Positions 1-64,000 of a stretch of DNA of 64,000 nucleotides are shown one piece after another; the stretch's first letter is position 1, and the number at the start of each line of letters is the position of its first letter. The position numbers were made by a program, and so were the translations under genes. The notes under the pieces were generated by a model. The model did not search any database and was not told the origin of the DNA. It was given only the letters and a program-made list of their open reading frames with translations. The DNA comes from Fibrobacteria bacterium (GTDB taxonomy: Bacteria > Fibrobacterota > Fibrobacteria > UBA5070), in contig JAMIIV010000004.1 in the NCBI GenBank assembly GCA_035913415.1, forward strand, positions 57,767 through 121,766. The letters are read 5' to 3'.

Positions 1-61
1 TGTTCGCTCCGAACGCGCCGCCTCCGCTGGACGGTGGCCTGAATCGGCGCTGTTGCGCCGA

Positions 62-1189
62 TCAGCGGCGGTCGAACACGATGTCGTCCAGACCCAGGTA
101 GGAGCTTCCGCTGGTGGCGAGGAACTGGAGGGTCCGCACCCGGAAAGCGAACGCGCTCCAGGTCGAGACCGAGGCGGCGTTCTGCGGTTGCGCCATCAGG
201 TCGGACACCTCCACGCAGGTGTCGGCCCACGCCGCGGACGCGGGGACGTACAACGAGAAGCCGGGGGCTCCCGATGTTGTGTCGGGACCCAGCAGTTCGA
301 CCTTCACCCGGCGGTCGGATCGGTACTGGAAACAGAGGTTCCGACGCGCGCGCAGGTCCATGGCGGGGAACGAGACCTGGGCCGCCACGTAGGACGCCGC
401 GGAGTCGGCCCGGAACGAGAAGGACAGAAAATGACCGACGCGTGCGGCTTCGGTGCGGATGGCCGAGCGCACCGAAAGCGAGTCGGTTCCGGAGGGGTCG
501 AGCAGCGTGGCCACCCGCGGGAAGAGATGCCAACGCGAGGTGCCCGGCCAGGCCTGCGCCAACCGCGGGGTTGGTGGCGAACCTTCGAAGTCGTCCACCA
601 CCAGTGGCAGGGGGCCGGAGGGAAGGGACAGGTTCAGGGAAAGGTCCAGCAGCGAGGTGTTGGCCAGCCGGCCCGCGGGCAGGAAGGCCCCGGAAGGTGT
701 GGCGAATCCCAACCGCGTTCCCTCGGGAACGAAGCCTTCGATCGTCCAGTTGCCGGAGTCGTCCACCGCTGAGGCGGTGAAGGACGACTCCGCCAGGGCA
801 CGCGACCCGGGGAACGTCGCGTGGTCCAGCCACCGGGCCTGGAGCGAAAGGGCTGGTTGGAGGGACAGCTCGAGGGTGGTGGCGTCGCTTATCCGACGGA
901 TCAGGGATCCGCGCGTTCCGGACGAATCGCGCAGTTCCACGAACGCCCATGCATTTCCTTCGAGATCGATCCAGCCGTCGGCACGCTGCAGCAGCCTTGT
1001 GGTGTCCGTGGGGCGCTGTGTCGCGGTGTCCCAGCCGTGGGCTCCACGGGCGGTCACGCCCATCACCACCCGACCGGATTCGTCCAGGGGAAGCAGTCCG
1101 TTGCCGGTGGTGGTACTTTTTCCGGCCACCTGGTCGTCGGCGCATCCCAGAAGGAGCAGGGCGGACAGGAAACCGATCAGGCGTTTCAT
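62..1189 (-). CDS. lipoprotein of unknown function (375 aa)
   Basis: Internal Met of the 704-aa ORF 62..2176. N-terminus MKRLIGFLSALLLLGC is a signal peptide with a lipobox. The start forms an ATGA overlap with the stop of the upstream 1186..2010 gene. The upstream part of the long ORF is R/P/G-rich and overlaps that gene out of frame. Confidence 0.6.
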   Translation of the reverse strand: MKRLIGFLSALLLLGCADDQVAGKSTTTGNGLLPLDESGRVVMGVTARGAHGWDTATQRPTDTTRLLQRADGWIDLEGNAWAFVELRDSSGTRGSLIRRISDATTLELSLQPALSLQARWLDHATFPGSRALAESSFTASAVDDSGNWTIEGFVPEGTRLGFATPSGAFLPAGRLANTSLLDLSLNLSLPSGPLPLVVDDFEGSPPTPRLAQAWPGTSRWHLFPRVATLLDPSGTDSLSVRSAIRTEAARVGHFLSFSFRADSAASYVAAQVSFPAMDLRARRNLCFQYRSDRRVKVELLGPDTTSGAPGFSLYVPASAAWADTCVEVSDLMAQPQNAASVSTWSAFAFRVRTLQFLATSGSSYLGLDDIVFDRR

Positions 1190-2010
1190 GGGTCGACCTC
1201 GGGCAGGGCGCTGAGGGGAAACAATTGCAGGTTCAGTTGGTAGATGCGGTCGGACACCGTGCCGTCGTCCACCAGTCGCGCCACGTTCTCCTGGAACTCC
1301 TTCACCAGGATCTTCAGGTCGGAGACCTGCTCGGCGTTGATGTTCATGGTCATGGTGCCGATTTCGCGCACCGAGGGTGGGTCTTCCCGCAGGGACCGGG
1401 CCGCCAGTTCGAGGGTGGCGGCCTGGAAGCCGCGGATGGCGGGATCGGCGTGGTCTTCCCCCGAATGCAGATGGACGTAGGGGATGCGCCATCCTTCGGG
1501 TTCGCGGATCGCCAGCCCCAGGCGCTGCAGCAGATCCAGGGCGGCCGAGGCTTCGTCCGCCGTGATGGCTGGACGCAACGCCGCAGCCAGGGCCGCAGGG
1601 TCGGTTTCGTGGGGCCGCATGTCCAGCAGGTTGCGCAAGGCCACCGCGTGCCAGCTTGCGAAGAACGTGCGCCGAGCGGTCGACAGCTCCACGTAGCCCA
1701 CGCCGCGCAGCTTCACGAGCCGATCGTGGATGGCCTTGGCCTCGGTGTCGTTGCGCGCCTTGTTGAAGGCGACCAGGCATTCGAAATACTCCCGTTCCCC
1801 CTCGTCCATGCCCAGAAGCCTGGCGAAGCGCGGGATCTGGTCGTCGACGATGTGCGCCTTCTTCTGGAACAGGCGCGTCACGTAGCTGGAGTCCATGCCC
1901 ACGCGGTTGCCGATGTACCGGTAGCTGAAGTACGAAGCGATCTTGCGGCGCTCTTCGTAGGCGTCCTTCAGGAATTCCCGGTAGTCGTCGTAGGCTTCGA
2001 TGCTGGGCAC
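1186..2010 (-). CDS. TIGR02147-family protein (Fibrobacter succinogenes paralogous family), HTH-like
   Basis: 274-aa ORF with a GTG start. N-terminus ...YDDYREFLKDAYEERRKIASYFSYRYIGNRVGMDSSYVTRLF resembles, from memory, the TIGR02147 family, with a helix-turn-helix-like segment. Divergent from the glycoside hydrolase at 2180. Confidence 0.6.
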   Translation of the reverse strand: MPSIEAYDDYREFLKDAYEERRKIASYFSYRYIGNRVGMDSSYVTRLFQKKAHIVDDQIPRFARLLGMDEGEREYFECLVAFNKARNDTEAKAIHDRLVKLRGVGYVELSTARRTFFASWHAVALRNLLDMRPHETDPAALAAALRPAITADEASAALDLLQRLGLAIREPEGWRIPYVHLHSGEDHADPAIRGFQAATLELAARSLREDPPSVREIGTMTMNINAEQVSDLKILVKEFQENVARLVDDGTVSDRIYQLNLQLFPLSALPEVDP

Positions 2011-2179
2011 GGATCCTCCACGGATGAGTATCGCAAACTATCGCCGCCGGGGCCAAGTCGGGTTGACTTGGGGGCAAGGGCCGCTGCTTGACGCGACAGC
2101 GGCTCCTGGAAAAACCGCAGGAGCCGTGACAGGCTTCGGTGGTATCCTCATGGTCGGCCATCATCCGAGGAACCACTCC

Positions 2180-3955
2180 ATGCGCTCCACCCTACTTGCC
2201 GCCTCCGTCTGCTCCCTGCCCTTGGCCGCTGATGCCTGGCGCAGCAGCCTGTATCCCGAGAATTGGACCCCCCCGGTCCAGGATTCCTTCTACACCGACA
2301 AGTTCCTGCAGGATTATTCGTATGCCGGATACCGGCTCGGCGACCCGATCCCGGCGCAGGTGCCCGGACCGGTTCTCGACGCTTCGAAGGCCCCGTTCCT
2401 CGCCGATGCTTCCGGCAAGCTGGACGCCACTGCCTCCATCCAGAAAGCCATCGATTCGGCGACCAAGGCCGGGGGAGGGGTGGTGTTCCTGCCCGCAGGA
2501 ACCTATCGCCTTTCGGTCGGCGGGACCGCCACCGCGGCACTCCAGATCGGTTCATCCCGCGTGGTGCTGCGGGGCGCGGGGGCCGGCAAGACCTTCCTGC
2601 TGAACACCACCACCTCGATGCGCAGCAAGGCCGTGATCAAGGTGTCGCCCTCGGTCGGGGGCACCTGGACCTCCATCCCCTCCTCGAAGGTCCTCGTGAC
2701 ACGCGACCTTCCCTCTCCCACGCGCACCATCCCGGTGGCCAGCACCGCCGCGTTCAAGGTCGGCGACTGGGTGATCGTGCGCCAGAAGATGAGCGAAGCC
2801 TGGATCGCCGAACACAAGGAGCCCGATTGGGCCGGCATGGCCTCCAAGTTCACCGGTGTCGTGTATTGCCGACGGATCCTGTCCATCGATGCCGCGGCCG
2901 GTACCCTCGGGATCGACATCCCCCTCCGCTACGCCTTGCTGGTGCGCGACACGGCCATGGTGTATCCCGCCCCCGCCATGATCGAGGAGGTGGGGGTCGA
3001 GCACCTTTCGCTGGGCAACGTCCAGAGTCCGGTGGCCACCGGGTGGGGTGAAGAAGACTACAACGATCCCGCCAACGGTTCGTACGAGGCCCACGATTCG
3101 TGGCTCCTGAACTTTTCCCGCGTCCGCGATGGTTGGATCCGCGGGGTCGAGACCTACCAGCCTGCGGGGAACACGACGACCGCCCACCTGTTGTCCAACG
3201 GAATCCAGCTCTACCAGACACGCGGCGTCTCGATCGATTCCTGCCACTTCCAGCGGCCGCAATACGGCGGCGGCGGAGGCAACGGGTACATGTACAGGGT
3301 CACCGGGAACGAAAACCTCCTGAAGGATTCCAGGGCCACCCACAGCCGCCACGGGTTCGTCCTGTCGCACATGCTCGCCTCGGGCAACGTGTTCCTGCGG
3401 GCCCACGACAAGGACGGAGGCCGGCAGACGGGGTCGACGGGAAGCGAGAGGACCTCCGGCCGCGGCAACGACCACCACATGCACTTCAGCCACAGCAACC
3501 TCTTCGACAACTGCGTGGCCGAGAACAGCAACTTCCAGGCGGCCTACCGTCCCTACGGGTCGGCGCCTTTGCACAACCTGACCGCCGCGCACTCCACCTA
3601 CTGGAACACGGAAGGGATCGGGACCGATCCGTGGGTGATCCACACCCAGCAGTCGCGCTACGGGTACGTGTTCGGCACGCGCGGGGCCGTCACCGAGGTG
3701 AAGATCACCGAGGCATCGGCCGGTTCGGCCGCGAAGACGGATCCTGTCGACATCGTGGAAGGCAAGGGCCTGGGCGCCACCCTGGTTCCGGCCAGTCTCT
3801 ACGAAGACCAGTTGGCCCGGCGCAAGGCGCGTGAGGCGGTGGGTGTGGCACGTGAGCAGGGTAGTCCTATCGCTCCGACGAACGAGGTGCGCTTCACGGG
3901 CAAGAGCATGCAGCTGGGTGAACATCGTGTCGACGGAGCGCGATTGGCGCCCTGA
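2180..3955 (+). CDS. secreted right-handed beta-helix glycoside hydrolase (pectate-lyase superfamily, GH28/GH55-like)
   Basis: Internal Met of ORF 2000..3955. Signal peptide MRSTLLAASVCSLPLAADA. Motif DATASIQKAIDSATKAGGGVVFLPAGTYRL is typical of Pectate_lyase_3 / GH55-like proteins. GAGGA ribosome-binding site 10 nt upstream. Confidence 0.65.
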   Translation: MRSTLLAASVCSLPLAADAWRSSLYPENWTPPVQDSFYTDKFLQDYSYAGYRLGDPIPAQVPGPVLDASKAPFLADASGKLDATASIQKAIDSATKAGGGVVFLPAGTYRLSVGGTATAALQIGSSRVVLRGAGAGKTFLLNTTTSMRSKAVIKVSPSVGGTWTSIPSSKVLVTRDLPSPTRTIPVASTAAFKVGDWVIVRQKMSEAWIAEHKEPDWAGMASKFTGVVYCRRILSIDAAAGTLGIDIPLRYALLVRDTAMVYPAPAMIEEVGVEHLSLGNVQSPVATGWGEEDYNDPANGSYEAHDSWLLNFSRVRDGWIRGVETYQPAGNTTTAHLLSNGIQLYQTRGVSIDSCHFQRPQYGGGGGNGYMYRVTGNENLLKDSRATHSRHGFVLSHMLASGNVFLRAHDKDGGRQTGSTGSERTSGRGNDHHMHFSHSNLFDNCVAENSNFQAAYRPYGSAPLHNLTAAHSTYWNTEGIGTDPWVIHTQQSRYGYVFGTRGAVTEVKITEASAGSAAKTDPVDIVEGKGLGATLVPASLYEDQLARRKAREAVGVAREQGSPIAPTNEVRFTGKSMQLGEHRVDGARLAP

Positions 3956-3999
3956 CGATCTTCATCGATCCCGAGCTCCGACGAAGGTGTGGAGCTGGA

Positions 4000-4701
4000 T
4001 CAGGGATCGAATCGGGCGACGCCTCGACGTCTGGCATGGAACATTCTGGCTTGAGGACTCCGTGGAGTAAGTGGAATCGCGAGAGTCACCCCGGTCCGTT
4101 CGAGGGTCGACTCGGTTCGGATCTCCACTTGGCGTCCGATCGCCAGAGCGATGGCCGGTACAGCAACGCCAACGGTGACCCCGGCTAGCATACCGACCAT
4201 GCCGTTCCCGATGCATCCCATGCCGTCGCATCCTCCGCGAGTGTCATCGGCGACAGCGATCGCGGTATGGAAGCCTGCATAGGCCCCAGCCAGGCCTCCG
4301 AGAAAGGTGCTGGTCGCAAGAATGGGACGTCCATAGACAAGAAGTGGAAACGACGGGATGAAGCCCCACGCGACCGCTCCGAGGAGCGGAGATTCGGCGC
4401 GGGCCGCGAGCTTCACAAGCAGGATCGTTCCGAGTATGTCCAGGGCCATGATCAACTGAAAGTTGGAATCTGGAATGGCCCATACGGACCGGTCCGCTGG
4501 GGAGGGAGCGTCCAGATGAAGACTTGAGACCTGTGTCGAGGCGCTGTCGGAGATGGATCGACGAGGGATGTGCCCCCCCATTGTGTCTAGTGGCGGAGCC
4601 ATCCTGAAAGAATCCAGGTTGGGTGACTCGAGGATGGGTTTGGTCTGCGCGATCGAATCCACAGCGGCCAAGGTGACGGTGAGGAGTGTTGCGAAAATCA
4701 T
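4000..4701 (-). CDS. small secreted/membrane Gly-rich protein with CxGxGCxGNG motif (paralog 1, glycine-zipper-like)
   Basis: 233-aa ORF. Signal peptide MIFATLLTVTLAAVDSIAQT. Gly-rich hydrophobic C-terminal half containing GGCDGMGCIGNGMVGMLAGVTVGVAV. Clear paralog of the 5775..6302 gene. Confidence 0.5.
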   Translation of the reverse strand: MIFATLLTVTLAAVDSIAQTKPILESPNLDSFRMAPPLDTMGGHIPRRSISDSASTQVSSLHLDAPSPADRSVWAIPDSNFQLIMALDILGTILLVKLAARAESPLLGAVAWGFIPSFPLLVYGRPILATSTFLGGLAGAYAGFHTAIAVADDTRGGCDGMGCIGNGMVGMLAGVTVGVAVPAIALAIGRQVEIRTESTLERTGVTLAIPLTPRSPQARMFHARRRGVARFDP

Positions 4702-4733
4702 GAATCCAGCTTATCACAATGGAATCCGACGAG

Positions 4734-4749
4734 GTTGCCAGTTGGCAAC
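4734..4749. promoter_or_regulatory. perfect 16-bp palindrome GTTGCCAGTTGGCAAC between the divergent paralog-1 and sbtA-like genes (candidate operator)
   Basis: Read directly from the sequence: a 7-bp inverted repeat with a 2-nt spacer, centred in the 100-bp divergent intergenic region. Confidence 0.3.
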
Positions 4750-4800
4750 ACCGAATCTCGATCCGGGGCCGCCGACGGCGCGGCAGGTACCTTGCAGGCC

Positions 4801-5766
4801 ATGGATGTCTCCAGCCTGATCACGAACTTCACGAATCCGGTCCTTCTCTTCTTTGCGTTGGGCATCGTGGCTTCCCGGTTGCGGAGCGATCTGGAGATCC
4901 CCGCGCCCATCGCGAAGTTCCTCTCCCTGTATCTCCTGCTGGCCATCGGCTTCAAAGGGGGGCAGGAGTTGCGGACCAGCGAGTGGAACGCCGAAATCGG
5001 ACTCTCCCTGCTGGCGGGCCTATTGTTGGCCGCCGTGATTCCCGTCCACAGCTTCTTCCTGCTCAAGCGGAAATTGTCCATCCAGGATGCGGCGGCCATC
5101 GCGGCCGCCTACGGTTCGGTCAGCGCGGTGACGTTCGTGTCGGCGGTCGGATTCCTCGAAGGTCGATCCATCGACTTTGGAGGCCACATGGTGGCCGTGA
5201 TGGCCTTCATGGAGTTTCCCGCGATCATCGTCGGGGTTCTGCTGTTGCGCCTCTACGAGCCTGCACCCGCGGACGGCCACGGTGGGGGCGGACTCGGGGG
5301 CGTCCTGCGCCACTCTCTCACCAACGGGAGCGTGGTCCTCCTGGTGGGAAGCCTGGTGGTGGGATTCGCCTCCGACAAACAGATGGCCGAAGGCATCAAA
5401 CCCTTCACCAACGACATCTTCAAAGGGTTCCTCGCCCTGTTCCTCTTGGAAATGGGCATGGTCTGCGGGCGCAGCCTGGCCAGCATCTTCCGCAAGGGTA
5501 TCGTCCCCATCGGGTACGCCGTGGTGGCTCCCCTGGTCCACGGAAGTCTGGTCGCCTGGGGAAGCGGGCTGTTCCTCGACCAGGCAGGAAATCGCTTCCT
5601 TCTGGCTGTGCTGGCCGCCAGCGCGTCGTACATCGCCGTGCCTGCCGCCATGAGGCTTGCCGCCCCGAAAGCCGATCCGGGTCTCTACATCCCGATGGCC
5701 CTGGCGATCACCTTCCCGCTGAACCTCGCCGCGGGGTTCCCGCTGTACTACTACCTCGCCCAGTAG
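4801..5766 (+). CDS. SbtA-like permease (DUF897/Sbt_1 family, Na+-dependent bicarbonate-transporter-like)
   Basis: Internal ATG of ORF 4735..5766. 321-aa polytopic membrane protein. N-terminus MDVSSLITNFTNPVLLFFALGIVASRL is typical of the SbtA/DUF897 family, which has two 5-TM repeats. Confidence 0.7.
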   Translation: MDVSSLITNFTNPVLLFFALGIVASRLRSDLEIPAPIAKFLSLYLLLAIGFKGGQELRTSEWNAEIGLSLLAGLLLAAVIPVHSFFLLKRKLSIQDAAAIAAAYGSVSAVTFVSAVGFLEGRSIDFGGHMVAVMAFMEFPAIIVGVLLLRLYEPAPADGHGGGGLGGVLRHSLTNGSVVLLVGSLVVGFASDKQMAEGIKPFTNDIFKGFLALFLLEMGMVCGRSLASIFRKGIVPIGYAVVAPLVHGSLVAWGSGLFLDQAGNRFLLAVLAASASYIAVPAAMRLAAPKADPGLYIPMALAITFPLNLAAGFPLYYYLAQ

Positions 5767-5774
5767 GGGCCAAC

Positions 5775-6302
5775 CTAGGTCCCCCAACAAGACCAAGCGC
5801 GCTGGCGAGCGAGTCTCTGGAGGCCCGAGAGGATCGGGTCGATGGCGAAGTCCAATCGGACATCGGCCCGATCCCCGGCGGCCCTGGCTTTGGCGTCCAC
5901 GTTTTTGCCGATCTGATAACCCAAGACCGGCAGGAGCACCATCACTCCGACGCCTCCTGCCAAGCCCAAGAGCATCTTGGAGCCGTTGCCGGGGCATCCG
6001 AGCCCGCAGGCATCTCCGCCCCCGCCAAGCAGAATCGCGGTTGGCCCGGCGAGCGCGACACCTGCGATGAAGCCCATCAAACCCAGGGTACCGGCTGCAG
6101 AGCCAGTCTGCCCTGATGCTGAGTGGTTCTGGAACGAACTGCGCCATGCGGGGGTGGGGTTGAATACATCCTCCCCGATCCCGTCCAGAATTGGGCGATC
6201 CAGACGTGCTGGGGTTGAGATCGTGGTTTCGTTGGAATCCGTTGCGAGCATGGTCGAATCGGATGCACCCAAGATGAAGGCAAGAAGTGCGGCGAGAATC
6301 AT
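5775..6302 (-). CDS. small secreted/membrane Gly-rich protein with CxGxGCxGNG motif (paralog 2)
   Basis: Internal Met of ORF 5775..6842, 175 aa. Signal peptide MILAALLAFILGASDSTMLA. Motif GGGGDACGLGCPGNGSKMLLGLAGGVGVMV aligns with paralog 1. Convergent with the sbtA-like gene. Confidence 0.5.
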   Translation of the reverse strand: MILAALLAFILGASDSTMLATDSNETTISTPARLDRPILDGIGEDVFNPTPAWRSSFQNHSASGQTGSAAGTLGLMGFIAGVALAGPTAILLGGGGDACGLGCPGNGSKMLLGLAGGVGVMVLLPVLGYQIGKNVDAKARAAGDRADVRLDFAIDPILSGLQRLARQRAWSCWGT

Positions 6303-6585
6303 GTGTTCAGCATACCCATTTTCATCGGGGCTTGGTTGCCAGTTGGCGTGGTCCACCCCGCAGCGCATCGCCAACACCGGCAGGTTTTCGGTTGGCCTGG
6401 AGGGCGCATTTGTCCGGGTCGATCTTCCCGACTCCTCCCGTATTCGCATCGCCACGGCTTCTGGACGGGTTTTGGCCTCACGCGACCTGCCCGCGGACGT
6501 CTCCTCGGTGTCGCTTCCCTTGGGACATCGCGGGATCGTGGTCGTCTCGTCGGGAAGCCGCGCCGCGAGGTTGTTCGTTCCCTGA
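6301..6585 (+). pseudogene. orphan 94-aa ORF resembling a Por/T9SS-type C-terminal sorting domain (possible remnant of a disrupted cargo gene)
   Basis: In-frame tail of ORF 5977..6585. ...IRIATASGRVLASRDLPADVSSVSLPLGHRGIVVVSSGSRAARLFVP resembles the C-terminal tails of the secreted enzymes at 11944 and 36444. It begins exactly at the cassette border. Confidence 0.25.
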
Positions 6586-6681
6586 GTCGGGTGTGATCCC
6601 CGCACGTGCCGCGGGGCGTACGGGTGGTTAGGATTCACGCCACAAGGTTCAGGGGCGCGACATCGAAAAGCGGGGCAAGAC

Positions 6682-7224
6682 ATGGGCCGGAACAGTCCTT
6701 TCCAAGTGCTGATGCTGGTCGTGCTGTCGGGCTCGATCATGGCCGCGGCCGATGATGCTCTGCGCGATGTCCCGCGCGCCGAAGCCCTCGAACAAAGCTC
6801 CCACCTGGTAGCGGCGCACAACACCGGCAAGCGTGGCTCCATGCGGGAGCGCCAGAAGGAGGGGTACTGGTGCTCCTTCAGCTACGAAGAGTGGGTGCTC
6901 GATTCCGTGGTGCGGGGAGCCTCGCCCTGGAAGGTCGGCGCACGGATCCGAGTCTTCCATGCCGGACAGGACCAGGATTGCTGGCGCGCGAACGAATACC
7001 GCACCAGGGGCATCGACATCGGGCTCATGTTGCCCGTCTACGTTTCGGAGACGAAGCTTCCGAATTCCTACGAACCTGGAGCGCGGGGCATCCTGCTGGG
7101 AAGGCTTCGGGGAACGCGGGATTTCGAGCTGGCTGTCGGGGGGAGCATCGAATCCCCCGACCAGGCGGGCCCCCTGGGACGCGAGTGGGACGGTTTGCAC
7201 CAGGATGCGGCGTCAGATCGCTGA
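6682..7224 (+). CDS. secreted hypothetical protein (180 aa)
   Basis: Signal peptide MGRNSPFQVLMLVVLSGSIMAAADDA. Diverse composition with W/Y/K/E, unlike the spurious R/P/G-rich ORFs nearby. Confidence 0.45.
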   Translation: MGRNSPFQVLMLVVLSGSIMAAADDALRDVPRAEALEQSSHLVAAHNTGKRGSMRERQKEGYWCSFSYEEWVLDSVVRGASPWKVGARIRVFHAGQDQDCWRANEYRTRGIDIGLMLPVYVSETKLPNSYEPGARGILLGRLRGTRDFELAVGGSIESPDQAGPLGREWDGLHQDAASDR

Positions 7225-7261
7225 CATCCATTGTGTCGGAAATTGTCTGCAAGGCTCGGGG

Positions 7262-7774
7262 TCAGGGAGCGTCGAGGCCCTCGGGACGGTAGAGCAGGCC
7301 ATCGTCGATCGTCGACAGCAAAGGGCCCTCCTGCGGAGGGATGCTCCAGGAGCGCTCACGTGTTCCGAGCGTGTCGGTGTCTCCGGGTTCGATGGCCTGG
7401 TGGACATCACCTGAAGGAAGGGCGACGGTGGTGGTGATGGACAAGCCTGTGCCTCGGTTGCCGTCGTTGCGTTTCCAACGTGTCAGCACGAAGCTGGAGT
7501 CCCGCCACTGGAATTCGAGGGTACTGGCTGACGTTTCCCAGGTGCCGGCGTTCATGGCGTGGCAGAGTTCCACCTCGATGCGTCCGGTATCGGTCTCGAT
7601 GGAGTTGAACGGCTCGAACTGGAAGGCCGAGAGAGGGGGCGGGATCAGCGACGTGTTGTCGATCACCACAGTCCAGCGGGCGCCGACGGGAGGCCGCAAC
7701 GCGACCATCAGCCGCCAGGGGTTGGGATTCCAGGGAATGCCGCTGGAAGAATCGATGGCGTATCTCGACAGCAA
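7262..7774 (-). CDS. hypothetical protein (170 aa, TTG start as called; alternative internal ATG)
   Basis: The ORF begins 5 nt after the stop of the 7780..8802 gene. Composition is non-repetitive. The start codon is uncertain. Confidence 0.35.
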   Translation of the reverse strand: MLSRYAIDSSSGIPWNPNPWRLMVALRPPVGARWTVVIDNTSLIPPPLSAFQFEPFNSIETDTGRIEVELCHAMNAGTWETSASTLEFQWRDSSFVLTRWKRNDGNRGTGLSITTTVALPSGDVHQAIEPGDTDTLGTRERSWSIPPQEGPLLSTIDDGLLYRPEGLDAP

Positions 7775-7779
7775 CGGCT

Positions 7780-8802
7780 TCAGCCCAGCACGAGTCCGCG
7801 GCCGAAGGCCAGGAAGTCCTTGTCCAGGACGATGGCCTCGACCAGGGGCCCGAACACTTCGTGGTTGTCCTCGAAGAGTTCAGGGTCCAGTTCCTGGTCG
7901 GGTTCGGTCTCGGCGTTGGTGAACAGGTACAGGTCCGACTCCGGGAACGCTTCGAGAGCATCACCGAACAAGGTGTTGGCGGTCGGCAGGTCGCCTTCCT
8001 GGTGGGCCAGCCAGCACTTCCACCACAGGAACAGCTCGATGTCCTCGGCGGGAACACCCTCTTCGCTGGAGATCATGCCCAGAAGTTTGCGGGCTTCGGA
8101 GGTGTGTTTGCCGGCCAACAGCCAGGTCAGGACCGCAAGGTAGGCGGTGCCTTCGTTGGGACCCAGGTTCCACGACTCGAGGGCGGCCTCGGCGGCGGCG
8201 TCGGTCATGCCGGCCGAAGGGGCTTCCAGCAGGAGGGCGCCCAGGAAACGCTGGTAGGGGCGCAGGACAATTTCCGGCGCCTTGGAGAGATCGCTGCCCC
8301 AACGCTCCTGCAGACGGGTCTTGTAGCCGGAGCGGACGGCCAGCAGTTCGAGGACCTGCTGCTCGGTGGCGGGGCCTTCCTCCTCGTTGGTTCGCAGCCG
8401 AGCGGTCCAGGCGTCCACGCACAGGGGGTCGAGCTCGATGGCCTTGGTGGCCAGGCGACGCACCTTCGCCAGGTGGTCCCCCTCGTCGCATTCCTCCCAG
8501 GCCAGGGCCTGGAAGGCGATCTCCTGCGCCTTCTCCAAAGGATCCGTCTCGACGATGTCCAGGGCCAGGTCGTCGACGCCCAGATCTTCGCCGAGCGCCT
8601 GGTGGAGGAACGCGTCGGCTTCGGTCTCGTCGGCGAACGGAACGCCGTCATGGAGCAGCAGCGCCCGTCGCAAGGCGCGTTCGGTCAGGTAGTTGTCTTC
8701 CCGAGGGGTCTTGGGCGCCGGGGGCGGGGCCGCCTTGCGCTTGCGGATGGATTCGGCTCGGGCCTTCTGCTTTGCCTGACGGCGCTTGTTCGGTTTGGAC
8801 AT
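7780..8802 (-). CDS. hypothetical acidic alpha-helical protein with Lys/Arg-rich N-terminus (340 aa)
   Basis: Internal Met of ORF 7780..9030 (MSKPNKRRQAKQKARAESIRKRK...). An alternative start (MDSHLCQP...) lies 8 codons upstream. The rest is acidic and W-rich. Confidence 0.5.
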   Translation of the reverse strand: MSKPNKRRQAKQKARAESIRKRKAAPPPAPKTPREDNYLTERALRRALLLHDGVPFADETEADAFLHQALGEDLGVDDLALDIVETDPLEKAQEIAFQALAWEECDEGDHLAKVRRLATKAIELDPLCVDAWTARLRTNEEEGPATEQQVLELLAVRSGYKTRLQERWGSDLSKAPEIVLRPYQRFLGALLLEAPSAGMTDAAAEAALESWNLGPNEGTAYLAVLTWLLAGKHTSEARKLLGMISSEEGVPAEDIELFLWWKCWLAHQEGDLPTANTLFGDALEAFPESDLYLFTNAETEPDQELDPELFEDNHEVFGPLVEAIVLDKDFLAFGRGLVLG

Positions 8803-8920
8803 AGGCTGGCAAAGGTGCGAATCCATCGGCCGACCGCGGAGATCCGGTTTGGCTGCGGGGCTGGCGCGGGTCAGTGGGTCGGGAGGCCGACGACAGGGCG
8901 ACACAAGCCTTCCAGGGGTC

Positions 8921-9724
8921 TCATGGCGCGGGGACGAACCGCAGGAAGGCGCCGTCGCCCGAGAGGTCGAGCCATCGGGTGTGGGTATCCTGGCGGACGA
9001 TCCAACTGTCCTGGAACAGGCTGTACGCACTCCTGCCGGAAAGCCACGAGGCCAGCGAGGAATCGATGCCCTGGGAAACGAGGGTGGAGGCGTCCGGCCA
9101 GGTGAAGCTCTGGAACGGCGTCGCTTCCAGGAGGTTGCGGGAGGAGTCTTCCAGCCAGGCGCTGTCGGCTCCCAGACGGAGATAGGTGGCAGACGGCGCG
9201 CGCCAGCGCCCTGCGGCGAAGCGTCCGGTGCCGTCGGGCACGAGAGGGACCGAATGGAGGGAGACCACCAGACCGTTGCCGTGGGGTTCGATCAGGATCC
9301 AGCCGTCGGGATTGCGGGAGGCCAGGCGTCCTTGGAGTTGGTCCAGTCGCCAGTGGGGCCCGATGCGCTCGGCGATGCGTCCGTGGTAGAGGGTGTCTTC
9401 TGGTCTGTCCGTCCCGGTGGACTGGACCAGGACGATCCGATCGGGGGATGGCAGTCGGATGGTCAGTCGGAAACCGTCCATGTCCTTGCCGAGGACCTGG
9501 TTTGCCACCCATCCGTTGGGGCGTGACACGAACAGGATGCTTTCCTTGAGCGTGGTGTCGCGCGACAGGATCGTGTCGGGAAGATGGATGGCCACCGTAT
9601 CGGTGCGCTGCGACGGCGAGGGAAGCTCGGTGCCTCCTCCTAGATCGCAACCGAAGAAGAAGCCCACCGACAGGGACAGGGTGATGGAAGCCCGGAAGGT
9701 GGCGGGGACGGACGATGGGTTCAT
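8921..9724 (-). CDS. lipoprotein of unknown function (267 aa)
   Basis: Internal Met of ORF 8921..9973. MNPSSVPATFRASITLSLSVGFFFGC is a signal peptide with a lipobox. Confidence 0.55.
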   Translation of the reverse strand: MNPSSVPATFRASITLSLSVGFFFGCDLGGGTELPSPSQRTDTVAIHLPDTILSRDTTLKESILFVSRPNGWVANQVLGKDMDGFRLTIRLPSPDRIVLVQSTGTDRPEDTLYHGRIAERIGPHWRLDQLQGRLASRNPDGWILIEPHGNGLVVSLHSVPLVPDGTGRFAAGRWRAPSATYLRLGADSAWLEDSSRNLLEATPFQSFTWPDASTLVSQGIDSSLASWLSGRSAYSLFQDSWIVRQDTHTRWLDLSGDGAFLRFVPAP

Positions 9725-9861
9725 GGGGCGATCCTGGGCGGACGGAGGGGGCGGCCGAGACGGAACGTAGACGGCCGCGCGGCGGTGCGCAAGGGCCTCG
9801 CGGATGGTTAAGCTTGTGGATGGTTGGCGATTCCCCTTAGGCCCGATGGAAAGACAATCCC

Positions 9862-10851
9862 ATGGCATCCGAACCCCTGAAGGAGTTCCTTCGCGAGGAA
9901 TCCGCATCGTGGTACGCCGATGGCTTGATCGAGCGTTCCACCTTCGAGACCCTGCAGAACAGGTGGGATGCATCGGCCGGTTTCTTTTCGGGGCTGGTGC
10001 GGTCCCTTGGGGTGTCGGGAGCCCTGATCGGGTTCTTCGGCATTTTGGGGTTCGCGACGGCGATGACAGAATCCGAGGCGTTCGCGGTGTTCGTCCTGAT
10101 GGCCTCCGGGGCGGGGCTGACGGGTTGGGCTTTGCGATTGCATGCCGATCCCCTCGGACGCTTCGTGCACTCCTCCAAATCGCTCCTGCTTCTGGGCATG
10201 GTTCTGGTTTCCACGGGCCTGGCGGTCCTGTTCCACCTGCTGGGGCTGGGGTCGGATGCCATCCTCGCCCTCACGGGTCTGGTGGTGTTGCCGTCGCAGT
10301 TCTTCCTGGCCTACGGGTTCGGCAATTCCTGGCTGCTGGGTTACTCGGCCTTGGGACTTTTCCATTGGGCAGGGGCATGGCAGTCCATGATGGGGAGATC
10401 CACCTACGGAATCTGGATCGAGGATCCCAAGGTGATGGCCTTCGTGGCCGCCACCGCCATCGTGGTGGGCGTCGGACACGAAGGGTGGAAGGCTCCCTGC
10501 GGTGAGTCGTTCGGGAGGGTCTGGAAGGCCTTCGGTCTGGTCTACCTGAACCTCTGCCTGCTGATCGAATCGCTGCGGGGCGGGCAGGGAAACGCCCTGG
10601 CCTGGGGTGGATTCCTGGCCGCGCTGTGCCTGGCGCAGATCGTCGTCGGTGCCCGACGCCACGACGCCCTTTTCCGGGGGTTCGGTATCGTGTTCCTGGC
10701 CATCGACGTCTACACGCGTTTCCACGAATCCTTCTGGGATCGTTTGGAGCTGGGCACCTATTTCCTTGCGGGAGGCGTGGTTCTTCTCGCCACCGGAGTC
10801 GCCCTGGAGGCGGGGATGCGATGGCTCGAGCAGGAAAGGAGCCCGGCATGA
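9862..10851 (+). CDS. DUF2157-like polytopic membrane protein
   Basis: 329 aa. N-terminal ...W..DGLI....FE.LQ.RW followed by multiple TM helices, as in DUF2157 proteins. Confidence 0.6.
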   Translation: MASEPLKEFLREESASWYADGLIERSTFETLQNRWDASAGFFSGLVRSLGVSGALIGFFGILGFATAMTESEAFAVFVLMASGAGLTGWALRLHADPLGRFVHSSKSLLLLGMVLVSTGLAVLFHLLGLGSDAILALTGLVVLPSQFFLAYGFGNSWLLGYSALGLFHWAGAWQSMMGRSTYGIWIEDPKVMAFVAATAIVVGVGHEGWKAPCGESFGRVWKAFGLVYLNLCLLIESLRGGQGNALAWGGFLAALCLAQIVVGARRHDALFRGFGIVFLAIDVYTRFHESFWDRLELGTYFLAGGVVLLATGVALEAGMRWLEQERSPA

Positions 10852-11924
10852 GTCCCGGGCGCACGCGCAACCGAAGAGTGCAGGCCGAACTCGACGAGTT
10901 GACCCGGCTGGGCGTGCTTTCCACCACCCAGAAGCATGTCCTGGCGTCGCGGTATCCGACCAGCCCCTGGGACGTGGCCTCGCTGGCGCGCGTCTTCTCC
11001 GTGTTCGGCATCCTGCTGGTTGCGACAGGAATTGTCGTGCTGGTCCGGGAGCATCTCGACTGGTGGCTCGTTTCCGAAGCGTCCCTGGCCACGGGTGGTT
11101 TCGCCCTCTTGGCGGGAGGTTGGTTCCTCAAGAGCAAGGGGCGTCTGCCCTCGACGGCCGAAGCCCTCGAACTGGGAGGAGCGTTGTTCCTCCAGGGGCT
11201 GGCCTGGGTCCTGGCCGTGCACCATTCCACGGGGAGCGGCGATTGGCCGTCCGTCGTAGGGGTCAACACCGTCCTGGCCGTCGGCATCGCCTACGCCGTG
11301 GCCAACCGATTGGTCCTGTGGTTGGCCTGCGCGAACCTCTTCGTGTGGCTGGGTGGGCGCTCCGGATTCGATTCGGATTGGGGCGCCTACTGGTTGGGCA
11401 TGGACTGGCCGCTGCGGTACCTGGCCCTGGCCGCGGCCATGCTGGGAGTCGGATGGTGGCAGTCCACCATCGGGCGGGGGCGGTGGGCCTCTTTCGGTCG
11501 GGTGTATCTGCACTTCGGCCTGTTGTGCGGCAACCTGGCCTTGTGGTTTCTCTCGCTGTTCGGATCGTACACCGACGGTCATGTCCGATGGACCGGGACG
11601 GAGTCGGAGCGTCTGATCTTCTCGGTGTTCTGGGTATTGGTCTCCTGGGGATGCATGACGGTGGCCGCCCGCACCGGATTGCGTCTGCTGCGGGGCTGGG
11701 GCCTCACCTTCCTGGTGATCAACCTCTACACCTTCTACTTCCAGTTCGTGGTGGCGAACTCCTCCGGTTTGTGGTTCCTGCATATGCTCCTGGTCGGGGG
11801 AAGCCTGCTGGCGCTGGGCGCCAACATGGAGCGCCTGCGCGGTTCCCCGGTCGCCGAGGAAAAGCCTTCGGTGGTATCGCCTCCGGAACAAGGTCCCGAC
11901 GAGGATCACCTGGGCGGAGCCTGA
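10848..11924 (+). CDS. second DUF2157-like polytopic membrane protein (tandem paralog)
   Basis: Internal ATG of ORF 10626..11924, with an ATGA overlap onto the preceding stop. 358 aa. Similar N-terminal LDELTRLGVLSTTQKHVLASRYP segment followed by TM helices. Confidence 0.6.
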   Translation: MSPGRTRNRRVQAELDELTRLGVLSTTQKHVLASRYPTSPWDVASLARVFSVFGILLVATGIVVLVREHLDWWLVSEASLATGGFALLAGGWFLKSKGRLPSTAEALELGGALFLQGLAWVLAVHHSTGSGDWPSVVGVNTVLAVGIAYAVANRLVLWLACANLFVWLGGRSGFDSDWGAYWLGMDWPLRYLALAAAMLGVGWWQSTIGRGRWASFGRVYLHFGLLCGNLALWFLSLFGSYTDGHVRWTGTESERLIFSVFWVLVSWGCMTVAARTGLRLLRGWGLTFLVINLYTFYFQFVVANSSGLWFLHMLLVGGSLLALGANMERLRGSPVAEEKPSVVSPPEQGPDEDHLGGA

Positions 11925-11943
11925 TACATCTCGAGAGGGAGCC

Positions 11944-14532
11944 TCAGTCTCGCAAGGGTACGGACAGGGTCGTGGCACCGGCCCGCACCCAGGCGGGACC
12001 ACTGATTCGGCCGCCGGTCCACCAGGCTTCGCCGCGGGCATCGGGCACCAGGCGTCCAAGCGTGCGGCCGCGCGCGTCGTGTATGGTGGCTTCGCGGACC
12101 AGTCCCGCGACTCCCCAGCCCGATCCGGAGCGCGACACGATGCGTGGGGGGAGAGCGGCCTGTCGACGACCCGCCGTGGCCGTTCCCTCGAAGGCGAAGA
12201 GCACCATGGCCGACCATGGCGCCACCCGCGCGGGTGTGGCGATCCCGCGGCTCCAGGGGTCCATCCACGAGCCGTCCCCGGGGTCGAGTGTCGAGGTCTC
12301 GCTCGAGCCGTTGGCCAGAAGGCGGGACGAAGGGGGCAGGGAGGCGAGTGATTCGGGAACGGTGCGCAGCGAGACATCGTCAATCCAGTAGATGGAATCC
12401 TTGCGGGATCCGTGGAAATCCAGGCGTGCTGCCGCCTCGTCCGCTGTGGCGCGGAAGAGGAAGTCGTGGAACGTCCATGAGGTGTCGAGAGCCGTGGCGG
12501 CGGAAAATCCGAGGGTGGCGTAGTCGCCGGACGAGCGCCGGAAGGTTGGAGTCAGGATCTGTCCGCGATCGAGCCCGCGCGCGCGGAAGCTGAGGCGCCA
12601 GGCCTGGCCGGCCGCGGTGGGGAACGGCGCGCCGGCGTTGACCAGGGGCCCCCTCTGGACCGTGTCTCCGGTGTAGGCCACGCGCAGGCAGTGTCCGACC
12701 CCGCAGGCGGTTCCGGAATCGAGGGACATCCGGTTCTGGGTGGGCCACGACGACCAGCCCAGCCGGACCGAGTCGAAGGTGTTGTTGCGTTGGGTCTGCG
12801 GACCCAGGCGGGGGTCTGTTGTCGCGATCCGTTCCCGGCTCCACAAGGGAAGGTCGTCGCGTCGACAGCCCGCCGAAAGGACCTGGTCGGAGCAATACGT
12901 GTTCCCGACCCACGATCCCAGCGGAACGCTTTGGGTCTGGTAGGTGGAGGCTTGGATGTCCACCCCTTGGCCGCGCAATCCCACCAGGAGGTTGTCCTCG
13001 ATGCGGTTGTCGAACATGTCGCCGGGACCCGCGAGCCCGTCGTGCGCCAGGCGCACCTGGACCCGGTTGCCGAACAGGACGTTGCCCCGGGCGGTCGCGC
13101 GGCGATTGTTGTGGAAGAAGATGCCCGAAGCGGATCCGCTCACCACGTTGGAATCGACCCGGATGTCGTGGGAGCCGTCGTCGAGGTAGATGCCCTGCGC
13201 CGCGTCCCAGGGGTGGGGCCATCCCGAAGGAGCACCGACGGGATCAGCCACCACATTGCGGCGAATCACGCTGCCCTCGGAGCCTACGGCGTCGAATTGT
13301 CCGGTCCAGGTGTAGATGCCGCCGCAGTCGTCGGTGGTCATGCAACTGTGCGCGACCCGGTTCTCCTCCACCAGGGTCCAGCGCCCGCGGAATCCGATCC
13401 CGATGTATCCCGTCGAGTCGACGTCGTTGCGCGCGATCGTGCCCGAATCCCCAGACAGTTCGATGGCGCGTCCGCCGCAGCAACCCGAGCCCATGCCATC
13501 GGGGCCGAGCCGTCGCGCTTGCGCGGTGGCGCGGACGGTGTTGCCTTCCAGTCGGTGGCCGACGCCGTAGCCCACCAGCGCTCCGTTGTTCGCGCCTTCG
13601 ATCCGGTTGTCCGTGAACCGGCCCTCGCGTCCCAGGAAGGAGACGCCCAGGAGTCCTGGAGACAGGAATTGACAGTTCCGGACCTGGACGCCGGTGCCGT
13701 TGCTCTTCACGCCCTGGAGGCCCGTTCCGAAGATCCGCAGTCCCTCCACGCGCACGTGACTGGAGGTCGCCAGGTCGATTCCGACCGAGCGGACCGAGAC
13801 CTCCACGGAGCCTGAGCCACCCTTCCAGGCCAGGGTGGTGTCGGAAAACGACTGGTGCCACGAATCGGCCTCGCCGCCGGCTCCGTGGTTGGTCAGGTAG
13901 AAACGCACGCTGTCGGGAGGTCCGTAGATGGCCTTGCGATCGAAGACCACGCGCCCCGCGTCCGAGCGCACGACGCGGTGCGTCTCGAGGGTCCACATCG
14001 AGGTCCGCAAGTGGATGGACGCTCCGGTCCAGTCCCGGCCCGCCAAGGCGGGAGCCGTCAGGGCGGTGTCGCCGTCCACCGCGGTGGCGATCACCCACCC
14101 GGTGTCGGGAAACCGCGCGACGGGAACGGGGGTGCGCCCCGAGAAGACCGCCCGCGCCACGCGGCCCGGAGGGAGTTTCGCCCGGCGTGCGCCGTCCACC
14201 GATGGCGCCCAGAGACTGTCGGTCCCGCGGATTTCCGGAGGCTCCGCACCCGCCCCCCAGGGAGCGACCACGATGGGCCGCGACACGGTCCCCGAGCGCG
14301 CGATGCGCAGGGAGTCGCGCCACACGCCGCCTCGTTGAAGAAGGATGGAATCGCCGGGCTGGAGGGTGACGGTGGCGACTTTGGACAACGAGCGCCAGGG
14401 AGTCCCGGGGTCGCCCGCCTGGGCGGGTGTCCGGGAGTCGTCGCCGTCGGGTGCCAGGTGGTAGGTGGCGGCGGCCGCGGGCAGGGCCGCCAGCAGCGGC
14501 AACGTGATGACAAGAAACGTCTTCGCGTCCAT
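11944..14532 (-). CDS. secreted right-handed parallel beta-helix (PbH1 repeat) protein, probable polysaccharide lyase/hydrolase, with C-terminal sorting-domain-like tail
   Basis: Internal Met of the spurious 1519-aa ORF. Signal peptide MDAKTFLVITLPLLAALPAAAA. PbH1-type repeats (NRVAHSCMTTDDCGGIYTW, etc.). C-terminus ...IHDARGRTLGRLVPDARGEAWWTGGRISGPAWVRAG... GAGGA ribosome-binding site. Confidence 0.65.
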   Translation of the reverse strand: MDAKTFLVITLPLLAALPAAAATYHLAPDGDDSRTPAQAGDPGTPWRSLSKVATVTLQPGDSILLQRGGVWRDSLRIARSGTVSRPIVVAPWGAGAEPPEIRGTDSLWAPSVDGARRAKLPPGRVARAVFSGRTPVPVARFPDTGWVIATAVDGDTALTAPALAGRDWTGASIHLRTSMWTLETHRVVRSDAGRVVFDRKAIYGPPDSVRFYLTNHGAGGEADSWHQSFSDTTLAWKGGSGSVEVSVRSVGIDLATSSHVRVEGLRIFGTGLQGVKSNGTGVQVRNCQFLSPGLLGVSFLGREGRFTDNRIEGANNGALVGYGVGHRLEGNTVRATAQARRLGPDGMGSGCCGGRAIELSGDSGTIARNDVDSTGYIGIGFRGRWTLVEENRVAHSCMTTDDCGGIYTWTGQFDAVGSEGSVIRRNVVADPVGAPSGWPHPWDAAQGIYLDDGSHDIRVDSNVVSGSASGIFFHNNRRATARGNVLFGNRVQVRLAHDGLAGPGDMFDNRIEDNLLVGLRGQGVDIQASTYQTQSVPLGSWVGNTYCSDQVLSAGCRRDDLPLWSRERIATTDPRLGPQTQRNNTFDSVRLGWSSWPTQNRMSLDSGTACGVGHCLRVAYTGDTVQRGPLVNAGAPFPTAAGQAWRLSFRARGLDRGQILTPTFRRSSGDYATLGFSAATALDTSWTFHDFLFRATADEAAARLDFHGSRKDSIYWIDDVSLRTVPESLASLPPSSRLLANGSSETSTLDPGDGSWMDPWSRGIATPARVAPWSAMVLFAFEGTATAGRRQAALPPRIVSRSGSGWGVAGLVREATIHDARGRTLGRLVPDARGEAWWTGGRISGPAWVRAGATTLSVPLRD

Positions 14533-14594
14533 GGGGTCCTCGGATGGGATGCGGCGCCGGTCGGAACGCCTCCATGGTACCACCCGCGACGGGG

Positions 14595-16550
14595 TCAGGG
14601 AGGTGGCGCGCTCCAGCGCAGCTTGGCCCCGTCGGGGCTGCGCCGACCCAGGGCATCCAGCCGGTCGCCCGCGGGACGCAGGATTCCGGGGGGCGCGAGT
14701 GCGCGGTAGGGGGCGCCTGTCCAGGGGACCAGGTTCTTGCGCCCGAGCTCCCGCAGGGCCTCGATCTCGAAGACGCGGGTCTCGCGCCCGGCCAGGGTCA
14801 GGGGAAATGCTCCCTTGTTGCCGGAGATGTCCAGGCCGCTCAGGCGTCCTGCGGGCAGCTCGCGCACCAGGTACGAGCCATTCTCGACCTTGGCGAAGCG
14901 AAGCGCGCCGGCCACCTGGGATTCGCCGACATTGGACACGACCACGATCACGCTGCCCTTCTGGTCGATGAACGCGTAGCCACCCAGACTGTCGCCCTCG
15001 AAGGACAACGGGCAGGAGTCGCGCACCATGGCCTCGGTGAGGATGGGGGCGATCGCCTCCAGTCGCGCCCTTTCCTCGGGCTTGAGGTGGGTCTTGCCCA
15101 GGTTGTCGACGTAGACGAACCATCCGGAGGGACGATTTTCGGGTCGCAGGTTGGCCAGCGCGGAGTCGGAGACGAAGTAGCCGCCGGGAACGCCTTTCAG
15201 CCGCCACGAGGACACCTTCGGTTCGAACCACCACCAGAAATTGTTCAGACCGGTGTCTTCGGTCTGCCGCTCCAGATCGGTGGAGTAGTAGAAGGCTGGG
15301 CCGAAGGGGTGCCTGGGAATGCGCGAGCGGACCAGTGCCACCAGGCCGGAGTCGATCCAGCCCGCGTCCCAGTAGGCGCGCTGGAAGGCGCGTGGCGACC
15401 GGGAGACCGAGCCGTCGGTCATGGCGTGATGGGTCCAGCCCACGCTCAGCCAGGCGTGGCGCAGGTACGCGGTTCCCCAAGCGGTGTCCTTGCGGTTGTT
15501 GTTGCGCACCGAATTCCAGAAGTTCGACTGCGCGGCGTCCATGTGGGCGCCGAAGGGGAACTCGGGCGCGCGCGCCGCATGGGCACCCATGTCGGTCGCG
15601 GCCTCCCAGTAGTCCTTGACGGGGCGTCCTTCGTCGGCTTGCAGCTCCACCTGGAAGAACCAGTTCTTCGCGGGCAGGTGCTGGAGGTAGATTCGGAAGT
15701 CGTTGCCCAGACCCCGCATCGAGGCCGCATGAGGCAGGATCTGTCCGCCCACCAGGGGCTCGCGTCCGGAGCTGCGGATGATCTCGGCGGTGCGGGCGTA
15801 GAAGCGAGCGAAACGATGGGCCTTGAAGTCGTTCCAGGAAGCCCACCGCTTGGTGCGGATGTGCGAAGCCCGCTCGGAAATGGTGGTCCCGGGCACCGGC
15901 TGGCCCGACCAGCGCTCGAAGTCGTCCATGACCCGGGGATGGAAGTCGTGGTTGCCTCCGTAGAGCCCCACGACGAAATCGGCCGCGTAGAACCCGCGGA
16001 TGTGGACTTCGTTGGCCAGCGTGCCCAGTTTCCAGCCCGCCCAGTCGCCGTAGGTGGCGTCCACGATGCCGGGGGGCCAGTCGGCGGTGTCCAGAGGCAT
16101 GAGGGGGGTGATGTAGCCACCGTGGGGATAGAGGATCTTGCCGTCCCAGTCCCGGGCCAGGTACTTGTCGGCGCGAGGAGCGATCCAGCGCCCCCAGGCA
16201 CCCCATCCCGGTTGCTGGCTCATGTCCCCGAACCCCAGGGCGGTGTCGCCTCCGCGGGCGGCGGTGTATTCGTACCCCCAGGCCACGCAGCTCATCACGG
16301 GGACGCGTCCCTCGTTGGTCAGGCCATCCGCACCCAAGGTCATCTCGTAGTGTTTTTCGCGGATCTGGGGCACCGAATCCCAGAACATCTGCTTGGGCCA
16401 CTGGTAGTTGCCCGCCCCCCAGGGAATGCCGTAGACGCCGCCTTTCTCCATCACGAAGGGAGGACGGTCGGCGTCCGGAGCGGCGTTCGCGATGGCGAAA
16501 CACGACAGGAGTGTTGCGGATAGACGTTCGCGCAGGCGAGGAGGGAACAT
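14595..16550 (-). CDS. secreted glycoside-hydrolase-like TIM-barrel protein (family uncertain)
   Basis: Internal Met of ORF 14595..17306. Signal peptide MFPPRLRERLSATLLSCFAIANAAPDA. 651 aa rich in W/Y/D, typical of CAZymes. In tandem with the beta-helix gene. Confidence 0.55.
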   Translation of the reverse strand: MFPPRLRERLSATLLSCFAIANAAPDADRPPFVMEKGGVYGIPWGAGNYQWPKQMFWDSVPQIREKHYEMTLGADGLTNEGRVPVMSCVAWGYEYTAARGGDTALGFGDMSQQPGWGAWGRWIAPRADKYLARDWDGKILYPHGGYITPLMPLDTADWPPGIVDATYGDWAGWKLGTLANEVHIRGFYAADFVVGLYGGNHDFHPRVMDDFERWSGQPVPGTTISERASHIRTKRWASWNDFKAHRFARFYARTAEIIRSSGREPLVGGQILPHAASMRGLGNDFRIYLQHLPAKNWFFQVELQADEGRPVKDYWEAATDMGAHAARAPEFPFGAHMDAAQSNFWNSVRNNNRKDTAWGTAYLRHAWLSVGWTHHAMTDGSVSRSPRAFQRAYWDAGWIDSGLVALVRSRIPRHPFGPAFYYSTDLERQTEDTGLNNFWWWFEPKVSSWRLKGVPGGYFVSDSALANLRPENRPSGWFVYVDNLGKTHLKPEERARLEAIAPILTEAMVRDSCPLSFEGDSLGGYAFIDQKGSVIVVVSNVGESQVAGALRFAKVENGSYLVRELPAGRLSGLDISGNKGAFPLTLAGRETRVFEIEALRELGRKNLVPWTGAPYRALAPPGILRPAGDRLDALGRRSPDGAKLRWSAPPP

Positions 16551-16597
16551 GCAGGAGAAACTACTCCTCGAGTCGTGGGAACGGGAGATGGCGTGTT

Positions 16598-17752
16598 TCA
16601 CGCCGCCTTGCGTCGGAAGGCCAAAACGGCAGCCAGAAACAGTGTCGACCCGATCGCGGCCAGCTTCAGGTATTCGCCCACCAGACTCGCCGGATCGGCG
16701 CCTCGCAACACCAGGGCCCGAGCGATGTACAGGAAGTGGCGCACCGCGTTGCCCTCGGTGAGCACGAGCATCCAGGAGGGCATGCTCTCCAAAGGCAGCA
16801 GGAATCCGCTGGTGAGGATGAAGAAGATCAGGAAGAACCAGAGCAGGAACAACGCCTGCTGCTGGCTGCTCACGATGGTGGAGATCAGGATGCCCAGCGC
16901 CACGCTGGTGAGGGCGTACAGGGCCAGACCCAGCTCCAGGGCCAGCAGGTCCGTCCCGCCGATCGGCAGGCCGAACCACAGGCCGTTGATTCCCAGGGCG
17001 ATCCAGAAGACCACCTGGCTCAGGATCCAGTAGGGGAGGGACTTGCCCAGCAGGACCTGGACCGGGAGCACGGGCGTGACCAGGAGCTGTTCGAGCGTTC
17101 CGTTCTCGCGCTCCCGCACCAGGCTGAACGAAGTCAGCAGGGCTCCGACCATCGTGACGAGCAGGATGACCATGCCGGGAATCATCGACCAGGAGAAATC
17201 GAGTTCGGGATTCCAGGCGATGGACTCGCGGACCTCGAAGGGCTGCAGTGCACGCGCGTCGAAGCCCTGCGCGACCATCTCGCGCGCCAGGCGCTCCCGT
17301 CCCCACTGTGACACGATCTGTCCGATGTAGGACGCCGCCGTGGCGCCCGTGGAGGCATCCTGGCCGTCGAGGGCGACCTGCACCCGCACCGGTCGTTCCG
17401 GGGGATCGCCATCGCGTTGTTGGCGCTCGAGGTCGCGCCCGAAGCCCTCGGGGAGCACCACCACCGCCAGGAAGTCCCCTCGCAGCAGGCCCGCATGGGC
17501 GTCGGCCGCGTCGGGGGGGGCGCCGCGGAACACGAAACGACCGTTGGTGGCAATGCGCTGCGCCAGCGAGATGCTGGCTTCGGAGCGGTCGAGGTCGACG
17601 ATTCCCAGGGCGATGTTGCGCACGTCGCGGGTCATCGCGTACCCCAGCACCAGGGTTTGCAGGACGGGCAGGATGAACAGCAGGCGCAGGGACAGGGGGT
17701 CGCGCCGGATCTGGAGGAACTCCTTGCGGAACAGGGCCAGGAAACGGCGCAT
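16598..17752 (-). CDS. ABC-2 type transporter permease (YbhR/YhhJ-like)
   Basis: Start MRRFLALFRKEFLQIRRD is typical of ABC-2 permeases. Six C-terminal TM helices. Confidence 0.8.
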   Translation of the reverse strand: MRRFLALFRKEFLQIRRDPLSLRLLFILPVLQTLVLGYAMTRDVRNIALGIVDLDRSEASISLAQRIATNGRFVFRGAPPDAADAHAGLLRGDFLAVVVLPEGFGRDLERQQRDGDPPERPVRVQVALDGQDASTGATAASYIGQIVSQWGRERLAREMVAQGFDARALQPFEVRESIAWNPELDFSWSMIPGMVILLVTMVGALLTSFSLVRERENGTLEQLLVTPVLPVQVLLGKSLPYWILSQVVFWIALGINGLWFGLPIGGTDLLALELGLALYALTSVALGILISTIVSSQQQALFLLWFFLIFFILTSGFLLPLESMPSWMLVLTEGNAVRHFLYIARALVLRGADPASLVGEYLKLAAIGSTLFLAAVLAFRRKAA

Positions 17753-17753
17753 C

Positions 17754-18854
17754 TCAATGCCTCCGGGAGAATCGCCGCGAGGCAAGCGTCAGGATCAGGA
17801 CTCCCTGGCCGGCGAGTATGGCGGCGGGAAACCAGAGTTCGCGCAACGTGGATGCCTTCAACACGATGCCGCGCACGATCTGCAGGTACCAGGTGGCGGG
17901 GATGGCCCACGAGAGCACCTGCAGCGCGACAGGCTGGCTGGCGCGCGGGAAGACGAATCCCGACAGCATGATCGTGGGCATCATCGTGGCGCCCAGGGCG
18001 ATGAGCATCGCGTGCTGCTGGCGCTCGACCAGGGTACTGAACAGAAGCCCCAGGGCCAGGGCCACCAGCAGGTAGAGCGAGGTGGTGGCGGCCAGGAGGG
18101 TCAGGCTGCCGCGCGGGACGACCCCGAATCCGAGCCACCCCACGAGCATGATGACCGCGCCCGTGCCGGCGGCGATCAGGAAGTAGGGCGCGAGCTTTCC
18201 GACGACGATCTCGGCGGGTGTCAGGTCCGACAGCCTGAGGTTGGCCATGGTGCCCGTCTCCTTCTCGCGCACCACCGCGACACTGGTGAGCATGGTGCCG
18301 ATCATGGCGAGGATGGTCGCCATCAGGCCGGGGACGAAGAACAGGGCGCTCTTCTGGTCGGGATTGAACAGGAAGCGCGGGCTGGTCTCGACGAGTTCCG
18401 TAGGCTCCAGCCGGTTTCGGGTGGTGAAATGCTCCCGGAAGAAGGCCGGGAGGGCGGCCGACAAGGTGGTCGCGATCGCGGGATCGGTGCCGTCCAGGAC
18501 CATCCCGATCGTGGCGGGGCCGTCTTCCCGGGAGCGCGAGTACCCGATGGGGATCTGGAGCACAGCGCGCGCGCGGTGGCGCACCATGAGGTCGTCGGGA
18601 TTTCCGCCCCGCTCCACCGCGGCCACCGCGAATTGACGGTTTCCGTCAAGAGCCTGCACGAGCGATCGGGTCTGGTCGTCGGGACGCGGATCGACCACGA
18701 CCACCCTGGCGTCCTCGATCTCGCTTTTCAGGGCGTACCCGAACAGGAACATCATGACCACGGGCAATGCCACGATGATGGCGAGGGTCTGGCCATCGCG
18801 CCAGACGTGGCGGAATTCCTTGCGGGCGATCGAGCCCAGGTGCAGGAGGTTCAC
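17754..18854 (-). CDS. ABC-2 type transporter permease (YbhS-like), GTG start
   Basis: (M)NLLHLGSIARKEFRHVWRD... The GTG start forms a GTGA overlap with the upstream ATPase stop. Confidence 0.75.
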   Translation of the reverse strand: MNLLHLGSIARKEFRHVWRDGQTLAIIVALPVVMMFLFGYALKSEIEDARVVVVDPRPDDQTRSLVQALDGNRQFAVAAVERGGNPDDLMVRHRARAVLQIPIGYSRSREDGPATIGMVLDGTDPAIATTLSAALPAFFREHFTTRNRLEPTELVETSPRFLFNPDQKSALFFVPGLMATILAMIGTMLTSVAVVREKETGTMANLRLSDLTPAEIVVGKLAPYFLIAAGTGAVIMLVGWLGFGVVPRGSLTLLAATTSLYLLVALALGLLFSTLVERQQHAMLIALGATMMPTIMLSGFVFPRASQPVALQVLSWAIPATWYLQIVRGIVLKASTLRELWFPAAILAGQGVLILTLASRRFSRRH

Positions 18855-19588
18855 GAGCGCCTGGCCTTCCGGGCCAGGGCGAGGAAGACCTCCTGGAGGG
18901 TCTCCACGCCGTGGCGGTCCTTGAGTTCGCGCGGCGCGCCGAGGTCGGCCACGCGGCCGTCCACCAGGAAACAGGCCCGGTCGCAGTATTCGGCTTCGTC
19001 CATGTAGTGCGTGGTCACGAAGATGGTGGTCCCGCGGGATGCCTCCGCGCGGATGAGGTCCCAGAAGGCGCGACGGCTGAGGGGATCCACCGATCCGGTG
19101 GGTTCGTCGAGGAAGAGTACGGCGGGGTGGTGGACCGTGGCGCAGGCCAGGCTCAGGCGCTGCTGCCAACCCCAGGGGAGTTCCCCCGTGCGGCGATCCA
19201 GCAGGGGCTCGATGCCGGCGCGGTGCGATGCCTCCTGGAGGCGGTCGCGCAGCAGGGTCCTGTCCACCAGGTACAGCTCGGCGGAAAGCGCGAGGTTCTC
19301 CCGCAAGGTGAGATCGGGATAGAGCGAGAACTTCTGGCTCATGTACCCGATGCGGGTGCGGATCTTCCCCGTCTGGCGGAGGATGTCGAATCCGGCGACG
19401 GTGCCTTCGCCGGACGTGGGCTGCAGCAGGCCGCACAACATGCGCATCGCGGTGGTCTTGCCCGCGCCGTTGGCGCCCAGGAAGCCGTAGATCTCCCCGG
19501 TGCGGACCTCGATGTCGATGCCGTCCACCGCGGTGAACGCGCCGAATCGCCGGGTCAGGCCGCGGGTCTGGATGGCCGACCCGCTCAT
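18851..19588 (-). CDS. ABC transporter ATP-binding protein
   Basis: Walker A GANGAGKTT, signature LSGGQQ-like motif and Walker B LFLDEPT. Internal Met with an ATGA overlap. Confidence 0.85.
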   Translation of the reverse strand: MSGSAIQTRGLTRRFGAFTAVDGIDIEVRTGEIYGFLGANGAGKTTAMRMLCGLLQPTSGEGTVAGFDILRQTGKIRTRIGYMSQKFSLYPDLTLRENLALSAELYLVDRTLLRDRLQEASHRAGIEPLLDRRTGELPWGWQQRLSLACATVHHPAVLFLDEPTGSVDPLSRRAFWDLIRAEASRGTTIFVTTHYMDEAEYCDRACFLVDGRVADLGAPRELKDRHGVETLQEVFLALARKARRS

Positions 19589-20511
19589 GCCTCGCCTCGG
19601 TGGTCGCGCAAGGCGTGCATCAGCACGTCTTCGACGGTGGGGGCGACGACCAGTGCCTCGGTCGCCGCGATGCCCGCGCCGTGCAGGATTTCCAGGATCG
19701 CCTCGCGGTCCAGTTCGGCGGGGGCCAGGGCGCGCAGGTCGCCGCCGGTGGGGTAGAGCCCCAGGAGTGGCGCCGGGACGGGGGATTCCGAGGAGACAAA
19801 AAGTGTCGTATCGCCGTGCGCTTTCCAGAGGCGGCCGGGAAGGGCCGCACCCAGGGAGGCGGGGGTTCCCTGTTCCAGGATCTTCCCCTGGTGCAACAGG
19901 GCCACGCGATCGCAGAGTCCCGCTTCGTCCATGTACGGGGTGCTGACCAGGATGGAGGTGCCCCGCGAGCGCAATCCGCCCAGCATCTCCCAGAAATCCA
20001 CGCGCGTGACGGGGTCCACGCCCACCGTGGGCTCGTCCAGCAGCAGCAGGGGGGGCTTGCGGACCAGGGCGCAGCACAGGGCGAGTTTCTGCTTCATCCC
20101 GCCGCTGAGCTTGGCCGCGGGACGATCGGCGGCCGGACCCAGGCGCGAGAATTCGAGGAGCTCGTCCAGGACGGTCCGGGCTTCGGATCCGCGCAACCCC
20201 GTGATGTCGGCGGCGAAGGAGAGATTCTCGCGCACCGAGAGGTCTCCGTAGAGCGAGAAGCGCTGGGGCATGTAGCCGATGCGCAGGCGCAGGGCGCGAG
20301 GATTGGCCAGGGCGTCGGTTTCCAGCAGGGAGACGGACCCGCGCGTGGGCCGCAGCAGCGTGGCCAGGATCGAAAAGAGGGTGGACTTGCCCGCCCCGTC
20401 GGCTCCGACGATGCCGAACAGTTCGCCTTCGGAGACGGAAAACGACAATCCCTGCAGGGCCCGCTCGCCGGCGTGGTCGTGGTGGAGGTCTTCCACCGCC
20501 ACCGCCTTCAC
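19585..20511 (-). CDS. ABC transporter ATP-binding protein (second ATPase)
   Basis: GADGAGKST, LSGGMKQK and LLLDEPT motifs. GTG start. Confidence 0.85.
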   Translation of the reverse strand: MKAVAVEDLHHDHAGERALQGLSFSVSEGELFGIVGADGAGKSTLFSILATLLRPTRGSVSLLETDALANPRALRLRIGYMPQRFSLYGDLSVRENLSFAADITGLRGSEARTVLDELLEFSRLGPAADRPAAKLSGGMKQKLALCCALVRKPPLLLLDEPTVGVDPVTRVDFWEMLGGLRSRGTSILVSTPYMDEAGLCDRVALLHQGKILEQGTPASLGAALPGRLWKAHGDTTLFVSSESPVPAPLLGLYPTGGDLRALAPAELDREAILEILHGAGIAATEALVVAPTVEDVLMHALRDHRGEA

Positions 20512-20545
20512 CGAGCAGCTCCCGATCTTCGTGCCGCGCGGAAGG

Positions 20546-21454
20546 TCAACGCCAGACCTCGACGGGAAGGCCGCGCTTGAGGGCGCCCTCGGGGTTGGCC
20601 GCCAGGGCGCGGCAGCGGAACACCAGTTCGTTGCGCGATTCGCGCGTCTGCACGCCCTTGGGGGTGAATTCTGCGGTGCTGGAGATCCATGCCAGACGCG
20701 CGGGGATCCACGAGCCTTCGCCGCCGTCGTCCAATCGCAGCCGCAGCGGCTGCCCCAGCCGGACCGAAGAGAGGATCGTCTGGGGCACGAAGAATTCGGC
20801 CCACATCGTGTCGGTGCGTCCGATCTCGACCACGGGCCTTCCCGGGACTGCGGCTTCGCCTTCGCCTCGGAAACGCGTCAGCACGGTGCCGGCGGCGGGC
20901 GCGGCCAGGCGGCAGCGCGCGATCTGGTCCCGCAGGGTGACCCGCTGGGCCTTCAACACACCCGACTTCGCGCGCATCGCCGCGATCGCGGACTTCGATG
21001 CGGCCAGCCGCGCCGCCGACGTTTCCCGTAGCGTCTCCGACTCGTCCTGGGAGCGCGAGGGCGCCGCTCCGTCGGCCACCAGTGCTCGTGCCCGCGAGGC
21101 CTCGCGCTCGACGCCCCGGTGCGAGGCGGCCAGCACCCGGTGTTCCGCCTCCCGCGCGGCCACACCCGCCGACAGTTCGGCCATCGCGGCGTCCAGCTCG
21201 GACAGTTTCAGAACCAGCGGCACGGTGTCGATCGTTGCCAGAATCTGTCCACGGACCACGGTGTCGCCTTCGCGCACCGTGACCGACGCGATGGTCCCCG
21301 GCGCGGAGGGCGAGACCTTCCAGAGGTCGGCGTCGACGGTGGCCGACGAGAGGAACCCTTCACCGACCTCCCCTCGGCAGGACGTGAGGAGCAGCGTGGA
21401 AGCCGCCAGGATCGCGGGAACGGCCAGGCGCATCGGCGTGTACAAGGGCTTCAT
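20546..21454 (-). CDS. HlyD-family membrane-fusion (periplasmic adaptor) protein
   Basis: Internal Met MKPLYTPMRLAVPAILAASTLLLTSC. Coiled-coil and beta-barrel pattern. ATGA overlap with the TolC gene stop. Confidence 0.8.
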   Translation of the reverse strand: MKPLYTPMRLAVPAILAASTLLLTSCRGEVGEGFLSSATVDADLWKVSPSAPGTIASVTVREGDTVVRGQILATIDTVPLVLKLSELDAAMAELSAGVAAREAEHRVLAASHRGVEREASRARALVADGAAPSRSQDESETLRETSAARLAASKSAIAAMRAKSGVLKAQRVTLRDQIARCRLAAPAAGTVLTRFRGEGEAAVPGRPVVEIGRTDTMWAEFFVPQTILSSVRLGQPLRLRLDDGGEGSWIPARLAWISSTAEFTPKGVQTRESRNELVFRCRALAANPEGALKRGLPVEVWR

Positions 21455-22773
21455 GGTCTGCCTTCGAAGGAGAGGGGTTCGCCGGAGAGGGAACGCAAAC
21501 GCAGGGCCAATCCCGCTTCGCGCAACGACAACTGGGAGAGGCGGGCGCGCAGTTCGCTTTCGCGGAGCGTGGCGTCCAGGAGATCGTCGGGCTGCGAGGC
21601 GCCGGACGCCACCGCTCCCGCCACCGCCTGGCGAGCTTCGGTTGCCGCCTCCAGGGCAGCAGACAAGGCATCGCGTTCGCCCGCGATCCTGTCTCGCTCG
21701 TCTCGAAGCAGCGCCCATTGCGTGTCGCGCTGCAACGTGGTTCTGGCGGCTTCCAGCTCCAGGGCGCGCGATTCGGCCAGGAGCCGCCGCGAGGACGCCG
21801 AGCGCTCGAAGCCGTCGAACAGGTTCCACTGGGCCTGCACCCCGGCCACGCCCCAGGTGGTCCAGCCTTCGCCGAACTGGTTCACGCCGGGATCACCGGT
21901 CCGCACGCCCGCTTGGGCGGCCACCACGGGCCATCGTCCCGATGTGGCCGCGCCACGGGCTTCCTGGATCGATCCCGCCTGCTCCTTCAGGGCGCGTGCC
22001 AGCCACGATTCGTCGGGTTCCGCCGGGACGGACTCCGGACAGAATCCGACATCCAGCGAGTCCGCGAGGGAGCCCGGCCAGGCGATTCCCGCCAGGGCGC
22101 GGAACTCGGCGGCCAGGCTGTCCACGACGCGTCGCGTGGCGAGCGTGTCCGCCACCGCGCGCAGCAGTTCGGCTTTCGCCTGCAGGCTCTGGGCCCGGGT
22201 CGAGGTCCCGCCCTTCTCGCGCGCTTGCCAGGCCGCCATCCACGACGCCTTCGCCTGGACCCGGTCGCGGCGCAGGCGAAGCTCCACCGCTTGGATGCGC
22301 AGACCGAGGTCCACAAGCCCCATCTGCAGCGCGAGCATCGAGCGAACCTGCCGACCTTCGTGCCGCGTGGCCTCCAGGGCTCGGACTTCCCGCGCTCGGG
22401 CGTGTCGCGAAGAAAAACCGGAGAACAGCACCCAACTGGCCGTGAGTCCGGCCTCGATCCTGTCGTGGTCGCCCAGTTCCCTTTCCATGGTGAGCGGACG
22501 CGCCCCGGGAACGGGGGACGGCAGGGAGAGCTCCAATGTGGGGACTTCCGACACGTATTGCCAGCTTCCCGTCGCGTCCAGCCGCGGCAGCAGCGAGGCC
22601 CGGGTCTGGGCGACGGCCTCTTCGCGCGCCGTCTCGCGCTGGCGTGTGGCGGCCAGCGCTGGGTGGGTGGCTTCGAGGTGGCTCCACACGGCAGCCAACG
22701 GGTGCGGTTCGCAGGCGGCCTTCGCCAACGCCGACGACACCAGAACGAGGATCCATGCGCGCGCGGCGGTCAT
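21451..22773 (-). CDS. TolC-family outer-membrane efflux protein
   Basis: Internal Met MTAARAWILVLVSSALAKAA (signal peptide). Two-repeat OEP architecture, 440 aa. Confidence 0.8.
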   Translation of the reverse strand: MTAARAWILVLVSSALAKAACEPHPLAAVWSHLEATHPALAATRQRETAREEAVAQTRASLLPRLDATGSWQYVSEVPTLELSLPSPVPGARPLTMERELGDHDRIEAGLTASWVLFSGFSSRHARAREVRALEATRHEGRQVRSMLALQMGLVDLGLRIQAVELRLRRDRVQAKASWMAAWQAREKGGTSTRAQSLQAKAELLRAVADTLATRRVVDSLAAEFRALAGIAWPGSLADSLDVGFCPESVPAEPDESWLARALKEQAGSIQEARGAATSGRWPVVAAQAGVRTGDPGVNQFGEGWTTWGVAGVQAQWNLFDGFERSASSRRLLAESRALELEAARTTLQRDTQWALLRDERDRIAGERDALSAALEAATEARQAVAGAVASGASQPDDLLDATLRESELRARLSQLSLREAGLALRLRSLSGEPLSFEGRP

Positions 22774-23429
22774 CGTGCGGCCCCGCTGGGGAAGGTCGAC
22801 AAGATCACCGTGTCGGCGATGGCGCGACACCGGGCTTCGAGGAAGGCGTCGTCGAAGTTCTCCAGGATGCCCGCGGCAGGCAGGATCCGCGAATAGAGAG
22901 GACGCAGAAGGAAGGTTCCCCACACCATGGAGAACAGGTTGATCAGGATATGGACGGGCTCGACGGTGGGCTTGGCCTCATTCTTGGCCAACTGGTCCGT
23001 GACCCCTGTGAACAGCCGTTTGGCCATCGGGGCCAAGGCCTCCAGAAGGGGGGCGATGTTGCGGCCCCCATCGGACAGCTCCCGGATCATCATGCCCACG
23101 CACTCCGGGTGCTCCCGCAGAACGGTCATGTACGCGTGCACCAGCCTGCGGATCGATTGTTCCGGGGTGCTGTCCGCGGCACTGGTGGCCACCGCGACGA
23201 TGCGTCCTTTCACCATGTCGACGATGGAGCGCAGAACCGTCTGGTAGAGGCCTTCCTTGTCGCGGAAGTGGTAATGCAGCAGGGCCTTGTTGGCCCCCGC
23301 ACGGTCGGCGATCTCCTGCATGCGCGCCCCGCGCAGGCCATTCTCGATGAACTCCGTGCGGGCCGCCGCCAGGATACGCTCCCGGGTTCCGTCGTCCGCT
23401 CCCGTCGCCGTGTTGGGGCGGGGAGTCAT
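22770..23429 (-). CDS. TetR-family transcriptional regulator
   Basis: N-terminal HTH RERILAAARTEFIENGLRGARMQEIADRAGANKALLHYHF is a classic TetR_N domain. First gene of the efflux operon. Confidence 0.85.
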   Translation of the reverse strand: MTPRPNTATGADDGTRERILAAARTEFIENGLRGARMQEIADRAGANKALLHYHFRDKEGLYQTVLRSIVDMVKGRIVAVATSAADSTPEQSIRRLVHAYMTVLREHPECVGMMIRELSDGGRNIAPLLEALAPMAKRLFTGVTDQLAKNEAKPTVEPVHILINLFSMVWGTFLLRPLYSRILPAAGILENFDDAFLEARCRAIADTVILSTFPSGAAR

Positions 23430-23468
23430 GACTGCCCTCCGGTGTGCCCACGACCTTGATTGATTGGT

Positions 23469-23484
23469 TTAACCATATGGTCAA
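23469..23484. promoter_or_regulatory. near-perfect palindrome TTAACCATATGGTCAA (candidate TetR operator)
   Basis: 14 of 16 positions are symmetric. Located 40 bp upstream of the tetR start within the divergent intergenic region. Confidence 0.35.
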
Positions 23485-23514
23485 GATATCCTCCGGTCGA
23501 CCGCGAAGTCAAGA

Positions 23515-23556
23515 GGGAAAACAAAACGCCCTCCCGCGAGATGTCGCGGAAGGGCG
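23515..23556 (-). terminator. rho-independent terminator on the minus strand (13-bp GC stem, then UUUUGUUUUCCC)
   Basis: Minus-strand read: CGCCCTTCCGCGACATCTCGCGGGAGGGCG followed by TTTTGTTTTCCC. Confidence 0.4.
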
Positions 23557-23588
23557 TCGGGACGGAGATGTGGGAGAGGTGCAGCGGA

Positions 23589-23660
23589 TCAGAAGAACCA
23601 AGCGCTCTCGATCGACGTCTGCAGAGCGATCAGAAGCTGGAAGATCTGGATGGTGGCCAT
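23589..23660 (-). CDS. candidate 23-aa hydrophobic small protein MATIQIFQLLIALQTSIESAWFF
   Basis: GGAG ribosome-binding site 8 nt upstream of the ATG. Lies between a sigma-54-type promoter (23692..23712) and the terminator (23515..23556). Not in the ORF track because it is below the size cutoff. Confidence 0.25.
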   Translation of the reverse strand: MATIQIFQLLIALQTSIESAWFF

Positions 23661-23691
23661 GGTAAGTCTCCGTTAGAGGGTTGCTTCATGG

Positions 23692-23712
23692 TGTTGCAGG
23701 AAGCGTGCCAAC
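23692..23712 (-). promoter_or_regulatory. sigma-54-type promoter TGGCACGCTTCCTGCA (-24 GG / -12 GC correctly spaced), minus strand
   Basis: Reverse complement of plus-strand tgttgcaggaagcgtgccaac. Matches the TGGCAC-N5-TTGCW consensus with exactly 10 nt between GG and GC. Confidence 0.4.
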
Positions 23713-23894
23713 ACAGTGATGGAGCAACCCGAGGGAATAAACGCCATCGCTGCAGGTCGAGTACTGCAGGCCTTTGGGCGTTTGGGGCGTGGAAGACTCG
23801 AACCTGCAGGACGAGGAATCGGGACACCATTGGCCGGATGGAGTTCCTGTCGGACCATCAGAGATGGAGCGAATCCCTAGATTGGGACACGCAC

Positions 23895-25085
23895 ATGGAC
23901 AGACGAACGGCCCAGAGGGGTAAGACCAATTCGCGTGGGGGGCTAATCGTCCTGCTGGGAGCCCTGGCCGCCTTGGGTCCGTTCTCCATCGATACCTACC
24001 TGCCTGCCTTTGCGACGATGGCCGTGGACTTCCACACCGACGTGGGGCAGATCGGCCTCTCCCTGAGCTCGTACTTCCTGGGGATCTGCTTGGGGCAGCT
24101 CGCCTACGGTCCGTTGCTCGACCGCTTCGGCCGCCGTACCCCTTTGCTGTGGGGGCTGGGGCTCTACGCCGTGGCGTCGCTGCTGTGCGCCCTCGCACCC
24201 GGTGTGGTGGCCTTGGTCGCCCTGCGATTCCTGCAGGCCCTGGGGGGATGCGCCGGCATGGTCGCCGGTCGAGCCCTGGTGCGCGACTTGTTCCCGGATG
24301 ATGCCGCCGACGTCTTCAGTTCCTTGATGCTGGTCATGGGCATCGCCCCGGTGATCGCGCCTACGGTGGGGGCCGTGTTGACCGAGGCGTTTGGGTGGCG
24401 TGCCATCTTCGGTTTCCTTGCCGTGGTTTCCGTGGCGATCTGGTGGGCGATCGTTGCGCGCCTGCCCACCGTCGCCGGACCCGATCCGACCCGGAGCCTG
24501 CATCCCGTCCGGGTGGGACGCGCATATCTGAAGATCTTCGCCGAACGCGAATTCCTGGCCTGGGGTCTTTCGGGCAGTCTGGTTTCCGGGGGCTTGTTCG
24601 CCTACTTGGCCGGATGCCCCGTCGTCTTCATGGAAGTGCTCAGCCTTTCCAGCAAGGCCTTCGGCTGGGTGTTCGCGATCAACGCCCTGGGGCTGATGGC
24701 TGCCAGCCAGCTCAATCGCCGCCTGCTGCGGAGCGCGTCCCCCGAAGCGATCACCCGTGTGGTGCTGTGGAGCCAAGCAGGGACGGGCCTGTTGCTGCTG
24801 GGGTCGGCTGCGCTTGCCTTCGCTCCCGGCATTTACGCGGGGGCGTTCCTGTTCCTGTCGGGGTTGGGGTTCGCGTTCCCCAACACCTCCGCGTTGGCGA
24901 TGCGCCCCTTCGGCGAACAGGCAGGAGTGGCCTCGGCCCTGGTCGGTTCGCTGGGTATGGCCTGCGGCGCCTTGTCGTCGGGCCTGGTCAGTTTGATTCC
25001 CGGCATTTCGGCCATGCCCATGGCCGTGGGCATGGCCGTCAGCGCGATCCTGAGTGTGGTGGTCCTGGAGCTCTACCGCCGCTGA
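23895..25085 (+). CDS. MFS transporter, Bcr/CflA (DHA1) family drug-resistance efflux
   Basis: Internal Met MDRRTAQRGKTNSRGGLIVLLGALAALGPFSIDTYLPAF is typical of the Bcr/CflA N-terminus. 12 TM helices. Confidence 0.8.
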   Translation: MDRRTAQRGKTNSRGGLIVLLGALAALGPFSIDTYLPAFATMAVDFHTDVGQIGLSLSSYFLGICLGQLAYGPLLDRFGRRTPLLWGLGLYAVASLLCALAPGVVALVALRFLQALGGCAGMVAGRALVRDLFPDDAADVFSSLMLVMGIAPVIAPTVGAVLTEAFGWRAIFGFLAVVSVAIWWAIVARLPTVAGPDPTRSLHPVRVGRAYLKIFAEREFLAWGLSGSLVSGGLFAYLAGCPVVFMEVLSLSSKAFGWVFAINALGLMAASQLNRRLLRSASPEAITRVVLWSQAGTGLLLLGSAALAFAPGIYAGAFLFLSGLGFAFPNTSALAMRPFGEQAGVASALVGSLGMACGALSSGLVSLIPGISAMPMAVGMAVSAILSVVVLELYRR

Positions 25086-25223
25086 AGCTGAGCTTGGAAC
25101 TCTGGGCTCGCACCGCTTTGAATGCCTTGGAACGGTTCCGCAACGGGAGGGCAATACCGGTCGGTTTCATTGGGGTTCTTCCGGGTCACCCCCGAAGTGC
25201 CACATCCTTCCGCCGAGGCCACC

Positions 25224-26567
25224 GTGTCCATTACCTCCCTTGGGGCCAAGTTCGCCCCCCTGGCCGCTTTCACCTTCGCCGCGATCCTGTCGGGCTGCGA
25301 CGGTGCGAATGTCGCGCCTTCGAGTCCGTCTGCACCGGTGGATACCGTCGCGTCCTTCATGGTGGCATCCGACCTCCACTACATGAGCCCGGCGCTTCTC
25401 ACGGACACGTCCACGGCCGATTTCCACGCGTACCTGGCGGCCGATCGCAAGATGCTGGTCCAGAGTCCCGCCCTGCTGCAGTCGTTCCTCGACAGTGCGC
25501 GTGCCGCCAAACCCCGTTTCGTGCTGCTGACCGGCGACCTGACCAAGGATGGCGAGAAGCGCAGCCACCAGGATCTCGCCGACAGTCTGGCGACCCTGCG
25601 CGCCCAGGGCATCTCGGTCTACGTGATTCCCGGAAACCACGACGTGTACAATCCGGAAGCGGAGGCGTTCGGGCCCGCCGGAGCTTCGGCCACCCCGTCG
25701 GTCACCGATGTGGAGTTCGCCGCGATCTACCGCGAGTGCGGATTCGGCCAGGCGATCGCCCGGGACACCGCTTCGCTCTCGTACGTGGTCGATCTCATGC
25801 CCGGTGTCCGCCTGCTGGCCATGGATCCGGTGCGCTGGCGGGACAACATCGGTGCGGCCAAGGAGACCGTCGGCGGACGATTCCTTCCCCAGACGGTCGA
25901 CTGGATCCGTGCGCAGTTGCGCGCCGCGAAGGCCGACGGCAAGGTCGTCGTGGGTGCCATGCACCACGGTCTCGTGGAGCACTTCGCGGGGCAGTCGACA
26001 AATCCCGTCTCGGCCGACTACGTGGTCGCCGGCTTCGATTCCCTCGGACGCATCTTCGCCGAGGAAGGCCTGCGGGTTGTGTTCACCGGACACTTCCACG
26101 CCAACGACATCGCCACCCGCGCCGTCGGGCAGGCGACCTTGGCCGACATCGAGACCGGGTCCCTGGTGACCTCGCCCTCGCCCTTCCGCCACGGCACGAT
26201 CAGCGGATCGACGCTTTCCGTCAAGGCCTCGCGGATCCGCGGGATTCGCCAGGATCTGGGCGGGGCTTCCTTCGAGACCTGGTCGGCGAATTTCCTCCTG
26301 ACCGGGATGACCAGCCTCTCCCGCTACACCCTCCAGACCCAGTTCGGCCTGGACTCAACGACCGCCAAACAGCTCGCTCCGGTCGTGGCCTCGGCCTACG
26401 CCGCCCACTACGCCGGCGACGAGACGATGGACCCCACGACGACCGCGACGGTCACGCACCTGGCCTCGCTGAACGATCCGAGCGCGAGCTTCCTGGCCAA
26501 CGCCCTCAAGGCCCTGCGGACCGACCTCGCCCCCGAGGACGGTGCGGGTACCTTCTCCCTGCGCTGA
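25224..26567 (+). CDS. metallophosphoesterase (calcineurin-like) lipoprotein
   Basis: GDLTKDGE and GNHD motifs. Proposed GTG start giving MSITSLGAKFAPLAAFTFAAILSGC, a lipobox. The annotated ATG would give a 60-aa leader. The start is uncertain. Confidence 0.6.
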   Translation: MSITSLGAKFAPLAAFTFAAILSGCDGANVAPSSPSAPVDTVASFMVASDLHYMSPALLTDTSTADFHAYLAADRKMLVQSPALLQSFLDSARAAKPRFVLLTGDLTKDGEKRSHQDLADSLATLRAQGISVYVIPGNHDVYNPEAEAFGPAGASATPSVTDVEFAAIYRECGFGQAIARDTASLSYVVDLMPGVRLLAMDPVRWRDNIGAAKETVGGRFLPQTVDWIRAQLRAAKADGKVVVGAMHHGLVEHFAGQSTNPVSADYVVAGFDSLGRIFAEEGLRVVFTGHFHANDIATRAVGQATLADIETGSLVTSPSPFRHGTISGSTLSVKASRIRGIRQDLGGASFETWSANFLLTGMTSLSRYTLQTQFGLDSTTAKQLAPVVASAYAAHYAGDETMDPTTTATVTHLASLNDPSASFLANALKALRTDLAPEDGAGTFSLR

Positions 26568-26572
26568 GGGAG

Positions 26573-26763
26573 TGAGAAAAAACCTCCGAGCGGCCAAAAT
26601 CCGCCGCTCGTCCTGAGGAGCGAAGCGTCTCGAAGGGCGGGCGGTGGGTTCGCGAGTACAAGATGTTGTGCCCAGTGCTACGCCGCTGCCCTTCGAGACA
26701 GGGCTTCGCCCTTCCTCAGGACGAGCGGCTTTCTGGTGCACCGGTTTTTTCTCAGGCTCTGAG
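26573..26763. repeat. nested-palindromic ~190-bp element, copy A (reverse orientation of copy B at 44174..44444)
   Basis: Terminal inverted repeats GAGAAAAAACC / GGTTTTTTCTC. Inner 18-bp stem GCCGCTCGTCCTGAGGA / TCCTCAGGACGAGCGGC. Conserved core GGGCACAACATCTTGT. About 85% identical to copy B over the alignable parts. Confidence 0.5.
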
Positions 26764-26781
26764 GAGTCCGGCGAACCCGGG

Positions 26782-26818
26782 ACAAAAAACGTCCGCCTGC
26801 CGAGTGGGCTGGCGGACG
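26782..26818 (-). terminator. rho-independent terminator of icd (minus strand)
   Basis: Minus-strand read: CGTCCGCCAGCCCACTCGGCAGGCGGACG followed by TTTTTTGTCCC. Confidence 0.55.
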
Positions 26819-26842
26819 CCGGGAAAACTCGGGGTGTCTTGA

Positions 26843-29608
<2,766 letters not shown>

Positions 29609-29618
29609 AACCGAAAGA

Positions 29619-31013
29619 TCACATGTGGACGGCTTTTCCGATGGCTACCGCCGTGGCGTCGGCGATCACTTCGCTCAGCGTGGGGTGCGCGTGCATGGTG
29701 GCCAGCACGTCCTCGAGGGTGGCCTCGAGGTTCATCGCGAGATTCAGTTCGGCGATGAGTTCCGTGGCTTCCGATCCGACGATGTGCGCGCCCAGCAGCT
29801 CGTGGTGGGTTTCGCCGTAGAGCAGCTTCACGAAGCCGTCGGTGTCGCCGGTGCCCACGGCCTTGCCGTTGGCGATGAAGGGGAACTTGCCGACCTTGTA
29901 GGCGATGCCTTGCTCCTTGAGCTTGCGCTCGGTGGCGCCCACCGAGGCGACTTGGGGCTGCGCGTAGGTGCAACCGGGAACCAGGTGACCCTTGCGGGGC
30001 GTGATGCCGCCATAGATGCCGTCGATGCACTGGCCGGCTTCCCACGAGGCTTCGTGGGCCAGCCAAGGCGGGCCGTTGACGTCGCCGATGGCGTAGATGC
30101 CGGGGAGCGAGGTGGAGTAGTCGGCGTTGGTGCGCACGAAGCCGCGCTCCAGGTCGAGCTTGATGTCGGGTCCCAGGAGTCCTTCCAGACGAGCCTCGAC
30201 GCCCACGGCCACGAGCACCTTCTCGAAGGTGTCGCCGGCTTTGGGAGTCTTGCCTTCGAAGGTGGCCTTGGCGCCGTTGGCCAGGATCTCGAGTCCGGTA
30301 ACCTTGGTGCCGGTGAGGACCTCGATACCGTAGCCTTCGAACTTGCGCTGCAGCAACTTGGAGGAATCTTCGTCTTCGATGGGCAGGATGCTGGGCGCGA
30401 ATTCGACCAGGGTGACCTTGGTGCCGAAGGCGTTGTAGAAGTAGGCGAACTCGACGCCGATGGCGCCCGCGCCGATGATCAGGATGGACTTGGGGCACTC
30501 GGTGAGGGCCAGGGCCTCGCGCGAGGTCATGACCGTCTTGCGGTCGAGCACGATGCCGGGCAGGGTGCGGGGCTTGGCGCCGGTGGCGATCACGGTGTTT
30601 TCGCACTCGAGCTGTTCGGCGGGCGTGCCGTCGGCGTAGGAGACTTCCACCAGGCCGGGGCGCAGGATCGTGCCGGTGCCCTTGAAGGCGGCGATCTTGT
30701 TTTTCTTGAACAGGTGGTCGATGCCCATGGCCATCTTGTCGGCGGCCTTGCGGCTTTTGGCCACCACCTTCGCGAAGTCGAAGCTCACGCCCTCGACCTT
30801 GAATCCGTAGTCCTCGGCGTGCTGCAGGTGGATGGCGAACTCGGCTTGCTTGAGAAGCGCCTTGGTGGGGATGCAACCCCAGTTCAGGCAGGTGCCGCCG
30901 GCGCGTTCCACCTCGACCATCGCGACGCTCTTGCCGTACTGGGCGGCCTTGATCGCCGCCACGTATCCGGCGGGGCCTCCGCCGATGACCACCAGGTCGA
31001 ACTTCTGGGACAT
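29619..31013 (-). CDS. lpdA: dihydrolipoyl dehydrogenase (E3)
   Basis: Internal Met MSQKFDLVVIGGGPAGYVAAIKAAQ. FAD/NAD Rossmann folds and the redox-active CLNWGCIPTK disulfide motif. 464 aa. Confidence 0.9.
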   Translation of the reverse strand: MSQKFDLVVIGGGPAGYVAAIKAAQYGKSVAMVEVERAGGTCLNWGCIPTKALLKQAEFAIHLQHAEDYGFKVEGVSFDFAKVVAKSRKAADKMAMGIDHLFKKNKIAAFKGTGTILRPGLVEVSYADGTPAEQLECENTVIATGAKPRTLPGIVLDRKTVMTSREALALTECPKSILIIGAGAIGVEFAYFYNAFGTKVTLVEFAPSILPIEDEDSSKLLQRKFEGYGIEVLTGTKVTGLEILANGAKATFEGKTPKAGDTFEKVLVAVGVEARLEGLLGPDIKLDLERGFVRTNADYSTSLPGIYAIGDVNGPPWLAHEASWEAGQCIDGIYGGITPRKGHLVPGCTYAQPQVASVGATERKLKEQGIAYKVGKFPFIANGKAVGTGDTDGFVKLLYGETHHELLGAHIVGSEATELIAELNLAMNLEATLEDVLATMHAHPTLSEVIADATAVAIGKAVHM

Positions 31014-31383
31014 TCTGGATCCTTCCGGAAAGCTGCATGTCGCGGCCGTGTGCGGTTCGCGACGGGATTGGACAGAGTCCCAATCTAGTTCGGCAGGCAT
31101 GTTCCGGCTCGTCCTCGTGTTCCGATCCCCAGGTCCGGAAAACCGGATCCTCCAGTCTTTCGCCATGCTCTTTCCGGATCCGCGAATCGACATAGCGCCG
31201 CATCGCCGATGGCGGCGCGGTCGGAGCCTCGCTGATGACAGATTCTGGCAAATGATCCGGATTTCCGGATCCTGTTGGCGACCTGCAACTCCCCATGACC
31301 AAAGGGGTTGCGGCGGAAAGAGACTGTTTCCAACGGCGTTCTCCGTATATCTTTTTGCGTATCAATCTCATTTCGGGAGTCAC

Positions 31384-32424
31384 ATGGCCAACAAGAAGAA
31401 GCCCCTTCCCACCGGGGCCGGAGTCCTCGCCTCGACCCAGCCCCTCCCCGACTACGGGACGGCACCCGAGCTTTCGCGCGCCGATCGCCTGGAGTGGTAC
31501 CGCCTCATGTACCTCACGCGAAAGTTCGAGGAGCGCACCTACCAGAGCTACCAGACCGGACTCATTGGCGGATTCTGTCATCTCTACAACGGGCAGGAAG
31601 CCGTGGCCGCCGGCACCTTCGCCGCCATCACCGACGCCGATCCGGTCATCACCGCCTACCGCGACCACGCGCACGGCCTGATGCGTGGCGTCCAGATGGG
31701 CCCCGCTTTCGCCGAGATGTACGGCCGCGCCACCGGCGTGGTGAAGGGCAAGGGCGGCTCCATGCACTTCTTCAACGTCGAAAAGCAGATGTACGGCGGC
31801 CACGGCATCGTGGGCGGCCAGACGGCCTTGGGACTTGGCCTGGCCTTTGCCACCAAGTATCTCGGCGAGAAGAAGGTGTGCTACTGCTACATGGGCGACG
31901 GCGCCGTGAACCAGGGCGCCTTCCACGAGTCGCTGAACCTGGCGCAGCTCATGGGCATCCCCGTCATCTACGTGATCGAGAACAACATGTACTCGATGGG
32001 CACGGCCGTCGAGCGCCACTCGGCGCCCGTCGAGCTCTACAAACGCGCCGCCGGCTACGATATGCTCGGCGTCCGCGCCGAGGGCATGGATTTCGACCAG
32101 GTGCGCCAGGTCGCCTGGACCCTCGCCGAGCGCGCCCGCAAGGAGAACCTGCCGGCCATCCTGGAGCTCATGACCTACCGCTACCGCGGCCACTCCATGA
32201 GCGACCCGCAGTACTACCGCTCCAAGGACGAGGTCGAAGAGTACCGTAAACACGATCCGGTCGAGATCTTGCGCGCGCGGATCCTCTCGGAGGGAACCGT
32301 CAACGAGAAGGATCTCGACGCTCTGGAAGAGAAGGTGCGCAAGGAGGTCGCCGTCGCCCACGAGTGGGCCCTGGCCTCGCCGTACCCCGCCCAGTCCGAG
32401 ATCTACACCGACATCTACGCCTGA
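31384..32424 (+). CDS. pdhA: pyruvate dehydrogenase E1 component alpha subunit
   Basis: Internal Met MANKKKPLPTGAG... TPP-binding GDGAVNQG motif. GGGAG ribosome-binding site. 346 aa. Confidence 0.9.
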   Translation: MANKKKPLPTGAGVLASTQPLPDYGTAPELSRADRLEWYRLMYLTRKFEERTYQSYQTGLIGGFCHLYNGQEAVAAGTFAAITDADPVITAYRDHAHGLMRGVQMGPAFAEMYGRATGVVKGKGGSMHFFNVEKQMYGGHGIVGGQTALGLGLAFATKYLGEKKVCYCYMGDGAVNQGAFHESLNLAQLMGIPVIYVIENNMYSMGTAVERHSAPVELYKRAAGYDMLGVRAEGMDFDQVRQVAWTLAERARKENLPAILELMTYRYRGHSMSDPQYYRSKDEVEEYRKHDPVEILRARILSEGTVNEKDLDALEEKVRKEVAVAHEWALASPYPAQSEIYTDIYA

Positions 32425-32437
32425 GGAGACCGACACC

Positions 32438-33412
32438 GTGGCCAAGATCGCCTATCGTGACGCTGTCCGCGACGCCATGGCCGAGGAGATGACCCGCGAT
32501 TCCCGCGTGTTCCTCATCGGCGAGGAAGTCGCCCAGTACAACGGAGCCTACAAGTGCTCCAAGGGACTTCTCGACAAGTTCGGTCCCGACCGCATCATCG
32601 ACTCGCCCATCTCGGAGGCCGGATTCGCCGGACTCTGCATCGGGGCGGCCATGTACGGCCTGCGTCCCATCGCCGAGTTCATGACGTTCTCGTTCTCGTT
32701 CGTGGCCTTCGACCAGATCGTGAACAACGCCGCCCAGATCCGCTACATGAGCGGCGGCCAGATCAAGATCCCGATGGTCTTCCGCGGCAACTCGGGTGGA
32801 GGGCACCAGATCGGTGCCACCCACTCGCATGCCCCCGAGAACATCTACTCCACGTTCCCCGGCCTGAAGGTCGTGGTGCCGGCCTTCGCCGCCGACGCCA
32901 AGGGGCTTCTCAAGAGCGCCATCCGCGACGACAACCCCGTGCTCGTCATCGAGAACGAGGCCCTGTACGGTCGCGAATCCGAAGTGCCCGAAGGCGAGTA
33001 CCTCACGCCCATCGGCAAGGCCAACATCCTGCAGGACGGCGTCGATCTCACCATCGTGACACACGGGCGCAGTTGCTGGACGGTGCTGGAAGCCAACCAG
33101 GAACTGCTCAAGATGGGCATCCGGGCCGAGATCATCGACCTTCGCTCCATCAAGCCGCTGGACTGGCCCACGGTGTTCCAGTCGGTGCGCAAGACCCACC
33201 GCCTGGTCTGTGTGGACGAAACCAAGCCCTTCTGCGGCGTCTCGTCCCAAGTCGCGGCCGAAGTCGGTCGCGCCTGCTTCGACCACCTCGATGCGCCCAT
33301 CCTGCGTGTCACCTCCGTCGAAGCTCCCATGCCCTTCTCGTCGGCCCTGGAAGACGAGTGCATCCCCAACGTGGCCCGCATCATCGAGGCCGTGAAGCAG
33401 GTGGTTGCCTGA
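32438..33412 (+). CDS. pdhB: pyruvate dehydrogenase E1 component beta subunit
   Basis: GTG start preceded by GGAG. MAKIAYRDAVRDAMAEEM... is typical of E1-beta (transketolase-like). 324 aa. Confidence 0.9.
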   Translation: MAKIAYRDAVRDAMAEEMTRDSRVFLIGEEVAQYNGAYKCSKGLLDKFGPDRIIDSPISEAGFAGLCIGAAMYGLRPIAEFMTFSFSFVAFDQIVNNAAQIRYMSGGQIKIPMVFRGNSGGGHQIGATHSHAPENIYSTFPGLKVVVPAFAADAKGLLKSAIRDDNPVLVIENEALYGRESEVPEGEYLTPIGKANILQDGVDLTIVTHGRSCWTVLEANQELLKMGIRAEIIDLRSIKPLDWPTVFQSVRKTHRLVCVDETKPFCGVSSQVAAEVGRACFDHLDAPILRVTSVEAPMPFSSALEDECIPNVARIIEAVKQVVA

Positions 33413-34803
33413 TGGCTAACGCGATTCTCATGCCCCGCATGTCCGACTCCATGGTGGAGGGGACGCTCACGAAGTGGCTCAAGCAGGAAGGCGACGTCCT
33501 GAAGAACGGCGACCTCATCGCCGAGATCGAGACCGACAAGGCCACCCAGGAAGTGGAGTGCTTCGAACCGGGCGTCCTGCTGAAGCAGACCGTCGCGGCC
33601 GGTGGTGTGGTCCCCGTGGGTGGACCCATCTGCATCGTGGGCGCCGCGGGCGAAGACATCAGCGCGTTGCTGGCCAAGGCCGCCACGGACACCTCCATCC
33701 AGTCGTCGAAGGTGAAGGCCGAAAGCTCCACCAAGGCCGCCGACGAGAAGCGCGCGCCCGTGGCGCCGCCGTCGGAACCGTCGGCACCCGTGACACCGGT
33801 CCAGCCCATCATCGCCGCCGAGTTCAAGAACGCCGCGCGTGGTGCGGTCATCGAGGGCCAGGCCACCGATCAGGCCGTCGCCGAAGGGGAACTCGAAGGC
33901 CGCCTGCGCGCCTCGCCCCTGGCCCGCAAGCTGGCCGCCGAAAAGGGCATCAGCCTCTACCAGGTCAAGGGCACCGGCCCTGGCGGGCGCATCAACATCC
34001 AGGACGTGCAGGACGCCCTGGATGGCAAGGGCGGCGTCCGTGCAGCCCTGGCTCCCGTCGAAGGGGGAGCCGGTGCGGCATTCGCACCGGTGTCGTCCCA
34101 GCGCACGGGCACCGACGAGAAGATCCCGCTGTCGAACATGCGCAAGACCATCGCACGCCGCCTCCAGGAGAGCAAGCAGCAGGTCCCGCACTTCTACAGC
34201 ACGATCGAGGTGGACGCCGAGCCCATGCAGGCCTTCCGCGAGCAGCTCAACGCGGGTCTGTCCAAGACCGCGGGGGCGCTCAAGCTGTCGGTCAACGATC
34301 TGGTCCTGAAGGCCGTGGCCCTGGCGGCCAAGGAAGTTCCCGAGGTCAACGCGGCCTGGGAAGGTGATTCCATCACCCGTTTCGCGGCGGTGCATGTTTC
34401 GTTCGCGGTCTCGCTTCCCACCGGGCTCATCACTCCGGTGGTGCGCGACGCCGACATCAAGCCGCTCAAGCAGGTGGCCATCGAGGCGAAGGAACTGGGC
34501 AAACGCGCCAAGGAGAAGGGCCTCAAGCCCGACGAATTCACCGGCGGCACCATCACGGTCTCGAACCTCGGCATGTTCGGCGTGGATTCGTTCCAGGCCA
34601 TCGTGAATCCCCCGCAGGCGCTCATCGTCGCGGTGGCGAGCATCCTCGAGAAGCCCGTGGTGAAGGGCGGCCAGATCGTGGTCGGCCACACCATGAAGCT
34701 CACCGTGTCCGGCGACCACCGCGCCGTCGACGGCTCGGACGGCGCCAAGTTCCTGGTGGCGCTCAAGAACATCCTCGAGAATCCCACGCTCCTGGTGCTC
34801 TGA
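33412..34803 (+). CDS. pdhC: dihydrolipoamide acetyltransferase (E2) of the pyruvate dehydrogenase complex
   Basis: TGATG overlap with the pdhB stop. Lipoyl domain (IETDKAT), E3-binding domain, and catalytic DHRAVDG motif. Confidence 0.85.
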   Translation: MANAILMPRMSDSMVEGTLTKWLKQEGDVLKNGDLIAEIETDKATQEVECFEPGVLLKQTVAAGGVVPVGGPICIVGAAGEDISALLAKAATDTSIQSSKVKAESSTKAADEKRAPVAPPSEPSAPVTPVQPIIAAEFKNAARGAVIEGQATDQAVAEGELEGRLRASPLARKLAAEKGISLYQVKGTGPGGRINIQDVQDALDGKGGVRAALAPVEGGAGAAFAPVSSQRTGTDEKIPLSNMRKTIARRLQESKQQVPHFYSTIEVDAEPMQAFREQLNAGLSKTAGALKLSVNDLVLKAVALAAKEVPEVNAAWEGDSITRFAAVHVSFAVSLPTGLITPVVRDADIKPLKQVAIEAKELGKRAKEKGLKPDEFTGGTITVSNLGMFGVDSFQAIVNPPQALIVAVASILEKPVVKGGQIVVGHTMKLTVSGDHRAVDGSDGAKFLVALKNILENPTLLVL

Positions 34804-34833
34804 GCCACACTGCCGCCCTGACGGAAAATGTCG

Positions 34834-34874
34834 AAGGCCCCCGTCCGGTGATCCCGGGCGGGGGCTTTCTTGTT
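34834..34874 (+). terminator. rho-independent terminator after E2 (stem AAGGCCCCCG...CGGGGGCTT followed by TTTCTTGTT)
   Basis: Read from the sequence. The same hairpin occurs at 40496..40530 on the opposite strand. Confidence 0.55.
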
Positions 34875-34919
34875 GGAGTACATCGAGGAGAGATCGGGCT
34901 GGGCCGTCCGGAGCTGGGA

Positions 34920-35615
34920 TCAGGTTCCTGAGAACGCGATGAGCAGAGCCGCCCGGATAGGCAAGGTGACCAGGAAGATGAAGGCCTGGACGGGGCTCGT
35001 GACGATGTCCGCCGGCACCGAGAGGAAATAGAGAGCCTTCAGCGAGGAGGACTCGGCCTGGTCCACACGAGTTATGCGGCGAGGGGTCTTCACGTACACT
35101 GACACCCACAGGTTCCGCCCCTTCTCGCGGTAGATCATCATCGCTTGATGATTCACCAAGCCGAACACGGTGGAGTCTCCTGGCGAGGGGAGGGAAACCA
35201 GACACAGCAGGGCATTCGCGGGGACGCCCTCCGATTCCTCGGCGACGAATCCTCTGGGATTGGTTCCGATCACCAGGTCCAGTCCTGCCGGGAGGTTTCC
35301 GGATGGTCCCGACCCGGGTGATTCGACGGACCGAGGCGATGGCGGCTGATCGGATAGGGTCGCGTTATCCCCGGGGGATGTCGGGAGCTGTAGCCAGATG
35401 CTGTCGCTTGCCACTGCGATCAGGTAGAGATGATCCCCGACCCTCGGGCAGAAGAGCCGGGATGGCTCCGCCGGCAAGCGGAAGAACAGAGTGTCTCCAA
35501 AGGCCTCGTTCACCCAGCGGGATTCCTCGATCCTGCTGCGGACGTTCGCCGTGAAGAAGCACCCTGCGAGCAGAAGCGGGCAAAGGCCGAGAAATGCGAA
35601 GCGGGGCGCTCTCAT
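34920..35615 (-). CDS. lipoprotein of unknown function with hydrophobic C-terminus (231 aa)
   Basis: Internal Met MRAPRFAFLGLCPLLLAGC (lipobox). ATGA overlap with the upstream gene stop. Slightly lower local GC. Confidence 0.5.
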   Translation of the reverse strand: MRAPRFAFLGLCPLLLAGCFFTANVRSRIEESRWVNEAFGDTLFFRLPAEPSRLFCPRVGDHLYLIAVASDSIWLQLPTSPGDNATLSDQPPSPRSVESPGSGPSGNLPAGLDLVIGTNPRGFVAEESEGVPANALLCLVSLPSPGDSTVFGLVNHQAMMIYREKGRNLWVSVYVKTPRRITRVDQAESSSLKALYFLSVPADIVTSPVQAFIFLVTLPIRAALLIAFSGT

Positions 35616-36412
35616 GGCCAATCTCCCCCCCTCTCCAGGCGCTTGGCCACGAGATCGAGAACCACAACGTAGGGATGATGCGGATTCCTTTCTCTGCTGC
35701 GTTCGCCGTGTCGGAATCCAAGGGTCATGCGCAATGGCTGGCCTGGTCTCCAATGCCGTGCGAGGAACTCCTCGTAGGGTTCGAGTCGCCTGCCCCGCTC
35801 CTCTCCCACCTCCTTCAGGGAGTCTTCGGGAAGGTCGAATCCGTTAACCGAGCGCACTTTGAGCGTAACGGCCAAGTCGGGAGTGTTGCGTCCCAGGGGG
35901 AACTCGTTGAACCGGTAAACCGAGAAGAAGAGGGGGATTTCGAGTGTGTCGAGCGGAATGGTCCGTCCTGGGCCCTCGTCACCCCGCCGGTAGTCGTACT
36001 CTCCGGGGATTCCTTCGGACAGGATGATGCCCAGGAACAGTGGCTCGTTGCGTTCGGCACAGGGATCGAGCCTGTAGTACACGTGGAATACGGGGTAGGC
36101 GAGAATCGAGTCACGCGGTGCGGAAGGGCCGCGCAGGGGAGCATGATGGGGCCAGGATTCCATCATGCCGGGCAAGGCCTGGAAGGCCTTGGGTCGCGGG
36201 GTCTCCAGACGGGTCTTCGGAAGGAGCATCGGGCAGGAGGCTTCGGGAGACCGGATCCATGGGCTCGTCTGGGATCGGAGATCAAGGATCGGTCGGTTTT
36301 TCGCCGGAGACTGGGAACACAAACAGAGGATTGTCGCCAGGAAAAGGAACTGCGACTTAGGCAATGCAGTGCGTGCCGTTTCGGGGAGGGCGGGACGAGG
36401 GGAATGTCGCAT
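35612..36412 (-). CDS. hypothetical secreted protein (266 aa as called; possible TTG start giving MPKSQFLFLATILCLCSQSPA signal peptide)
   Basis: Non-repetitive composition with a signal-like hydrophobic segment. Translationally coupled to the 34920 lipoprotein gene. The start is uncertain. Confidence 0.45.
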   Translation of the reverse strand: MRHSPRPALPETARTALPKSQFLFLATILCLCSQSPAKNRPILDLRSQTSPWIRSPEASCPMLLPKTRLETPRPKAFQALPGMMESWPHHAPLRGPSAPRDSILAYPVFHVYYRLDPCAERNEPLFLGIILSEGIPGEYDYRRGDEGPGRTIPLDTLEIPLFFSVYRFNEFPLGRNTPDLAVTLKVRSVNGFDLPEDSLKEVGEERGRRLEPYEEFLARHWRPGQPLRMTLGFRHGERSRERNPHHPYVVVLDLVAKRLERGGDWP

Positions 36413-36443
36413 GTGACGCGAAATTAGGAATCGCAGCCCGGGA

Positions 36444-38651
36444 TCAGGGAGCGGGTACGAGAAATGCTCGGCGCGTGGCGGGAGAGGTCATCTCGACGAC
36501 GATCGCCCCCCGGGCGGGTGGCAGTTCCAGGCGGGCCACTCCGTCACCGGAGCGGGACGAAGACAAAATTCGACCGTCGAGCGAGCGGCACCGGAAGTGC
36601 GTATCCTGACCTGGACCGATGCCCTCGATTTCGAGGGTGTTCCCGTCGATCCTCCGCCAGCGGGGAACGATCCTGTGGGAGGAGGTCGTGGCCGCGGAGG
36701 ATTGGCAGGGTTTTCCCGGAGGGCACCAGAGGTAGGCGAAGATCTTCCCCTTTCCGTCCTCCTCGGCAAAGACGACGCGTTCGCCATTGGACCGGACGGT
36801 CACGGTCAAGGGGTGGAAGATGTCCGTCGCGCCCGCGTACCAGCCTACGGTGGAATCGGGAGCCAGATGCCCGATCCGCTCGCCCGTCGCCAGCGACAGC
36901 ACCGAGATCTCTCCGCGGCATCGCATGGTCCCGCCCTTGGGACCTTTGGAGCCTTCGAGGTCGATGCACAGGGCGTCCGGACCGCGGTCGCCGTGGGCGA
37001 CGTACACGAACTCGGAATCGGCGGTGAATCCCGCGGGGAGGATCATGTCGTAGGTGTTCACGTCCAGGCGAGGAAGCACCGCAGGGCCGCTGTCGAGGTA
37101 GGGAAAGGAGATGCGGGAGGACCGGCGGTTGACGGAATCCGACCAGTTGCGGATGGCATGCAGGAAACTCGGGTACTTGCTTTCCGATCCCGAGATCAGC
37201 ATGAGGTCGATGTCCTGGAGGTAGCGCAGGCGCAGGGCGTCTCCGGAGCCTTCCGTGAAAGGCACGACCTCCTTCCGGATGGCGGCCAGGTTCCAGCGGG
37301 GAACGCCGCTCGGGTCGACTCCGGCGAAGGGCATGACTGTGATGCCGCGCCCCCCCAGGCGGATGGTGCCGTCGTCGGCGATGTCGATGGCCTTCACATA
37401 GGGGTAGACGATGTCGAACAGGGCGAATTCCCGCGTCTGCACGCGCCCGTCGCCATCGAGATCCTGCCAGGCCCAGCGGCGATTCAGGGGGGTGCCGGCC
37501 GGGATGGAAGGACGGATGGAATCCATCCAGGGACCGGCCGAGGTGCCGGCAACGGTGAATACGGCGCAGGGTGCCGCGATTTCCTCTCCCGGAAGAATGC
37601 GGAACACGGCCAGGTAGTCGGATCGCATGGAAGTGGTGAACAGGAATCTGCGACCGTCCAGGATGCGGATCCAGGCGGTGGCCATGGGAGCCTGGAGTCG
37701 GATGTCGTCCGGGAATCGGAACGGATCGAGAGAAACGCCGGCGAAGGTCCAGGACCTTCCCGGGGGTCGTGTCCAGTCCATCGCGAAGCGCTTGGAGACC
37801 ATGTGGACCGAGCGCCCTTCCGTTCCGGGTTCGGCTTCGGCGGAATTGACGAAGGCGAGTCCCTGGACCTGCCACAGCAAGGACGAATCCTGTCCGGAAA
37901 AAACGCGGATGTCTGTGCCGCCCATGGTCTGCATGGGGATGCCCGTGTTGCCCACGTAGACGTTCCCGGCACTGTCCACCCCGACCCCGCGGATGCCCCA
38001 GAATCGCCGGGGACCGGTAGCACCGGGGACGGGCCCGGCGAAGACGCCGCCGCGGACGCCGAACGTACGCGACCTGGTCCAGCCTCCCGGTCCGCGTGCG
38101 AGGATCTTGATGTCCTGGTCGGGTCCGTTGTCGGCCACCAGCAGATTGCCGGCAAGGTCGAAGGCGATGGCGGTGGGGTCTTCGATGCTCCGGAAGGTCG
38201 TGCCATCGTTGCAGGCCACGTGGGGGGTGGAGTCGCCGACCGGAGGAGGGGGAAGCTTGTACAGGAAGGCGCGGCCGTAGAAGTTCTCGATCCGGCAGGT
38301 GTCCCGCCCCCGCGCCGCCATCCTGGACGTGGTGTTTGCCAGCCACCAGTTCTTGTCAATGCGGCGGCCGTTGTGGTAGGCCGCGTTGGGGGCATGTCCC
38401 TCGTCCCAGAAGCTCTTCGTGAGCACCAGGGGCTTAGGGAACTGGTGTCCCGGCACATACACGACGGACATGTCCTCGATGAAGTTCTGGATGTGGTCCT
38501 CGGGCCTGCCGGAAGTGTTGGCCAGCCAGTGGATGGTGGCCGGCAAACGCGGCGAGGCGGCCGACAGCAGATCCAGGGAGGCGAGAAGGATGGACAGGAT
38601 CAACGGGATTCCTCCGCCAGGAAACGCCCTGCACCGGGCAGTGGCCGCCAT
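36444..38651 (-). CDS. secreted NHL-repeat/beta-propeller protein with C-terminal sorting-domain-like tail (735 aa)
   Basis: Internal Met of the spurious 1378-aa ORF. Signal peptide MAATARCRAFPGGGIPLILSILLASLDLLSAASP. NHL-like repeats (DLAGNLLVADNG, VDSAGNVYVGNTG). Confidence 0.6.
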   Translation of the reverse strand: MAATARCRAFPGGGIPLILSILLASLDLLSAASPRLPATIHWLANTSGRPEDHIQNFIEDMSVVYVPGHQFPKPLVLTKSFWDEGHAPNAAYHNGRRIDKNWWLANTTSRMAARGRDTCRIENFYGRAFLYKLPPPPVGDSTPHVACNDGTTFRSIEDPTAIAFDLAGNLLVADNGPDQDIKILARGPGGWTRSRTFGVRGGVFAGPVPGATGPRRFWGIRGVGVDSAGNVYVGNTGIPMQTMGGTDIRVFSGQDSSLLWQVQGLAFVNSAEAEPGTEGRSVHMVSKRFAMDWTRPPGRSWTFAGVSLDPFRFPDDIRLQAPMATAWIRILDGRRFLFTTSMRSDYLAVFRILPGEEIAAPCAVFTVAGTSAGPWMDSIRPSIPAGTPLNRRWAWQDLDGDGRVQTREFALFDIVYPYVKAIDIADDGTIRLGGRGITVMPFAGVDPSGVPRWNLAAIRKEVVPFTEGSGDALRLRYLQDIDLMLISGSESKYPSFLHAIRNWSDSVNRRSSRISFPYLDSGPAVLPRLDVNTYDMILPAGFTADSEFVYVAHGDRGPDALCIDLEGSKGPKGGTMRCRGEISVLSLATGERIGHLAPDSTVGWYAGATDIFHPLTVTVRSNGERVVFAEEDGKGKIFAYLWCPPGKPCQSSAATTSSHRIVPRWRRIDGNTLEIEGIGPGQDTHFRCRSLDGRILSSSRSGDGVARLELPPARGAIVVEMTSPATRRAFLVPAP

Positions 38652-40405
38652 ACCCCAGGATGGGAGCCCGCGATCCGGCAGAAGGCCATCCCTCGCGGGG
38701 GAGTGAAACTGCCGGATGGACCGGCGATACGGACCAGGTTCGTGCCGCGCAGGTCCCGGACTTCGAAGGTCGCTCCGTCGGGGATGCCTTCCACCAGGAA
38801 CCTTCCGTTCCGCGGAAAAATCCGGAGGGTAGAGTTTGCCGCACCCTTGCGGCGGGGCTTGGCTTCGCCGATCGAGGCCGGGGGCGCATTGCGTTGGAAC
38901 AGGCTCAACAGCAGCGCTTTCCGGTCGGTCTCCTGATCGCCGCGCAGGTCCTCCATCGTTTCGGTGTGCTCGACACTCCACCCGTGGAATTCGCGGTAGG
39001 CGTGGTAGGTCCAGTCCCAGCCTTCGTGTTCCAGGATGGCCGTGACGTCGCGCAGCCACTTGGTGGCGCTTCCCTGCGGAGCCCAGCGAATGCAGGAGAA
39101 CTCGCCGACATAGATCGGGACCCGGTAGCGATTCTGGTACTCCACGGCGGGGCGCATGGCCTGGTGGAGCCGTGCCGAGTCGTAGGCGATCCCGTCGATG
39201 GTGCCGGGATAGATCGCACCAATAGGGGGGGAGGTCGGTCCGATGCCCTGGTGCGTGAGGGTGTAGGGTCGGTAGAAATGGAAGGAGTAGACGATGTTGC
39301 GCAGGTCCCATCCTCGATCCGATCCGAGGGGGCGCAACTGGGCGAAGCGTTCCAGATCGGAGAGTACGGGTTCCACGACGATGGGGGTTTCGGGATCCAC
39401 CGACCGGATGGCGCGGCAGAGGGTGTCGGCCAGTTCGTTCCAAAGCAGGGCTCCTTCGCGCCACTGTCCTTCGGGAGGTTCGTTGGCCAGGTCGTATCCG
39501 ACCACGACCTCCTGGTCCTTGTACCGTTGCGCGATGCGCTTCCAGGCCGAGATCAGCTTGCCCTGGGCGGATCGACTCAGGAAGAGTCCGCTGGACATCT
39601 GGTGCATCTCCAGGATGAGATGCACTCCATGGGCTTGGCAATGCGGGAGCGCCTGGTCGATGCGCGACAATTCCCGCTCCAGGAAGATCTCGTAGTCGGG
39701 ATGCAGCAACGCGGTGTCGATCCCCGACCCGGCGTTCATCTGCCAGCGCATCACGTTGCCTTTCCAAGCGGACCCGAATACGGCGATCGAGGCGGAATCG
39801 ATCGGGGTCTTCGTCATCACGCCGCGAAGCCGGGGCCCGAACGGCCGCGCAATGGGGAGCAGACTGTCCCGGGCGGGGGGCATCACCGCGGATCCGATCC
39901 GGTCGATACGAATGCTGTCGAAGAGTACCGTTCCGGACATCGATTCCAGACCCAGCGTGAGATCCGCACGGGTGGCCTTTTCGGGGATCGTCACGATCAT
40001 CGAGGATCGGGTCCATCCATAAGCCCCGAGCGTGTCCGGCCACGGCAATTGGGGATTGCTGGAGGTCCCGTCGGCCCGTTTCACGCCCAGCATGACCTTC
40101 ACCCCGTTGAAGTGGCGGGGCTTGGCGGACAAGCCGAAAGCGCGTGAACAAGCCGAGACCCGGTAGATGCCTCCGGCGACGGAATCCGTCCCGAGGGCAT
40201 GGGAGATGTAGGTCGCCGACAGGCTGTCGATCCGCGTCACCTGGAGCGCCGTGCGCCCGGAATCGAGAACCAGGCGGTAGCGAGAGGAGTCGGCGAACAG
40301 CGCGCGGGTCTGCTCGTAGGTGTCGAAGTCGGCTTCCAGGGCCACGGTGCTGGAAAGGCCAAATGACAGCACAATGGGAACGATGCGTGAAAGCTGCGAA
40401 GTCAT
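38600..40405 (-). CDS. glycoside hydrolase family 5 (cellulase/mannanase-type) with C-terminal sorting-domain-like tail
   Basis: Signal peptide MTSQLSRIVPIVLSFGLSSTVA. GH5 catalytic motifs VVGYDLANEP (acid/base NEP) and YVGEFS (nucleophile). Overlaps the downstream gene start by 52 nt. Confidence 0.8.
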   Translation of the reverse strand: MTSQLSRIVPIVLSFGLSSTVALEADFDTYEQTRALFADSSRYRLVLDSGRTALQVTRIDSLSATYISHALGTDSVAGGIYRVSACSRAFGLSAKPRHFNGVKVMLGVKRADGTSSNPQLPWPDTLGAYGWTRSSMIVTIPEKATRADLTLGLESMSGTVLFDSIRIDRIGSAVMPPARDSLLPIARPFGPRLRGVMTKTPIDSASIAVFGSAWKGNVMRWQMNAGSGIDTALLHPDYEIFLERELSRIDQALPHCQAHGVHLILEMHQMSSGLFLSRSAQGKLISAWKRIAQRYKDQEVVVGYDLANEPPEGQWREGALLWNELADTLCRAIRSVDPETPIVVEPVLSDLERFAQLRPLGSDRGWDLRNIVYSFHFYRPYTLTHQGIGPTSPPIGAIYPGTIDGIAYDSARLHQAMRPAVEYQNRYRVPIYVGEFSCIRWAPQGSATKWLRDVTAILEHEGWDWTYHAYREFHGWSVEHTETMEDLRGDQETDRKALLLSLFQRNAPPASIGEAKPRRKGAANSTLRIFPRNGRFLVEGIPDGATFEVRDLRGTNLVRIAGPSGSFTPPRGMAFCRIAGSHPGVWRPLPGAGRFLAEESR

Positions 40406-40480
40406 GGGCGACACCTGGAATGCGGGCGAGCGGGATCGGGGAGAGCCCGAGGAGATCATTGTACCACCACACGGAAGACG

Positions 40481-40530
40481 TGCAACAAAACGTCAAAGGC
40501 CCCCGTCCGGTGATCCCGGTCGGGGGCCTT
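40481..40530 (-). terminator. rho-independent terminator (minus strand) after the 40564..40998 gene, using the same 34-nt hairpin as at 34834
   Basis: Minus-strand read: AAGGCCCCCGACCGGGATCACCGGACGGGGGCCTT followed by TGACGTTTTGTTG. Confidence 0.5.
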
Positions 40531-40563
40531 GTCGCATGGAGGACTGCGGCGGGGTGGGAAGGG

Positions 40564-40998
40564 TCAGCGGACCTGGGCACCCTTGCCGGCTTTGCGCTCG
40601 GCCTTGCGTGCCTTGGCGGCGGCCTTGTGTCCGGCGCGCTCCTGCTTGTGCTCGGCGGTCATGGCGGCGTTTTCGGCCTTGTGCTCGGCGTGGAGGGCCT
40701 TCTTCTCGGCCTTGTGTTCGGCCTTGAGGGCGGTCATCTTGGCACGCAGCTCGGTGCGCTTGGCGGAATCTCCGCCGGCGGCCTGGATCTCCTGGCGGAG
40801 GGCTTGGCGCTCGGCCTGGTGCTCGGTCTGCAGGGCGTGGCGCTCCCCTTGGTTGCCAGCGTGCATCTGCGCCCGTTCGCCATGGTTGGCGGTGCGGATC
40901 GAGTCACGGACAGGCGAGACACCGGTGGAGTCTCCCGCCTGGGCGGTGAAGGGGAGGATCAGACCGGCGAGGAGGGCGATGGTGGTGTTCTTGTTCAT
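40564..40998 (-). CDS. small secreted His/Lys/Ala/Glu-rich repeat protein (possible periplasmic metal-binding/stress protein)
   Basis: Signal peptide MNKNTTIALLAGLILPFTAQA. Repeated AEHKAE-type motifs. Confidence 0.55.
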   Translation of the reverse strand: MNKNTTIALLAGLILPFTAQAGDSTGVSPVRDSIRTANHGERAQMHAGNQGERHALQTEHQAERQALRQEIQAAGGDSAKRTELRAKMTALKAEHKAEKKALHAEHKAENAAMTAEHKQERAGHKAAAKARKAERKAGKGAQVR

Positions 40999-41080
40999 TG
41001 GGAGGCTCCATTCCTGGGTCGTGCGAAGGGGTTTCGGAGGTTTCGGCCATTTGGCCAGCGGCCTTCTTGCACATCATCCT

Positions 41081-41098
41081 ATTCAACTCCCGTGCCAA
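41081..41098 (-). promoter_or_regulatory. candidate sigma-54-like promoter TTGGCACGGGAGTTGAAT (non-canonical -12 TTGA)
   Basis: Perfect -24 TGGCAC. The -12 element is TTGA rather than TTGC. Lies about 85 nt upstream of the 40998 start codon. Confidence 0.25.
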
Positions 41099-41273
41099 TG
41101 TGCCGCACCGCTGGGTACGAGAGATCGAGTGTAGGGTGGTCGCCGGGGAAACGGAACGGTGGGTTCCATCGAGGTACCTGATCCCCCGGAAGTTCCTCCA
41201 AACACCTGGGCCCAAGAAACGAAAGAGGCCGACGTCTTCCGACTTCGGCCTCGCGCGTGTTTGTGGTTGTGGA

Positions 41274-41723
41274 TCAGCGCCCTCGTGGCCCCTCGGCGAC
41301 ACGGTCGCCTCCTCGGTCCCGAGACGTGGTCCGATCCCCGCTGCCGCCGTGATCCCGTCGTGTGTCGTGCGCCGGGGCGGCACGCTGGGGCTCGTGCTGC
41401 CTCTCCCACGGCGTGGCCCGTCGCACCATGTTCGGGCGCTGGTAGGCTGGCGCGTAGCCGTGATGGTATCGAGGAGCGGCATAGACCACCACCGGGTGGT
41501 GGCGGTGTTCCTGAACATAGACCACCCGGGGAGGGCAGTGCCGTGGAGCTTCCCGAACCACGATCACTTCCGGCTCGGGTTCCTGGACCACAATCACCTC
41601 CCTGGGGGGTGGTGCGGGGCGATGGTTCCCTACCGTGATCGTGACGCTGCTGGACGTGAATACAGCCGCGGGGGCCGTGCCTGCCAGCGTGAGCAAAGCG
41701 AGGAAGGCAAGTTGGGTTCTCAT
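41274..41723 (-). CDS. small secreted His/Pro/Arg/Tyr-rich protein (149 aa)
   Basis: Internal Met MRTQLAFLALLTLAGTAPAAVFTSS (signal peptide). GGAGAC ribosome-binding site. Confidence 0.45.
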   Translation of the reverse strand: MRTQLAFLALLTLAGTAPAAVFTSSSVTITVGNHRPAPPPREVIVVQEPEPEVIVVREAPRHCPPRVVYVQEHRHHPVVVYAAPRYHHGYAPAYQRPNMVRRATPWERQHEPQRAAPAHDTRRDHGGSGDRTTSRDRGGDRVAEGPRGR

Positions 41724-41775
41724 GGTGTCTCCGTTGGTTCGGGCCCCGAGGAGGAGCCTCGAGGAGATCGGAGGC

Positions 41776-41793
41776 ATCAACGAATGTGCCAAG
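41776..41793 (-). promoter_or_regulatory. candidate sigma-54-like promoter TTGGCACATTCGTTGATG (non-canonical -12 TTGA)
   Basis: Same architecture as the motif at 41081..41098. Lies about 55 nt upstream of the 41723 start codon. Confidence 0.25.
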
Positions 41794-41883
41794 CCGTGCC
41801 GGGCAGACGTGCCGCAAAAGGGCCCTGCAGGAAATCGGAAGCGGGAGTTCCGGAACCTGCACCCAGCTTCGCCTAGGGGAGGA

Positions 41884-43200
41884 CTACCAGCGCAGCAGCG
41901 ACGTGGCGCGGATTTCCAGGCCGGAGCGCGAGTCTGCCAGCGGATGGGACTCGACGGAGGTGAACGGGAGGTTCCAGGATGCGGAAACCCACCCCGCCCA
42001 AGGTTGTTCCGACCGACCGATGGTCGTGGTCAGGCTGGGGCTCAGGTGGAGTTCCTGGAAGGTGCCCGATTTCTGTGTGGTCGGCGCGTAAATATCGCCG
42101 TTGCGGGAGATGGGAATCAAGATGCCAGGAGTCGAGGTCGGTTCGAGGAAGGTGGTGCCGTCGGGCCAGAGACTCCGCATTCCGGGTACCCAAGTGTCTT
42201 CCTCCAGGGCGGTCAGGGCCTCGAATCCGAGACCTGGGCCGATCCGGAAGAGGCCCGAACCCCAAAGCAATTGGGCGCGCCCCACGAGGCGCAAACGATA
42301 GGGGGACAGGCGCTCCGTGATGTCTCCGTCGTTCCAGGCGCGCAAGGGAACGTCTCGGGTGGACAGGGTGTCGCCTCCATTGGGGAGGTGGGCATAGAAT
42401 AGGCTCAGCGAGTCGATGGCAAGGGTTCGGTTGCCTGTGATCAGCGGCAGGCGCACGTGCTGCCCTCCGATTTCCAGGGAGCTTGACCACGCCCAGGAGC
42501 CGATCTGCTGATCCAAGCCGGTTCCGAAGAGAGCGTCCTGGTTCCCTTCGAGGGACAGACCGACCCGGGAGCCGATCCACCAGTCGGCCTGGGTGTGCAG
42601 CCGCCAAGCCAGGTCCAGGCCGGCGTCAGGGTCGAGGTCGTTGGCCAGCATCAGCCAGGCACGGGTGAGGGTCTCATGCCTCCCAAGGGAGAGGATCCAG
42701 GCGAGTCGGGGCACAAGGGCGCCAATCGTCGCTTCGTTGCCGCGGAAACCGTCCAGGCGCAGACCCGTGACCAGTTGGTGGCGGCCTTTCGAGAGTCTCC
42801 AGCCGTGTTCGGCCAGCACCGATCCGGTCTGGTACGCGCCTCCGGCGGAGTCGGACACATGGGCCGCATCGAGGCGAAGCAACCAGGAGCGAGGGGCTCG
42901 GGAAGCGGAGCGGGAGGGTGGGGCTTTGGGGGAGCGGTCGGGGAGGACCAGCCGGTCCAGAAGCGCGTCGGTCCAGGAGGGGTCGAGAGCGTGTTCGGCG
43001 GGGTCTTGCAGGATGTCGATGGCCAGGAGAGTGTCTCCGGCGGCCAGGAGTTGGTCGACTCTGGTGTGGAGGGAGTCTGCGGCGGGACTGGCGTACACGG
43101 AGACGCTGGAACAAAGCAGAACAAGGCCGAAGAGCTGTCTGCCCTTCGAACCCACACGACTCAAATGCACCGAATCAACGGCGCTTGCGGCCTGACCCAT
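41884..43200 (-). CDS. putative outer-membrane beta-barrel protein (438 aa)
   Basis: Internal Met MGQAASAVDSVHLSRVGSKGRQLFGLVLLCSSVSVYA, preceded by GGGAGG. An alternative GTG start lies at 43152. Alternating amphipathic beta-strand pattern ending with aromatic ...LLRW. Confidence 0.55.
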   Translation of the reverse strand: MGQAASAVDSVHLSRVGSKGRQLFGLVLLCSSVSVYASPAADSLHTRVDQLLAAGDTLLAIDILQDPAEHALDPSWTDALLDRLVLPDRSPKAPPSRSASRAPRSWLLRLDAAHVSDSAGGAYQTGSVLAEHGWRLSKGRHQLVTGLRLDGFRGNEATIGALVPRLAWILSLGRHETLTRAWLMLANDLDPDAGLDLAWRLHTQADWWIGSRVGLSLEGNQDALFGTGLDQQIGSWAWSSSLEIGGQHVRLPLITGNRTLAIDSLSLFYAHLPNGGDTLSTRDVPLRAWNDGDITERLSPYRLRLVGRAQLLWGSGLFRIGPGLGFEALTALEEDTWVPGMRSLWPDGTTFLEPTSTPGILIPISRNGDIYAPTTQKSGTFQELHLSPSLTTTIGRSEQPWAGWVSASWNLPFTSVESHPLADSRSGLEIRATSLLRW

Positions 43201-43609
43201 CCTTTCGAACCTCCCTGAGACGTTCGAACCTCTGGTCGCGTCTCTCTTCCCATCGTTCCCGGGATCCCCCCGAACGGTTTCGCGCTTCCGCTTCGGCTTT
43301 CGCGATGGCGGATTGGTGCGCTTCCAGAAGCTCGCGGTGGAGCCGAATTCGTTCTTCGGGCGGCAGGTCGGCCGCGCGGGTGCGCAGGGCCTGGCGATCC
43401 TGCTGGTACTTGTCGCGGATGGCGGCCAGGTCCTGGCGGAGCTGGGGGTCGTCGGAGCGCTCGGAGCCACGGGACTCGGAGGCCGCGGCCTGCTGCGCCA
43501 CCGGAAGAGTCTGGGCCGAAGCGGGCGACGAGATCAGCAGCAGCGCGAGCACGAAGGCCCAGGGGGCGATGCGACGGGCGCGGGCGAACGGATATCCTGT
43601 GTTGCTCAT
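43175..43609 (-). CDS. small periplasmic Spy/CpxP/ZraP-like helical protein (144 aa)
   Basis: Internal Met MSNTGYPFARARRIAPWAFVLALLLISSPASA (signal peptide). Coiled-coil-like DPQLRQDLAAIRDKYQQDRQALRT... Strong AAGGAAGGAGG ribosome-binding site. Confidence 0.5.
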   Translation of the reverse strand: MSNTGYPFARARRIAPWAFVLALLLISSPASAQTLPVAQQAAASESRGSERSDDPQLRQDLAAIRDKYQQDRQALRTRAADLPPEERIRLHRELLEAHQSAIAKAEAEARNRSGGSRERWEERRDQRFERLREVRKDGSGRKRR

Positions 43610-43641
43610 GGCTCGCCTCCTTCCTTGATCGCATTCATACA

Positions 43642-43660
43642 CGGCAACTCGCGGGCCAAG
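43642..43660 (-). promoter_or_regulatory. sigma-54 promoter TTGGCCCGCGAGTTGCC (-24 GG / -12 GC, canonical spacing)
   Basis: Reverse complement of plus-strand cggcaactcgcgggccaag, about 35 nt upstream of the 43609 start. Confidence 0.4.
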
Positions 43661-43778
43661 TGGTCCGAGACACGGGATTTTGGGACTCCCCAGCCACCAA
43701 GAAAGAAAAAGCGGAACCAGAGGTTCCGCTTCCGGCGAAAAAACCGTTTCCAGCCCCAGAGGCGGGGCCGGAGCAGGC

Positions 43779-44003
43779 TTACTTCTTGCCCTTGGCCTCG
43801 GCCTTGGCCTTGGGGGCCTCGGGGGCCTTCTTGGCGGTGTCCACGGCGGCCGGAGCGACCTTCTTGGCGGAGTCCACGGCGGCCGGAGCGGCGACCACGG
43901 GGGCTGCCGGAGCGGCGGGTGCGGCCGGGGCGGCGGGCTTGGCGGTCTCGGCGGCGATGACGGCGACAGCGGCCACGAGAGCGAAAGCGAGGGTCTTCTT
44001 CAC
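43779..44003 (-). CDS. small secreted Ala/Pro/Lys-rich protein (74 aa, GTG start)
   Basis: (M)KKTLAFALVAAVAVIAAETA signal peptide followed by AAPAAPAAP... and a KAKAEAKGKK tail. GGAG ribosome-binding site 9 nt upstream of the GTG. Confidence 0.4.
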   Translation of the reverse strand: MKKTLAFALVAAVAVIAAETAKPAAPAAPAAPAAPVVAAPAAVDSAKKVAPAAVDTAKKAPEAPKAKAEAKGKK

Positions 44004-44138
44004 GATGAGATTCTCCGGAGGGTGAGATGGGCAACTCCTGCTTCGGGCTGTGGAAAGCCAAGCAGGGGGTGGGACCAGCATACCCCGGTTTTCCCGGATC
44101 CGCCGCTCGATTTTTGAAATCGCGTTGACAAACAAGTC

Positions 44139-44162
44139 ACCTGACTGGCGGAATCCGTCGCG
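44139..44162. promoter_or_regulatory. perfect 24-bp palindrome CGGAATCCGTCGCGACGGATTCCG (candidate dimeric regulator site)
   Basis: Read from the sequence. No flanking T-tract. Adjacent to the left end of repeat copy B. Confidence 0.3.
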
Positions 44163-44173
44163 ACGGATTCCGG

Positions 44174-44444
44174 AATCGATGCGCTCAGAGCCTGGGAAAA
44201 ACCGATGCACCAGTAAGCCGCTCGTCCTGAGGAAGGGCGCCCCTCCCCCGCTCACCCTGAGGCGGCCCTTTGGGCCGTCTCGAAGGGGGAGGGTGGCGGC
44301 GGCACGCTGGGCACAACATCTTGTGACCGCGAATCCACTGCCCGCCCTTCGAGAGCTCTCCTGAGCAAGGTCGAAGGGCGCGAGGCAGAGCCTCGCTCCT
44401 CAGGACGAGCGGTTGATTTCGGCCGCTCCGAGGTTTTTTCTCAC
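44174..44444. repeat. nested-palindromic ~270-bp element, copy B (longer version of copy A at 26573..26763, opposite orientation)
   Basis: CTCAGAGCCTGGGAAAAACC...GCCGCTCGTCCTGAGGA...GGGCACAACATCTTGT...TCCTCAGGACGAGCGG...GGTTTTTTCTCAC. Both ends terminate in U-tracts on the respective strands. Confidence 0.5.
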
Positions 44445-44467
44445 CCTTTCAGGCATGGTGGTGACGG

Positions 44468-46204
44468 TCAGCCTTCGAGGTCGGGAGGGGCGTACATCCC
44501 CAGCCGGCGCAGGAGGTCGCGCAGCACCTTGCGATCGATCCCCAGGATGGCGCCGGCCTGCGTCAGGTTGCCTCCGGAGCGCGCCATGGCCGCTTCCACG
44601 GCCGCGCGTTCGGCGGCCTCGCGCGCCTCGGCGAGGGTGCCCAGGGGAGCTGCGGCCTCGGGCAGGCCCAGGTGCTCGGGAAGGATGCGTTCCCCCGCGG
44701 CCAGCAGGAGCGAACGCTGGATGCTGTTTTCCAGCTCGCGGACGTTTCCTGTCCACGAGTGCCGCAGCAGGGCCTTTTCGGCCGCCCTTCCGAGTCCACC
44801 GAAAGGCACCCCGAATTCGCGGGAGGCCTTGTGGGCGAAGACCCGCGCCAGGGGGAGCACGTCGTCGGGTCGGTCCCTCAAGGGGGGCAGCTTCACGGTC
44901 GCCACGTTCAGCCGGAACAGGAGGTCCTGCCGGAAACGACCTTCGCGGACCAGGGCTTCCAGGTCGCGGTGGGTGGCGGCCACGATCCGCACGTCGACAC
45001 CGATCTCGCGCGAGGATCCGACCTTCCGGATGGTCTTTTCCTGCAGGGCGCGGAGCAGGGCGGCCTGCAGTTGCGCGGGAAGCTCGCCGATCTCGTCGAG
45101 GAACAAGGTGCCTCCGCCGGCGGTCTCGAAGAGACCCATGCGCTCGCCCGTAGCACCGGTGAAGGCGCCGCGCTCGTGGCCGAAAAGCTCGGACTCCATG
45201 AGGGATTCGGGGATCGCGGCGCAGTTGATGGCCACGAAGGGCCCCTGGGCGCGGGGTGAAGACAGGTGGACCAGGCGGGCGAGCTTCTCCTTGCCGGTGC
45301 CCGTTTCACCCAGCACCAGCAGCGGCACGCTGGCCGAGGCGAAGCGGCGGGCGTGGGCGATGGCCGCCAGCATGTTGGGCGCGAAGGCCAGCAGCCCGCC
45401 GTTGGGCTCTCCGCCCAGAAGCGACAGGGCCGCGCGGTCGTCGTGGTGGCGGCGAGCGGCGCCCAGCACGCGGGCCAGCGAGGCGAGCAGCCGGTCGAAG
45501 GCCGCCCGTTCGGGCTCGCCGAAGGGAGCGGCGCGGCCGGTCCGGTGCAGGTAGAGGCAGCCCAGGGGGGCGGTGGCCTCGGTGGCGCGGATCGGGGCGC
45601 ACAGGATGGAGCGGATGTCGGACACCCGCAGCGAAGGACCGGCGAGCGAAGCGCCCTCTTCGCCGGATTCCGACCACAACACCGCCGCGCCGCACTCCAG
45701 GCACGAGCGGACCGCCGAGCGCGAGGGCTTGGGGGCTCCGGTGGAGGGCCAGACGGAAACCGTCTCGGAGAAGTCGTCGCCGCCCAGCAGGGCGCCGCCG
45801 TCGGCGTCGAGATGGGCGGCGGCGAATTCCAGAAGGCGGGGCAGCACCGCCGAGGGGTCGTCGGCTTCGAGGAGGGTCTCGATGGCGGCCAGGACGGGTT
45901 CGACCGGAAGGCGGACGGGCTCGTGGCGGCGCAGGATTAGGACGGTCCCGCCCGAGAGGCGGATCTCGCCGCCATCCACAAGGTCCACGGGAATGCCGGG
46001 GGTGGCCGGTTGCCCTCCGATCCGCAGGCCCTTGACCTGGGGCTCGGCCACGACGCGGTCGGGCAGGCTCAGAAGCTGGACCTCGACGGCCTGGCCGCCC
46101 GGGAGACGCAGGTCGCATCCCGGGCCGGATCCGAGGAGCGAGAGTTTCCTCTCGAGGGGGAGACGGATTCCGTCAACAGTCTGCAGGATCCAGGGATGGG
46201 TCAT
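44468..46204 (-). CDS. sigma-54-dependent transcriptional activator with N-terminal FHA domain (FHA-GAF-AAA+-HTH)
   Basis: Internal Met [34 protein letters not shown] (FHA-like). AAA+ motifs GETGTGKE and [16 protein letters not shown]-terminal Fis-type HTH. ATGA overlap with the kinase stop. Confidence 0.85.
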
Positions 46205-47517
46205 CGAGGGTCTTCGTGGTTCGGAGGAAGGTCTGGCGAGGTGCGAACCTCGCCGAGCCAGACGGTGTCCAGGATCAGGAGGCCGACCGCGTCGCGCAAT
46301 TGGATGCGGTGACGGCCTGTTCCCAGCAGGAGCCGGCCGTCGGAGGGCATGTCGGTGGGGAGGCCGTCCACCCGCAGCGAAGCTCCCGGAGGCAGCGAAG
46401 GCAAGGGGAAGCTCTCGATCGCGGTGGGGCCGAACGGGTGGGAGGGGTCTTCCCAGCCCGGATGCCGCGGAGTGGCACGTACCGGGGCGGTGGTGGCGCG
46501 GGCAGGGAGGCGGGCCCAAAAGGCGATGCCGACCGCCGCCGCCAGCAGGACCGCTCCGAGGAGGATCCAGAAGGATCGGGGTCTTCGGGACGAGGCGCGC
46601 AGGCGTGCGTAGCGCCCCAGATCGGGCAGAAGGGTCTCGGGGTCGTCGGAGCGTTCCAGTCGTTCCCGCTGCCAGCGCCAGGCATCGTTCCAGGCGCCGG
46701 AGGCCTCGGCCTGACGGATGGCTTGGGTGAGCAGGGTTTCCAGGCGAGACCAGGCTTGCCGGCGCAGGCATTCCCGGGGCCAGTCCTGCGGACGGGATCC
46801 CAGGGACCCGGCCAATTCGAGGGCGGTGGGCCGGCACTGCGGGTTCAGGTCGACGGCGCGCGCCACCAGGGGCAGGTCGGTGGCCAAGGACGACAGGCCT
46901 TCCTCGAGCACGGCCGAGGTCCATTCCTCACGGGTGGTCGTCCAGGCATGTGGAATGCGGCCCAACAGGCGCAGGCACAACACACCCAGCGCGAAGACGT
47001 CGGAGGCCGGGGTTGCTGGTCGACCGGCCAGTCGTTCGGGAGAGAGGGTTTCCCAGGTTCCCTGGAGGGGGAGGTCACCGATGGAGGCCATACCCAGGTC
47101 GATGGCCAACACCTCACCGGTGGGGATGGCCAGCAGATTGGCCATCGAGAGATCTCCGTGGACAACATCTCGGGAGTGCAGGGACGCGACGGCCCGTGCG
47201 GCGCTGGACACCAGGGCGAGACGTTCGTTGGCGTCGAGGTCGGGGGGGAGGTTGTCCAGGGGTACGCCGTCGATCCAGCTCATGGCGATCCAGGGGCGGG
47301 AGCTCTCGAGGTTCTTGTCGAGGAGGGCTGGTACGGGGGCGCCAGGAAGGCGCTCCAGGAGTTCGGCTTCGGCGCGCAGTTCGTGGGGGTCGCGGGGGTC
47401 GGTCTTCACGACCACCCATCGCCCGGGGACATCCTGCCACGCCAGCCAGGTGCGGGCTTGTCCGCCGCCGCCCAGGGACACCCCGGCGGAAAAACCCTGG
47501 GGCGGGGAGGGTTTCAC
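46201..47517 (-). CDS. membrane-anchored Hanks-type Ser/Thr protein kinase (atypical catalytic loop)
   Basis: GTG start in a GTGA overlap with the TPR gene stop. Gly loop GVSLGGGGQARTW, the lysine in VVVK, catalytic loop HGDLSMANLL, DLG in place of DFG, one TM helix, and a ~110-aa extracytoplasmic tail. Confidence 0.7.
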   Translation of the reverse strand: MKPSPPQGFSAGVSLGGGGQARTWLAWQDVPGRWVVVKTDPRDPHELRAEAELLERLPGAPVPALLDKNLESSRPWIAMSWIDGVPLDNLPPDLDANERLALVSSAARAVASLHSRDVVHGDLSMANLLAIPTGEVLAIDLGMASIGDLPLQGTWETLSPERLAGRPATPASDVFALGVLCLRLLGRIPHAWTTTREEWTSAVLEEGLSSLATDLPLVARAVDLNPQCRPTALELAGSLGSRPQDWPRECLRRQAWSRLETLLTQAIRQAEASGAWNDAWRWQRERLERSDDPETLLPDLGRYARLRASSRRPRSFWILLGAVLLAAAVGIAFWARLPARATTAPVRATPRHPGWEDPSHPFGPTAIESFPLPSLPPGASLRVDGLPTDMPSDGRLLLGTGRHRIQLRDAVGLLILDTVWLGEVRTSPDLPPNHEDPR

Positions 47518-48272
47518 GGCGTGGACAGTCCCAGGGAATCGCGCAGGCGTTGGACGGATTGCTGGAACCAGGCCTGTCCGGGAGATCGTCGAAGTCCTTC
47601 TTCCCAGTACAACAAGGCGCCTTCCGGGTCGCCGTCCTTCTCGGCGAGTTCTCCCAGGCTCGCCCAGGCGGGCAGGTAGGCGCTGTCGGCGGCGATGGCC
47701 CGCGTGAACCAGCGTTCGGCGGCGACGGCGTCGCCTTCGCTTCGCGCCAGGGTTCCCAGGTACTGGGCCGAAGGGGCGTGGGGAGCCAGGGTGGCCTGCG
47801 CTTGTTCGGCGGCGTTGCGGGCTTGCGGGATGCGCCCTTCGCGCTGCCAGCACAACGCGGCCTGGAACAGGGCGTCGGCGCGGTCATGGCTGGTGGACAG
47901 CGCGCTGTCCAGGCGCTCGACGATGGCGAAGTCGCGTGCCACCGACAGCCAACGCGAAGCCGAGTCGAGGCTGGCTTCGGCCGCTTCGCGCTCGCGACCG
48001 GCGCGTGCCAGGGCCAGTCCCATGCGGGCTTCGGCTCGGGAGGGATCCTTTTCGACCAGGTGATCGTAGAGCGCGATGGCGCGTGGCCAGTCTTCCAGTT
48101 GCAGCAACAGATCGGCGCGTTCCAGCTCGGGTTCGCGGCATCCGGCCAGCCCCAGAGCACCCCACAAAAGCAACGATTGGCCCCCGTTCAGGAGCCAACG
48201 CGAGATCGAGGAGCGCTTGCGGCTTGGGTTTTCGATATTGGAGGGTCTCGTGACCAAGGAAAGACCGATCAT
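47514..48272 (-). CDS. TPR-repeat lipoprotein
   Basis: Internal Met of ORF 47514..49709. ...LLLWGALGLAGC lipobox and at least three TPR-like repeats. The start overlaps the divergent bioH start by about 23 nt, so the start is uncertain. Confidence 0.6.
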   Translation of the reverse strand: MIGLSLVTRPSNIENPSRKRSSISRWLLNGGQSLLLWGALGLAGCREPELERADLLLQLEDWPRAIALYDHLVEKDPSRAEARMGLALARAGREREAAEASLDSASRWLSVARDFAIVERLDSALSTSHDRADALFQAALCWQREGRIPQARNAAEQAQATLAPHAPSAQYLGTLARSEGDAVAAERWFTRAIAADSAYLPAWASLGELAEKDGDPEGALLYWEEGLRRSPGQAWFQQSVQRLRDSLGLSTP

Positions 48273-48921
48273 CTGGATCGGAGGCTGGGCCTCCGACATG
48301 CACTGCTGGGAAGATACTCTGGAAGCGGCCCTGTCGGGTTTCCGCCCACGGTACGTCTCGGCCCACACCGTTCTCGGAGGCATCGACCGCCTGCAGGGCC
48401 TGCTCGAGGCGTCCGGCCCCGGCACCGTGCTGGCAGGCTGGTCCATGGGGGTTTTGCTGGTCGAGCGCCTGCTGCGCGACGGACTGGTTCCCCCCGAGAT
48501 GCCGGTCATCCGGGTCTGCCCGTTCCTGGACTTCTGCGATCCTGCCGGCCCCTGGAAACCCCGCGTGCTGCACCGCATGAGCCATCGGCTCTTCGGAGAC
48601 GCCCACGGTGTGCTCGAAGATTTCGCCGACCTGGCGGGTATCCCCCAGGGCCCGCTGCGCCGGATCTGGCTGGACCAGGCCACGCAACTGGGAGAAGACA
48701 ATCTCGTCGAAGGCCTGGAGGTGCTGGGGGAACTGCGGTTTGCGGGTCCCTGGGCCCCGGCGCGTGGGGGGTTCATCGTTTCGCCCGACGATGCCGTCAG
48801 CCCTGCCACACCCACACCTGCGGAATTCACCCGCACGATGCCTCGCGGATCGGGCCATGTGCCCTTCCTGGCGCACCCGCAGGCCTTCCAGCAGGCGCTG
48901 CAGGAACTGGTCGGGCCGTGA
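48250..48921 (+). CDS. bioH: BioH-like alpha/beta-hydrolase (pimeloyl-ACP methyl ester esterase candidate)
   Basis: ...PIIWIGGWASDMHCWE aligns, from memory, with the E. coli BioH HLVLLHGWGLNAEVW region. Nucleophile elbow GWSMG. GTG start after GGAGGG, with alternative TTG starts upstream. Confidence 0.55.
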   Translation: MTKERPIIWIGGWASDMHCWEDTLEAALSGFRPRYVSAHTVLGGIDRLQGLLEASGPGTVLAGWSMGVLLVERLLRDGLVPPEMPVIRVCPFLDFCDPAGPWKPRVLHRMSHRLFGDAHGVLEDFADLAGIPQGPLRRIWLDQATQLGEDNLVEGLEVLGELRFAGPWAPARGGFIVSPDDAVSPATPTPAEFTRTMPRGSGHVPFLAHPQAFQQALQELVGP

Positions 48922-49703
48922 AGAACTGGAGGGCGATGCGCTTCGATCGCGCCTCGGGCACCTACGAACACGTCACGCCGGTCCAGGCCGACATGGCACA
49001 CCGTCTGGCGGGGCTCGTCCCGGTCGACTCCCCGCCCGCCCGGGTGCTGGAACTGGGCTGCGGCACGGGTCATCTGACGCGGGCGCTGCTGCGCCGTCTT
49101 CCCGCTTCGACCTTCGTGGTCACCGATCTCGCGCCGGGCATGCTCTCGGCCTGTGCCGAGCGGTTGAACGAACTCGATCGCGACCGGGTGGAGCTGCGGG
49201 AGCTGGACGCCCGCGCCCCGCGCCTGGACGAGTCCTTCGATCTGCTCGCCTCGTCGGCGGTGGTCCAGTGGTTTCCCGACTTGGCAGGCCATCTGCGCGC
49301 CTGCCGAGCGTTGCTGCGGCCGGGTGGCCGATACGCACTCTCGGGATTCTGTCGCGGCAACTTCCCCGAGCTGGAGGCCCTGCTGTCCACGCCGCCATGG
49401 GATTTCCCGGAGCCTCCGGGCCACGCGTTGTCGCATGCCGAAGCCCAGGCCAAGGAGGCAGGATTCGAGGTGGTGCTGCGCGAAGACGCCGCCGTGGAGC
49501 TGGTCTATCCTTCGGCGCTGGAATTCCTGCGCGCCATCGCCCTGGCGGGCGCCTCCCGAGCTCCGCGCGAGGGACGTCCGCTCACCCGTGCCCTGCTGCG
49601 GCGGCTGCTGGATACATACGATGCGCGCAACGCGGTGGCGGGTGGTGTGAAAGCCACCTGGAAGCCCTGGTTCCTGCTGCTGCGCGTCCCCGCCGCGACC
49701 TGA
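48918..49703 (+). CDS. bioC: malonyl-ACP O-methyltransferase BioC
   Basis: GTGA overlap with the bioH stop. RFDRASGTYEHVTPVQADMAHRL aligns with the BioC N-terminus. SAM motif LELGCGTG. Confidence 0.7.
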   Translation: MKNWRAMRFDRASGTYEHVTPVQADMAHRLAGLVPVDSPPARVLELGCGTGHLTRALLRRLPASTFVVTDLAPGMLSACAERLNELDRDRVELRELDARAPRLDESFDLLASSAVVQWFPDLAGHLRACRALLRPGGRYALSGFCRGNFPELEALLSTPPWDFPEPPGHALSHAEAQAKEAGFEVVLREDAAVELVYPSALEFLRAIALAGASRAPREGRPLTRALLRRLLDTYDARNAVAGGVKATWKPWFLLLRVPAAT

Positions 49704-49821
49704 CGGCAACTGCCTTCAGGCGGGTTCTTTACCGGGAATTCCGTGATCGAGCCACTTGCCGGTGGTCGAGCTTGTCGAGACCGGCCGCGCTGGTCTCGAC
49801 AGGCTCGACCACCGGAAAATG

Positions 49822-50262
49822 TCAGACGTTTTCCGTCTCGGCCGGTGCACCCAGGATCTCCGGGAGCCTGGGGTGGGGACGCCGCGGACGGCCCCCCGGA
49901 CCCATGCAGACGTGCACGGTGTGTCCGCTCGAGAGCAAGGTGTCGCCGTGGCCGACGCGCACCACCTGGTAGTCGAAGCGAAAGCGCAGGCCGTCCAGCA
50001 TGCGGCCGGTCATGAGCACTTCGACCTCGTCGCCGTAGCGGGCGGGCGAGGTGTAGTCGCAGTGGGCCGACAGGACCGGGATCGCGAAGCCGTCGCGCTC
50101 CAGGCCGGCGTAGGGAAGCCCCCACGATTCGAGCGCTTCGGTGCGGGCGACCTCGAACCACACGAGATGGTTGGCGTAGTACACGAACCCCATCTGGTCG
50201 GTCTCGGCGTAGCGGACGCGGATGCGCGTGGTGTACCGGCGCCCGGCGGGCAGCAGGGTCAT
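49822..50262 (-). CDS. 4HBT/YbgC-family acyl-CoA thioesterase
   Basis: Internal Met MTLLPAGRRYTTRIRVRYAETDQMGFVYYANHLVWFEVAR is a hot-dog-fold signature. ATGA overlap with the regulator gene stop. Confidence 0.75.
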   Translation of the reverse strand: MTLLPAGRRYTTRIRVRYAETDQMGFVYYANHLVWFEVARTEALESWGLPYAGLERDGFAIPVLSAHCDYTSPARYGDEVEVLMTGRMLDGLRFRFDYQVVRVGHGDTLLSSGHTVHVCMGPGGRPRRPHPRLPEILGAPAETENV

Positions 50263-51743
50263 TCGTCGTCGCCGGAGAAGCGGGTCATGCCCAGGTCGCG
50301 GATCTTCTGCTGCAGGCTCTGGCGGTGCATCTCCAACGTGGCGGCGGCGCGGCTGACGTTGCCTCCCGATTTTTCCAGATGCATCTGGATGAAGCGACGT
50401 TCGAAGTCGTCGACCACCAGCGCCTTGGCCTCCCGGAACGGCAGGTCGCATCGGACCGGAGGCAGACCGAGCCAGCCGTCGGCGGCAGGTGGTGCCAAGC
50501 CGGGTGCGCCGGAATCCGGGGGAGCGGGCAGATCGGCCAAATCGGGCAACCCCGCCGCATCCGTCACTCCCGGGGGGCATGGTCCGACCACCGAGGCGGG
50601 CAGTCCCAACACCTCCGGGCCCACTTCCGTGGAGCGTGCCAGCACGCTGGCCCGTTCCACGACGTTGCGCAGCTCGCGCACGTTCCCGGGCCAGTCGTAG
50701 GCCAGCAGGGCTTTCTCGGCGCGCGCGGCAAAACGCAGCGGGCGCTGCCCCGCGTAGTGGGCCAGGAAGGCGCGGGCCAGGAGCAGGACGTCTTCGCCGC
50801 GTTCGCGCAGGGCGGGAAGCCGCACCACCAGCACTTCCAGGCGGTAGCGGAGGTCGTCGCGGAAACGTCCTTCCTGCCCCATGGCCTGGAGGTCGCGGTG
50901 GGTGGCGGCCACCACGCGCAGGTCCACTTCCACCGGCTGGGTGGATCCCACGGGCTCGACCTGACGTTCCTCGAGCACCCGCAGCAGGCGCGTCTGGGCT
51001 TCCAGAGGCATGTCGCCGATTTCATCCAGGAAAAGGGTGCCACCTTCGGCCTGGCGGACCTTTCCGATCTTGGCGGTCAGCGCCCCGGTGAAGGCGCCTT
51101 TTTCGTGCCCGAACAGTTCGGCCTCGATGAGCGAAGAGGGAAGCGCGCCGCAATTGACCGCCACAAACGGCCCCTTGCGGCCCGAAAGCTCGTGGAGCCG
51201 CCGTGCGACCAGCTCCTTGCCCGTTCCGGATTCGCCCAGAAGCAGCACGCTGGCCGATGCCGGACCCATCAAGGTCACGTCTTCCAGCAGGCGCCTCATG
51301 GCGGGGCTTTCCCCCAGCACGCCCAGGCGCGGCCGTCGCGAGTCGAGTTCTTCGCGCAGGCGTTCGGATTCGGCACGGGAACGGGCGAAGGCGGCGGCGC
51401 GCTCCAGGACCATCACCAGTTCGTCGGGGTCGGCGGGTTTGATCAGATAATCGTGGGCGCCGCGGCGCATCGCCTCGACGGCGATCTTCTCGCTGCCTTG
51501 GGCGGTGAACAGCACCACCGGTGGGGCCGACGGGCGCTGGGACAAGACCGACAACACACTCAGGCCGTCCATCCCTCCCATCTGGAAATCCAGCAGCACG
51601 GCATCGAAGGGCCGGGCCGCGGTGACCTTCAGACACTCCTCGCCGGATCCGGCCTCGACCACCTCGTGCCCGGCGGAGGTCAGCAGACGCCGGGCGCCGT
51701 AGCGGGCGGCGGGTTCGTCGTCGACGACAAGAAATCGGCTCAT
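50259..51743 (-). CDS. sigma-54-dependent two-component response regulator (NtrC family)
   Basis: Receiver domain MSRFLVVDDEP. AAA+ motifs GESGTGKE and GAFTGA. C-terminal HTH. GGGAG ribosome-binding site before the second ATG. Confidence 0.85.
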   Translation of the reverse strand: MSRFLVVDDEPAARYGARRLLTSAGHEVVEAGSGEECLKVTAARPFDAVLLDFQMGGMDGLSVLSVLSQRPSAPPVVLFTAQGSEKIAVEAMRRGAHDYLIKPADPDELVMVLERAAAFARSRAESERLREELDSRRPRLGVLGESPAMRRLLEDVTLMGPASASVLLLGESGTGKELVARRLHELSGRKGPFVAVNCGALPSSLIEAELFGHEKGAFTGALTAKIGKVRQAEGGTLFLDEIGDMPLEAQTRLLRVLEERQVEPVGSTQPVEVDLRVVAATHRDLQAMGQEGRFRDDLRYRLEVLVVRLPALRERGEDVLLLARAFLAHYAGQRPLRFAARAEKALLAYDWPGNVRELRNVVERASVLARSTEVGPEVLGLPASVVGPCPPGVTDAAGLPDLADLPAPPDSGAPGLAPPAADGWLGLPPVRCDLPFREAKALVVDDFERRFIQMHLEKSGGNVSRAAATLEMHRQSLQQKIRDLGMTRFSGDDE

Positions 51744-53725
51744 GGACGCTCCCAAAACAGGCGGAAGACCGTGCGACCGGGTTCACCCAGGTGGACAACG
51801 CGTCCTTGGGCCTCCTCGGCGCGCTTGCGGCAAATGTAAAGCCCCAGTCCGGTACCTCCTCGCGAGGCCAGCGGGCGGAACAGGCGGGGACGGAAATCGT
51901 CGGGGATCTCGCCATCGTTGGACACCGAAAGGGACGGGCCGTCGGCCGAGAGTTCGATCCGCACGACCGACCCATGTGGCGCGTGCTGCAAGGCGTTGAG
52001 CACCAGGTTGAAGACCACGGCCTTGATGTCGTTTTCCGACATCGGCATGGGGACCGCGCCGTCGGGACAGGAGAGCTCCAGGCGGATGCCCCGACTGCGG
52101 GATTCCTGGTCGAGCAGGCCGCAGACCGAGCGCAATGTGGCCACGGCGTCTTCGCAGGTCTCGCGGTCGCGGGCGAAGTGGAGCATGCGTCGGACGGTGG
52201 CGTCCAGCCGGTCTACCTCCGAGGCGATCATCGCGAGATCCTCGCGGAGCACAGATCCCTCCGGCGCTTCCCGCCCGGCGGCGTGGGCGATGTTGCGGAT
52301 GGCCGAGAGGGGATTCTTGATCTCGTGGGCGGCCGAGGCCGAAAGCAGGCCGAGCATCGCCAGGCGCTCGCCTTCCTGCAGCCGGCGTTCGGTCTCGAGG
52401 CTGCGCTGGAGCTCGGCGCGGGAGTCCAGGGCCGACTGCAGGCTGCCCAGCACGCCGGAAAGCCGCGCGTAGACCTCCGCCGGCAGGCGCGAGGCCTTGC
52501 GGCTGGCGCCCAGGACGATGGCGATGTCGGGGGGGGCTTGGTCGCCGCCTTCCGGGCGCAGGCGCACGGGAAGCAGAAGCCTGCCTCCGAGCTCCTCCCA
52601 GGCGAAGGTGGTCTCGCGGTCCTTGGCGCGGCGCAGCGAGGCGACGCGGCGCGGGCCGCCGTCGCGCAGGATGGTGGCCACGGCGGGGCGCGAGGCGTCC
52701 AGCACCGCCGTCGGGCAAGACAGAATCCGTCCGAGGCATCGGGCGACGAACGAGGGGAGGTCGGTGGGGAGACGCCGGCCGCGCAGCCGTTCCTCGAGGG
52801 CCGAAAGGGCCTTGCCCTCGCGCTGGAGTCGCCAATTGAGCGCGTGCGAGAGCGTGTGCACGGCCACCGCGGGCAAGGGGCCCAGCAGCAGGAAGAACCC
52901 GACACCGGCCATGACCAGGGTGGCCATGCGGTCGAGGGCGGTGCCGGGGAAGAGGAACTTGTGCACCATGAACGCGGTGAACGGAAGCGCGAAGGACAGC
53001 GATCGCCACAGCGAAGCGCGGGTCACTTCCAGGGCCACGGTCCGGGTGCGGTAGGCCACCAGCAGCAGCGCGGCGGGGGGCAGCAGGTGGGCGAGATCGA
53101 ACAGCAGGACCCACTTGACCTCCTGGGCGCGGTAGCCGCCCTGCATCATCTTGGCCGCCAGCGACCCGACCAGCAGGGCGCCGCTCCACCACAAGGCCTT
53201 CTCCATGGGGGCCGCGACCTTGTGGCCCACGACGGGAATGCGGTGCGCGGCCCGTCGCAGGAGAAGCGCCCCGGCGAAGCAATGGAGGGCATCCGACAGC
53301 AGGAACAGGCGGACCAGGTCCTCGATGTTGCGCAGGAAGCTGTTCATGGGCCCCGAGGCGATGGGGCCGAACCCTGTGGCGATGAACAGGGCGGGGATCA
53401 CGTACCACACAAAAGGCGGGACGCGGCGCATCTGGGTCCAGACCGCCAACCCGTGCAGGAGCATCCCCGCCTGGATGTTGAGCAGGCTTCCCTTCAGGAT
53501 GTCCAGGCACATCGAGAACACCGGGAAACGCCCGATGTCGAGGGATTCGAGATTCAGCGTGATGAATGTGAGGGCGTACCAGGTGGACCAGCAGAGGGTC
53601 CATCCGAACAGGATGGGGTTGTACCAGAGGGCGGCGGTATGGCGCGAGCGCGCCGAACCGGCATGCACGTGGGCCAGAGCGCCCGCGGCGACCAGGATCA
53701 GCTCCAGGAGCTGCGCGGTGTTCAT
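51740..53725 (-). CDS. sensor histidine kinase with 7TM receptor domain
   Basis: Seven N-terminal TM helices, H-box HEIKNPLSAI, and an HATPase_c domain. ATGA overlap with the regulator gene start. Confidence 0.8.
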   Translation of the reverse strand: MNTAQLLELILVAAGALAHVHAGSARSRHTAALWYNPILFGWTLCWSTWYALTFITLNLESLDIGRFPVFSMCLDILKGSLLNIQAGMLLHGLAVWTQMRRVPPFVWYVIPALFIATGFGPIASGPMNSFLRNIEDLVRLFLLSDALHCFAGALLLRRAAHRIPVVGHKVAAPMEKALWWSGALLVGSLAAKMMQGGYRAQEVKWVLLFDLAHLLPPAALLLVAYRTRTVALEVTRASLWRSLSFALPFTAFMVHKFLFPGTALDRMATLVMAGVGFFLLLGPLPAVAVHTLSHALNWRLQREGKALSALEERLRGRRLPTDLPSFVARCLGRILSCPTAVLDASRPAVATILRDGGPRRVASLRRAKDRETTFAWEELGGRLLLPVRLRPEGGDQAPPDIAIVLGASRKASRLPAEVYARLSGVLGSLQSALDSRAELQRSLETERRLQEGERLAMLGLLSASAAHEIKNPLSAIRNIAHAAGREAPEGSVLREDLAMIASEVDRLDATVRRMLHFARDRETCEDAVATLRSVCGLLDQESRSRGIRLELSCPDGAVPMPMSENDIKAVVFNLVLNALQHAPHGSVVRIELSADGPSLSVSNDGEIPDDFRPRLFRPLASRGGTGLGLYICRKRAEEAQGRVVHLGEPGRTVFRLFWERP

Positions 53726-53755
53726 CGCCGGCCCCGGGCTGGTGTCAGGCCTGCG

Positions 53756-54466
53756 TCAGAAAGCGACGCCGGCCCCGATCTGCACGAAGTAGAAGCCGCC
53801 CCAATCGGAGGTGGTCTGGTAGCGTTCGAAGGATTCGCCGCGGCGGATCTCGAACTTCTGGGGAGCCGGAGCGTCCCACGAAGTGGTGTACCAGCCCACG
53901 GTGAATCCCATCTGGCCTTCCAGGATCCAGCGGCGACCGTAGATCTTCTGGATGCCCAGCACGGGAGAGATCTGGGGGCCCTGGACCGAAATCTCGGTGC
54001 TTCCCAAGAGCAGGGAGTCCGAGCCGTTGCTGCCCACCACGAAGATGGTCCGCGGCTGCCCGTCGAACAGCTTGGTGCCCATCTGGTAGTAGTACTGGGC
54101 TCCCATCTGGACGTACGAACCCGATCCCAGGCCCGAGTAGATGCGCCCGTACATGCCCACCGCGAAGCTGTTGGCCTTCACGGAATCCAGCCCCAGATAG
54201 GCGTTGGCGTAGGGGCCCCAGCCGAAGGTGCCCTGGGGACCGTCGACGAACTCGTAGCGGATCTCCTGGATGTCGATTCCGGGAACCCAGACGAGGTCGA
54301 CCTTGGGGCCTTCGTCGCGTTTGGTGGCGTCCATGCCACCGAAGACCTTCAGCGGGGAGACGACCACGCGGTGGTGGCGGTAGGTGTACTCACCGACGGG
54401 ATAGTCGTCGTACTGGGCGAAGGTCGCCGAGGCGAGGAAGGGCAGGACGAGGGCCAGGCGCTTCAT
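53756..54466 (-). CDS. outer-membrane beta-barrel protein (236 aa)
   Basis: Signal peptide MKRLALVLPFLASATFA. Alternating aromatic beta-strands with a C-terminal ...GAGVAF. Confidence 0.65.
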   Translation of the reverse strand: MKRLALVLPFLASATFAQYDDYPVGEYTYRHHRVVVSPLKVFGGMDATKRDEGPKVDLVWVPGIDIQEIRYEFVDGPQGTFGWGPYANAYLGLDSVKANSFAVGMYGRIYSGLGSGSYVQMGAQYYYQMGTKLFDGQPRTIFVVGSNGSDSLLLGSTEISVQGPQISPVLGIQKIYGRRWILEGQMGFTVGWYTTSWDAPAPQKFEIRRGESFERYQTTSDWGGFYFVQIGAGVAF

Positions 54467-54592
54467 GCGGAGACCTTTCCGGTGAAGAATCGATGCTGCG
54501 CCGTCTGTGGGCGCCGGGAATGGATGATTTTGCGGAAAGTAGGCTCCGCGAGGCGGCCGATCAAGTCGGGGGGCTTCTATATTCGGCAGATC

Positions 54593-56407
54593 ATGAGGAT
54601 TCCGTCCCGCTCGAGCGTGTATTTCACCCTCTCTTCCGTGCTAGTCCTGGTGTCGTTCGCGACGGCCGTGGGCCAGGCGGCGGGGACGGCCAGCTTCTAC
54701 CGTAGCGCCGACCGGCTCGGTCGGGTCTTGCAGCGCATCAACGACGCCTACGTCGAGGAGATCCCGCCGGACACCCTGGTCGACGCCGCCATCCGCGGTT
54801 TGTCCACGGTGCTGGATCCCCATACGTCGTATTTCGCCGAGAAGGAAGTCGACGACCTCAAGGTCCACACCGAGGGTGAGTTCGGCGGACTGGGCATCAC
54901 CATCGGGGTGCGCGAGAACGTGCTTACGGTGATCTCGCCGCTGGACGGCACACCCGCCCAGCGCATGGGCATCCAGGCCGGAGACCGCATCGTCGAGATC
55001 GACGGCAAGAGCACGCGCGGCATCACCGTCGACGACGCCGTGAGCAAGCTGCGCGGCAAACCTGGCACCAAGGTGACCATCAAGATCTGGCGCACGGGTT
55101 TGGCCGAGGCCCTGCCCTTCGCGATCACCCGCGAGGTCATCAAGATCGAGTCGGTGCCGTACTCGGGAATGCTGCCCGGCAAGGTGGGGTACATCAAGCT
55201 GGTGCAGTTCGCCAAGCCCACCGCCGAAGATGTCGAGAAGGCCTTGCGCAAATTGAAGGCCGAAGGCGCCGCTTCGTACATCCTCGATCTGCGTTTCAAT
55301 CCGGGCGGCCTCCTGAACCAGGCCGTCGAGATCAGTGAGCTCTTCTTGCCGGCCGGCCGGGTGATCGTTTCCACCAAGGGGCGCATCACCAGCCAGAATT
55401 CCGAGCTTGCCTCGGGTCGCCCACCTGTCATCGACACCACGGTCCCGCTGGTGGTCCTGGTCAACGGCGGATCCGCCTCGGCCTCCGAAATCGTCGCCGG
55501 CGCCATCCAGGACTGGGATCGCGGCATCGTGCTGGGCACCCAGTCCTTCGGCAAGGGCTCCGTCCAGACGCTGTTGCCCATGGACCAGAAGCATCTGCTC
55601 AAGCTGACCATGGCCCTGTATTACACCCCCAGCGGGCGGTGCATCAACAAGCGTGAAAATTCCGTGCGCTGGAACCGCGATTCGGCCAAGGAGCCCGACA
55701 CCACCGCGGCCAAGGCTCCGGCCATGGACGAAGACCTCGGATTGGAATTCGACGACGGCTCGGCCCCCGACACCACCCTCGACACCACCGGACACAAGTC
55801 GTTCCGGACCCTGGTGCTGGGACGCAAGGTCTGGGATGCCGGCGGCATCCTGCCCGACGTGCGCGTGCAGGGGCGGCGCCTGAACATCTGGCAGCAGGAC
55901 ATCGAGCGCAAGAACCTCTTCTTCCGCTGGGCCATCCAGGCGCGCCAGAAGATTGAAGCCAAGCGCAAGGTCGATTCGTCCTTCCGGGCCACGGACGCCA
56001 TGATCGACGACTTCCGCGGCTTCCTGGCCAAGGACTCCGTCAAGTTCGTGTTCGACTCGCCGCAACTGCGCCTGCTCAAGGAAATGCGCAAGCTGGCGCG
56101 GCAGGATTCCGCCCGCGGAGACAACCTCTCCAAGGCCGATCGCGATCTCTTCCGCACGCGCCTGGACGCTCTGGACGAGGCCATCCGCAAGTCGGGGGAA
56201 AGCCTCTTCGACGCCAACCGCGAATACGTCCGCGAGGGACTCACGCGGGAAATCCTGATGGCCTCCGGTGGTGTCGCCGGGGTCACGCCCTTCCAGTTGG
56301 AGCGCGACCCCCAGGTGATCGCCGCGTTGCAACTGCTCAAGGATTCGGCCCGGTACCGCTCCATCCTGTCCCGCCCCGCATCGGCTCCGGCCGCGCCGAG
56401 CAAATGA
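54593..56407 (+). CDS. ctp: carboxyl-terminal processing protease (S41 family, PDZ domain)
   Basis: Internal Met MRIPSRSSVYFTLSSVLVLVSFATA (signal peptide). PDZ domain plus the GGSASASEIVAGA catalytic-Ser motif. Only the C-terminal third of the 1538-aa ORF is real. Confidence 0.85.
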   Translation: MRIPSRSSVYFTLSSVLVLVSFATAVGQAAGTASFYRSADRLGRVLQRINDAYVEEIPPDTLVDAAIRGLSTVLDPHTSYFAEKEVDDLKVHTEGEFGGLGITIGVRENVLTVISPLDGTPAQRMGIQAGDRIVEIDGKSTRGITVDDAVSKLRGKPGTKVTIKIWRTGLAEALPFAITREVIKIESVPYSGMLPGKVGYIKLVQFAKPTAEDVEKALRKLKAEGAASYILDLRFNPGGLLNQAVEISELFLPAGRVIVSTKGRITSQNSELASGRPPVIDTTVPLVVLVNGGSASASEIVAGAIQDWDRGIVLGTQSFGKGSVQTLLPMDQKHLLKLTMALYYTPSGRCINKRENSVRWNRDSAKEPDTTAAKAPAMDEDLGLEFDDGSAPDTTLDTTGHKSFRTLVLGRKVWDAGGILPDVRVQGRRLNIWQQDIERKNLFFRWAIQARQKIEAKRKVDSSFRATDAMIDDFRGFLAKDSVKFVFDSPQLRLLKEMRKLARQDSARGDNLSKADRDLFRTRLDALDEAIRKSGESLFDANREYVREGLTREILMASGGVAGVTPFQLERDPQVIAALQLLKDSARYRSILSRPASAPAAPSK

Positions 56408-57318
56408 GCTGGCTCGACAAGATTCGCGAGGGCCTCGGGCGCACCCGCGAGGCCCTGGTTCGCAGCGTTCGTGCCGGATTCGGGGCCGGCAAGATCGACG
56501 ATGCCCTGCTGGAAGACCTCACCGAGCGCCTGATTCGCGCCGACGTGGGTCCCGAAACGTCCGACGAGCTTGCCGAGCGGCTGCGCCAGAAGGCGTGGGG
56601 ACGATCGTACGGAAATGCCGACGAACTCCTGAAGTGGCTCGAAGAATGTGCTCGCGAGATGCTCGACCACCAGCGCCCTCCCGATTTGCCACCGGGCCTT
56701 CAGGTGGTCGCGATCATCGGGGTCAACGGCGCCGGCAAGACCACCACCATCGGCAAGTTGGCCGCACGCTACAAGGCCCAAGGGCGCAAGGTGCTGGTGG
56801 GGGCCTGCGACACTTTCCGCGCGGCGGCCGTCGACCAGCTCGAAGCCTGGTGCCAGCGTGCCGACGTCCCCTGTGTGCGCCAGCAACCGGGAGCCGATCC
56901 CGCGGCAGTTGCGTTTGATGCCGTCGCGGCGGCTCGCACCCGTGGGTGCGACCTGGTGCTCCTGGATACCGCCGGTCGCCTGCAGAATCGCGCCGACCTC
57001 ATGGCCGAACTCTCGAAGATCTTGCGGGTGGTGGCCAAACACGACCCCTCTTTCCCCCAGCACACTTGGCTGGTCCTGGACGGCAATACCGGGCAGAATG
57101 CGGTCAGCCAGGCACGTTTGTTCCACGAAACCGCGCGGTTGACGGGCATCATCGTCACCAAGCTGGACGGAACGGCCAAAGGCGGCGCCATCCTCAGCTT
57201 GCGGAAAGTGGTCCCCGCGCCGGTGCTCTTCTTGGGCATGGGCGAGAAGATCGACGACCTCGTGCCTTTTGATCCGGATGAATACGTGGATGGCCTGTTC
57301 GAGGATGCCGCGGCGTGA
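56404..57318 (+). CDS. ftsY: signal recognition particle receptor FtsY (NG domain only)
   Basis: ATGA overlap with the ctp stop. GVNGAGKTTTIGKLA, DTAGR and TKLDG GTPase motifs. 304 aa. Confidence 0.9.
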   Translation: MSWLDKIREGLGRTREALVRSVRAGFGAGKIDDALLEDLTERLIRADVGPETSDELAERLRQKAWGRSYGNADELLKWLEECAREMLDHQRPPDLPPGLQVVAIIGVNGAGKTTTIGKLAARYKAQGRKVLVGACDTFRAAAVDQLEAWCQRADVPCVRQQPGADPAAVAFDAVAAARTRGCDLVLLDTAGRLQNRADLMAELSKILRVVAKHDPSFPQHTWLVLDGNTGQNAVSQARLFHETARLTGIIVTKLDGTAKGGAILSLRKVVPAPVLFLGMGEKIDDLVPFDPDEYVDGLFEDAAA

Positions 57319-57653
57319 AAGGCTGGGTCGTCTGCCTGTGTCTTCTGGTGTTCCTGGGAGGATGCAAGGTCAAGAATCCCCTGGCGCGCGACCGCGGGGC
57401 GGAAGTGGACGACATTGCTAGGTTGTTTGTTGCGCTGCGGATGGAGTCCCGATCCTGGGAAGGCCAGCCCGAACGCGCCCGTGCCGCTCGGGACAAGCTC
57501 CTGAACGACGCGGGGTTCACCCTTCCGGAATGGCGTCAGCGAGTCCGGAAGCTCCAGTCCGACCCCGATCTGTGGACTCCCTTCTGGGAACGCACCAAGC
57601 AGATCGCCGATTCGATCGAAACCCGAACCAAGACCAAACCGAAAGGATCCTGA
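57315..57653 (+). CDS. small lipoprotein (112 aa, GTG start)
   Basis: GTGA overlap with the ftsY stop. (M)KGWVVCLCLLVFLGGC lipobox. Confidence 0.5.
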   Translation: MKGWVVCLCLLVFLGGCKVKNPLARDRGAEVDDIARLFVALRMESRSWEGQPERARAARDKLLNDAGFTLPEWRQRVRKLQSDPDLWTPFWERTKQIADSIETRTKTKPKGS

Positions 57654-57655
57654 AA

Positions 57656-57982
57656 ATGGCCGGCAACGTCGCAGAATTCACCGATGCCAACTTCGAGGCC
57701 GAAGTCCTCCAGTCCTCCACCCCGGTCCTGGTCGACTTCTGGGCCCCTTGGTGCGGCCCCTGCCGCATGCTGGCTCCTTCCATCGAGCAGCTTTCCACCG
57801 AGTACGCGGGCAAGGTGAAGGTCGGCAAGCTCAACACCGACGACAACACCGATGTCGCCGCCAAGTTCGGCATCCGCTCCATTCCCACCCTGCTCATCTT
57901 CAAGGATGGCCAGGTCGTCAATCAGCTCGTCGGCGCCTTGCCCAAGGACAAGATCGCCGAGCAGATCGACCGCTCGATCTGA
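57656..57982 (+). CDS. trxA: thioredoxin
   Basis: Internal Met MAGNVAEFTDANFEAEVLQSSTPVLVDFWAPWCGPC (WCGPC active site). 108 aa. AAGGA ribosome-binding site. Confidence 0.9.
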   Translation: MAGNVAEFTDANFEAEVLQSSTPVLVDFWAPWCGPCRMLAPSIEQLSTEYAGKVKVGKLNTDDNTDVAAKFGIRSIPTLLIFKDGQVVNQLVGALPKDKIAEQIDRSI

Positions 57983-57984
57983 CC

Positions 57985-58575
57985 ATGACGGCCACGCAGG
58001 GAATGTTGTACGGAGGCATCGCCGCACTGGCCATCGGTGTGGCCGCGCTGATTGCCGCTCCGGCGATTTCTGCGCCTTCGGGATCGTCTCCTGCACCGGC
58101 CGTCGGGCAAACCAAGCCGTCGGCCGCCCAGGGGCCGGCCTTGAACACGGTACGCTGGAGCCGCCTGGATGCTGCCATGGAGCAAGCGGCCAAGTCGGGC
58201 AAGCCCATTTTTGTCACGGTCTACGCCGACTGGTGTGGGTACTGCAAGTTGCTCGACAAAACCACCTTCGTCGATGCGGGCGTGGTCCAGCTTCTGAACA
58301 ACGGATGGGTGGCGGCCAAACTCAACGGCGAGAGCCAGACCCCCCTCAAACTTCCCAAGGGCAGCCTGACCGAATCCCAATGGGCTTTGGGCAACGGGGT
58401 CCAGGGATTTCCCGCCAATTTCCTGCTCGACAGCAAAGGCAAGCCCTTCGCGGCGGTGCCAGGCTACATCGAGCCCCCGATGATGGCGCGACTGTTGAAA
58501 GACGGTCAAGCCTGGATCAAGGGCGGTGGGCAGGCCAAATTGGGTGATTTCTACGAGTGGGCCGAAAAGCGCTGA
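57985..58575 (+). CDS. thioredoxin-fold (DUF255-like) membrane/secreted protein with WCGYC motif
   Basis: Internal Met MTATQGML... with an N-terminal hydrophobic segment. VYADWCGYCKLLDK thioredoxin-like CxxC motif. Confidence 0.6.
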   Translation: MTATQGMLYGGIAALAIGVAALIAAPAISAPSGSSPAPAVGQTKPSAAQGPALNTVRWSRLDAAMEQAAKSGKPIFVTVYADWCGYCKLLDKTTFVDAGVVQLLNNGWVAAKLNGESQTPLKLPKGSLTESQWALGNGVQGFPANFLLDSKGKPFAAVPGYIEPPMMARLLKDGQAWIKGGGQAKLGDFYEWAEKR

Positions 58576-58652
58576 GCCAGCGCCGGCCTGCATGAACAGG
58601 GCCAACTCGTTGTCGGTTCCGGGGTTAGCGGAGAGCATCTGCAAGCTTCGGG

Positions 58653-58681
58653 GTTGACGAAACGCCACAGGACGGGTACAT
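58653..58681 (+). promoter_or_regulatory. sigma-70-type promoter for rpmH: TTGACG - 17 bp - TACATT
   Basis: Read from the sequence. About 33 nt upstream of the rpmH ATG, which has a GGAG ribosome-binding site. Confidence 0.45.
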
Positions 58682-58713
58682 TCCCCATCCTTCTTAGAAC
58701 TTCGGAGTAGATC

Positions 58714-58860
58714 ATGAAGAGGACGTTCCAGCCCCACAATCGCAAGCGGATCAACAAGCACGGTTTCCGCCTGCGCATGTCCACCAAGAATGGACGCAAG
58801 GTTCTCGCTGCCCGTCGCGCCAAAGGTCGTCACAAGCTGACGGTCTCCGACGAGGTCTGA
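58714..58860 (+). CDS. rpmH: 50S ribosomal protein L34
   Basis: [48 protein letters not shown] is the canonical L34 sequence. Below the ORF-track size cutoff. Confidence 0.85.
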
Positions 58861-58916
58861 TCCTGACGAATCCCGGCGAGGGCGCAATCCCTGTCGGGAC
58901 CTCGGAGGGCACCCCG

Positions 58917-59312
58917 GTGTCCTCCTCGATCGAGGCGTCGCAAGAGCCGTTCGGGATTACCCTGGCGTCTTGGCGTCCTCCGGATCGCAAGTCGTGGTCG
59001 CGCCTGGGGCGTAGTTCTTCCCGCCTGCGCGAGGGAGAGCTCGAGCTCAAATGGATCGCCAAGGCTCCCGATGGTCTGCAGCACATGGCTGTGCGTCTCA
59101 AGCGCAAGGTCGGGTCTGCGCCGTTGCGCAACAGGGTCCGCCGTGTCCTGCGCGAACTGCACCGCGAGAAGGCCGCCGAAATCGGCGCCGTCTGGATGTT
59201 GTGGAGTCTCCCCTCCGGGAGTCTGCGCATGCCCACGCGCGCGATTCGCCCGCTCGCCGAAGGAATCCTGGTGAAGGCCGGCCTGCTGGGGGCCAGCAGG
59301 ACACAGAAGTGA
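58917..59312 (+). CDS. rnpA: ribonuclease P protein component
   Basis: GTG start after [27 protein letters not shown] matches the RnpA RNR motif. Confidence 0.8.
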
Positions 59313-59536
59313 AGGTGCTGTTGCTGGGGGTGTTGCGCGGGTACCGCTGGTTCCGCCCCGCCTTGGGTCCGGCGCGCTGCCGCTTCCACCCCAGTTGCTC
59401 GCATTACGCGCTCGAAGCGGTCGAGCGCCACGGTGCGCTGGTGGGGTCCAGACTCGCGTTGGTGCGGTTGGTCAAGTGCCATCCGTTCCATCCGGGAGGC
59501 TTCGATCCGGTACCCGATCGGCCCTCGGGAAGCTAG
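59309..59536 (+). CDS. yidD: membrane protein insertion efficiency factor YidD
   Basis: GTGA overlap with the rnpA stop. [19 protein letters not shown]...CHPF conserved-Cys motif. 75 aa. Confidence 0.8.
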
Positions 59537-59650
59537 GTTGCATCGTCTGTTGGGAATCAATCCAGCCTGGAGCCCGCCCGCGACGACGAGGCCGGCGCAC
59601 ACGATGCGCCGCCAGGGGGCACCAGGAACAAGCGTGATGGGAAAGGGAAC

Positions 59651-61441
59651 ATGGATCGCAAGACATTGCTGACGCTGGTGGCCGTTACGGTCGCTTTCGT
59701 CTTCTTCACGAGTGACACCTGGCACAAGCTCGTTCGCCGCACCCTCGGACTCCCCGAGCCGGCGAAGATCGAGCAACTCACCGACTCGACCGCCACCGCG
59801 GCCAAGAAGGACACCACCACCCCCAGTCTGGTCGCACCGGCCGGCAGCGACACCTCGGTGGGAACCGACTCCGGTGTCGCTGCTTCCGTTGTGACGGATT
59901 CTGTCGTTCCGGCCCGTTCCATCGTGGTGAACACCCCGCGTTACCGCGTGGTGTTGTCCACCCGCGGCGGGCGCCTGGAAGGCGTGACCTTGCGCGGCGT
60001 GACCTCCCGCGCCGGACGGCACCCCGAGCTGATCCCCCAGGGACGCGGCGGCGCCTTGTCGCTGGAAGTCGCCGACCAGCCTCTGGATGCCAAGGTGTTC
60101 TCCCTCGAGGGCGAAGTCCCCGATTCCGTGACCCTCACCGACAAGGATTCCTTCGACCTGCGCATGGTCTGGAGCGAAGGCGGCAAGGCGGTCGGACGCC
60201 GGTTCCTGTTCCGCGGCGCCTCCGACGGCATCCGTTCCTGGGTGACCACCCAGGGATTCCAGGAACCCGCCCTGCGGTTGTCCTGGAACGCGGGGCTGCT
60301 GCAGGTGGACTCCGCCGAACTGAAGATCCCCTTCGGGCCTCCGCACTTCAACGATCTGGTCTGGCGCGATGCCAAGGAAGTCGCAAGCCACAACAGCAAC
60401 GACTCCAAATCCGCTTCGGGCCCGTTGCGCTGGGTGGGCATCCGTGGACAATACCAGATTGGCCTGGTGCTGTTCGACTCGCTGCGCGAGAAGGTCGACC
60501 TCGACGCCGACACCCTGGCGGCGGTCGATGGTCACGACGAGCGCAGCTACCGCTGGCGCGCCCGCTGGCGCCCCGATGCCGGCATCGACAGCTTCACCAT
60601 CCTGGCGGCTCCGTTGGAAGTGGGGGCTCTCAAGGTCTGGGATGCCGGACTCGAAAAGGTGTTGTTCAACGGCTGGGGCTGGTTCTTCCGCGCCGACATC
60701 TGGTTCCCCCAGTTGTGCCTGTTCGTTCTGTGGATGCTCAAGGCCTTCTACGACCTGATCCCCAACTGGGGCGTCGCGATCATCCTGCTCACGGTGGTCG
60801 CCCGCCTGGCGGTCTTTCCGCTGACCTGGAAACAGGTCAAGCAGTCCAAGCGCATGGCGATCGTGATGCCCGCGCTGAAGCCCCAGCTCGAGGCGCTCAA
60901 GGAGAAGTACAAGAGCGACCCGCGCCAGTTGCAAGTGGAGACCATGCGCGTCTACAACGAGAACGGCGTGAATCCTCTGGCCACCATGGCCGGATGCCTG
61001 CCCCTGTTCCTCCAGATGCCCGTGTTCTTCGCGCTGTACATGGTGCTCGGACGCGCCATCGAGCTTCGCGGTGCGCCGTTCTTCGCCTGGATCAATGATC
61101 TGTCGCAACCCGACGTGATTCTGCCCTTGGTCAAGATCCCCCTCATCTTCCCGTTGGGCATCACCATCCTGCCGCTCTTCATGGCCGGATCGCTGCTTTG
61201 GCTCAACAAGATGACGATCAAGGACCCGCAGCAGCAGGCCCTGGTCTACATGATGCCCATCATGATGCTGGTGTTCTCGGGTTCGTTCCCGTCGGGCCTG
61301 GTGCTGTACTGGACCATTTCCAACCTCTTCTCGGTCCTTCAGACCTGGGTGGTGAACGTGGGGCCGGCTCCGGTTCCCACCGTGGAAGTCCACGGGACCC
61401 CCAAGCCCAAGCCGCCTCGCAAGCCCAAGTCCAAGGGCTGA
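59651..61441 (+). CDS. yidC: membrane protein insertase YidC
   Basis: 596 aa. N-terminal TM helix, large periplasmic domain, and conserved C-terminal 5-TM core (...PLIFPLGITILPLFMAGS...). Confidence 0.9.
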   Translation: MDRKTLLTLVAVTVAFVFFTSDTWHKLVRRTLGLPEPAKIEQLTDSTATAAKKDTTTPSLVAPAGSDTSVGTDSGVAASVVTDSVVPARSIVVNTPRYRVVLSTRGGRLEGVTLRGVTSRAGRHPELIPQGRGGALSLEVADQPLDAKVFSLEGEVPDSVTLTDKDSFDLRMVWSEGGKAVGRRFLFRGASDGIRSWVTTQGFQEPALRLSWNAGLLQVDSAELKIPFGPPHFNDLVWRDAKEVASHNSNDSKSASGPLRWVGIRGQYQIGLVLFDSLREKVDLDADTLAAVDGHDERSYRWRARWRPDAGIDSFTILAAPLEVGALKVWDAGLEKVLFNGWGWFFRADIWFPQLCLFVLWMLKAFYDLIPNWGVAIILLTVVARLAVFPLTWKQVKQSKRMAIVMPALKPQLEALKEKYKSDPRQLQVETMRVYNENGVNPLATMAGCLPLFLQMPVFFALYMVLGRAIELRGAPFFAWINDLSQPDVILPLVKIPLIFPLGITILPLFMAGSLLWLNKMTIKDPQQQALVYMMPIMMLVFSGSFPSGLVLYWTISNLFSVLQTWVVNVGPAPVPTVEVHGTPKPKPPRKPKSKG

Positions 61442-61483
61442 TCGGCAAATCGGGTTTGGGGCCATCGCCCCCCCAATACAAAA

Positions 61484-61519
61484 GCGCCGCGGAGATTCCT
61501 CTCCGTGGCGCTTTGCGTT
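61484..61519 (+). terminator. rho-independent terminator after yidC (10-bp stem with one mismatch, followed by TTTGCGTT)
   Basis: GCGCCGCGGAGattcctcTCCGTGGCGC followed by tttgcgtt. Confidence 0.5.
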
Positions 61520-61577
61520 CCAGGGTAGCCTGAACATAATGCTTGCTCATTTGTTCAGTATTCGGTAGATTCCCCTC

Positions 61578-62552
61578 ATGTCCCCCGCCCCCGATACCCC
61601 TGCCCCGGTATCGTTGCCGCACGATGAATTCTTCAAGGAGATCTTCGGCGACATCGAACACGCACGCGACCTGATCCACGGAATCCTGCCGCCAGACTTG
61701 CTGGAGATTCTCGACCTCGCGCACCTCCAGCGCGAGAATACCTCCTTCCTGACGGCTCAACTCGCCGAAGACTTCGCCGATCTTGTCTTCACGTGCCCGG
61801 TCACTGGAGGCTCGGCCCTGGTCGCGCTGCTTCTGGAGCACAAGAGCTGGGCTCCACGCTATCCACACCTGCAGCTCCTTGCGTACATGCTGGGCGTCTG
61901 GGAACAATCCGAGAAGGATGGACGCCCCCTGCCGCCGGTCATTCCCATCGTTCTGTACAACGGCCAGGGGGCCTGGAAGGTACGCGAATTCTCCACCTGC
62001 TTTCCCCATCTACCGGACCGTCTGCGCGCCTTCCTTCCTGAATTCAGATTCCTGTTGCTTGATCTCGCTCACGAGCCTCTGGCCCCCCTGCGGGAGCGTT
62101 TCCACAATCGCTCCGTTCAGGTGGCCATTGAGCTGATGCGCGCGATCTTCACCCCCACCGAAGTGACCGCTCTGATGCGGCGCCTGACGCCCGCCGACGG
62201 TCCGCCCGACCGCGACCTGGCTTACCGCTTCCTGCGGGTGGTGCTTCGGTATATTTTCACACGTAGCGATGTCGACCAACGCGAAGCCCTGAATCTGGCG
62301 CTCAACCCTGAAATCCGGAGACTGGCCATGACCTTGGAAGAACAGATCCTCCAACGCGGGGAACAGCGAGGCATCCAGCAAGGCCTTGTTCAAGGTCTGG
62401 AGCAAGGCCTTGAACAGGGTCTTGAGCAGGGCCTTGAGCGAGGTGCTCGCGTCGCCAAAATGGAAGATGCCCGAAAGCTGCGCGACCATGGCGTGGCTTG
62501 GGCGATCATCACGGACGCCACGGGTGTGACGCCCGCGGATCTGGAAGACTGA
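61578..62552 (+). CDS. Rpn-family (YhgA-like) recombination-promoting PD-(D/E)XK nuclease / putative transposase
   Basis: N-terminal HDEFFKEIFGDIEHARDLIHGILP matches the Rpn N-terminal motif. C-terminal QGLVQGLEQGLEQGLEQGLERG repeat is typical of Rpn proteins. 324 aa. Confidence 0.75.
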   Translation: MSPAPDTPAPVSLPHDEFFKEIFGDIEHARDLIHGILPPDLLEILDLAHLQRENTSFLTAQLAEDFADLVFTCPVTGGSALVALLLEHKSWAPRYPHLQLLAYMLGVWEQSEKDGRPLPPVIPIVLYNGQGAWKVREFSTCFPHLPDRLRAFLPEFRFLLLDLAHEPLAPLRERFHNRSVQVAIELMRAIFTPTEVTALMRRLTPADGPPDRDLAYRFLRVVLRYIFTRSDVDQREALNLALNPEIRRLAMTLEEQILQRGEQRGIQQGLVQGLEQGLEQGLEQGLERGARVAKMEDARKLRDHGVAWAIITDATGVTPADLED

Positions 62553-62595
62553 AAGAGCAAGAAGAAGCCCCCGCGCCGGATTGCCGGGCGGGGGC
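62552..62595 (-). terminator. rho-independent terminator (minus strand) for the acyl-CoA synthetase gene
   Basis: Minus-strand read: GCCCCCGCCCGGCAATCCGGCGCGGGGGC followed by TTCTTCTTGCTCTTT. Confidence 0.45.
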
Positions 62596-62627
62596 GAAGT
62601 GTCGGGCCTTTGGTGGTCGAGGCAGGA

Positions 62628-64000
62628 TCAGGCGGTGGTGGTCTCCAGGGCCTTCTTCTTCAGGGCGCCCAGGTCCAGTTTTCCGGTGCCCAGCACCGGG
62701 AACGCCTCGATGGCCTGGAAGTGGGCGCGTTTGGGGATCCAAAGGGCCGGCAGACCCGCTTCCTTGAGGCTGGCCAGGGCGGCATCCCAACGCTCCTCGG
62801 GCAGGGTGCACAACACGGCCAGGCGTTCGCCTTTGCCTTCCTGCGGCACACCGACCACCGCGAAGGCACGTTCCACTTCGCCCGAGGCCTTCTGGAGCTC
62901 TTCCTCGATGCGCACGTGGGGCACCATCTCGCCGCCGATCTTGGAGAAGCGGGCCAAACGGTCGACCAGATGCAGGAACCCGTCTTCATCGACGCGTCCG
63001 ATGTCCATGGTGACATACCAGCCGTGGTGGAAGGCGGCCTTGGTGGCTTCGGGATTTTCCCAGTACCCCGACATGACGTTGGATCCGCGCACCAGCACCA
63101 GGCCCTCTTCGTTGGCGCCCAGTTCGCGATCCCAGTCGGTGTGGTCCACCACGCGCACGGCCACGCCGGGCAAGGGGCGGCCCACCGAGCCGTGGCGCGA
63201 ACCGGTTTGGGTCATGGCGGTTCCGGCGATGTCTTCCCCCACCCAGTCCGGACCGTTCACGGCCACGATGGGGGAACACTCGGTGGCGCCGTAGCCTTCG
63301 CGGGGCACCAGCTTCCACTCGGTGTGCACGGCCTCCCGCAGGGCGCTGGAGAGTTTTTCAGCACCGGTGACCAGGTGGCGCAAGGTCTGGAACTTCGCGG
63401 CGTCCACACGGCGCAGGTAGCTCTCGAGGAAGGTGGGGGTGGTGACCAGCACGGTGGCCTTGGATTTTTCGACCAGGTCACCGACCACGCGGGCTTCGGT
63501 GGGATTGGGGTGGAAGGCCGCGCCGCAGTGGGCGGCGATGGGCAACCAGATGGTGCCCGTGAAACCGAAGGCGTGGAAGAACGGCAGGGTGCCGGCCACC
63601 ACGTCGCTTCCTTCCAGTCCGTAGAGGTTCATGATGCCGTGCAGGTTGGACAACACGTTGCGGTGGGTGAGAGGCACCCCCTTGGGGACACCCGTCGAGC
63701 CCGACGAGAACAGGATGGTGGCCACGTCCTCGATACGCGGGGTGCGGCGTCCCAGCCAGCGTGCCGACACGGCCACGGGCAGGGCTGCGGCCACGAAGCC
63801 GCCGATCTTCTGGCCCAGAGTCAGGCGCGGCGGAAGGTCTTCCATGAACAACGCGCGGCCCGGGCATTCGATGCCCAGCTTCTGGAGGAACTTCTTCGAG
63901 GTGATCACCGTCGAAATGCCCGCCTTGGCCACGGCGCCCTGCATCGCTTCGCGGGAGGCCGTGAAGTTCAGGTTCACCGGAATGCACCCGGCCAGGGTCA
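62628..64000 (-). CDS. AMP-dependent synthetase/ligase (acyl-CoA/acyl-ACP synthetase), 5'-truncated by window end
   Basis: SSGSTGVPKGV (AMP-binding), GYGATE, and a C-terminal Lys motif. The ORF is open to the window edge. Confidence 0.8.
   Translation of the reverse strand, partial: TLAGCIPVNLNFTASREAMQGAVAKAGISTVITSKKFLQKLGIECPGRALFMEDLPPRLTLGQKIGGFVAAALPVAVSARWLGRRTPRIEDVATILFSSGSTGVPKGVPLTHRNVLSNLHGIMNLYGLEGSDVVAGTLPFFHAFGFTGTIWLPIAAHCGAAFHPNPTEARVVGDLVEKSKATVLVTTPTFLESYLRRVDAAKFQTLRHLVTGAEKLSSALREAVHTEWKLVPREGYGATECSPIVAVNGPDWVGEDIAGTAMTQTGSRHGSVGRPLPGVAVRVVDHTDWDRELGANEEGLVLVRGSNVMSGYWENPEATKAAFHHGWYVTMDIGRVDEDGFLHLVDRLARFSKIGGEMVPHVRIEEELQKASGEVERAFAVVGVPQEGKGERLAVLCTLPEERWDAALASLKEAGLPALWIPKRAHFQAIEAFPVLGTGKLDLGALKKKALETTTA

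Follow-up and report, generated by a model that had tools for sequence, protein, structure and literature searches.

Positions 3956 to 6302 of the window analysed here, a continuous stretch of 64 kb, hold a gene for a permease of the Sbt_1/SbtA family (DUF897; 321 aa, plus strand, 4801..5766), flanked by two minus-strand genes for orphan small proteins: par1 (233 aa, 4000..4701), which encodes the long subtype and is divergent from the permease, and par2 (175 aa, 5775..6302), which is convergent with it. Both flanking ORFs had been proposed in the original prediction and are borne out, each being supported by homology. The gap between par2 and the stop codon of the permease is 8 nt, par1 and the permease are separated by a divergent intergenic region of 99 bp, and the neighbours of the permease are par1, par2, p180 and a pectate-lyase-like gene. 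A candidate operator dyad lies upstream of par1 and, as a degenerate copy, upstream of par2. The GC-rich window also holds many overlapping spurious ORFs, and an Rfam scan returned nothing relevant.

The identity of the central gene, predicted earlier as an Sbt_1/DUF897 permease, is secure: it encodes a secondary transporter of the SbtA family (TC 2.A.83). Its product matches Pfam PF05982 (E 3.9e-108) over all 308 positions of the profile, scoring 361.8 bits where the gathering cut-off is 27, and its homology to SbtA (7cye_A, E 1.9e-22) comprises two stretches, query residues 7-152 and 172-321, covering both inverted halves. A longer ORF beginning at TTG 4735 was rejected in favour of ATG 4801, because the Pfam match only sets in at residue 35 of the longer frame, gene calls in relatives give 321 aa, and a 2-nt indel falls within 4735-4800 in L001. 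The permease is 95-97% identical to its counterparts in the related assemblies L001 and L086 and 85% identical to that in L084, all in the same chromosomal context, and its dN/dS is 0.06. The nearest outgroup permease, that of L004, is 82% identical and has no par gene. A metagenome scan with the permease recovered only a twin at 100% identity (L087) and homologs at about 60%. Bacteroidota homologs about 60% identical to the permease adjoin a beta-carbonic anhydrase in six loci.

Like SbtA of the cyanobacterial SbtA-SbtB system (7cye/7egk), a Na+-dependent bicarbonate transporter with a PII-like regulator, the permease is a full-length Sbt_1 protein and aligns in both inverted halves. In a sequence alignment with SbtA (PMC8352866), the backbone positions equivalent to the Na+ site are kept (G111, A320 and S322 corresponding to G105, A272 and S274), as are two of the four ligands of the docked HCO3- (S114 and S324, here S108 and S276), while Met stands in place of Y140 and Ala in place of S327. 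The two proteins share only about 30% identity, and the linker between helices 5 and 6 has about 20 residues in the permease against about 60 in SbtA. A further difference concerns the partner: sbtA1 and sbtA2 usually have sbtB close by (PMC13187645), a gene for a soluble PII trimer, whereas here the permease adjoins a gene for a hydrophobic orphan protein and sbtB is missing. The lack of an SbtB/PII partner noted earlier is confirmed by the adjacent genes, none of which encodes a PII domain, and no PII-like cluster was found among the neighbours in 84 related loci. The permease belongs to a subfamily that has no sbtB partner and a short helix 5-6 linker.

Par1 and Par2 are paralogous, as predicted, with 30% identity over the full length, a match of the par2-family HMM to Par1 at E 6e-7 and a BLASTP E value of 2e-4; their hhalign comparison is weak (probability 24%). 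The sequences contain the motifs CDGMGCIGNG and CGLGCPGNG, whose Cys pair (158/163 in Par1, 99/103 in Par2) is invariant across the family, with a spacing that varies between CxxxC and CxxxxC. Hydropathy marks residues 1 to about 17 of the Par proteins as a hydrophobic, signal-like segment, after which comes an AxA-like site. In Par1 this segment is followed by about four hydrophobic helices, the CDGMGC turn and a basic tail; in Par2 it is followed by a polar stretch that is disordered, a Gly-rich hairpin of two helices with CGLGC in its turn, and a tail that is basic and amphipathic. Par2 consists of 15% Gly, and its helices 69-92 and 107-134 include G77xxxG81xxxA85 and G113xxxG117. An AF2 model of Par2, built on an alignment of 10 sequences, places helices at 2-13, 69-92, 107-134 and 158-171, with low confidence (pLDDT 51, pTM 0.25). 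The membrane hairpin is the most conserved part of the family and the disordered linker the most variable. Topology signals conflict: the acidic N-region would place the N-terminal side outside and the basic tail the C-terminal side inside, but the helices separating the two are even in number. An extended par2 ORF (355 aa, from 6842) was rejected, the starts in relatives and the promoter alignment favouring ATG 6302; the upstream part of the extended ORF overlaps the remnant of another gene. From these features we infer that the Par proteins are small envelope proteins with a Sec-type signal segment, a disordered region, Gly-rich helical hairpins (one in Par2 and apparently two in Par1), a Cys pair in a tight turn and a basic amphipathic tail.

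No curated family accounts for these proteins. Neither Par1 nor Par2 has a Pfam match at E 0.1, and searches of both and of family members against NCBIfam, PHROG, PADLOC and PDB sequences gave nothing usable. The glycine-zipper envelope proteins (the Rick_17kDa_Anti and Gly-zipper families, and SlyB and OsmB of Escherichia coli) are small, exported and built on a Gly-rich hairpin with GxxxG or GxxxA motifs. The Par proteins are likewise small, with a signal-like segment and a Gly-rich two-helix hairpin carrying GxxxG-type motifs, but they differ in their invariant turn Cys pair, long disordered N-region and basic tail, and none of the 10 Par members matches Rick_17kDa_Anti, Gly-zipper_Omp or Gly-zipper_YMGG even at E 10. 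SlyB, OsmB and the 17-kDa antigen carry a lipobox, whereas no Par member has a Cys in its first 30 residues; the Par proteins are not lipoproteins, since they have no lipobox Cys. Small hydrophobic proteins that are encoded beside transporter genes and modulate the transporters include KdpF, AcrZ and MgtS/MgtR, which are mostly 30-50 aa long, have a single helix and no signal peptide, and usually share an operon with the transporter. The Par proteins resemble them in being small, hydrophobic and encoded beside a transporter gene with which they may be co-regulated, but they are 150-230 aa long, divergently transcribed and served by their own predicted promoter. Small metal-transport proteins of the MerT/MerC/MerF type have no Pfam match in Par, and merR, merP and merA are not among the neighbours.

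The family is also rare. A HMMER search over 1.84 billion proteins yielded a par family of six representatives, which did not grow when the family alignment served as query in a word-indexed search. The 10 members diverge too far for their joint alignment to give a search pattern, and scanning metagenomes for the Cys motif produced 297 hits to the pattern, none of them a relative. The par family is restricted to a narrow, uncultured, high-GC clade of Fibrobacterota, which is present in the samples SRR21112042, SRR22387946, SRR19554520, ERR12387347 and JGI 3300010202. Within it, identity among relatives is 35-61%, against 85-97% for the permease and neighbours: par1 orthologs in L001 and L002 share 34-35% identity and the par2 homologs P0003 and P0004 56-61%. 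The dN/dS ratio is about 0.4 for par1, 0.34-0.40 for par2 and 0.26-0.28 for orthologous L001-L002 pairs, with an overall range of 0.26-0.62, and par dS is greater than the dS of the flanks. The par genes are genuine protein-coding genes; purifying selection on them is relaxed, and they evolve much faster than their neighbours. Their alleles are, moreover, mosaic between near-identical genomes. In a comparison of L002 with L086, the promoter and first 75 nt of par are 97.5% identical in nucleotide sequence, the middle has no detectable similarity and the 3′ end is 81% identical, while the flanking gene beside the mosaic par gene is 96% identical. Copy number varies from one to two across genomes, and the downstream context of par differs in L085.

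Upstream of par1 lies the dyad GTTGCCA-GT-TGGCAAC (GTTGCC-N4-GGCAAC; 4734..4749), 32 nt from the par1 ATG and 51 nt from the permease ATG. Described earlier as a perfect 16-bp palindrome, it in fact consists of 7-bp arms around a non-palindromic 2-nt centre (7+2+7). A second copy with one degenerate arm (GTTGCCAGTTGGCGTG; 6335..6350), at the edge of the inserted segment described below, likewise lies 32 nt from the par2 ATG, and the two regions share an exact 14-nt repeat, GGTTGCCAGTTGGC, at 4733-4746 and 6334-6347. The dyad is conserved at the same distance in seven of seven par upstream regions and has no occurrence elsewhere in the 64-kb window; it is absent upstream of the L004 permease, a locus without a par gene. 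The L085 dyad carries one double (compensatory) arm change, a pattern that is not statistically decisive, being reached by 80 of 500 shuffles. Alignment of the upstream regions also places a -10-like box of the form TAnnCT, with its T, A, C and T columns invariant, 6 nt before each ATG: TAAGCT for par1 (4708..4713, minus strand) and, in the same alignment columns, TATGCT for par2 (6309..6314, minus strand). A sigma-70 consensus scan returned no promoters.

The dyad is probably an operator. Reading it as an intrinsic terminator or RNA hairpin was rejected, as there is no T-run and no upstream gene on the same strand, and as the par2 copy has lost one arm and kept the other exactly. A sigma-54 reading of TGGCAAC was set aside by eye for want of a TTGC at -12 spacing, and the HTH protein of the DUF4423/TIGR02147 type, being unlinked in L086, is no more than a speculative candidate for the binder. 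The FNR box, TTGAT-N4-ATCAA, is a 5-4-5 dyad operator of a dimeric regulator located near -41.5. The par dyad follows the same scheme, TTGxx-N4-xxCAA, and is likewise centred close to that distance, some 40.5 nt before the inferred start of transcription, but its half-site, TTGCC or TTGAC, differs from that of the FNR box, and no gene of the CRP/FNR family was identified. In the arrangement we propose, each par copy would be driven by its TAnnCT box, whose position 6 nt before the ATG would make the par mRNA leaderless or near-leaderless, and a dimeric transcription factor would bind the dyad, centred about 40.5 nt upstream of the par ATG. Because the divergent intergenic region spans only 99 bp, such a factor may also influence transcription of the permease, making par1 and the permease co-regulated neighbours.

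Comparison with related assemblies shows how the locus took its present form. In L001, L084 and L086 the permease is divergent from a par gene in the chromosomal context seen here, with a pectate-lyase-like gene, a DUF4423 gene and p180/p170; on the short contig of L002, assembled on the par side only, the par genes lie beside the pectate-lyase gene. Blastn of the window against L086 finds homology only at 4664-5769 and 6352-7758. The intervening lineage-specific segment (5770..6351, minus strand), which comprises par2 and its promoter, takes the place of about 1.4 kb in L086 that holds most of a gene for a 498-aa orphan protein. The last 77 codons and stop of that gene persist here as a remnant (6352..6585, plus strand; BLASTP 62/77 identical, E 2e-37), and the gene is intact in L086 and L084. 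In this genome par1 keeps the ancestral position; par2 is a second copy, which came in with its own promoter immediately downstream of the permease at the cost of about 420 codons of the 498-aa gene. No further, silent par copies were found in the 64-kb window.

These comparisons bear directly on the original prediction, which suggested that this could be a horizontally acquired, lower-GC cassette of three genes handling metals or ions, with a GC content of about 58% across the region. The measured value for 3956-6302 is 62.3%, against 66.2% in the 64-kb window, and 58-59% is reached only by 500-nt windows around 4250-5000. The region does fall in the lowest 1% of same-size windows, which, with the Cys pair and the absence of the par family from all other sampled lineages, is what would be expected of an acquired cassette; four further dips in the window are comparably deep. 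The dip arises, however, because the par genes have low GC3 (0.645 in par1 and 0.705 in par2), while the permease has a native value of 0.845. Low par GC3 recurs in every relative, and the dip is a family trait of the par genes rather than a mark of foreign origin. No tRNA lies within the 64-kb window, there are no long flanking repeats (those found are short and at chance level), and no mobility domain, mobility gene or integrase occurs among the ORFs scanned between 62 and 10851. Nor does Par match Mer or any other metal family, and its variable CxxxC/CxxxxC spacing is atypical of a fixed metal site. Since the locus is present in essentially the same context in L001, L084 and L086, synteny largely refutes the cassette, which we regard as very unlikely: the region belongs to the native chromosome of an uncultured Fibrobacterota bacterium of high GC content and has been inherited vertically. 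The weak GC3 signal of the par genes (0.65-0.70), their want of database names and the abundance of overlapping spurious ORFs could also be taken to mean that par1 and par2 are chance ORFs in GC-rich DNA. Orthologs nevertheless keep the reading frame at dN/dS values below 1, the Cys pair is invariant and the helices are conserved at only 30-60% identity, and the promoter motif is conserved at fixed spacing, all of which makes chance ORFs extremely improbable.

The reading we favour, and consider reasonably probable, is that of a native locus in which an Sbt_1 permease adjoins fast-evolving, clade-restricted par genes that have their own promoter and dyad and encode independent envelope proteins. 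The function of Par is a guess from composition: most likely the proteins would oligomerise in the membrane through their Gly-rich helices, the Cys pair would staple or redox-switch the hairpin turn, and Par would act as an envelope protein in its own right, with no obligate role as a permease subunit. The pairing of an Sbt_1 permease with Gly-rich small proteins carrying a Cys pair is, as the original prediction held, no described arrangement, and among about 160 other Sbt_1 loci there is no neighbour that is homologous to Par or shares its features. It is unlikely, in our view, that the Par proteins are instead membrane-embedded accessory or regulatory subunits of the SbtB-less permease, acting for example as a Cys-pair thiol or redox switch and co-expressed from the shared region. 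Such a role would fit the permease-par divergent pair, which is unbroken in four lineages despite gene gain and loss on both outer sides, the landing of the extra par copy directly beside the permease, and the conserved dyad in the 99-bp region; and the permease would need other control, since it has neither sbtB nor the long 5-6 loop of cyanobacterial SbtA (PMC13187645, PMC8352866). Yet the L004 outgroup and the other Sbt_1 loci have neither a par homolog nor a par-like ORF, the dyad travels with par and not with the permease, par occurs in a different downstream context in L085, and the low identity and mosaic replacement of par beside so conserved a permease would be unusual for a tight physical partner. 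Synteny alone cannot part functional linkage from recent common descent, because all of the relatives are close. The most specific version, in which a membrane hairpin protein replaces the PII-type SbtB, its invariant Cys pair switching a transporter of the SbtA family by redox or thiol chemistry, and one dyad-binding factor controls both genes from the 99-bp region, is quite doubtful. We also hold it improbable that the Par proteins are diversifying exported membrane-active or surface peptides (a bacteriocin-like toxin, or an envelope protein targeted by phages or competitors) functionally unrelated to the permease. In composition Par resembles class II microcins, which combine abundant Gly and hydrophobic residues with a Cys pair; between genomes with flanks 96-97% identical, par has kept its promoter, signal segment and 3′ end but exchanged its centre, and the elevated dS and varying copy number point the same way. 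Against diversification, dN/dS is below 1 in all comparisons, the locus has neither an immunity gene nor an ABC exporter, and no double-glycine leader (the Par N-terminus being hydrophobic and of putative Sec type), neither PHROG nor PADLOC gives a match, and a conserved hairpin with a variable linker fits relaxed constraint equally well.

The main value of the analysis is corrective: a low-GC "cassette" proves to be native DNA, in which the dip marks fast-evolving orphan genes and not transfer. The promoter and dyad motif are sharply defined at a fixed spacing from the start codon, and their arrangement hints at leaderless transcription in Fibrobacterota. If Par regulates the permease, it would represent a new way to control SbtA-family transporters without SbtB. 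What is new is a tiny, previously unannotated protein family with a well-conserved membrane hairpin and a Cys-pair turn, whose mosaic alleles and changes in copy number suggest a variable component of the cell envelope.

The interval 3956-6302 of the window is centred on a plus-strand permease gene (4801-5766) whose product matches the Pfam family Sbt_1 (PF05982) over its full length (E 3.9e-108), in keeping with the original prediction of an SbtA-like transporter, and which is flanked by two minus-strand ORFs, here called par1 (4000-4701, 233 aa) and par2 (5775-6302, 175 aa). The ORF lister opened the permease at a TTG at 4735, but its true start is the ATG at 4801, giving a protein of 321 aa, because the Pfam match to the long ORF does not begin until residue 35, the permeases of relatives are called at 321 aa and a 2-nt indel in one of them (L001) falls within 4735-4800. 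The GC content, thought to be about 58% across the whole cassette, is 62.3% for the interval against 66.2% for the window, and only in 500-nt windows from about 4250 to 5000 does it drop to 58-59%. The GC content at third codon positions (GC3) is 0.845 in the permease and 0.79-0.87 in its neighbours, and falls to 0.645 in par1 and 0.705 in par2; the dip is thus a feature of the small gene pair. Other 500-nt windows are as low, at 58-61% (23300-23700, 30900-31200, 58200-58500 and 60900-62100).

The permease is a distant homologue of SbtA (E 1.9e-22 to 7cye), with a linker between helices 5 and 6 of about 20 residues compared with about 60 in SbtA. When the positions described in Synechocystis SbtA (PMC8352866) are mapped through this alignment of distant homologues, the Na+-site positions are kept and, in the docked bicarbonate pocket, S114 and S324 are kept while Y140 becomes Met and S327 becomes Ala; the permease may plausibly handle bicarbonate or some other small anion. 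In cyanobacteria, sbtB is typically co-located with sbtA1 and sbtA2 (PMC13187645). As had been predicted, no PII/SbtB-like gene adjoins the permease in the window, and none was found in 84 related loci; this absence is normal for the subfamily and not an oddity of the locus. The commonest neighbours of related Sbt_1 genes are beta-carbonic anhydrase (6 loci), LysR regulators (4) and rhodopsin (3), and no conserved partner emerged among the loci of Bacteroidota and others (L005-L083), five of which have an adjacent DUF6671 gene. The nearest named genome with a close permease (82% identity) is a Fibrobacterota MAG (L004, JBDKGS01), which has no par gene; the remaining matches, from Bacteroidota and others, are at about 60% identity. 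Directly upstream of Sbt_1 in this MAG (3390-5711) lies a gene for a 773-aa protein in which a VTT/DedA membrane domain is fused to a pyridine-nucleotide-disulphide oxidoreductase.

The two small proteins can be accepted as distant paralogues, as originally proposed, given 30% identity over their full-length alignment, a common N-terminus MI(L/F)A(A/T)LL, a pairwise BLASTP match (E 2e-4, 33% identity across 55 residues) and the detection of par1 among 6396 six-frame ORFs by an HMM of par2 and two homologues (E 6e-7); profile-profile alignment by hhalign was weak (probability 24%). A word-indexed search returned only one 99% twin of par1 and two par2 homologues at 55-60%, and missed the par1 orthologues (34-35% identity), which were seen by reading the contigs of the par2 homologues. 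When 1.84 billion cluster representatives were searched exhaustively with HMMER, the family came to six representatives in total, and the proteins have no match in Pfam, NCBIfam, PHROGs, PADLOC or PDB sequences. Ratios of dN/dS are 0.26-0.28 for the orthologous pairs of L001 and L002 and 0.26-0.62 over all par comparisons, compared with 0.06 for the permease; the par genes are coding and under relaxed purifying selection.

The layout of the proteins is predicted from hydropathy and a low-confidence AF2 secondary structure (pLDDT 51). The first 17 or so residues are hydrophobic and close with an AxA-like site; then follow an acidic region of variable sequence, rich in Pro, Ser and Thr and predicted to be coil, a predicted helix (69-92), a Cys pair within a charge-poor, Gly-rich turn, a second predicted helix (107-134) and a basic tail that bears the terminal helix; par1 and its L001 and L002 orthologues carry an additional pair of hydrophobic helices. 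From the charges, the N-region would face outwards and the tail inwards, which is at odds with the even number of helices between them. Invariant in ten members are the initiator Met, both Cys of the CGLGC or CDGxxC turn and two Gly. Because the spacing of the Cys pair varies between CxxxC and CxxxxC, a turn-stapling disulfide or a thiol switch would fit better than a fixed metal site. The metal- or ion-handling module first suggested is not supported.

Carriers of par fall into six distinct lineages: the window (with its twins L003 and L087), L001, L002, L084, L085 and L086. The context of the window recurs in L001, L084 and L086, running from two orphan small-protein genes (p170, p180) through the permease and par to a pectate-lyase-like gene and usually a DUF4423/TIGR02147 gene; the short contig L002 has only par and the pectate-lyase side in common with it. 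Identity to the window protein is 95% (L001), 97% (L086) and 85% (L084) for the permease, 86.5-96% for the pectate-lyase-like protein and 88% for the DUF4423 protein, and drops to 61% for par2 and 35% for par1 (both L001). The GC3 of par lies 8-24 points under that of its neighbours in every relative, and is therefore a lasting property of the family and not the trace of a recent import. The window has no tRNA and no meaningful repeat flanks the genes, nor did the scanned ORFs contain a mobility domain. The idea of a horizontally acquired cassette is not supported, and the presence of the genes at this locus in relatives is essentially what the original prediction itself had named as refuting an island. 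The permease is an ordinary native transporter gene adjoining a lineage-specific, rapidly changing family of putative small envelope proteins.

The two orphan genes at 6682-7224 (+, 180 aa) and 7262-7774 (-, 170 aa) have no family match and are about 67% identical to their L001 orthologues, adjacent enzymes being at 87-95%; the neighbourhood as a whole is rich in fast-evolving small proteins. On the other side, the TIGR02147/DUF4423 HTH gene (1186-2010, -, E 9e-64) adjoins the pectate-lyase-fold ORF (2000-3955, +, 651 aa), which probably starts at ATG 2180, because the long ORF runs into the beginning of the DUF4423 gene and its counterparts in relatives are called with 591 aa.

Gene order differs among the relatives. 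L084 and L086 have an orphan 498-aa gene, in some cases an HD gene, then the permease and a single divergent par; L001 has the permease, a divergent par2-like gene and a tandem par1-like gene; L002 has the same par tandem, its permease side not being assembled. In the window, par1 occupies the ancestral divergent position, and par2 lies across the permease, convergent and 8 nt from its stop. Homology between the window and L086 by blastn covers only 4664-5769 and 6352-7758, and par2 with its promoter falls within the intervening 582 nt (5770-6351), where L086 has about 1.4 kb of the 498-aa gene. That gene is intact in L086 (5297-6793) and L084 (3912-5408), and its 3' remnant persists at 6352-6585 (+) in the window (last 77 residues, 81% identity, E 2e-37), so that par2 and its promoter must have replaced about 420 codons of it in this lineage. 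The right-hand junction of the segment falls at the degenerate arm of the dyad described below. The par alleles are mosaic between L002 (1-1124) and L086 (7944-8549), whose pectate-lyase genes are 96% identical in nucleotides: identity in par is 97.5% from the promoter through the opening 75 nt of coding sequence and 81% in the final 113 nt, there is no detectable similarity across the ~330 nt at the centre, and L086 is missing the second par gene. Values of dS are higher in par comparisons (0.9-1.8) than in the flanks (0.1-0.5). These patterns suggest that divergent paralogues have recombined or replaced one another as alleles, with copy-number change, in a hotspot bounded by conserved genes.

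Upstream of the par genes, the 14-mer GGTTGCCAGTTGGC occurs twice (4733-4746 and 6334-6347), overlapping the dyads at 4734-4749 (par1) and 6335-6350 (par2), each of which ends precisely 32 nt from the ATG of its par gene. The former, described as a perfect 16-bp palindrome, is GTTGCCA-GT-TGGCAAC, with 7-bp arms flanking a non-palindromic dinucleotide; in the par2 dyad, one arm is exact and the other lost. The motif GTTGCC-N4-GGCAAC lies at a constant distance in all seven aligned par upstream regions. L085, a more distant relative in which par is followed by a Mac/Hexapep acetyltransferase and not the pectate-lyase-like gene, has tandem dyads (1-93), TTGCCATTTGGCA then GTTGACAACTGTCAAC, the second of which (GTTGAC-AACT-GTCAAC) has both arms changed and the dyad kept, a single compensatory event that is not decisive by shuffle control (80/500). 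The motif has no further occurrence in the 64 kb and is absent upstream of the permease in the par-less MAG, and therefore belongs to par. Neither a canonical sigma-70 promoter nor an Rfam family or terminator is present; invariant T, A, C and T columns define a TAnnCT box that precedes the ATG by 6 nt and may act as a -10-like element and give a leaderless or near-leaderless mRNA. The dyad centre would lie at about -40.5, a typical position for a promoter-proximal activator or repressor site, for which it is a candidate.

Because the starts of par1 and the permease are only 99 bp apart, occupancy of the dyad should also act on the permease promoter, and co-regulation of the two genes is about an even call. 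That par is a physical or functional partner of the permease is improbable. The divergent pair is unbroken in four lineages although genes have come and gone on both of its outer sides, the new copy also adjoins the permease and the short control region is common to both; however, this synteny is weak evidence because the genomes are all close relatives. Moreover, neither a par homologue nor an ORF of similar features occurs in the nearest outgroup or about 160 other Sbt_1 loci, the dyad goes with par and not with the permease, and par changes far faster. The pairing, initially noted as unfamiliar, is indeed undescribed and restricted to a single small uncultured clade. Genes and motif alike are real, and the locus carries an orphan family of putative small envelope proteins, one copy of which is a local duplicate, together with a neat candidate for an operator.

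Follow-up and report, generated by a model that had tools for sequence, protein, structure and literature searches.

The window analyzed in this study is a stretch of 64 kb from an uncultured Fibrobacterota bacterium. It contains an efflux operon on the minus strand that begins with tetR and continues, according to Pfam, in the order tetR-OEP-HlyD/MFP-ABC-ABC-ABC2 to position ~17754. This gene order is common to all related loci. Directly upstream of tetR, and on the same strand, lies a self-contained mini-gene of approximately 170 nt, which comprises a sigma-54-type promoter, a ribosome-binding site, an open reading frame (ORF) of 23 codons, and a terminator (Table 1). A compact unit of this composition, placed upstream of a TetR-controlled efflux operon, had been proposed in the initial annotation. 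Our analysis confirms both the unit and its setting: all of these features are present on the minus strand, with small corrections to their coordinates.

Searches for known RNAs in the region of the unit gave no matches with ARAGORN and none with Rfam at gathering thresholds, and a permissive Rfam scan (E<=10) returned only a chance-level hit to SECIS_3 (E=8.8). A sequence resembling a tRNA T-arm (GGTTCGAGTC, 23799-23790) is covered by these empty searches and was discarded. Neither tblastn nor blastn revealed paralogues of the unit within the window, where it is present as a single copy.

Table 1. Features of the mini-gene and of the flanking genes (window coordinates)
Feature	Position	Strand	Remarks
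tetR, first gene of the efflux operon	22770..23429	-	Pfam
Probable TetR operator, 31-bp imperfect palindrome	23455..23485	-	Best-conserved non-coding block, seven loci
tetR sigma-70-type promoter, TTGACT - 18 nt - TATCTT	23483..23512	-	Kept in relatives without the unit
Intrinsic terminator: hairpin 23558-23525 and tail UUUUGUUUUC 23524-23515	23515..23558	-	-29.4 kcal/mol, z = -6.4
C-rich 3' spacer, 30 nt	23559..23588	-	57% identity to L004, with indels; poorly conserved
ORF, 23 codons and stop, MATIQIFQLLIALQTSIESAWFF	23589..23660	-	Intact orthologue in L004
Predicted 5' leader	23661..23684	-	Start predicted at G23684, 12 nt downstream of the -12 C
Sigma-54-type -24/-12 element, TGGCACGCTTCCTGCA	23695..23710	-	Sole match in the window; kept in L004
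Putative enhancer (bEBP-binding) site, CTGCAG hexamers 23750-23755 and 23764-23769	23750..23769	-	78% identity to L004
Third CTGCAG hexamer (CCTGCAGG), ~-122	23804..23809	-	Window species only; not alignable in L004
MFS (Bcr/CflA-like) transporter gene, divergent	23895..25085	+	Pfam MFS_1; context only, outside the unit

Conservation and distribution of the unit

Locus L004 is the sole diverged relative in which we found the whole unit. There, too, the unit lies upstream of tetR, and the proteins of the operon are ~78% identical to those of the window. When the two copies are aligned, the CTGCAG repeats, the -24/-12 element, the leader, the ORF, and the terminator stem retain 78-90% identity, while the spacers have decayed to 31-57%. 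Such block-wise conservation in a second genome, independent and diverged, makes the arrangement more than a product of chance. A lone sigma-54-like match or a lone terminator-like hairpin can each arise randomly (a terminator scan of 1.3 kb found one, against 0.6 from shuffles), and many sigma-54 binding sites of E. coli are transcriptionally silent (PMC4591121). However, a fortuitous co-occurrence of functionless motifs would have to explain why each element persisted as a block while the spacers drifted, why the terminator carries a compensatory change, and why the ORF was preserved intact. This explanation is already disfavored, and we find it hardly credible.

In terms of distribution, three further loci (L053, L055, and L056) belong to the same species as the window. 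They derive from contigs of three other samples, and the peptide that they encode is identical; the contig of L054 breaks off 63 nt upstream of tetR. DNA contigs of this organism come from SRR22387946, SRR16110262, ERR12389213, and JGI 3300010202. Loci without the unit are L001-L003, which represent the closest sister lineage, and L005-L009, L057, and L058 (all found via TetR homologues). A look-up anchored on IDH led to L059, which has neither synteny nor the unit. Neither ~185,000 species genomes nor the JGI metagenome collection nor 5.8 billion predicted proteins yielded a further copy; the metagenome collection failed to return the contig of L004 itself, which places that sample outside its coverage. 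Judging from these comparisons, the mini-gene is real and conserved, with a very narrow distribution, and the closest sister lineage has apparently lost it. It is also dispensable, given that L001-L003 and five orthologous loci at a greater distance are without it.

In the window species, where the Bcr/CflA-like MFS gene diverges from the unit, the small transcript had been placed antisense to the 5' leader of this gene, which it could regulate in cis through the overlap. This claim is not supported by the data. Alignment of orthologues fixes the MFS start at ATG 23895, and the small transcript is predicted to begin 211 nt short of this position. Moreover, the unit does not adjoin the MFS gene in L004, where genes for a K+ channel and a cupin intervene, and the stretch between unit and MFS gene is not conserved (31% identity). 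The proposed pairing with the MFS initiation region was no better than background, as estimated by a crude duplex-energy method. Hence, a cis-antisense regulator of the MFS gene is extremely improbable.

The sigma-54-type promoter and its upstream repeats

No sequence in the 64-kb window other than the -24/-12 element matches TGGCACG-N4-YTGCW, with 0.03 matches expected; at least one match occurred in 3 of 100 shuffled versions of the window. Compared with the consensus TGGCAC-N5-TTGCW, the element is near-consensus, with a single mismatch (C for T before GC). Its counterpart in L004, TGGCACGGATCCTGCA, differs at two positions, both within the low-information spacer, and keeps the GG and TGC. 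The 38-nt spacer immediately upstream is only 39% identical between the two loci. Conserved high-information positions together with a drifting spacer have been taken to indicate that sigma-54 sites are under selection (PMC4591121), and this is the pattern found here: the high-information positions are kept in L004 and the low-information ones drift. Two genes for enhancer-binding proteins (bEBPs; 44468-46924 and 50259-51755), encoding GAFTGA motifs and Sigma54_activat and HTH_8 domains, are located in the window, and the presence of sigma-54 in the organism is therefore implied. An RpoN-box search did not find rpoN within the 64-kb window.

Upstream of the promoter, two CTGCAG hexamers form a block that reads TGCAG-N8-CTGCA, centered at ~-68 and ~-82 relative to the predicted start. 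The identity of this block to L004 contrasts with the 31-39% of the spacers on either side. Counting the third hexamer, the 100 bp ahead of the promoter contain three CTGCAG sequences, as compared with 0.056 expected from the window density, an enrichment to be read in the knowledge that the motif was picked after seeing the data. These repeats may be activator sites. An inverted repeat flanking the promoter (23678-23689 / 23719-23730) is not conserved in L004 and was rejected.

The leader and the ORF

Standard promoter geometry places the predicted transcription start at G23684. The leader is 83% identical between the window and L004, with a single indel that falls within the spacer between the Shine-Dalgarno sequence and the ATG. 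The Shine-Dalgarno sequence, GGAG at 23671-23668, begins 39 nt downstream of the first base of the promoter motif and lies 7 nt before ATG 23660; in both copies it lies 6-7 nt from the ATG. The conservation of the ORF in relatives, which the initial annotation had raised, is borne out in L004. The orthologue, MVTVQIFQLLIALQSSIDCSWFF, keeps the frame, start, stop, and length, as the promoter keeps its motif, and it carries no indel, even though the flanking sequences do.

The two ORFs differ by 10 substitutions, distributed 4/1/5 over the three codon positions. All six amino acid replacements are conservative, a result equaled by only 1.5% of random variants with 10 substitutions (P=0.015), which is a modest value and, like all the conservation statistics presented here, comes from the single pairwise comparison of the window with L004. 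The dN of the ORF (0.12) resembles that of the neighboring genes, and dN/dS is 0.36. Synonymous differences amount to 3, against 3.34 expected from amino-acid-specific rates (P=0.56). An apparent excess of synonymous constraint, seen as a third-position divergence of 5/23 versus 44% in tetR, vanished after controlling for amino acid composition. Altogether, the ORF behaves as a coding gene without extra constraint at the RNA level, as indicated by the conservative replacements, the dN/dS ratio, and the normal synonymous rate. Two other reading frames were rejected: the leader indel interrupts the +1 frame, and the antisense in-register frame is open solely inside spurious long high-GC ORFs.

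These data bear on the possibility that the unit functions through its RNA, namely as a sigma-54-dependent base-pairing sRNA in which the ORF would be incidental or a second function. GlmY/GlmZ and CrcZ are sigma-54-dependent sRNAs, and at ~170 nt, with a promoter and a terminator to itself, the transcript is typical of sRNAs. Other sigma-54-dependent sRNAs, such as the Qrr RNAs, are also known (bioRxiv 10.1101/2021.07.01.450815). In addition to the high identity of the leader, codons 1-11 show zero changes between the window and L004, and with an NG86 dS of 0.33 the ORF falls below its neighbors (0.58-0.93). However, under amino-acid-specific synonymous rates the unchanged first 11 codons are unremarkable (P=0.11), and the ORF as a whole shows no excess of nucleotide conservation. 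Covariation supports no structure beyond the terminator, and Rfam is empty. When the conserved first 70 nt of the transcript were compared with the initiation regions of tetR, MFS, OEP, MFP, ABC, cupin, and K-channel genes by the same crude duplex-energy method, none went past the 5% tail of the background. A pure RNA model also leaves the conservative replacements and the preserved frame unexplained. We consider a regulatory RNA unlikely, and the dual-function sRNA envisaged in the initial annotation gained no positive evidence: synonymous divergence is as the genome predicts.

The terminator and the tetR promoter

The GC hairpin at the end of the unit had been described as 13 bp long, with hairpin and tail together at 23515-23556. 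The hairpin is indeed present, but its stem consists of 15 pairs, including a G-U pair, at 23558-23525, and is followed by a near-perfect U tract (UUUUGUUUU). The L004 terminator has a 13-pair stem (-26.9 kcal/mol) and an interrupted U tract (UUCGCGUUUUUG), and termination in that locus may be leaky. The stem is conserved between the two loci with one compensatory change, C-G to A-U. Because of the G-U pair, the hairpin is fully paired on the minus strand only; the opposite strand is mismatched and has no U tail. Upstream in the window there is no other minus-strand gene that the hairpin could terminate. This terminator is the only conserved RNA structure in the unit; a helix between the Shine-Dalgarno sequence and an anti-Shine-Dalgarno sequence, predicted in the fold of the window copy, is absent from L004.

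Beyond the terminator, tetR has its own sigma-70-type promoter. The probable TetR operator starts inside the -10 box of this promoter, and thereby overlaps the promoter of the regulator itself. It reads CTTGAC-N3-(A)TGGTT-A-AACCA(T)-N3-(G)TCAAG, with GGTT-A-AACC at its center. In the initial annotation, a 16-bp palindrome was put forward as the likely operator. This 16-mer, TTAACCATATGGTCAA (23469-23484 on the plus strand, 14/16 symmetric), is part of the larger palindrome, and its assignment is supported in all seven loci compared (the window, L001, L002, L004, L005, L006, and L008), although the conserved element spans 31 bp rather than 16. The 31-bp palindrome is very probably the TetR operator, with binding by TetR predicted from the conserved sequence. 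As the tetR promoter and the operator are also present in relatives without the unit, the unit is best described as a separate add-on to the tetR-efflux locus.

With a short ORF, a terminator, and an operon following one another on one strand, the locus has the classical layout of a leader peptide with an attenuator; leader-peptide attenuation operates ahead of certain genes for resistance or ABC transporters. Under such a scheme, the sigma-54 promoter would be a second promoter of the tetR operon, and translation or stalling on the ORF would control read-through of the terminator. The interrupted U tract in L004, which could leak, would fit, as would the fact that the unit is known solely from the position directly upstream of the tetR operon. 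Yet the window and L004 share no antiterminator helix, the Shine-Dalgarno helix of the window being missing in L004, and no part of the unit is less conserved than the spacer separating the stop codon from the terminator. Furthermore, the window terminator is very strong, the tetR promoter and operator follow right after it, and orthologous operons work without the unit. Attenuation is thus quite improbable.

The predicted peptide

The 23-residue peptide is uniformly hydrophobic, contains no Lys or Arg and one acidic residue, and ends in W-F-F. Its GRAVY score is 1.18, its mean Eisenberg hydrophobicity is ~0.5, and it is not amphipathic: the hydrophobic moment of 0.13 equals the shuffle mean, as compared with 0.44 for PSM-alpha3 and 0.60 for delta-toxin. 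For this reason, we ruled out a PSM-like amphipathic peptide exported by the ABC pump. The hydropathy profile resembles those of KdpF and YpdK and fits a membrane-like peptide, while 23 residues that lack flanking positive charges are of borderline length for a transmembrane helix.

No match to the peptide was found at E<=10 in Pfam, NCBIfam, or PDB chains. In the collection of 5.8 billion predicted proteins, none shares three 5-residue words with it, both variants having been queried in tandem. The degenerate back-translation of Q[IV]FQLL[IV]ALQ gave 18 matches in genome contigs and 25 in metagenome contigs. All of these are attributable to chance, since none ends in WFF-stop, none has an upstream -24/-12 element, and most lie inside longer frames.

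A small hydrophobic product also raises the possibility of a type I toxin, that is, a membrane-damaging peptide restrained by an antisense RNA. In size and hydrophobicity the peptide is comparable to Ibs, TisB, and other type I toxins, and the narrow, patchy distribution of the unit, with its apparent loss in the sister lineage, would suit a toxin. Nevertheless, simple consensus scans detected no promoter- or terminator-like element on the opposite strand, the unit is single-copy in the window, and its syntenic position is fixed rather than mobile. The basic residues typical of such toxins are also missing from the peptide, and an activator-dependent promoter would be unusual for a toxin gene. 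We therefore regard a toxin as very improbable.

Discussion

In this study, we describe the anatomy of a mini-gene located upstream of a tetR-efflux operon. Taking the sequence evidence together, we favor the view that it is probably an independent small gene, hitherto unannotated, that is induced through a bEBP and sigma-54 and whose product is a small membrane peptide. A bEBP, probably acting at the conserved CTGCAG repeats some 70-80 bp upstream, would activate sigma-54 RNA polymerase at the -24/-12 element. The resulting transcript of ~170 nt would begin near position 23684, and the GGAG would direct translation of the 23-residue hydrophobic peptide. The strong, strand-specific terminator would then end the transcript 10 nt before the -35 box of tetR, insulating this gene. 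Once made, the peptide would most likely form a single helix in the inner membrane, where it could bind and modulate a larger membrane protein, as KdpF and AcrZ do. The adjacent tripartite ABC efflux pump is an obvious candidate partner, but a speculative one, and we consider this particular pairing rather unlikely. It is likewise doubtful that the peptide is a sigma-54-induced, AcrZ-like subunit or regulator of the OEP-MFP-ABC2 pump, or that the transcript is a genuine dual-function RNA.

Several known systems offer partial parallels. KdpF (29 aa, of KdpFABC) and AcrZ (49 aa) are, like the predicted peptide, very short and uniformly hydrophobic, with few or no charges, and are encoded beside transporter genes. 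AcrZ binds and tunes the tripartite efflux pump AcrAB-TolC (PMC7267776; PMC12648545). Unlike these proteins, the peptide described here has 23 residues, fewer than either, shares no sequence similarity with them, and is encoded in its own terminated unit outside the transporter operon; moreover, orthologous pumps occur without it. With regard to the promoter, another parallel is pspG. The PspG protein has ~80 aa, and pspG is a member of the Psp membrane-stress regulon. In E. coli, pspG is a monocistronic gene that depends on sigma-54 and PspF and codes for a small inner-membrane protein. Both cases involve a stand-alone sigma-54-dependent gene with a small hydrophobic protein as its sole product, here predicted, and both fit into sigma-54 control of the cell envelope (PMC3068692, PMC2763126, PMC4551910). 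In our locus, however, there is neither homology to pspG nor any psp gene nearby.

On the RNA side, the unit, with its compact organization of ~170 nt, its -24/-12 promoter of predicted activator dependence, and its intrinsic terminator, resembles Qrr1-5 with LuxO, GlmY/GlmZ with GlrR, and CrcZ with CbrB. The dual-function RNAs SgrS/SgrT, RNAIII/delta-toxin, and AzuCR would be comparable only if the RNA described here also base-pairs (reviewed in PMC12612679 and PMC12310071). In contrast to both groups, the ORF evolves as a normal coding sequence, and we found no conserved structure, plausible local target, or Rfam family. Altogether, the small gene is most likely an orphan that matches no known family, although, as a predicted small membrane peptide gene, it is of a known kind.

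The significance of this finding is limited by the fact that the unit occurs only in two closely related uncultured lineages, by its apparent loss in the sister lineage, and by a sequence that gives no function. On the other hand, genes of this size escape gene callers, no similar peptide is present among 5.8 billion proteins, and comparative footprinting alone was sufficient to obtain the full anatomy, from the enhancer-like repeats and the sigma-54 promoter to the ribosome-binding site, the ORF, and the terminator. This was achieved in a phylum with almost no data on small proteins or sigma-54 regulons. If the peptide did modulate an ABC-type tripartite pump, the AcrZ paradigm would be extended beyond RND pumps. 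In addition, efflux would be tied to enhancer-dependent transcription, and an environmental signal could retune it independently of TetR.

Finally, the operon itself is reminiscent of cecR(ybiH)-ybhGFSR in E. coli, in which a TetR-family repressor is followed by genes for an HlyD-like adaptor and an ABC-2 exporter. The operon studied here adds an OEP outer-membrane factor, and the E. coli locus is without the sigma-54 small gene. Otherwise, the two have in common a TetR regulator, an HlyD/MFP adaptor, two ABC ATPase ORFs, ABC-2 permeases, and a palindromic operator at the tetR promoter.

A predicted sigma-54-dependent small gene upstream of tetR

The small unit upstream of tetR is well formed, convincingly conserved and very narrowly distributed. 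It is probably a genuine, unannotated monocistronic gene: sigma-54 and an enhancer-binding protein (bEBP) would drive a transcript encoding a 23-residue hydrophobic peptide, and the unit's own terminator would insulate tetR from that transcript. The initial annotation had described a sigma-54 motif, a ribosome-binding site, an ORF and a terminator, and we found each of them on the minus strand at the positions tabulated below. The motif TGGCACG-N4-YTGCW has a single match in the 64 kb, namely the promoter of this unit (0.03 expected), and standard sigma-54 geometry would place the start of a transcript of ~170 nt near G23684. In both the window and L004, the sole diverged relative locus carrying the unit, the terminator is fully paired on the unit's strand only, a G-U wobble becoming an A-C mismatch on the opposite one, and the U tail is likewise confined to the unit's strand. 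As the window holds no other upstream minus-strand gene for this terminator to serve, a minus-strand promoter is needed within the intergenic region, which is an independent argument for its existence.

Features of the tetR locus and of the sigma-54 activator genes
Feature	Coordinates	Strand	Remarks
tetR	22770-23429	minus	
Intergenic region	23430-23895		466 nt; between tetR and the Bcr/CflA-like MFS gene
tetR promoter			TTGACT-18-TATCTT
Putative tetR operator	23455-23485		31-bp imperfect palindrome, best form CTTGAC-N3-ATGGTT-A-AACCAT-N3-GTCAAG; begins within the -10
U-rich tail UUUUGUUUUC	23524-23515	minus	
Terminator hairpin	23558-23525	minus	15 pairs, -29.4 kcal/mol, z = -6.4
23-codon ORF MATIQIFQLLIALQTSIESAWFF	23660-23589	minus	
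GGAG ribosome-binding site	23671-23668	minus	ATG 7 nt further on
Sigma-54 -24/-12 element TGGCACGCTTCCTGCA	23710-23695	minus	TGGCACG-N4-YTGCW
Bcr/CflA-like MFS gene	23895-25085	plus	
bEBP	44468-46924	minus	GAF, Sigma54_activat, HTH_8
bEBP response regulator	50259-51755	minus	Receiver, Sigma54_activat/AAA+, HTH_8; adjoins the histidine kinase
Histidine kinase	51740-53725	minus	Beside the response-regulator bEBP

After tetR, the minus strand carries genes for an outer-membrane factor (OEP) and a HlyD-type adaptor (MFP), then two ABC ATPase ORFs and genes for ABC-2 permeases; in the same-species contig L053, two permeases are called. The source organism is an uncultured member of the Fibrobacterota, and those relatives of TetR and of a nearby isocitrate dehydrogenase (IDH) that bear a name are Fibrobacteria/Fibrobacteres MAGs. 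On the plus strand, the MFS frame stays open throughout 23460-23895, so that a 541-aa ORF can be read from TTG 23460, and the MFS gene is called 19-21 codons too long in L053 and L055, another contig of the species. Because the alignment of orthologues puts the conserved MFS start at ATG 23895, we regard these calls as high-GC artefacts. In the window species, the sigma-54 promoter is flanked by a 12-nt inverted repeat (23678-23689 and 23719-23730, 92% complementary), which is not conserved in L004. The segment GGTTCGAGTC (23799-23790, minus strand) looks like the T-arm plus loop of a tRNA, such as a former integration site could leave behind; neither ARAGORN nor Rfam returned anything for it, and it cannot be aligned with L004.

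Conservation and coding character

Orthologous tetR loci were retrieved via TetR homologues. Three contigs from other samples belong to the same species, with intergenic regions 99.4-99.8% identical and an identical peptide. L004 (JGI 3300010202) encodes operon proteins ~78% identical to those of the window and contains the complete unit, identically placed and oriented, with promoter element TGGCACGGATCCTGCA and ORF MVTVQIFQLLIALQSSIDCSWFF. The pairwise alignment reads as a clean footprint: identity is 31% far upstream, 78% in the CTGCAG repeat block, 39% in the spacer from repeats to promoter, 88% in the -24/-12 element, 83% in the 5' leader, 90% in codons 1-13, 82% from codon 14 to the stop, 57% in the 3' spacer, 79% in the terminator hairpin (nearly all of the stem being kept), 75% in the tetR promoter and operator, and 33% in the tetR leader. 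The two promoter differences both fall in the low-information spacer and leave GG and TGC unchanged; spacer drift around a preserved core has been used to recognise sigma-54 sites under selection (PMC4591121). One compensatory change, C-G to A-U, is found in the terminator stem. The promoter motif and the small ORF proposed initially are thus both retained in this relative, and that the unit is a product of chance is scarcely credible.

Start, stop and length of the ORF are unchanged in L004 although the flanks carry indels, and the sole leader indel lies between SD and ATG and disrupts the alternative +1 frame. Between window and L004, the ORF has 10 substitutions (4/1/5 by codon position), with three synonymous changes and six conservative replacements (A/V, I/V, T/S, E/D, S/C, A/S). 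Of random 10-substitution variants, only 1.5% retain an open frame and match or exceed the BLOSUM score of the ORF; dN is 0.12, close to that of the neighbours (0.15-0.27), and dN/dS is 0.36. We dropped the idea of an extra RNA-level constraint based on third positions (5/23, versus 44% in tetR), because it is explained by amino-acid-specific synonymous rates, derived from five orthologous gene pairs (for example, no Ile codon differs, and 7% of Phe codons do). Under these rates, 3 synonymous codon differences were seen at the 17 identical residues versus 3.34 expected (P=0.56), with P 0.11 for the first 11 codons. This agreement indicates that the small ORF evolves as ordinary coding sequence. 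An sRNA, either sigma-54-dependent or dual-function, is a rather unlikely alternative: the terminator is the only RNA helix common to window and L004, an Rfam search of the unit gave nothing usable, and pairing of the conserved 5' part with neighbouring initiation regions is no better than background, all of which count against an RNA-only function.

The peptide is uniformly hydrophobic (GRAVY 1.18, no Lys or Arg, one acidic residue), and its helical hydrophobic moment of 0.13 is not above that of its own shuffles. Its hydropathy profile is like those of KdpF and YpdK and unlike that of the amphipathic phenol-soluble modulins, so that a leaderless exported peptide was rejected. No match was found among Pfam and NCBIfam families or PDB chains, and none of 5.8 billion proteins has even three 5-residue words in common with it; the small gene is an orphan, outside known families. 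By analogy with KdpF and AcrZ (PMC12648545, PMC7267776) and with pspG, a sigma-54-dependent small membrane protein gene (PMC3068692), the most likely role of the peptide would be to act on some larger protein from within the inner membrane. Among candidate partners the neighbouring efflux pump is the obvious one, albeit doubtful, and a type I toxin is very improbable.

Distribution

For TetR, OEP and MFP combined, the window is 84.8% identical to L001, from the closest sister lineage (L001-L003), which lacks the unit; identity to L004 is 77.9% for the window and 75.8% for L001. Since the window is closer to L001 than either is to L004, the simplest history is that the common ancestor had the unit and that the L001-L003 lineage, in which the upstream neighbour changed too, lost it. 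It was not found in the more distant orthologous loci L005-L009, L057 and L058, and pattern scans of ~185,000 species genomes and the JGI metagenome collection gave chance matches only. As far as these searches reach, the family does not extend beyond two lineages. A relative reached via IDH (L059, GCA_016718115.1) has neither synteny nor the unit; in its IDH neighbourhood (1-6287), MmeI-type restriction-modification, DUF87/FtsK-like ATPase and phage-type integrase genes replace the MFS-tetR locus, in what looks like an integrated mobile element.

Candidate activators and regulatory sites

Two bEBPs with GAFTGA motifs are encoded in the window, and either could activate the small gene; rpoN was not found within the 64 kb. 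Upstream of the -24 element, the first 100 bp contain three CTGCAG hexamers versus 0.056 predicted from the window density (Poisson probability ~3x10^-5, for a motif picked after being seen in the data). Two of them form an inverted repeat, TGCAG-N8-CTGCA, at about -68 and -82 that is conserved in L004, and the repeats are reasonable putative activator sites. A second sigma-54-like element, TGGCACATTCGTTGAT (41791-41776, minus strand), has TTGA in place of TTGC at -12 and lies ~3 kb downstream of the gene for the GAF-type bEBP and ~55 nt upstream of a ~149-aa ORF (ATG 41722 to about 41274, minus strand), with CCTGCAGG 34 nt upstream of the element. The ORF has a signal peptide, is rich in His, Pro and Arg (MRTQLAFLALLTLAGTAPAAV...) and shares the ribosome-binding context AACGGAGAC with the small unit. 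Element and ORF may belong to the same regulon as the unit, and the protein could be ZraP-like and periplasmic. A third, weaker site, TGGCACGGGAGTTGAA (41097-41082, minus strand), also has TTGA at -12, and no CTGCAG lies near it.

The 16-bp palindrome taken initially for a TetR operator is supported as such, and it sits within a 31-bp palindrome that is the best-conserved non-coding block in 7/7 aligned orthologous loci (window, L001, L002, L004, L005, L006 and L008), unit-less ones included. The longer form could offer room for two TetR dimers. As the tetR promoter and operator are kept in loci without the unit, the latter is an add-on sitting 10 nt upstream of a tetR promoter that works autonomously, an arrangement that makes a leader-peptide attenuator improbable. 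The suggestion that the small transcript is antisense to the MFS leader did not hold: the conserved MFS start lies 211 nt from the predicted transcript start, other genes stand between unit and MFS gene in L004, and the interval is not conserved. Cis-antisense regulation of the MFS gene is accordingly among the least probable readings. The intervening genes of L004 (2195-3578) encode a K+ channel (Ion_trans_2/IRK_C) and a cupin; gene content on the upstream side of the unit is therefore fluid, and the link between unit and tetR is kept.

Follow-up and report, generated by a model that had tools for sequence, protein, structure and literature searches.

We describe a signalling module, conserved in uncultured Fibrobacteria, whose three genes encode a lipoprotein with TPRs, a membrane Ser/Thr kinase and a sigma-54 enhancer-binding protein (EBP); the sigma-54 regulon that it appears to control lies immediately downstream (Table 1). 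The module is real and conserved; for the whole explanation, regulon and mechanism included, we estimate a probability of about 0.55. All positions refer to the window, i.e., the complete stretch of 64,000 nucleotides that was analysed.

Table 1. Features of the signalling module and of the region downstream, with positions in the window
Feature	Position	Strand	Details
TPR lipoprotein gene	47514..48272	-	Pfam TPRs, lipobox Cys
Membrane Ser/Thr kinase gene	46201..47517	-	438 aa; Pfam Pkinase, PDB matches, invariant residues
Sigma-54 EBP gene	44468..46204	-	578 aa; Pfam, AF2, Foldseek, hhalign
FHA-like domain	45920-46204		EBP residues 1-95; AF2, Foldseek, hhalign
GAF	45473-45859		EBP residues 116-244; Pfam
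AAA+ (Sigma54_activat) with GAFTGA	44894-45382		EBP residues 275-437; Pfam
HTH_8	44519-44623		EBP residues 528-562; Pfam
Small Ala/Lys/Pro-rich secreted protein gene	43779..44003	-	74 aa, GTG start; N-terminal hydrophobic segment
UAS 1 candidate	43707..43733 (core 43713-43727)	.	AAGC-GGAAC-N5-GTTCC-GCTT with T-run
P1, sigma-54-type promoter	43643..43658	-	TGGCCCGCGAGTTGCC; 54 bp downstream of UAS 1, 33 nt upstream of ATG 43609
g144, Arg-rich secreted helical protein gene	43175..43609	-	144 aa; first gene under P1
Secreted protein gene	41884..43155	-	about 423 aa; start GTG 43155 or ATG 43200
UAS 2 candidate	41837..41851	.	palindrome copy 2, GGAACTCCCGCTTCC, 1 mismatch; 45 bp upstream of P2
P2, sigma-54-type promoter	41777..41791	-	TGGCACATTCGTTGA; -12 element TTGA
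g149, His/Pro/Arg-rich secreted protein gene	41274..41723	-	149 aa
UAS 3 candidate	41153..41167	.	palindrome copy 3, GGAACCCACCGTTCC, exact, without T-run; 55 bp upstream of P3
P3, sigma-54-type promoter	41083..41097	-	TGGCACGGGAGTTGA
g144b, Ala/Lys/His-rich secreted protein gene	40564..40998	-	144 aa

Organization and conservation of the trio

The three minus-strand genes follow each other in the order TPR lipoprotein, kinase, EBP, and both of the 4-nt overlaps proposed in the initial annotation could be located: the kinase GTG (47517-47515) overlaps the TPR stop codon TGA (47516-47514) as GTGA, and the EBP ATG (46204-46202) overlaps the kinase stop codon TGA (46203-46201) as ATGA. The same 4-nt overlaps appear in the gene calls of orthologous loci. 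Since overlapping genes imply coupled translation, we consider that the trio is co-translated, and it is co-inherited as well. The gene order, mostly with 4-nt overlaps, is shared by L001-L006 and L008, as well as by all nine genome loci (9/9) retrieved with the TPR profile. Synteny of the trio holds in all of the Fibrobacteria loci found, but one EBP sub-clade stands apart (P0086-P0091, locus L007), being encoded without adjacent TPR and kinase genes. Diverged trios with the same gene order occur in other metagenomic lineages (L009 and L010), and a rearranged set of TPR, kinase and FHA-EBP genes is present in a Myxococcales MAG (L011). Synteny thus bears out the co-conservation of the trio, kept in the Fibrobacteria loci found and in diverged versions elsewhere.

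The first gene product is a TPR lipoprotein, as initially annotated, and faces the periplasm; it matches the Pfam families TPR_2, TPR_16, TPR_14 and TPR_19, and the Cys of its lipobox (L-[AGS]-[GSA]-C; Cys codon at 48140-48138) is invariant in six of six orthologues, over which the mean column identity is 63%. The start of this gene is uncertain, either ATG 48272, which runs into the 5′ end of a divergent hydrolase gene, or TTG 48173, the start given in the gene calls of an identical public contig (L001). A second, classical system composed of a His kinase and an RR-type EBP is encoded nearby (50262-51755). No rpoN gene was found in the window, and there is no PP2C phosphatase gene near the trio, two points that speak against the explanation favoured here.

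The kinase and the FHA-like domain of the EBP

The kinase scores 52.9 bits against Pfam Pkinase (cut-off 31.7), and its best sequence matches in the PDB are PknA, StkP and PknB (E 3.6e-13). Its catalytic residues align to the PknA motifs, with HGDLSMAN at residues 120-127 and DLG at residues 140-142, corresponding to a non-RD kinase (HGD) in which Ser replaces the Lys of the catalytic loop. Ten positions (K38, E50, H120, D122, N127, D140, G142, E161, D173 and R229), including the VAIK Lys and the catalytic Asp, are invariant in 26/26 orthologues spanning 40-100% identity, which argues that catalysis is under selection; judged from its sequence, the kinase looks catalytically competent. The activation loop contains no invariant Thr (T154 is T, A or S among orthologues). 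The N-terminal Pkinase domain is cytoplasmic and is followed by a helical, conserved juxtamembrane region, whose invariant residues extend from W276 to R289, and by a single hydrophobic segment corresponding to a transmembrane helix (residues 313-339, window 46501-46581, from hydropathy). Motifs, Pkinase score and transmembrane helix confirm the membrane Ser/Thr kinase with an extracytoplasmic tail that had been annotated. This tail, an ectodomain of about 100 aa (window 46204-46500), is all-beta in the AF2 model (pLDDT 73) and is predicted to be a small beta-sandwich, whose best PDB match is weak (9k1u_B, a chain of the RtkS-PpkA complex; E 0.028, TM about 0.5).

In the EBP, a cytoplasmic protein, Pfam recovers the annotated GAF, AAA+ and HTH domains, with the GAFTGA motif at position 45169. 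Its first 100 residues do not match Pfam FHA even at E<=10, and the EBP itself does not score with PF16697 (Yop-YscD_cpl). The AF2 model of this N-terminus (pLDDT 92) nevertheless retrieves FHA domains for all of the top 50 Foldseek matches in the PDB (TM 0.7-0.8), the structures of EmbR, GarA and OdhI being among the fold matches. Hhalign aligns it with the FHA domains of related EBPs (96.5%, E 8e-10), and nine of the ten tested matches from an exhaustive profile search carry Pfam FHA or Yop-YscD_cpl. From this profile comparison and the predicted structure, the N-terminus adopts the FHA fold and is homologous to FHA domains despite the Pfam miss, so that the initial FHA assignment stands for fold and homology and fails at the level of the Pfam profile.

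The Arg, Ser, His and Asn residues that contact phosphothreonine (pThr) in canonical FHA domains are replaced in 32/32 EBP orthologues, by S26 (27/32), a variable residue 38, E41 (26/32) and K58 (26/32), respectively. Two residues are also deleted in the beta6-beta7 loop. With the pocket residues replaced, canonical pThr recognition by this domain is unlikely on the basis of the alignment. This bears directly on the model of the initial annotation, in which the kinase phosphorylates itself or a partner on Thr and the FHA domain of the EBP reads the pThr canonically, thereby controlling sigma-54-dependent transcription. The FHA fold and homology and the active-looking kinase are in line with such a pathway, PpkA/Fha1, PknB/GarA and PknH/EmbR work in this way (as reviewed for the T6SS in PMC10482370, and from established knowledge), and the conserved basic residues R19, K20, R33 and K58 could form a non-canonical phosphate site. 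We nevertheless consider this model improbable, given the lost pocket with its shortened loop, the acidic Glu at the His position, the silent Pfam FHA profile and the activation loop devoid of an invariant Thr. The gene identities, their coupling, their co-conservation and the promoter of the originally proposed pathway hold; the FHA-mediated pThr-reading step does not. No conserved Ser/Thr acceptor was identified in the FHA-like domain or in the activation loop of the kinase, which also speaks against action of the kinase on the EBP.

A degenerate pocket of this kind resembles phospho-independent modules such as the YscD-type PF16697 domain matched by related EBPs, and the main role of the kinase may instead be that of a membrane-bound scaffold or anti-activator, which keeps the EBP in an inactive state by way of the FHA-like domain, without the need for phosphotransfer, and releases it once the lipoprotein and the ectodomain sense envelope damage. 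Coupled translation and the conserved juxtamembrane helices would fit such sequestration, and control of PspF by the anti-activator PspA offers a precedent among sigma-54 EBPs. Against it stands the fact that no catalytic residue varies among the 26 kinase orthologues, and we regard sequestration as an unlikely account of the module. With the pThr pocket lost, what points to a functional link between kinase and EBP is the conserved linkage of their genes.

Promoters, palindromes and genes downstream of the EBP

The pattern TGGCMC-N5-TTGM, scanned over the whole window, occurs four times for 0.67 expected, and three of the four sites cluster downstream of the EBP gene, on the same strand. One of them (P1, 43658-43643) is the sigma-54 promoter previously annotated near 43642-43660, ahead of the secreted-protein genes; P2 and P3, which have TTGA at -12 and not the canonical TTGC, are two further such promoters, accompanied by copies of a palindrome. 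Besides the window, L002, L005, L006, L008, L013, L016, L018 and L019 carry the exact core of UAS 1 in the same location; its GGAAC-N5-GTTCC arms never vary, but the loop and the flanks do. A pair of palindrome and promoter is found in all ten orthologous loci (10/10), at a fixed, helically phased distance (gaps of 45, 54-55 or 65 bp) with a spacer that is free to vary, and a -24/-12-like element lies at a gap of 55 or 65 bp beyond UAS 1 in all orthologous loci. In a hairpin scan, the UAS 1 palindrome is also a textbook intrinsic terminator, so that its conservation could partly reflect a terminator role.

The palindrome/promoter pair tracks the trio and not the neighbouring His-Asp system, since it remains in L003, L006 and L008, in which this system is absent next to the trio. 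The same loci bear on the possibility that kinase and EBP are neighbours and not partners, the EBP being under the control of a GAF ligand, the kinase having other substrates and the adjacent His kinase and RR-type EBP possibly driving P1-P3. The EBP does have a GAF domain, NorR and PexR are known cases of control by GAF alone, a further GAFTGA EBP, this one with a receiver domain, is encoded 4 kb upstream of the trio, and the EBP of the L007 clade occurs in the absence of the kinase. The order and the overlaps of the trio are, however, kept over 40-100% identity, even in the distant L009 and L010, and together with the loci devoid of the His-Asp pair this makes mere adjacency quite unlikely. 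The three downstream promoters are probable targets of the module.

The genes found here encode mostly small putative secreted proteins. The 74-aa gene is followed at its 3′ side by two terminator-like hairpins, and the gene calls of L002, L005, L006 and L008 place a gene of 63-123 aa at the same position. The product of g144 (orthologues in nine loci, 27-57% identity) has a signal-peptide-like N-terminus from hydropathy; its former 'Spy-like' label finds no support, the protein having no Pfam or PDB sequence match. The gene of about 423 aa is kept downstream of g144 (26-34% identity), and its product, with a signal-peptide-like N-terminus, a C-terminus ending in SLLRW and no Pfam match, is possibly an outer-membrane protein. 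Orthologues of g149 (45% identity) and g144b (31% identity) are present in L002/L012.

Relation to known systems and proposed mechanism

Myxococcus xanthus reportedly possesses sigma-54 EBPs with an N-terminal FHA-type sensory domain, for which a Ser/Thr kinase input was proposed. The present EBP likewise has an FHA-type sensory N-terminus instead of a receiver domain, and its nearest full-length non-orthologous relatives are FHA-GAF-AAA+-HTH proteins, including Myxococcales ones. Relatives of the EBP and matches of its profile also score with PF16697. The module is therefore a variant of the known kinase/FHA-EBP idea, which differs from the M. xanthus EBPs in its lineage (Fibrobacteria), in the loss of the FHA signature residues with a silent Pfam profile, in the translational coupling of kinase and TPR lipoprotein to the EBP, and in the candidate UAS and three target promoters readable beside the operon. 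FHA folds that have not kept the residues for pThr binding are also known from the cytoplasmic domains of YscD/EscD-type proteins, in which they probably serve as phospho-independent interaction modules; unlike this EBP, which lacks a PF16697 score, these proteins belong to type III secretion basal bodies and are not transcription factors. The AAA+ and HTH_8 output recalls NtrB-NtrC and ZraS-ZraR, as does a -24/-12 promoter with a dyad UAS some 80-100 bp ahead of it, but receiver domain and histidine kinase are replaced here by a Hanks kinase and a lipoprotein as input. Zra and Psp targets include small envelope proteins, as proposed here.

The threonine phosphorylation pathway of the T6SS, in which TagQ lipoprotein/TagR or RtkS come before the membrane kinase PpkA, and PpkA before Fha1 (PMC10482370), similarly combines a Hanks kinase that spans the membrane once with a partner that is periplasmic or a lipoprotein and with an FHA-fold protein in the cytoplasm, and the weak ectodomain match to the RtkS-PpkA chain is in line with this resemblance. 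No T6SS genes are present here, Fha1 has a canonical pThr pocket, and the output is sigma-54 transcription versus machine assembly. PknH-EmbR, PknB-GarA and PknG-OdhI of Actinobacteria also associate a Hanks kinase with an FHA-containing regulator, EmbR being an FHA transcription factor; unlike this EBP, the FHA domains of EmbR, GarA and OdhI bind pThr canonically, and these pathways end in a SARP-type regulator or in metabolic enzymes, not in a sigma-54 AAA+ activator. In Xanthomonas citri, a transmembrane Hanks kinase, PknS, directly phosphorylates the ECF sigma factor EcfK (PMC13147305), a similar route into the transcription machinery replacing a two-component relay, with neither an FHA domain nor sigma-54 involved.

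In the mechanism that we infer, an envelope cue would be sensed by the lipoprotein and the kinase ectodomain, and the kinase would then act on the EBP. The FHA-like domain would serve as a kinase-docking or regulatory module by means other than the canonical pThr pocket, the likeliest route being direct phosphorylation of the N-terminal regulatory region of the EBP or phospho-independent binding and release. The AAA+ ring would thus be freed from inhibition by the FHA-like and GAF domains, GAF domains being known as intramolecular inhibitors in the EBPs PexR and NorR (PMC12754779); on the other hand, the GAF domain could respond to a small-molecule signal that is independent. With its HTH on the GGAAC-N5-GTTCC sites, the EBP would open the three sigma-54 promoters, and the resulting small secreted Arg/His/Lys-rich proteins, with the putative outer-membrane protein, would constitute an envelope-directed response.

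Organization and conservation of the trio

Three adjacent genes in the window encode a TPR lipoprotein, a membrane Ser/Thr kinase and a sigma-54 enhancer-binding protein (EBP), and are hereafter called the trio; three sigma-54-type promoters (P1 to P3) lie downstream of them (see table). The region has a G+C content of about 66-70% and all the relevant genes are located on the minus strand. Both gene junctions could be read directly: the TGA stop codon of the TPR gene (47516-47514) overlaps the GTG start codon of the kinase gene (47517-47515), and the kinase stop codon (46203-46201) overlaps the ATG of the EBP gene (46204-46202), in agreement with the overlapping operon delimited at 44468-48272 in the initial annotation. 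The start codon of the TPR gene, and hence the length of its signal peptide in the window, is uncertain: with ATG 48272 as its start codon the gene would run into the 5' end of a divergent alpha/beta-hydrolase gene, and the gene caller used on the identical public contig placed the start at TTG 48173. Whichever start is chosen, six orthologues share the invariant lipobox cysteine (residue 45 when numbered from ATG 48272), within a conserved L-[AGS]-[GSA]-C motif (the window has LAGC, the orthologues LASC, LGGC, LSSC and LSAC). The lipoprotein identity first proposed is thus borne out by this lipobox and by the Pfam matches (TPR_2, TPR_16, TPR_14 and TPR_19), and the conservation of the lipobox indicates that the protein is lipid-anchored and faces the periplasm.

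Features of the trio locus and its surroundings (window coordinates)
Feature	Position	Strand	Remarks
TPR lipoprotein gene	47514-48272	-	from ATG 48272
Kinase gene	46201-47517	-
EBP gene	44468-46204	-
EBP-to-small-gene intergenic region	44004-44467		464 nt
Dyad before P1	43713-43727		exact; 54 bp to P1
P1	43658-43643	-	TGGCCCGCGAGTTGCC; 33 nt before ATG 43609 (g144)
Dyad before P2	41837-41851		one mismatch; 45 bp to P2
P2	41791-41777	-	precedes g149
Dyad before P3	41153-41167		exact; 55 bp to P3
P3	41097-41083	-	precedes g144b
Small P2/P3 genes	40564-41723	-
GH5 cellulase gene	38600-40459	-
Dyad within the GH5 gene	38797-38811		exact
Further sigma-54-like element	21495-21509	-	TGGCCCTGCGTTTGC
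Alpha/beta-hydrolase gene	48076-48921	+
SAM methyltransferase gene	48936-49703	+
4HBT thioesterase gene	~49822-50262
Receiver-domain EBP gene	50262-51755	-	~4 kb upstream of the trio

Orthologues of the kinase (40-100% identity) were found only in Fibrobacteria-type MAGs and metagenomes. The grouping of the three genes, on which the proposal of a single pathway had been built, recurs in every locus recovered, whichever of the three proteins served as query, with the exception of one EBP sub-clade: L001-L006, L008 and 9 of 9 GTDB species loci all have the TPR gene first, the kinase gene second and the EBP gene last, in most cases with the 4-nt overlaps seen in the window. The genes of the exceptional sub-clade (P0086-P0091) adjoin a CheA-like gene and have no adjacent TPR or kinase genes. 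These EBPs (about 60% identity; L007:7001-10578) have the same FHA-like N-terminus, and 3.5 kb upstream of them L007 encodes, on the opposite strand, a 937-aa protein in which Pkinase and TPR are fused. The conserved order speaks against the rival explanation that the kinase and the EBP are functionally unlinked, and this exception speaks for it.

More distant EBPs (43-46% identity; L009 and L010) also follow genes for a TPR lipoprotein and a membrane Pkinase, the L010 protein still scoring with Pfam FHA, and a Myxococcales MAG (L011) groups genes for a kinase, a PEGA-like protein, a TPR protein and an FHA-GAF-EBP. These distant trios suggest that the trio is an old unit, mobile across phyla. 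A second, apparently truncated trio (L020), with partial TPR and kinase genes and a 362-aa EBP devoid of the N-terminus, is present in the Fibrobacteres MAG that also contains L018.

Several neighbouring genes recur beside the trio. All orthologous loci have the alpha/beta-hydrolase and SAM methyltransferase genes, BioH/BioC-like on architecture alone, in divergent orientation to the TPR gene. The EBP encoded upstream of the trio has a receiver domain (Response_reg, Sigma54_activat and HTH_8) and its gene is followed by that of a 4HBT thioesterase; a HisKA kinase gene precedes it in L002 and L005, and the His-kinase/receiver-EBP pair is absent beside the trio in L003, L006 and L008.

An apparently intact kinase and an FHA-like domain with a lost pocket

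The kinase matches Pkinase (PF00069) over residues 15-206 with 52.9 bits (gathering threshold 31.7), as do all 26 orthologues, and its closest solved relatives are the Hanks kinases PknA, StkP and PknB (E = 3.6e-13 in a search of PDB sequences). The VAIK lysine K38 and the alphaC glutamate E50 align with their PknA counterparts and are invariant in the 26 sequences, as are three residues of the catalytic loop (H120, D122, N127), two of the DFG motif (D140, G142), the APE glutamate E161, D173 and R229. The reading of the protein as divergent but probably catalytic therefore held, neither the lysine nor the catalytic aspartate being missing, and a pseudokinase was rejected as the main reading because every catalytic residue is invariant. 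The unusual motifs noticed at first also proved real in the orthologue alignment: HRDLKxxN is replaced by HGDLS(x)xN, with Gly or Ala at the position of the RD arginine and Ser (23/26) or Ala (3/26) at that of the lysine, and the DFG position reads DLG in 19 and DFG in 7 of the orthologues. Such a catalytic-loop lysine is typical of Ser/Thr-specific kinases. Because HGD takes the place of HRD, the protein is classed as a non-RD kinase, lacking the catalytic-loop lysine and otherwise apparently intact. The loop resembles that of RIO/Bud32 proteins (RIO1 21.7 bits for a cut-off of 22; a weak Bud32 NCBIfam match), and the lysine is retained in the distant trio kinases of L009 (HRDIKPEN) and L010 (HGDIKPAN). 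The invariance of the catalytic residues speaks against a further rival, in which the kinase serves only as a scaffold.

Hydropathy indicates a lone hydrophobic helix (residues 313-339) preceded by RRPR, which places the last ~100 residues of the kinase outside the cytoplasm, where the initial annotation had put them. The AF2 model of this ectodomain is all-beta (pLDDT 73 overall, 83-91 in the core), and its sole notable PDB match in a fold search, with an E-value of 0.028, is weak and corresponds to chain 9k1u_B of the RtkS-PpkA complex. A motif PPGASLRVDG...G.H.I is PEGA-like by eye only; Pfam PEGA had no match in any of the 26 orthologues at E<=1, so that a PEGA domain is without Pfam support throughout and the fold search leaves one weak lead.

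The activator assignments made from the sequence agree with Pfam: the EBP contains a GAF domain (PF01590, residues 116-244, 27.9 bits for a gathering threshold of 22.4), a Sigma54_activat module (PF00158, residues 275-437, 225.5 bits) with Walker A and B motifs, LFLDEIG and a GAFTGA loop, a clear AAA lid and a C-terminal HTH (HTH_8, 27.1 bits). No match to Pfam FHA (PF00498), even at E<=10, nor to an NCBIfam FHA model was obtained for residues 1-104, which are therefore not assigned to PF00498, and Pfam FHA is absent from the records of every EBP orthologue. A word-indexed search with the N-terminal 263 aa was uninformative (one protein only), the full-length query being successful, and a profile of 32 orthologous N-termini had only insignificant matches among PDB sequences (CHFR FHA, E ~1). 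Three independent tests identify this N-terminus as an FHA domain by fold and by homology. First, all of the top 50 PDB matches found by Foldseek with an AF2 model built from the 32 orthologues (pLDDT 92, pTM 0.82, 10 strands, where the FHA beta-sandwich has eleven) are FHA domains, among them FhaA, Ki67, GarA, OdhI, Rad53 and EmbR (probability 1.0, TM 0.7-0.8). Second, hhalign aligns the orthologue profile with FHA domains from related EBPs of the FHA-GAF type (96.5%, E = 8e-10). Third, a profile searched exhaustively against 1.84 billion proteins retrieved one orthologue cluster followed by weak but significant matches, and 9 of 10 tested matches contain Pfam FHA or Yop-YscD_cpl (PF16697).

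The residues which, as Durocher et al. (2000; cited in PMC2875238) reportedly established, contact phosphothreonine (pThr) in canonical FHA domains are gone in all of these alignments. The Gly-Arg pair reads G25-S26, with Ser in 27 of the 32 orthologues and Arg in none, Gly25 being the sole residue kept; the canonical Ser is the variable residue 38 (A, P, S or Q) and the His is E41 in 26/32, while the (S/T)-x-Asn-Gly loop is two residues shorter and reads K58-G59, with the Asn replaced by K58. Thus the FHA label initially given is correct for the fold, as judged from the model and hhalign, and appears incorrect for the pThr-reading function attached to it, in addition to lacking a Pfam FHA score. 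Canonical reading by the EBP FHA domain of a Thr phosphorylated by the kinase, another rival explanation, is opposed by the loss of the contact residues in the orthologues. The trio of Fibrobacteria, in which both the FHA pocket and the catalytic-loop lysine kept in L009 and L010 are lost, is the most degenerate form.

Promoters, a candidate operator and the downstream products

The sigma-54-type promoter predicted at 43642-43660 was found at its expected place, ahead of ATG 43609 (P1); it has two mismatches to the consensus TGGCAC-N5-TTGCW and retains GG at -24 and GC at -12. P2 and P3 precede the next two small genes and read TTGA at -12. The same TTGA, in place of the canonical TTGC, occurs in promoters of L002, L008, L018 and L019, and may correspond to a lineage-specific sigma-54 consensus or to weaker sites. 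The pattern TGGCMC-N5-TTGM is present four times in the 64 kb for 0.67 expected, three of the four being at the locus on the same strand. A further sigma-54-like element in the window (21495-21509) is unrelated to the trio locus. Promoter position and phasing are kept in all orthologous loci. A consensus scan detected no sigma-70-like promoter, and rpoN was not found within the 64-kb window.

A dyad GGAAC-N5-GTTCC precedes each promoter. Ten orthologous loci have essentially one exact dyad each, a few hundred bp past the EBP gene and always followed by a -24/-12-like element at 55 or 65 bp (L006 was counted by hand); the arms are invariant, with no conservation of the 5-nt loop or of the spacer. 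The first dyad, with its GC extension and T-run, would also serve well as the intrinsic terminator of the small gene that lies upstream, and the other two have no T-run. The invariant arms, free loop, 10-bp spacing steps and centre at about -80 to -100 match the expectation for an EBP binding site and lead us to propose GGAAC-N5-GTTCC as the candidate UAS, that is, the binding site, of the trio EBP. The neighbouring His-Asp system is unlikely to control P1-P3, given L003, L006 and L008, where the trio and the dyad/promoter pair stay together in the absence of the His-kinase/receiver-EBP pair.

The dyad motif also occurs within the GH5 cellulase gene, with no -24/-12 element after it. In L009, whose EBP has an HTH very similar to that of the window, GGAAC-N5-GTTCC lies directly past the EBP stop codon (L009:6708-6730), and in L010 a perfect TGGCACGAGGGTTGCA promoter past the FHA-EBP gene has a different palindrome, GGGGCAAATTGCCCC, upstream of it (L010:6852-7180). 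The intergenic region following the EBP gene, 103-221 nt long in orthologous loci, is extended in the window; no clear terminator is present on its coding strand, and Rfam matched neither this region nor any other part of positions 40000-49000.

The downstream genes encode small secreted proteins rich in Arg, His or Lys, together with a ~423-aa product that has a signal peptide and ends in an aromatic residue; none of them has a Pfam match. The Spy-like label given to the 144-aa protein g144 was not sustained, as Pfam gave no match at E<=0.1 and a profile of five g144 orthologues, searched against the PDB with a limit of E<=10, retrieved none of the chains of Spy, CpxP or ZraP. The small proteins encoded after P2 and P3, which have no family match, contain 10 His in 149 and 9 in 144 residues; this composition hints at metal binding.

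A putative envelope-sensing pathway

In the mechanism considered most likely, the lipoprotein and the kinase ectodomain would sense an envelope cue, and the kinase would act on the FHA-like/GAF region of the EBP, either phosphorylating it directly or binding and then releasing it, without canonical pThr reading. This would relieve an inhibition of the AAA+ module, as GAF domains inhibit AAA+ in NorR and PexR (PMC12754779), and the EBP bound to GGAAC-N5-GTTCC would activate the three sigma-54 promoters. More generally, the trio may represent a widespread envelope-sensing pathway shared by Fibrobacterota, Myxococcota and further uncultured lineages. In it, a TPR lipoprotein, a PEGA-like Hanks kinase and an FHA-like/GAF activator acting at this DNA site would take over the function that the His-Asp relay has in NtrC-type systems, a pocket-less FHA domain being coupled non-canonically (phospho-independently or via a new phosphate site). 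We consider this reading tentative, with a probability of roughly three in ten.

FHA-domain sigma-54 activators have been on record since 2005, when Jelsbak et al. reportedly put forward Ser/Thr kinases as their input, and kinase-FHA pairs are well known in Actinobacteria. They are also known in type VI secretion systems (T6SS; PMC10482370). The T6SS pThr pathway combines an Fha protein having a canonical pocket with T6SS core genes, whereas the trio has lost the pocket and no T6SS genes were called in any locus. No description of the trio was found in the searchable literature, where queries on FHA, bacterial EBPs and kinases returned T6SS and citation-only mentions and no paper naming a kinase that feeds FHA-domain sigma-54 activators, or a mechanism. 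The trio differs from known kinase-FHA systems in its pocket-less FHA domain and its non-RD, Lys-less, otherwise apparently intact kinase, and also in a seemingly obligatory TPR lipoprotein partner and a candidate operator/promoter set that can be read directly.

An FHA label alone is thus insufficient: here the pThr pocket is gone and the catalytic residues of the kinase are intact, which raises the question of the route by which a Hanks kinase controls an AAA+ activator. The locus offers a compact system in which all the parts, from the sensor lipoprotein through the kinase and the activator to a candidate operator and three target promoters, are linked within 8 kb; it is conserved in many genomes, so that the pathway could be rebuilt in the test tube or in E. 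coli. The trio locus would be a first point of entry into the envelope-directed regulation of uncultured Fibrobacteria.
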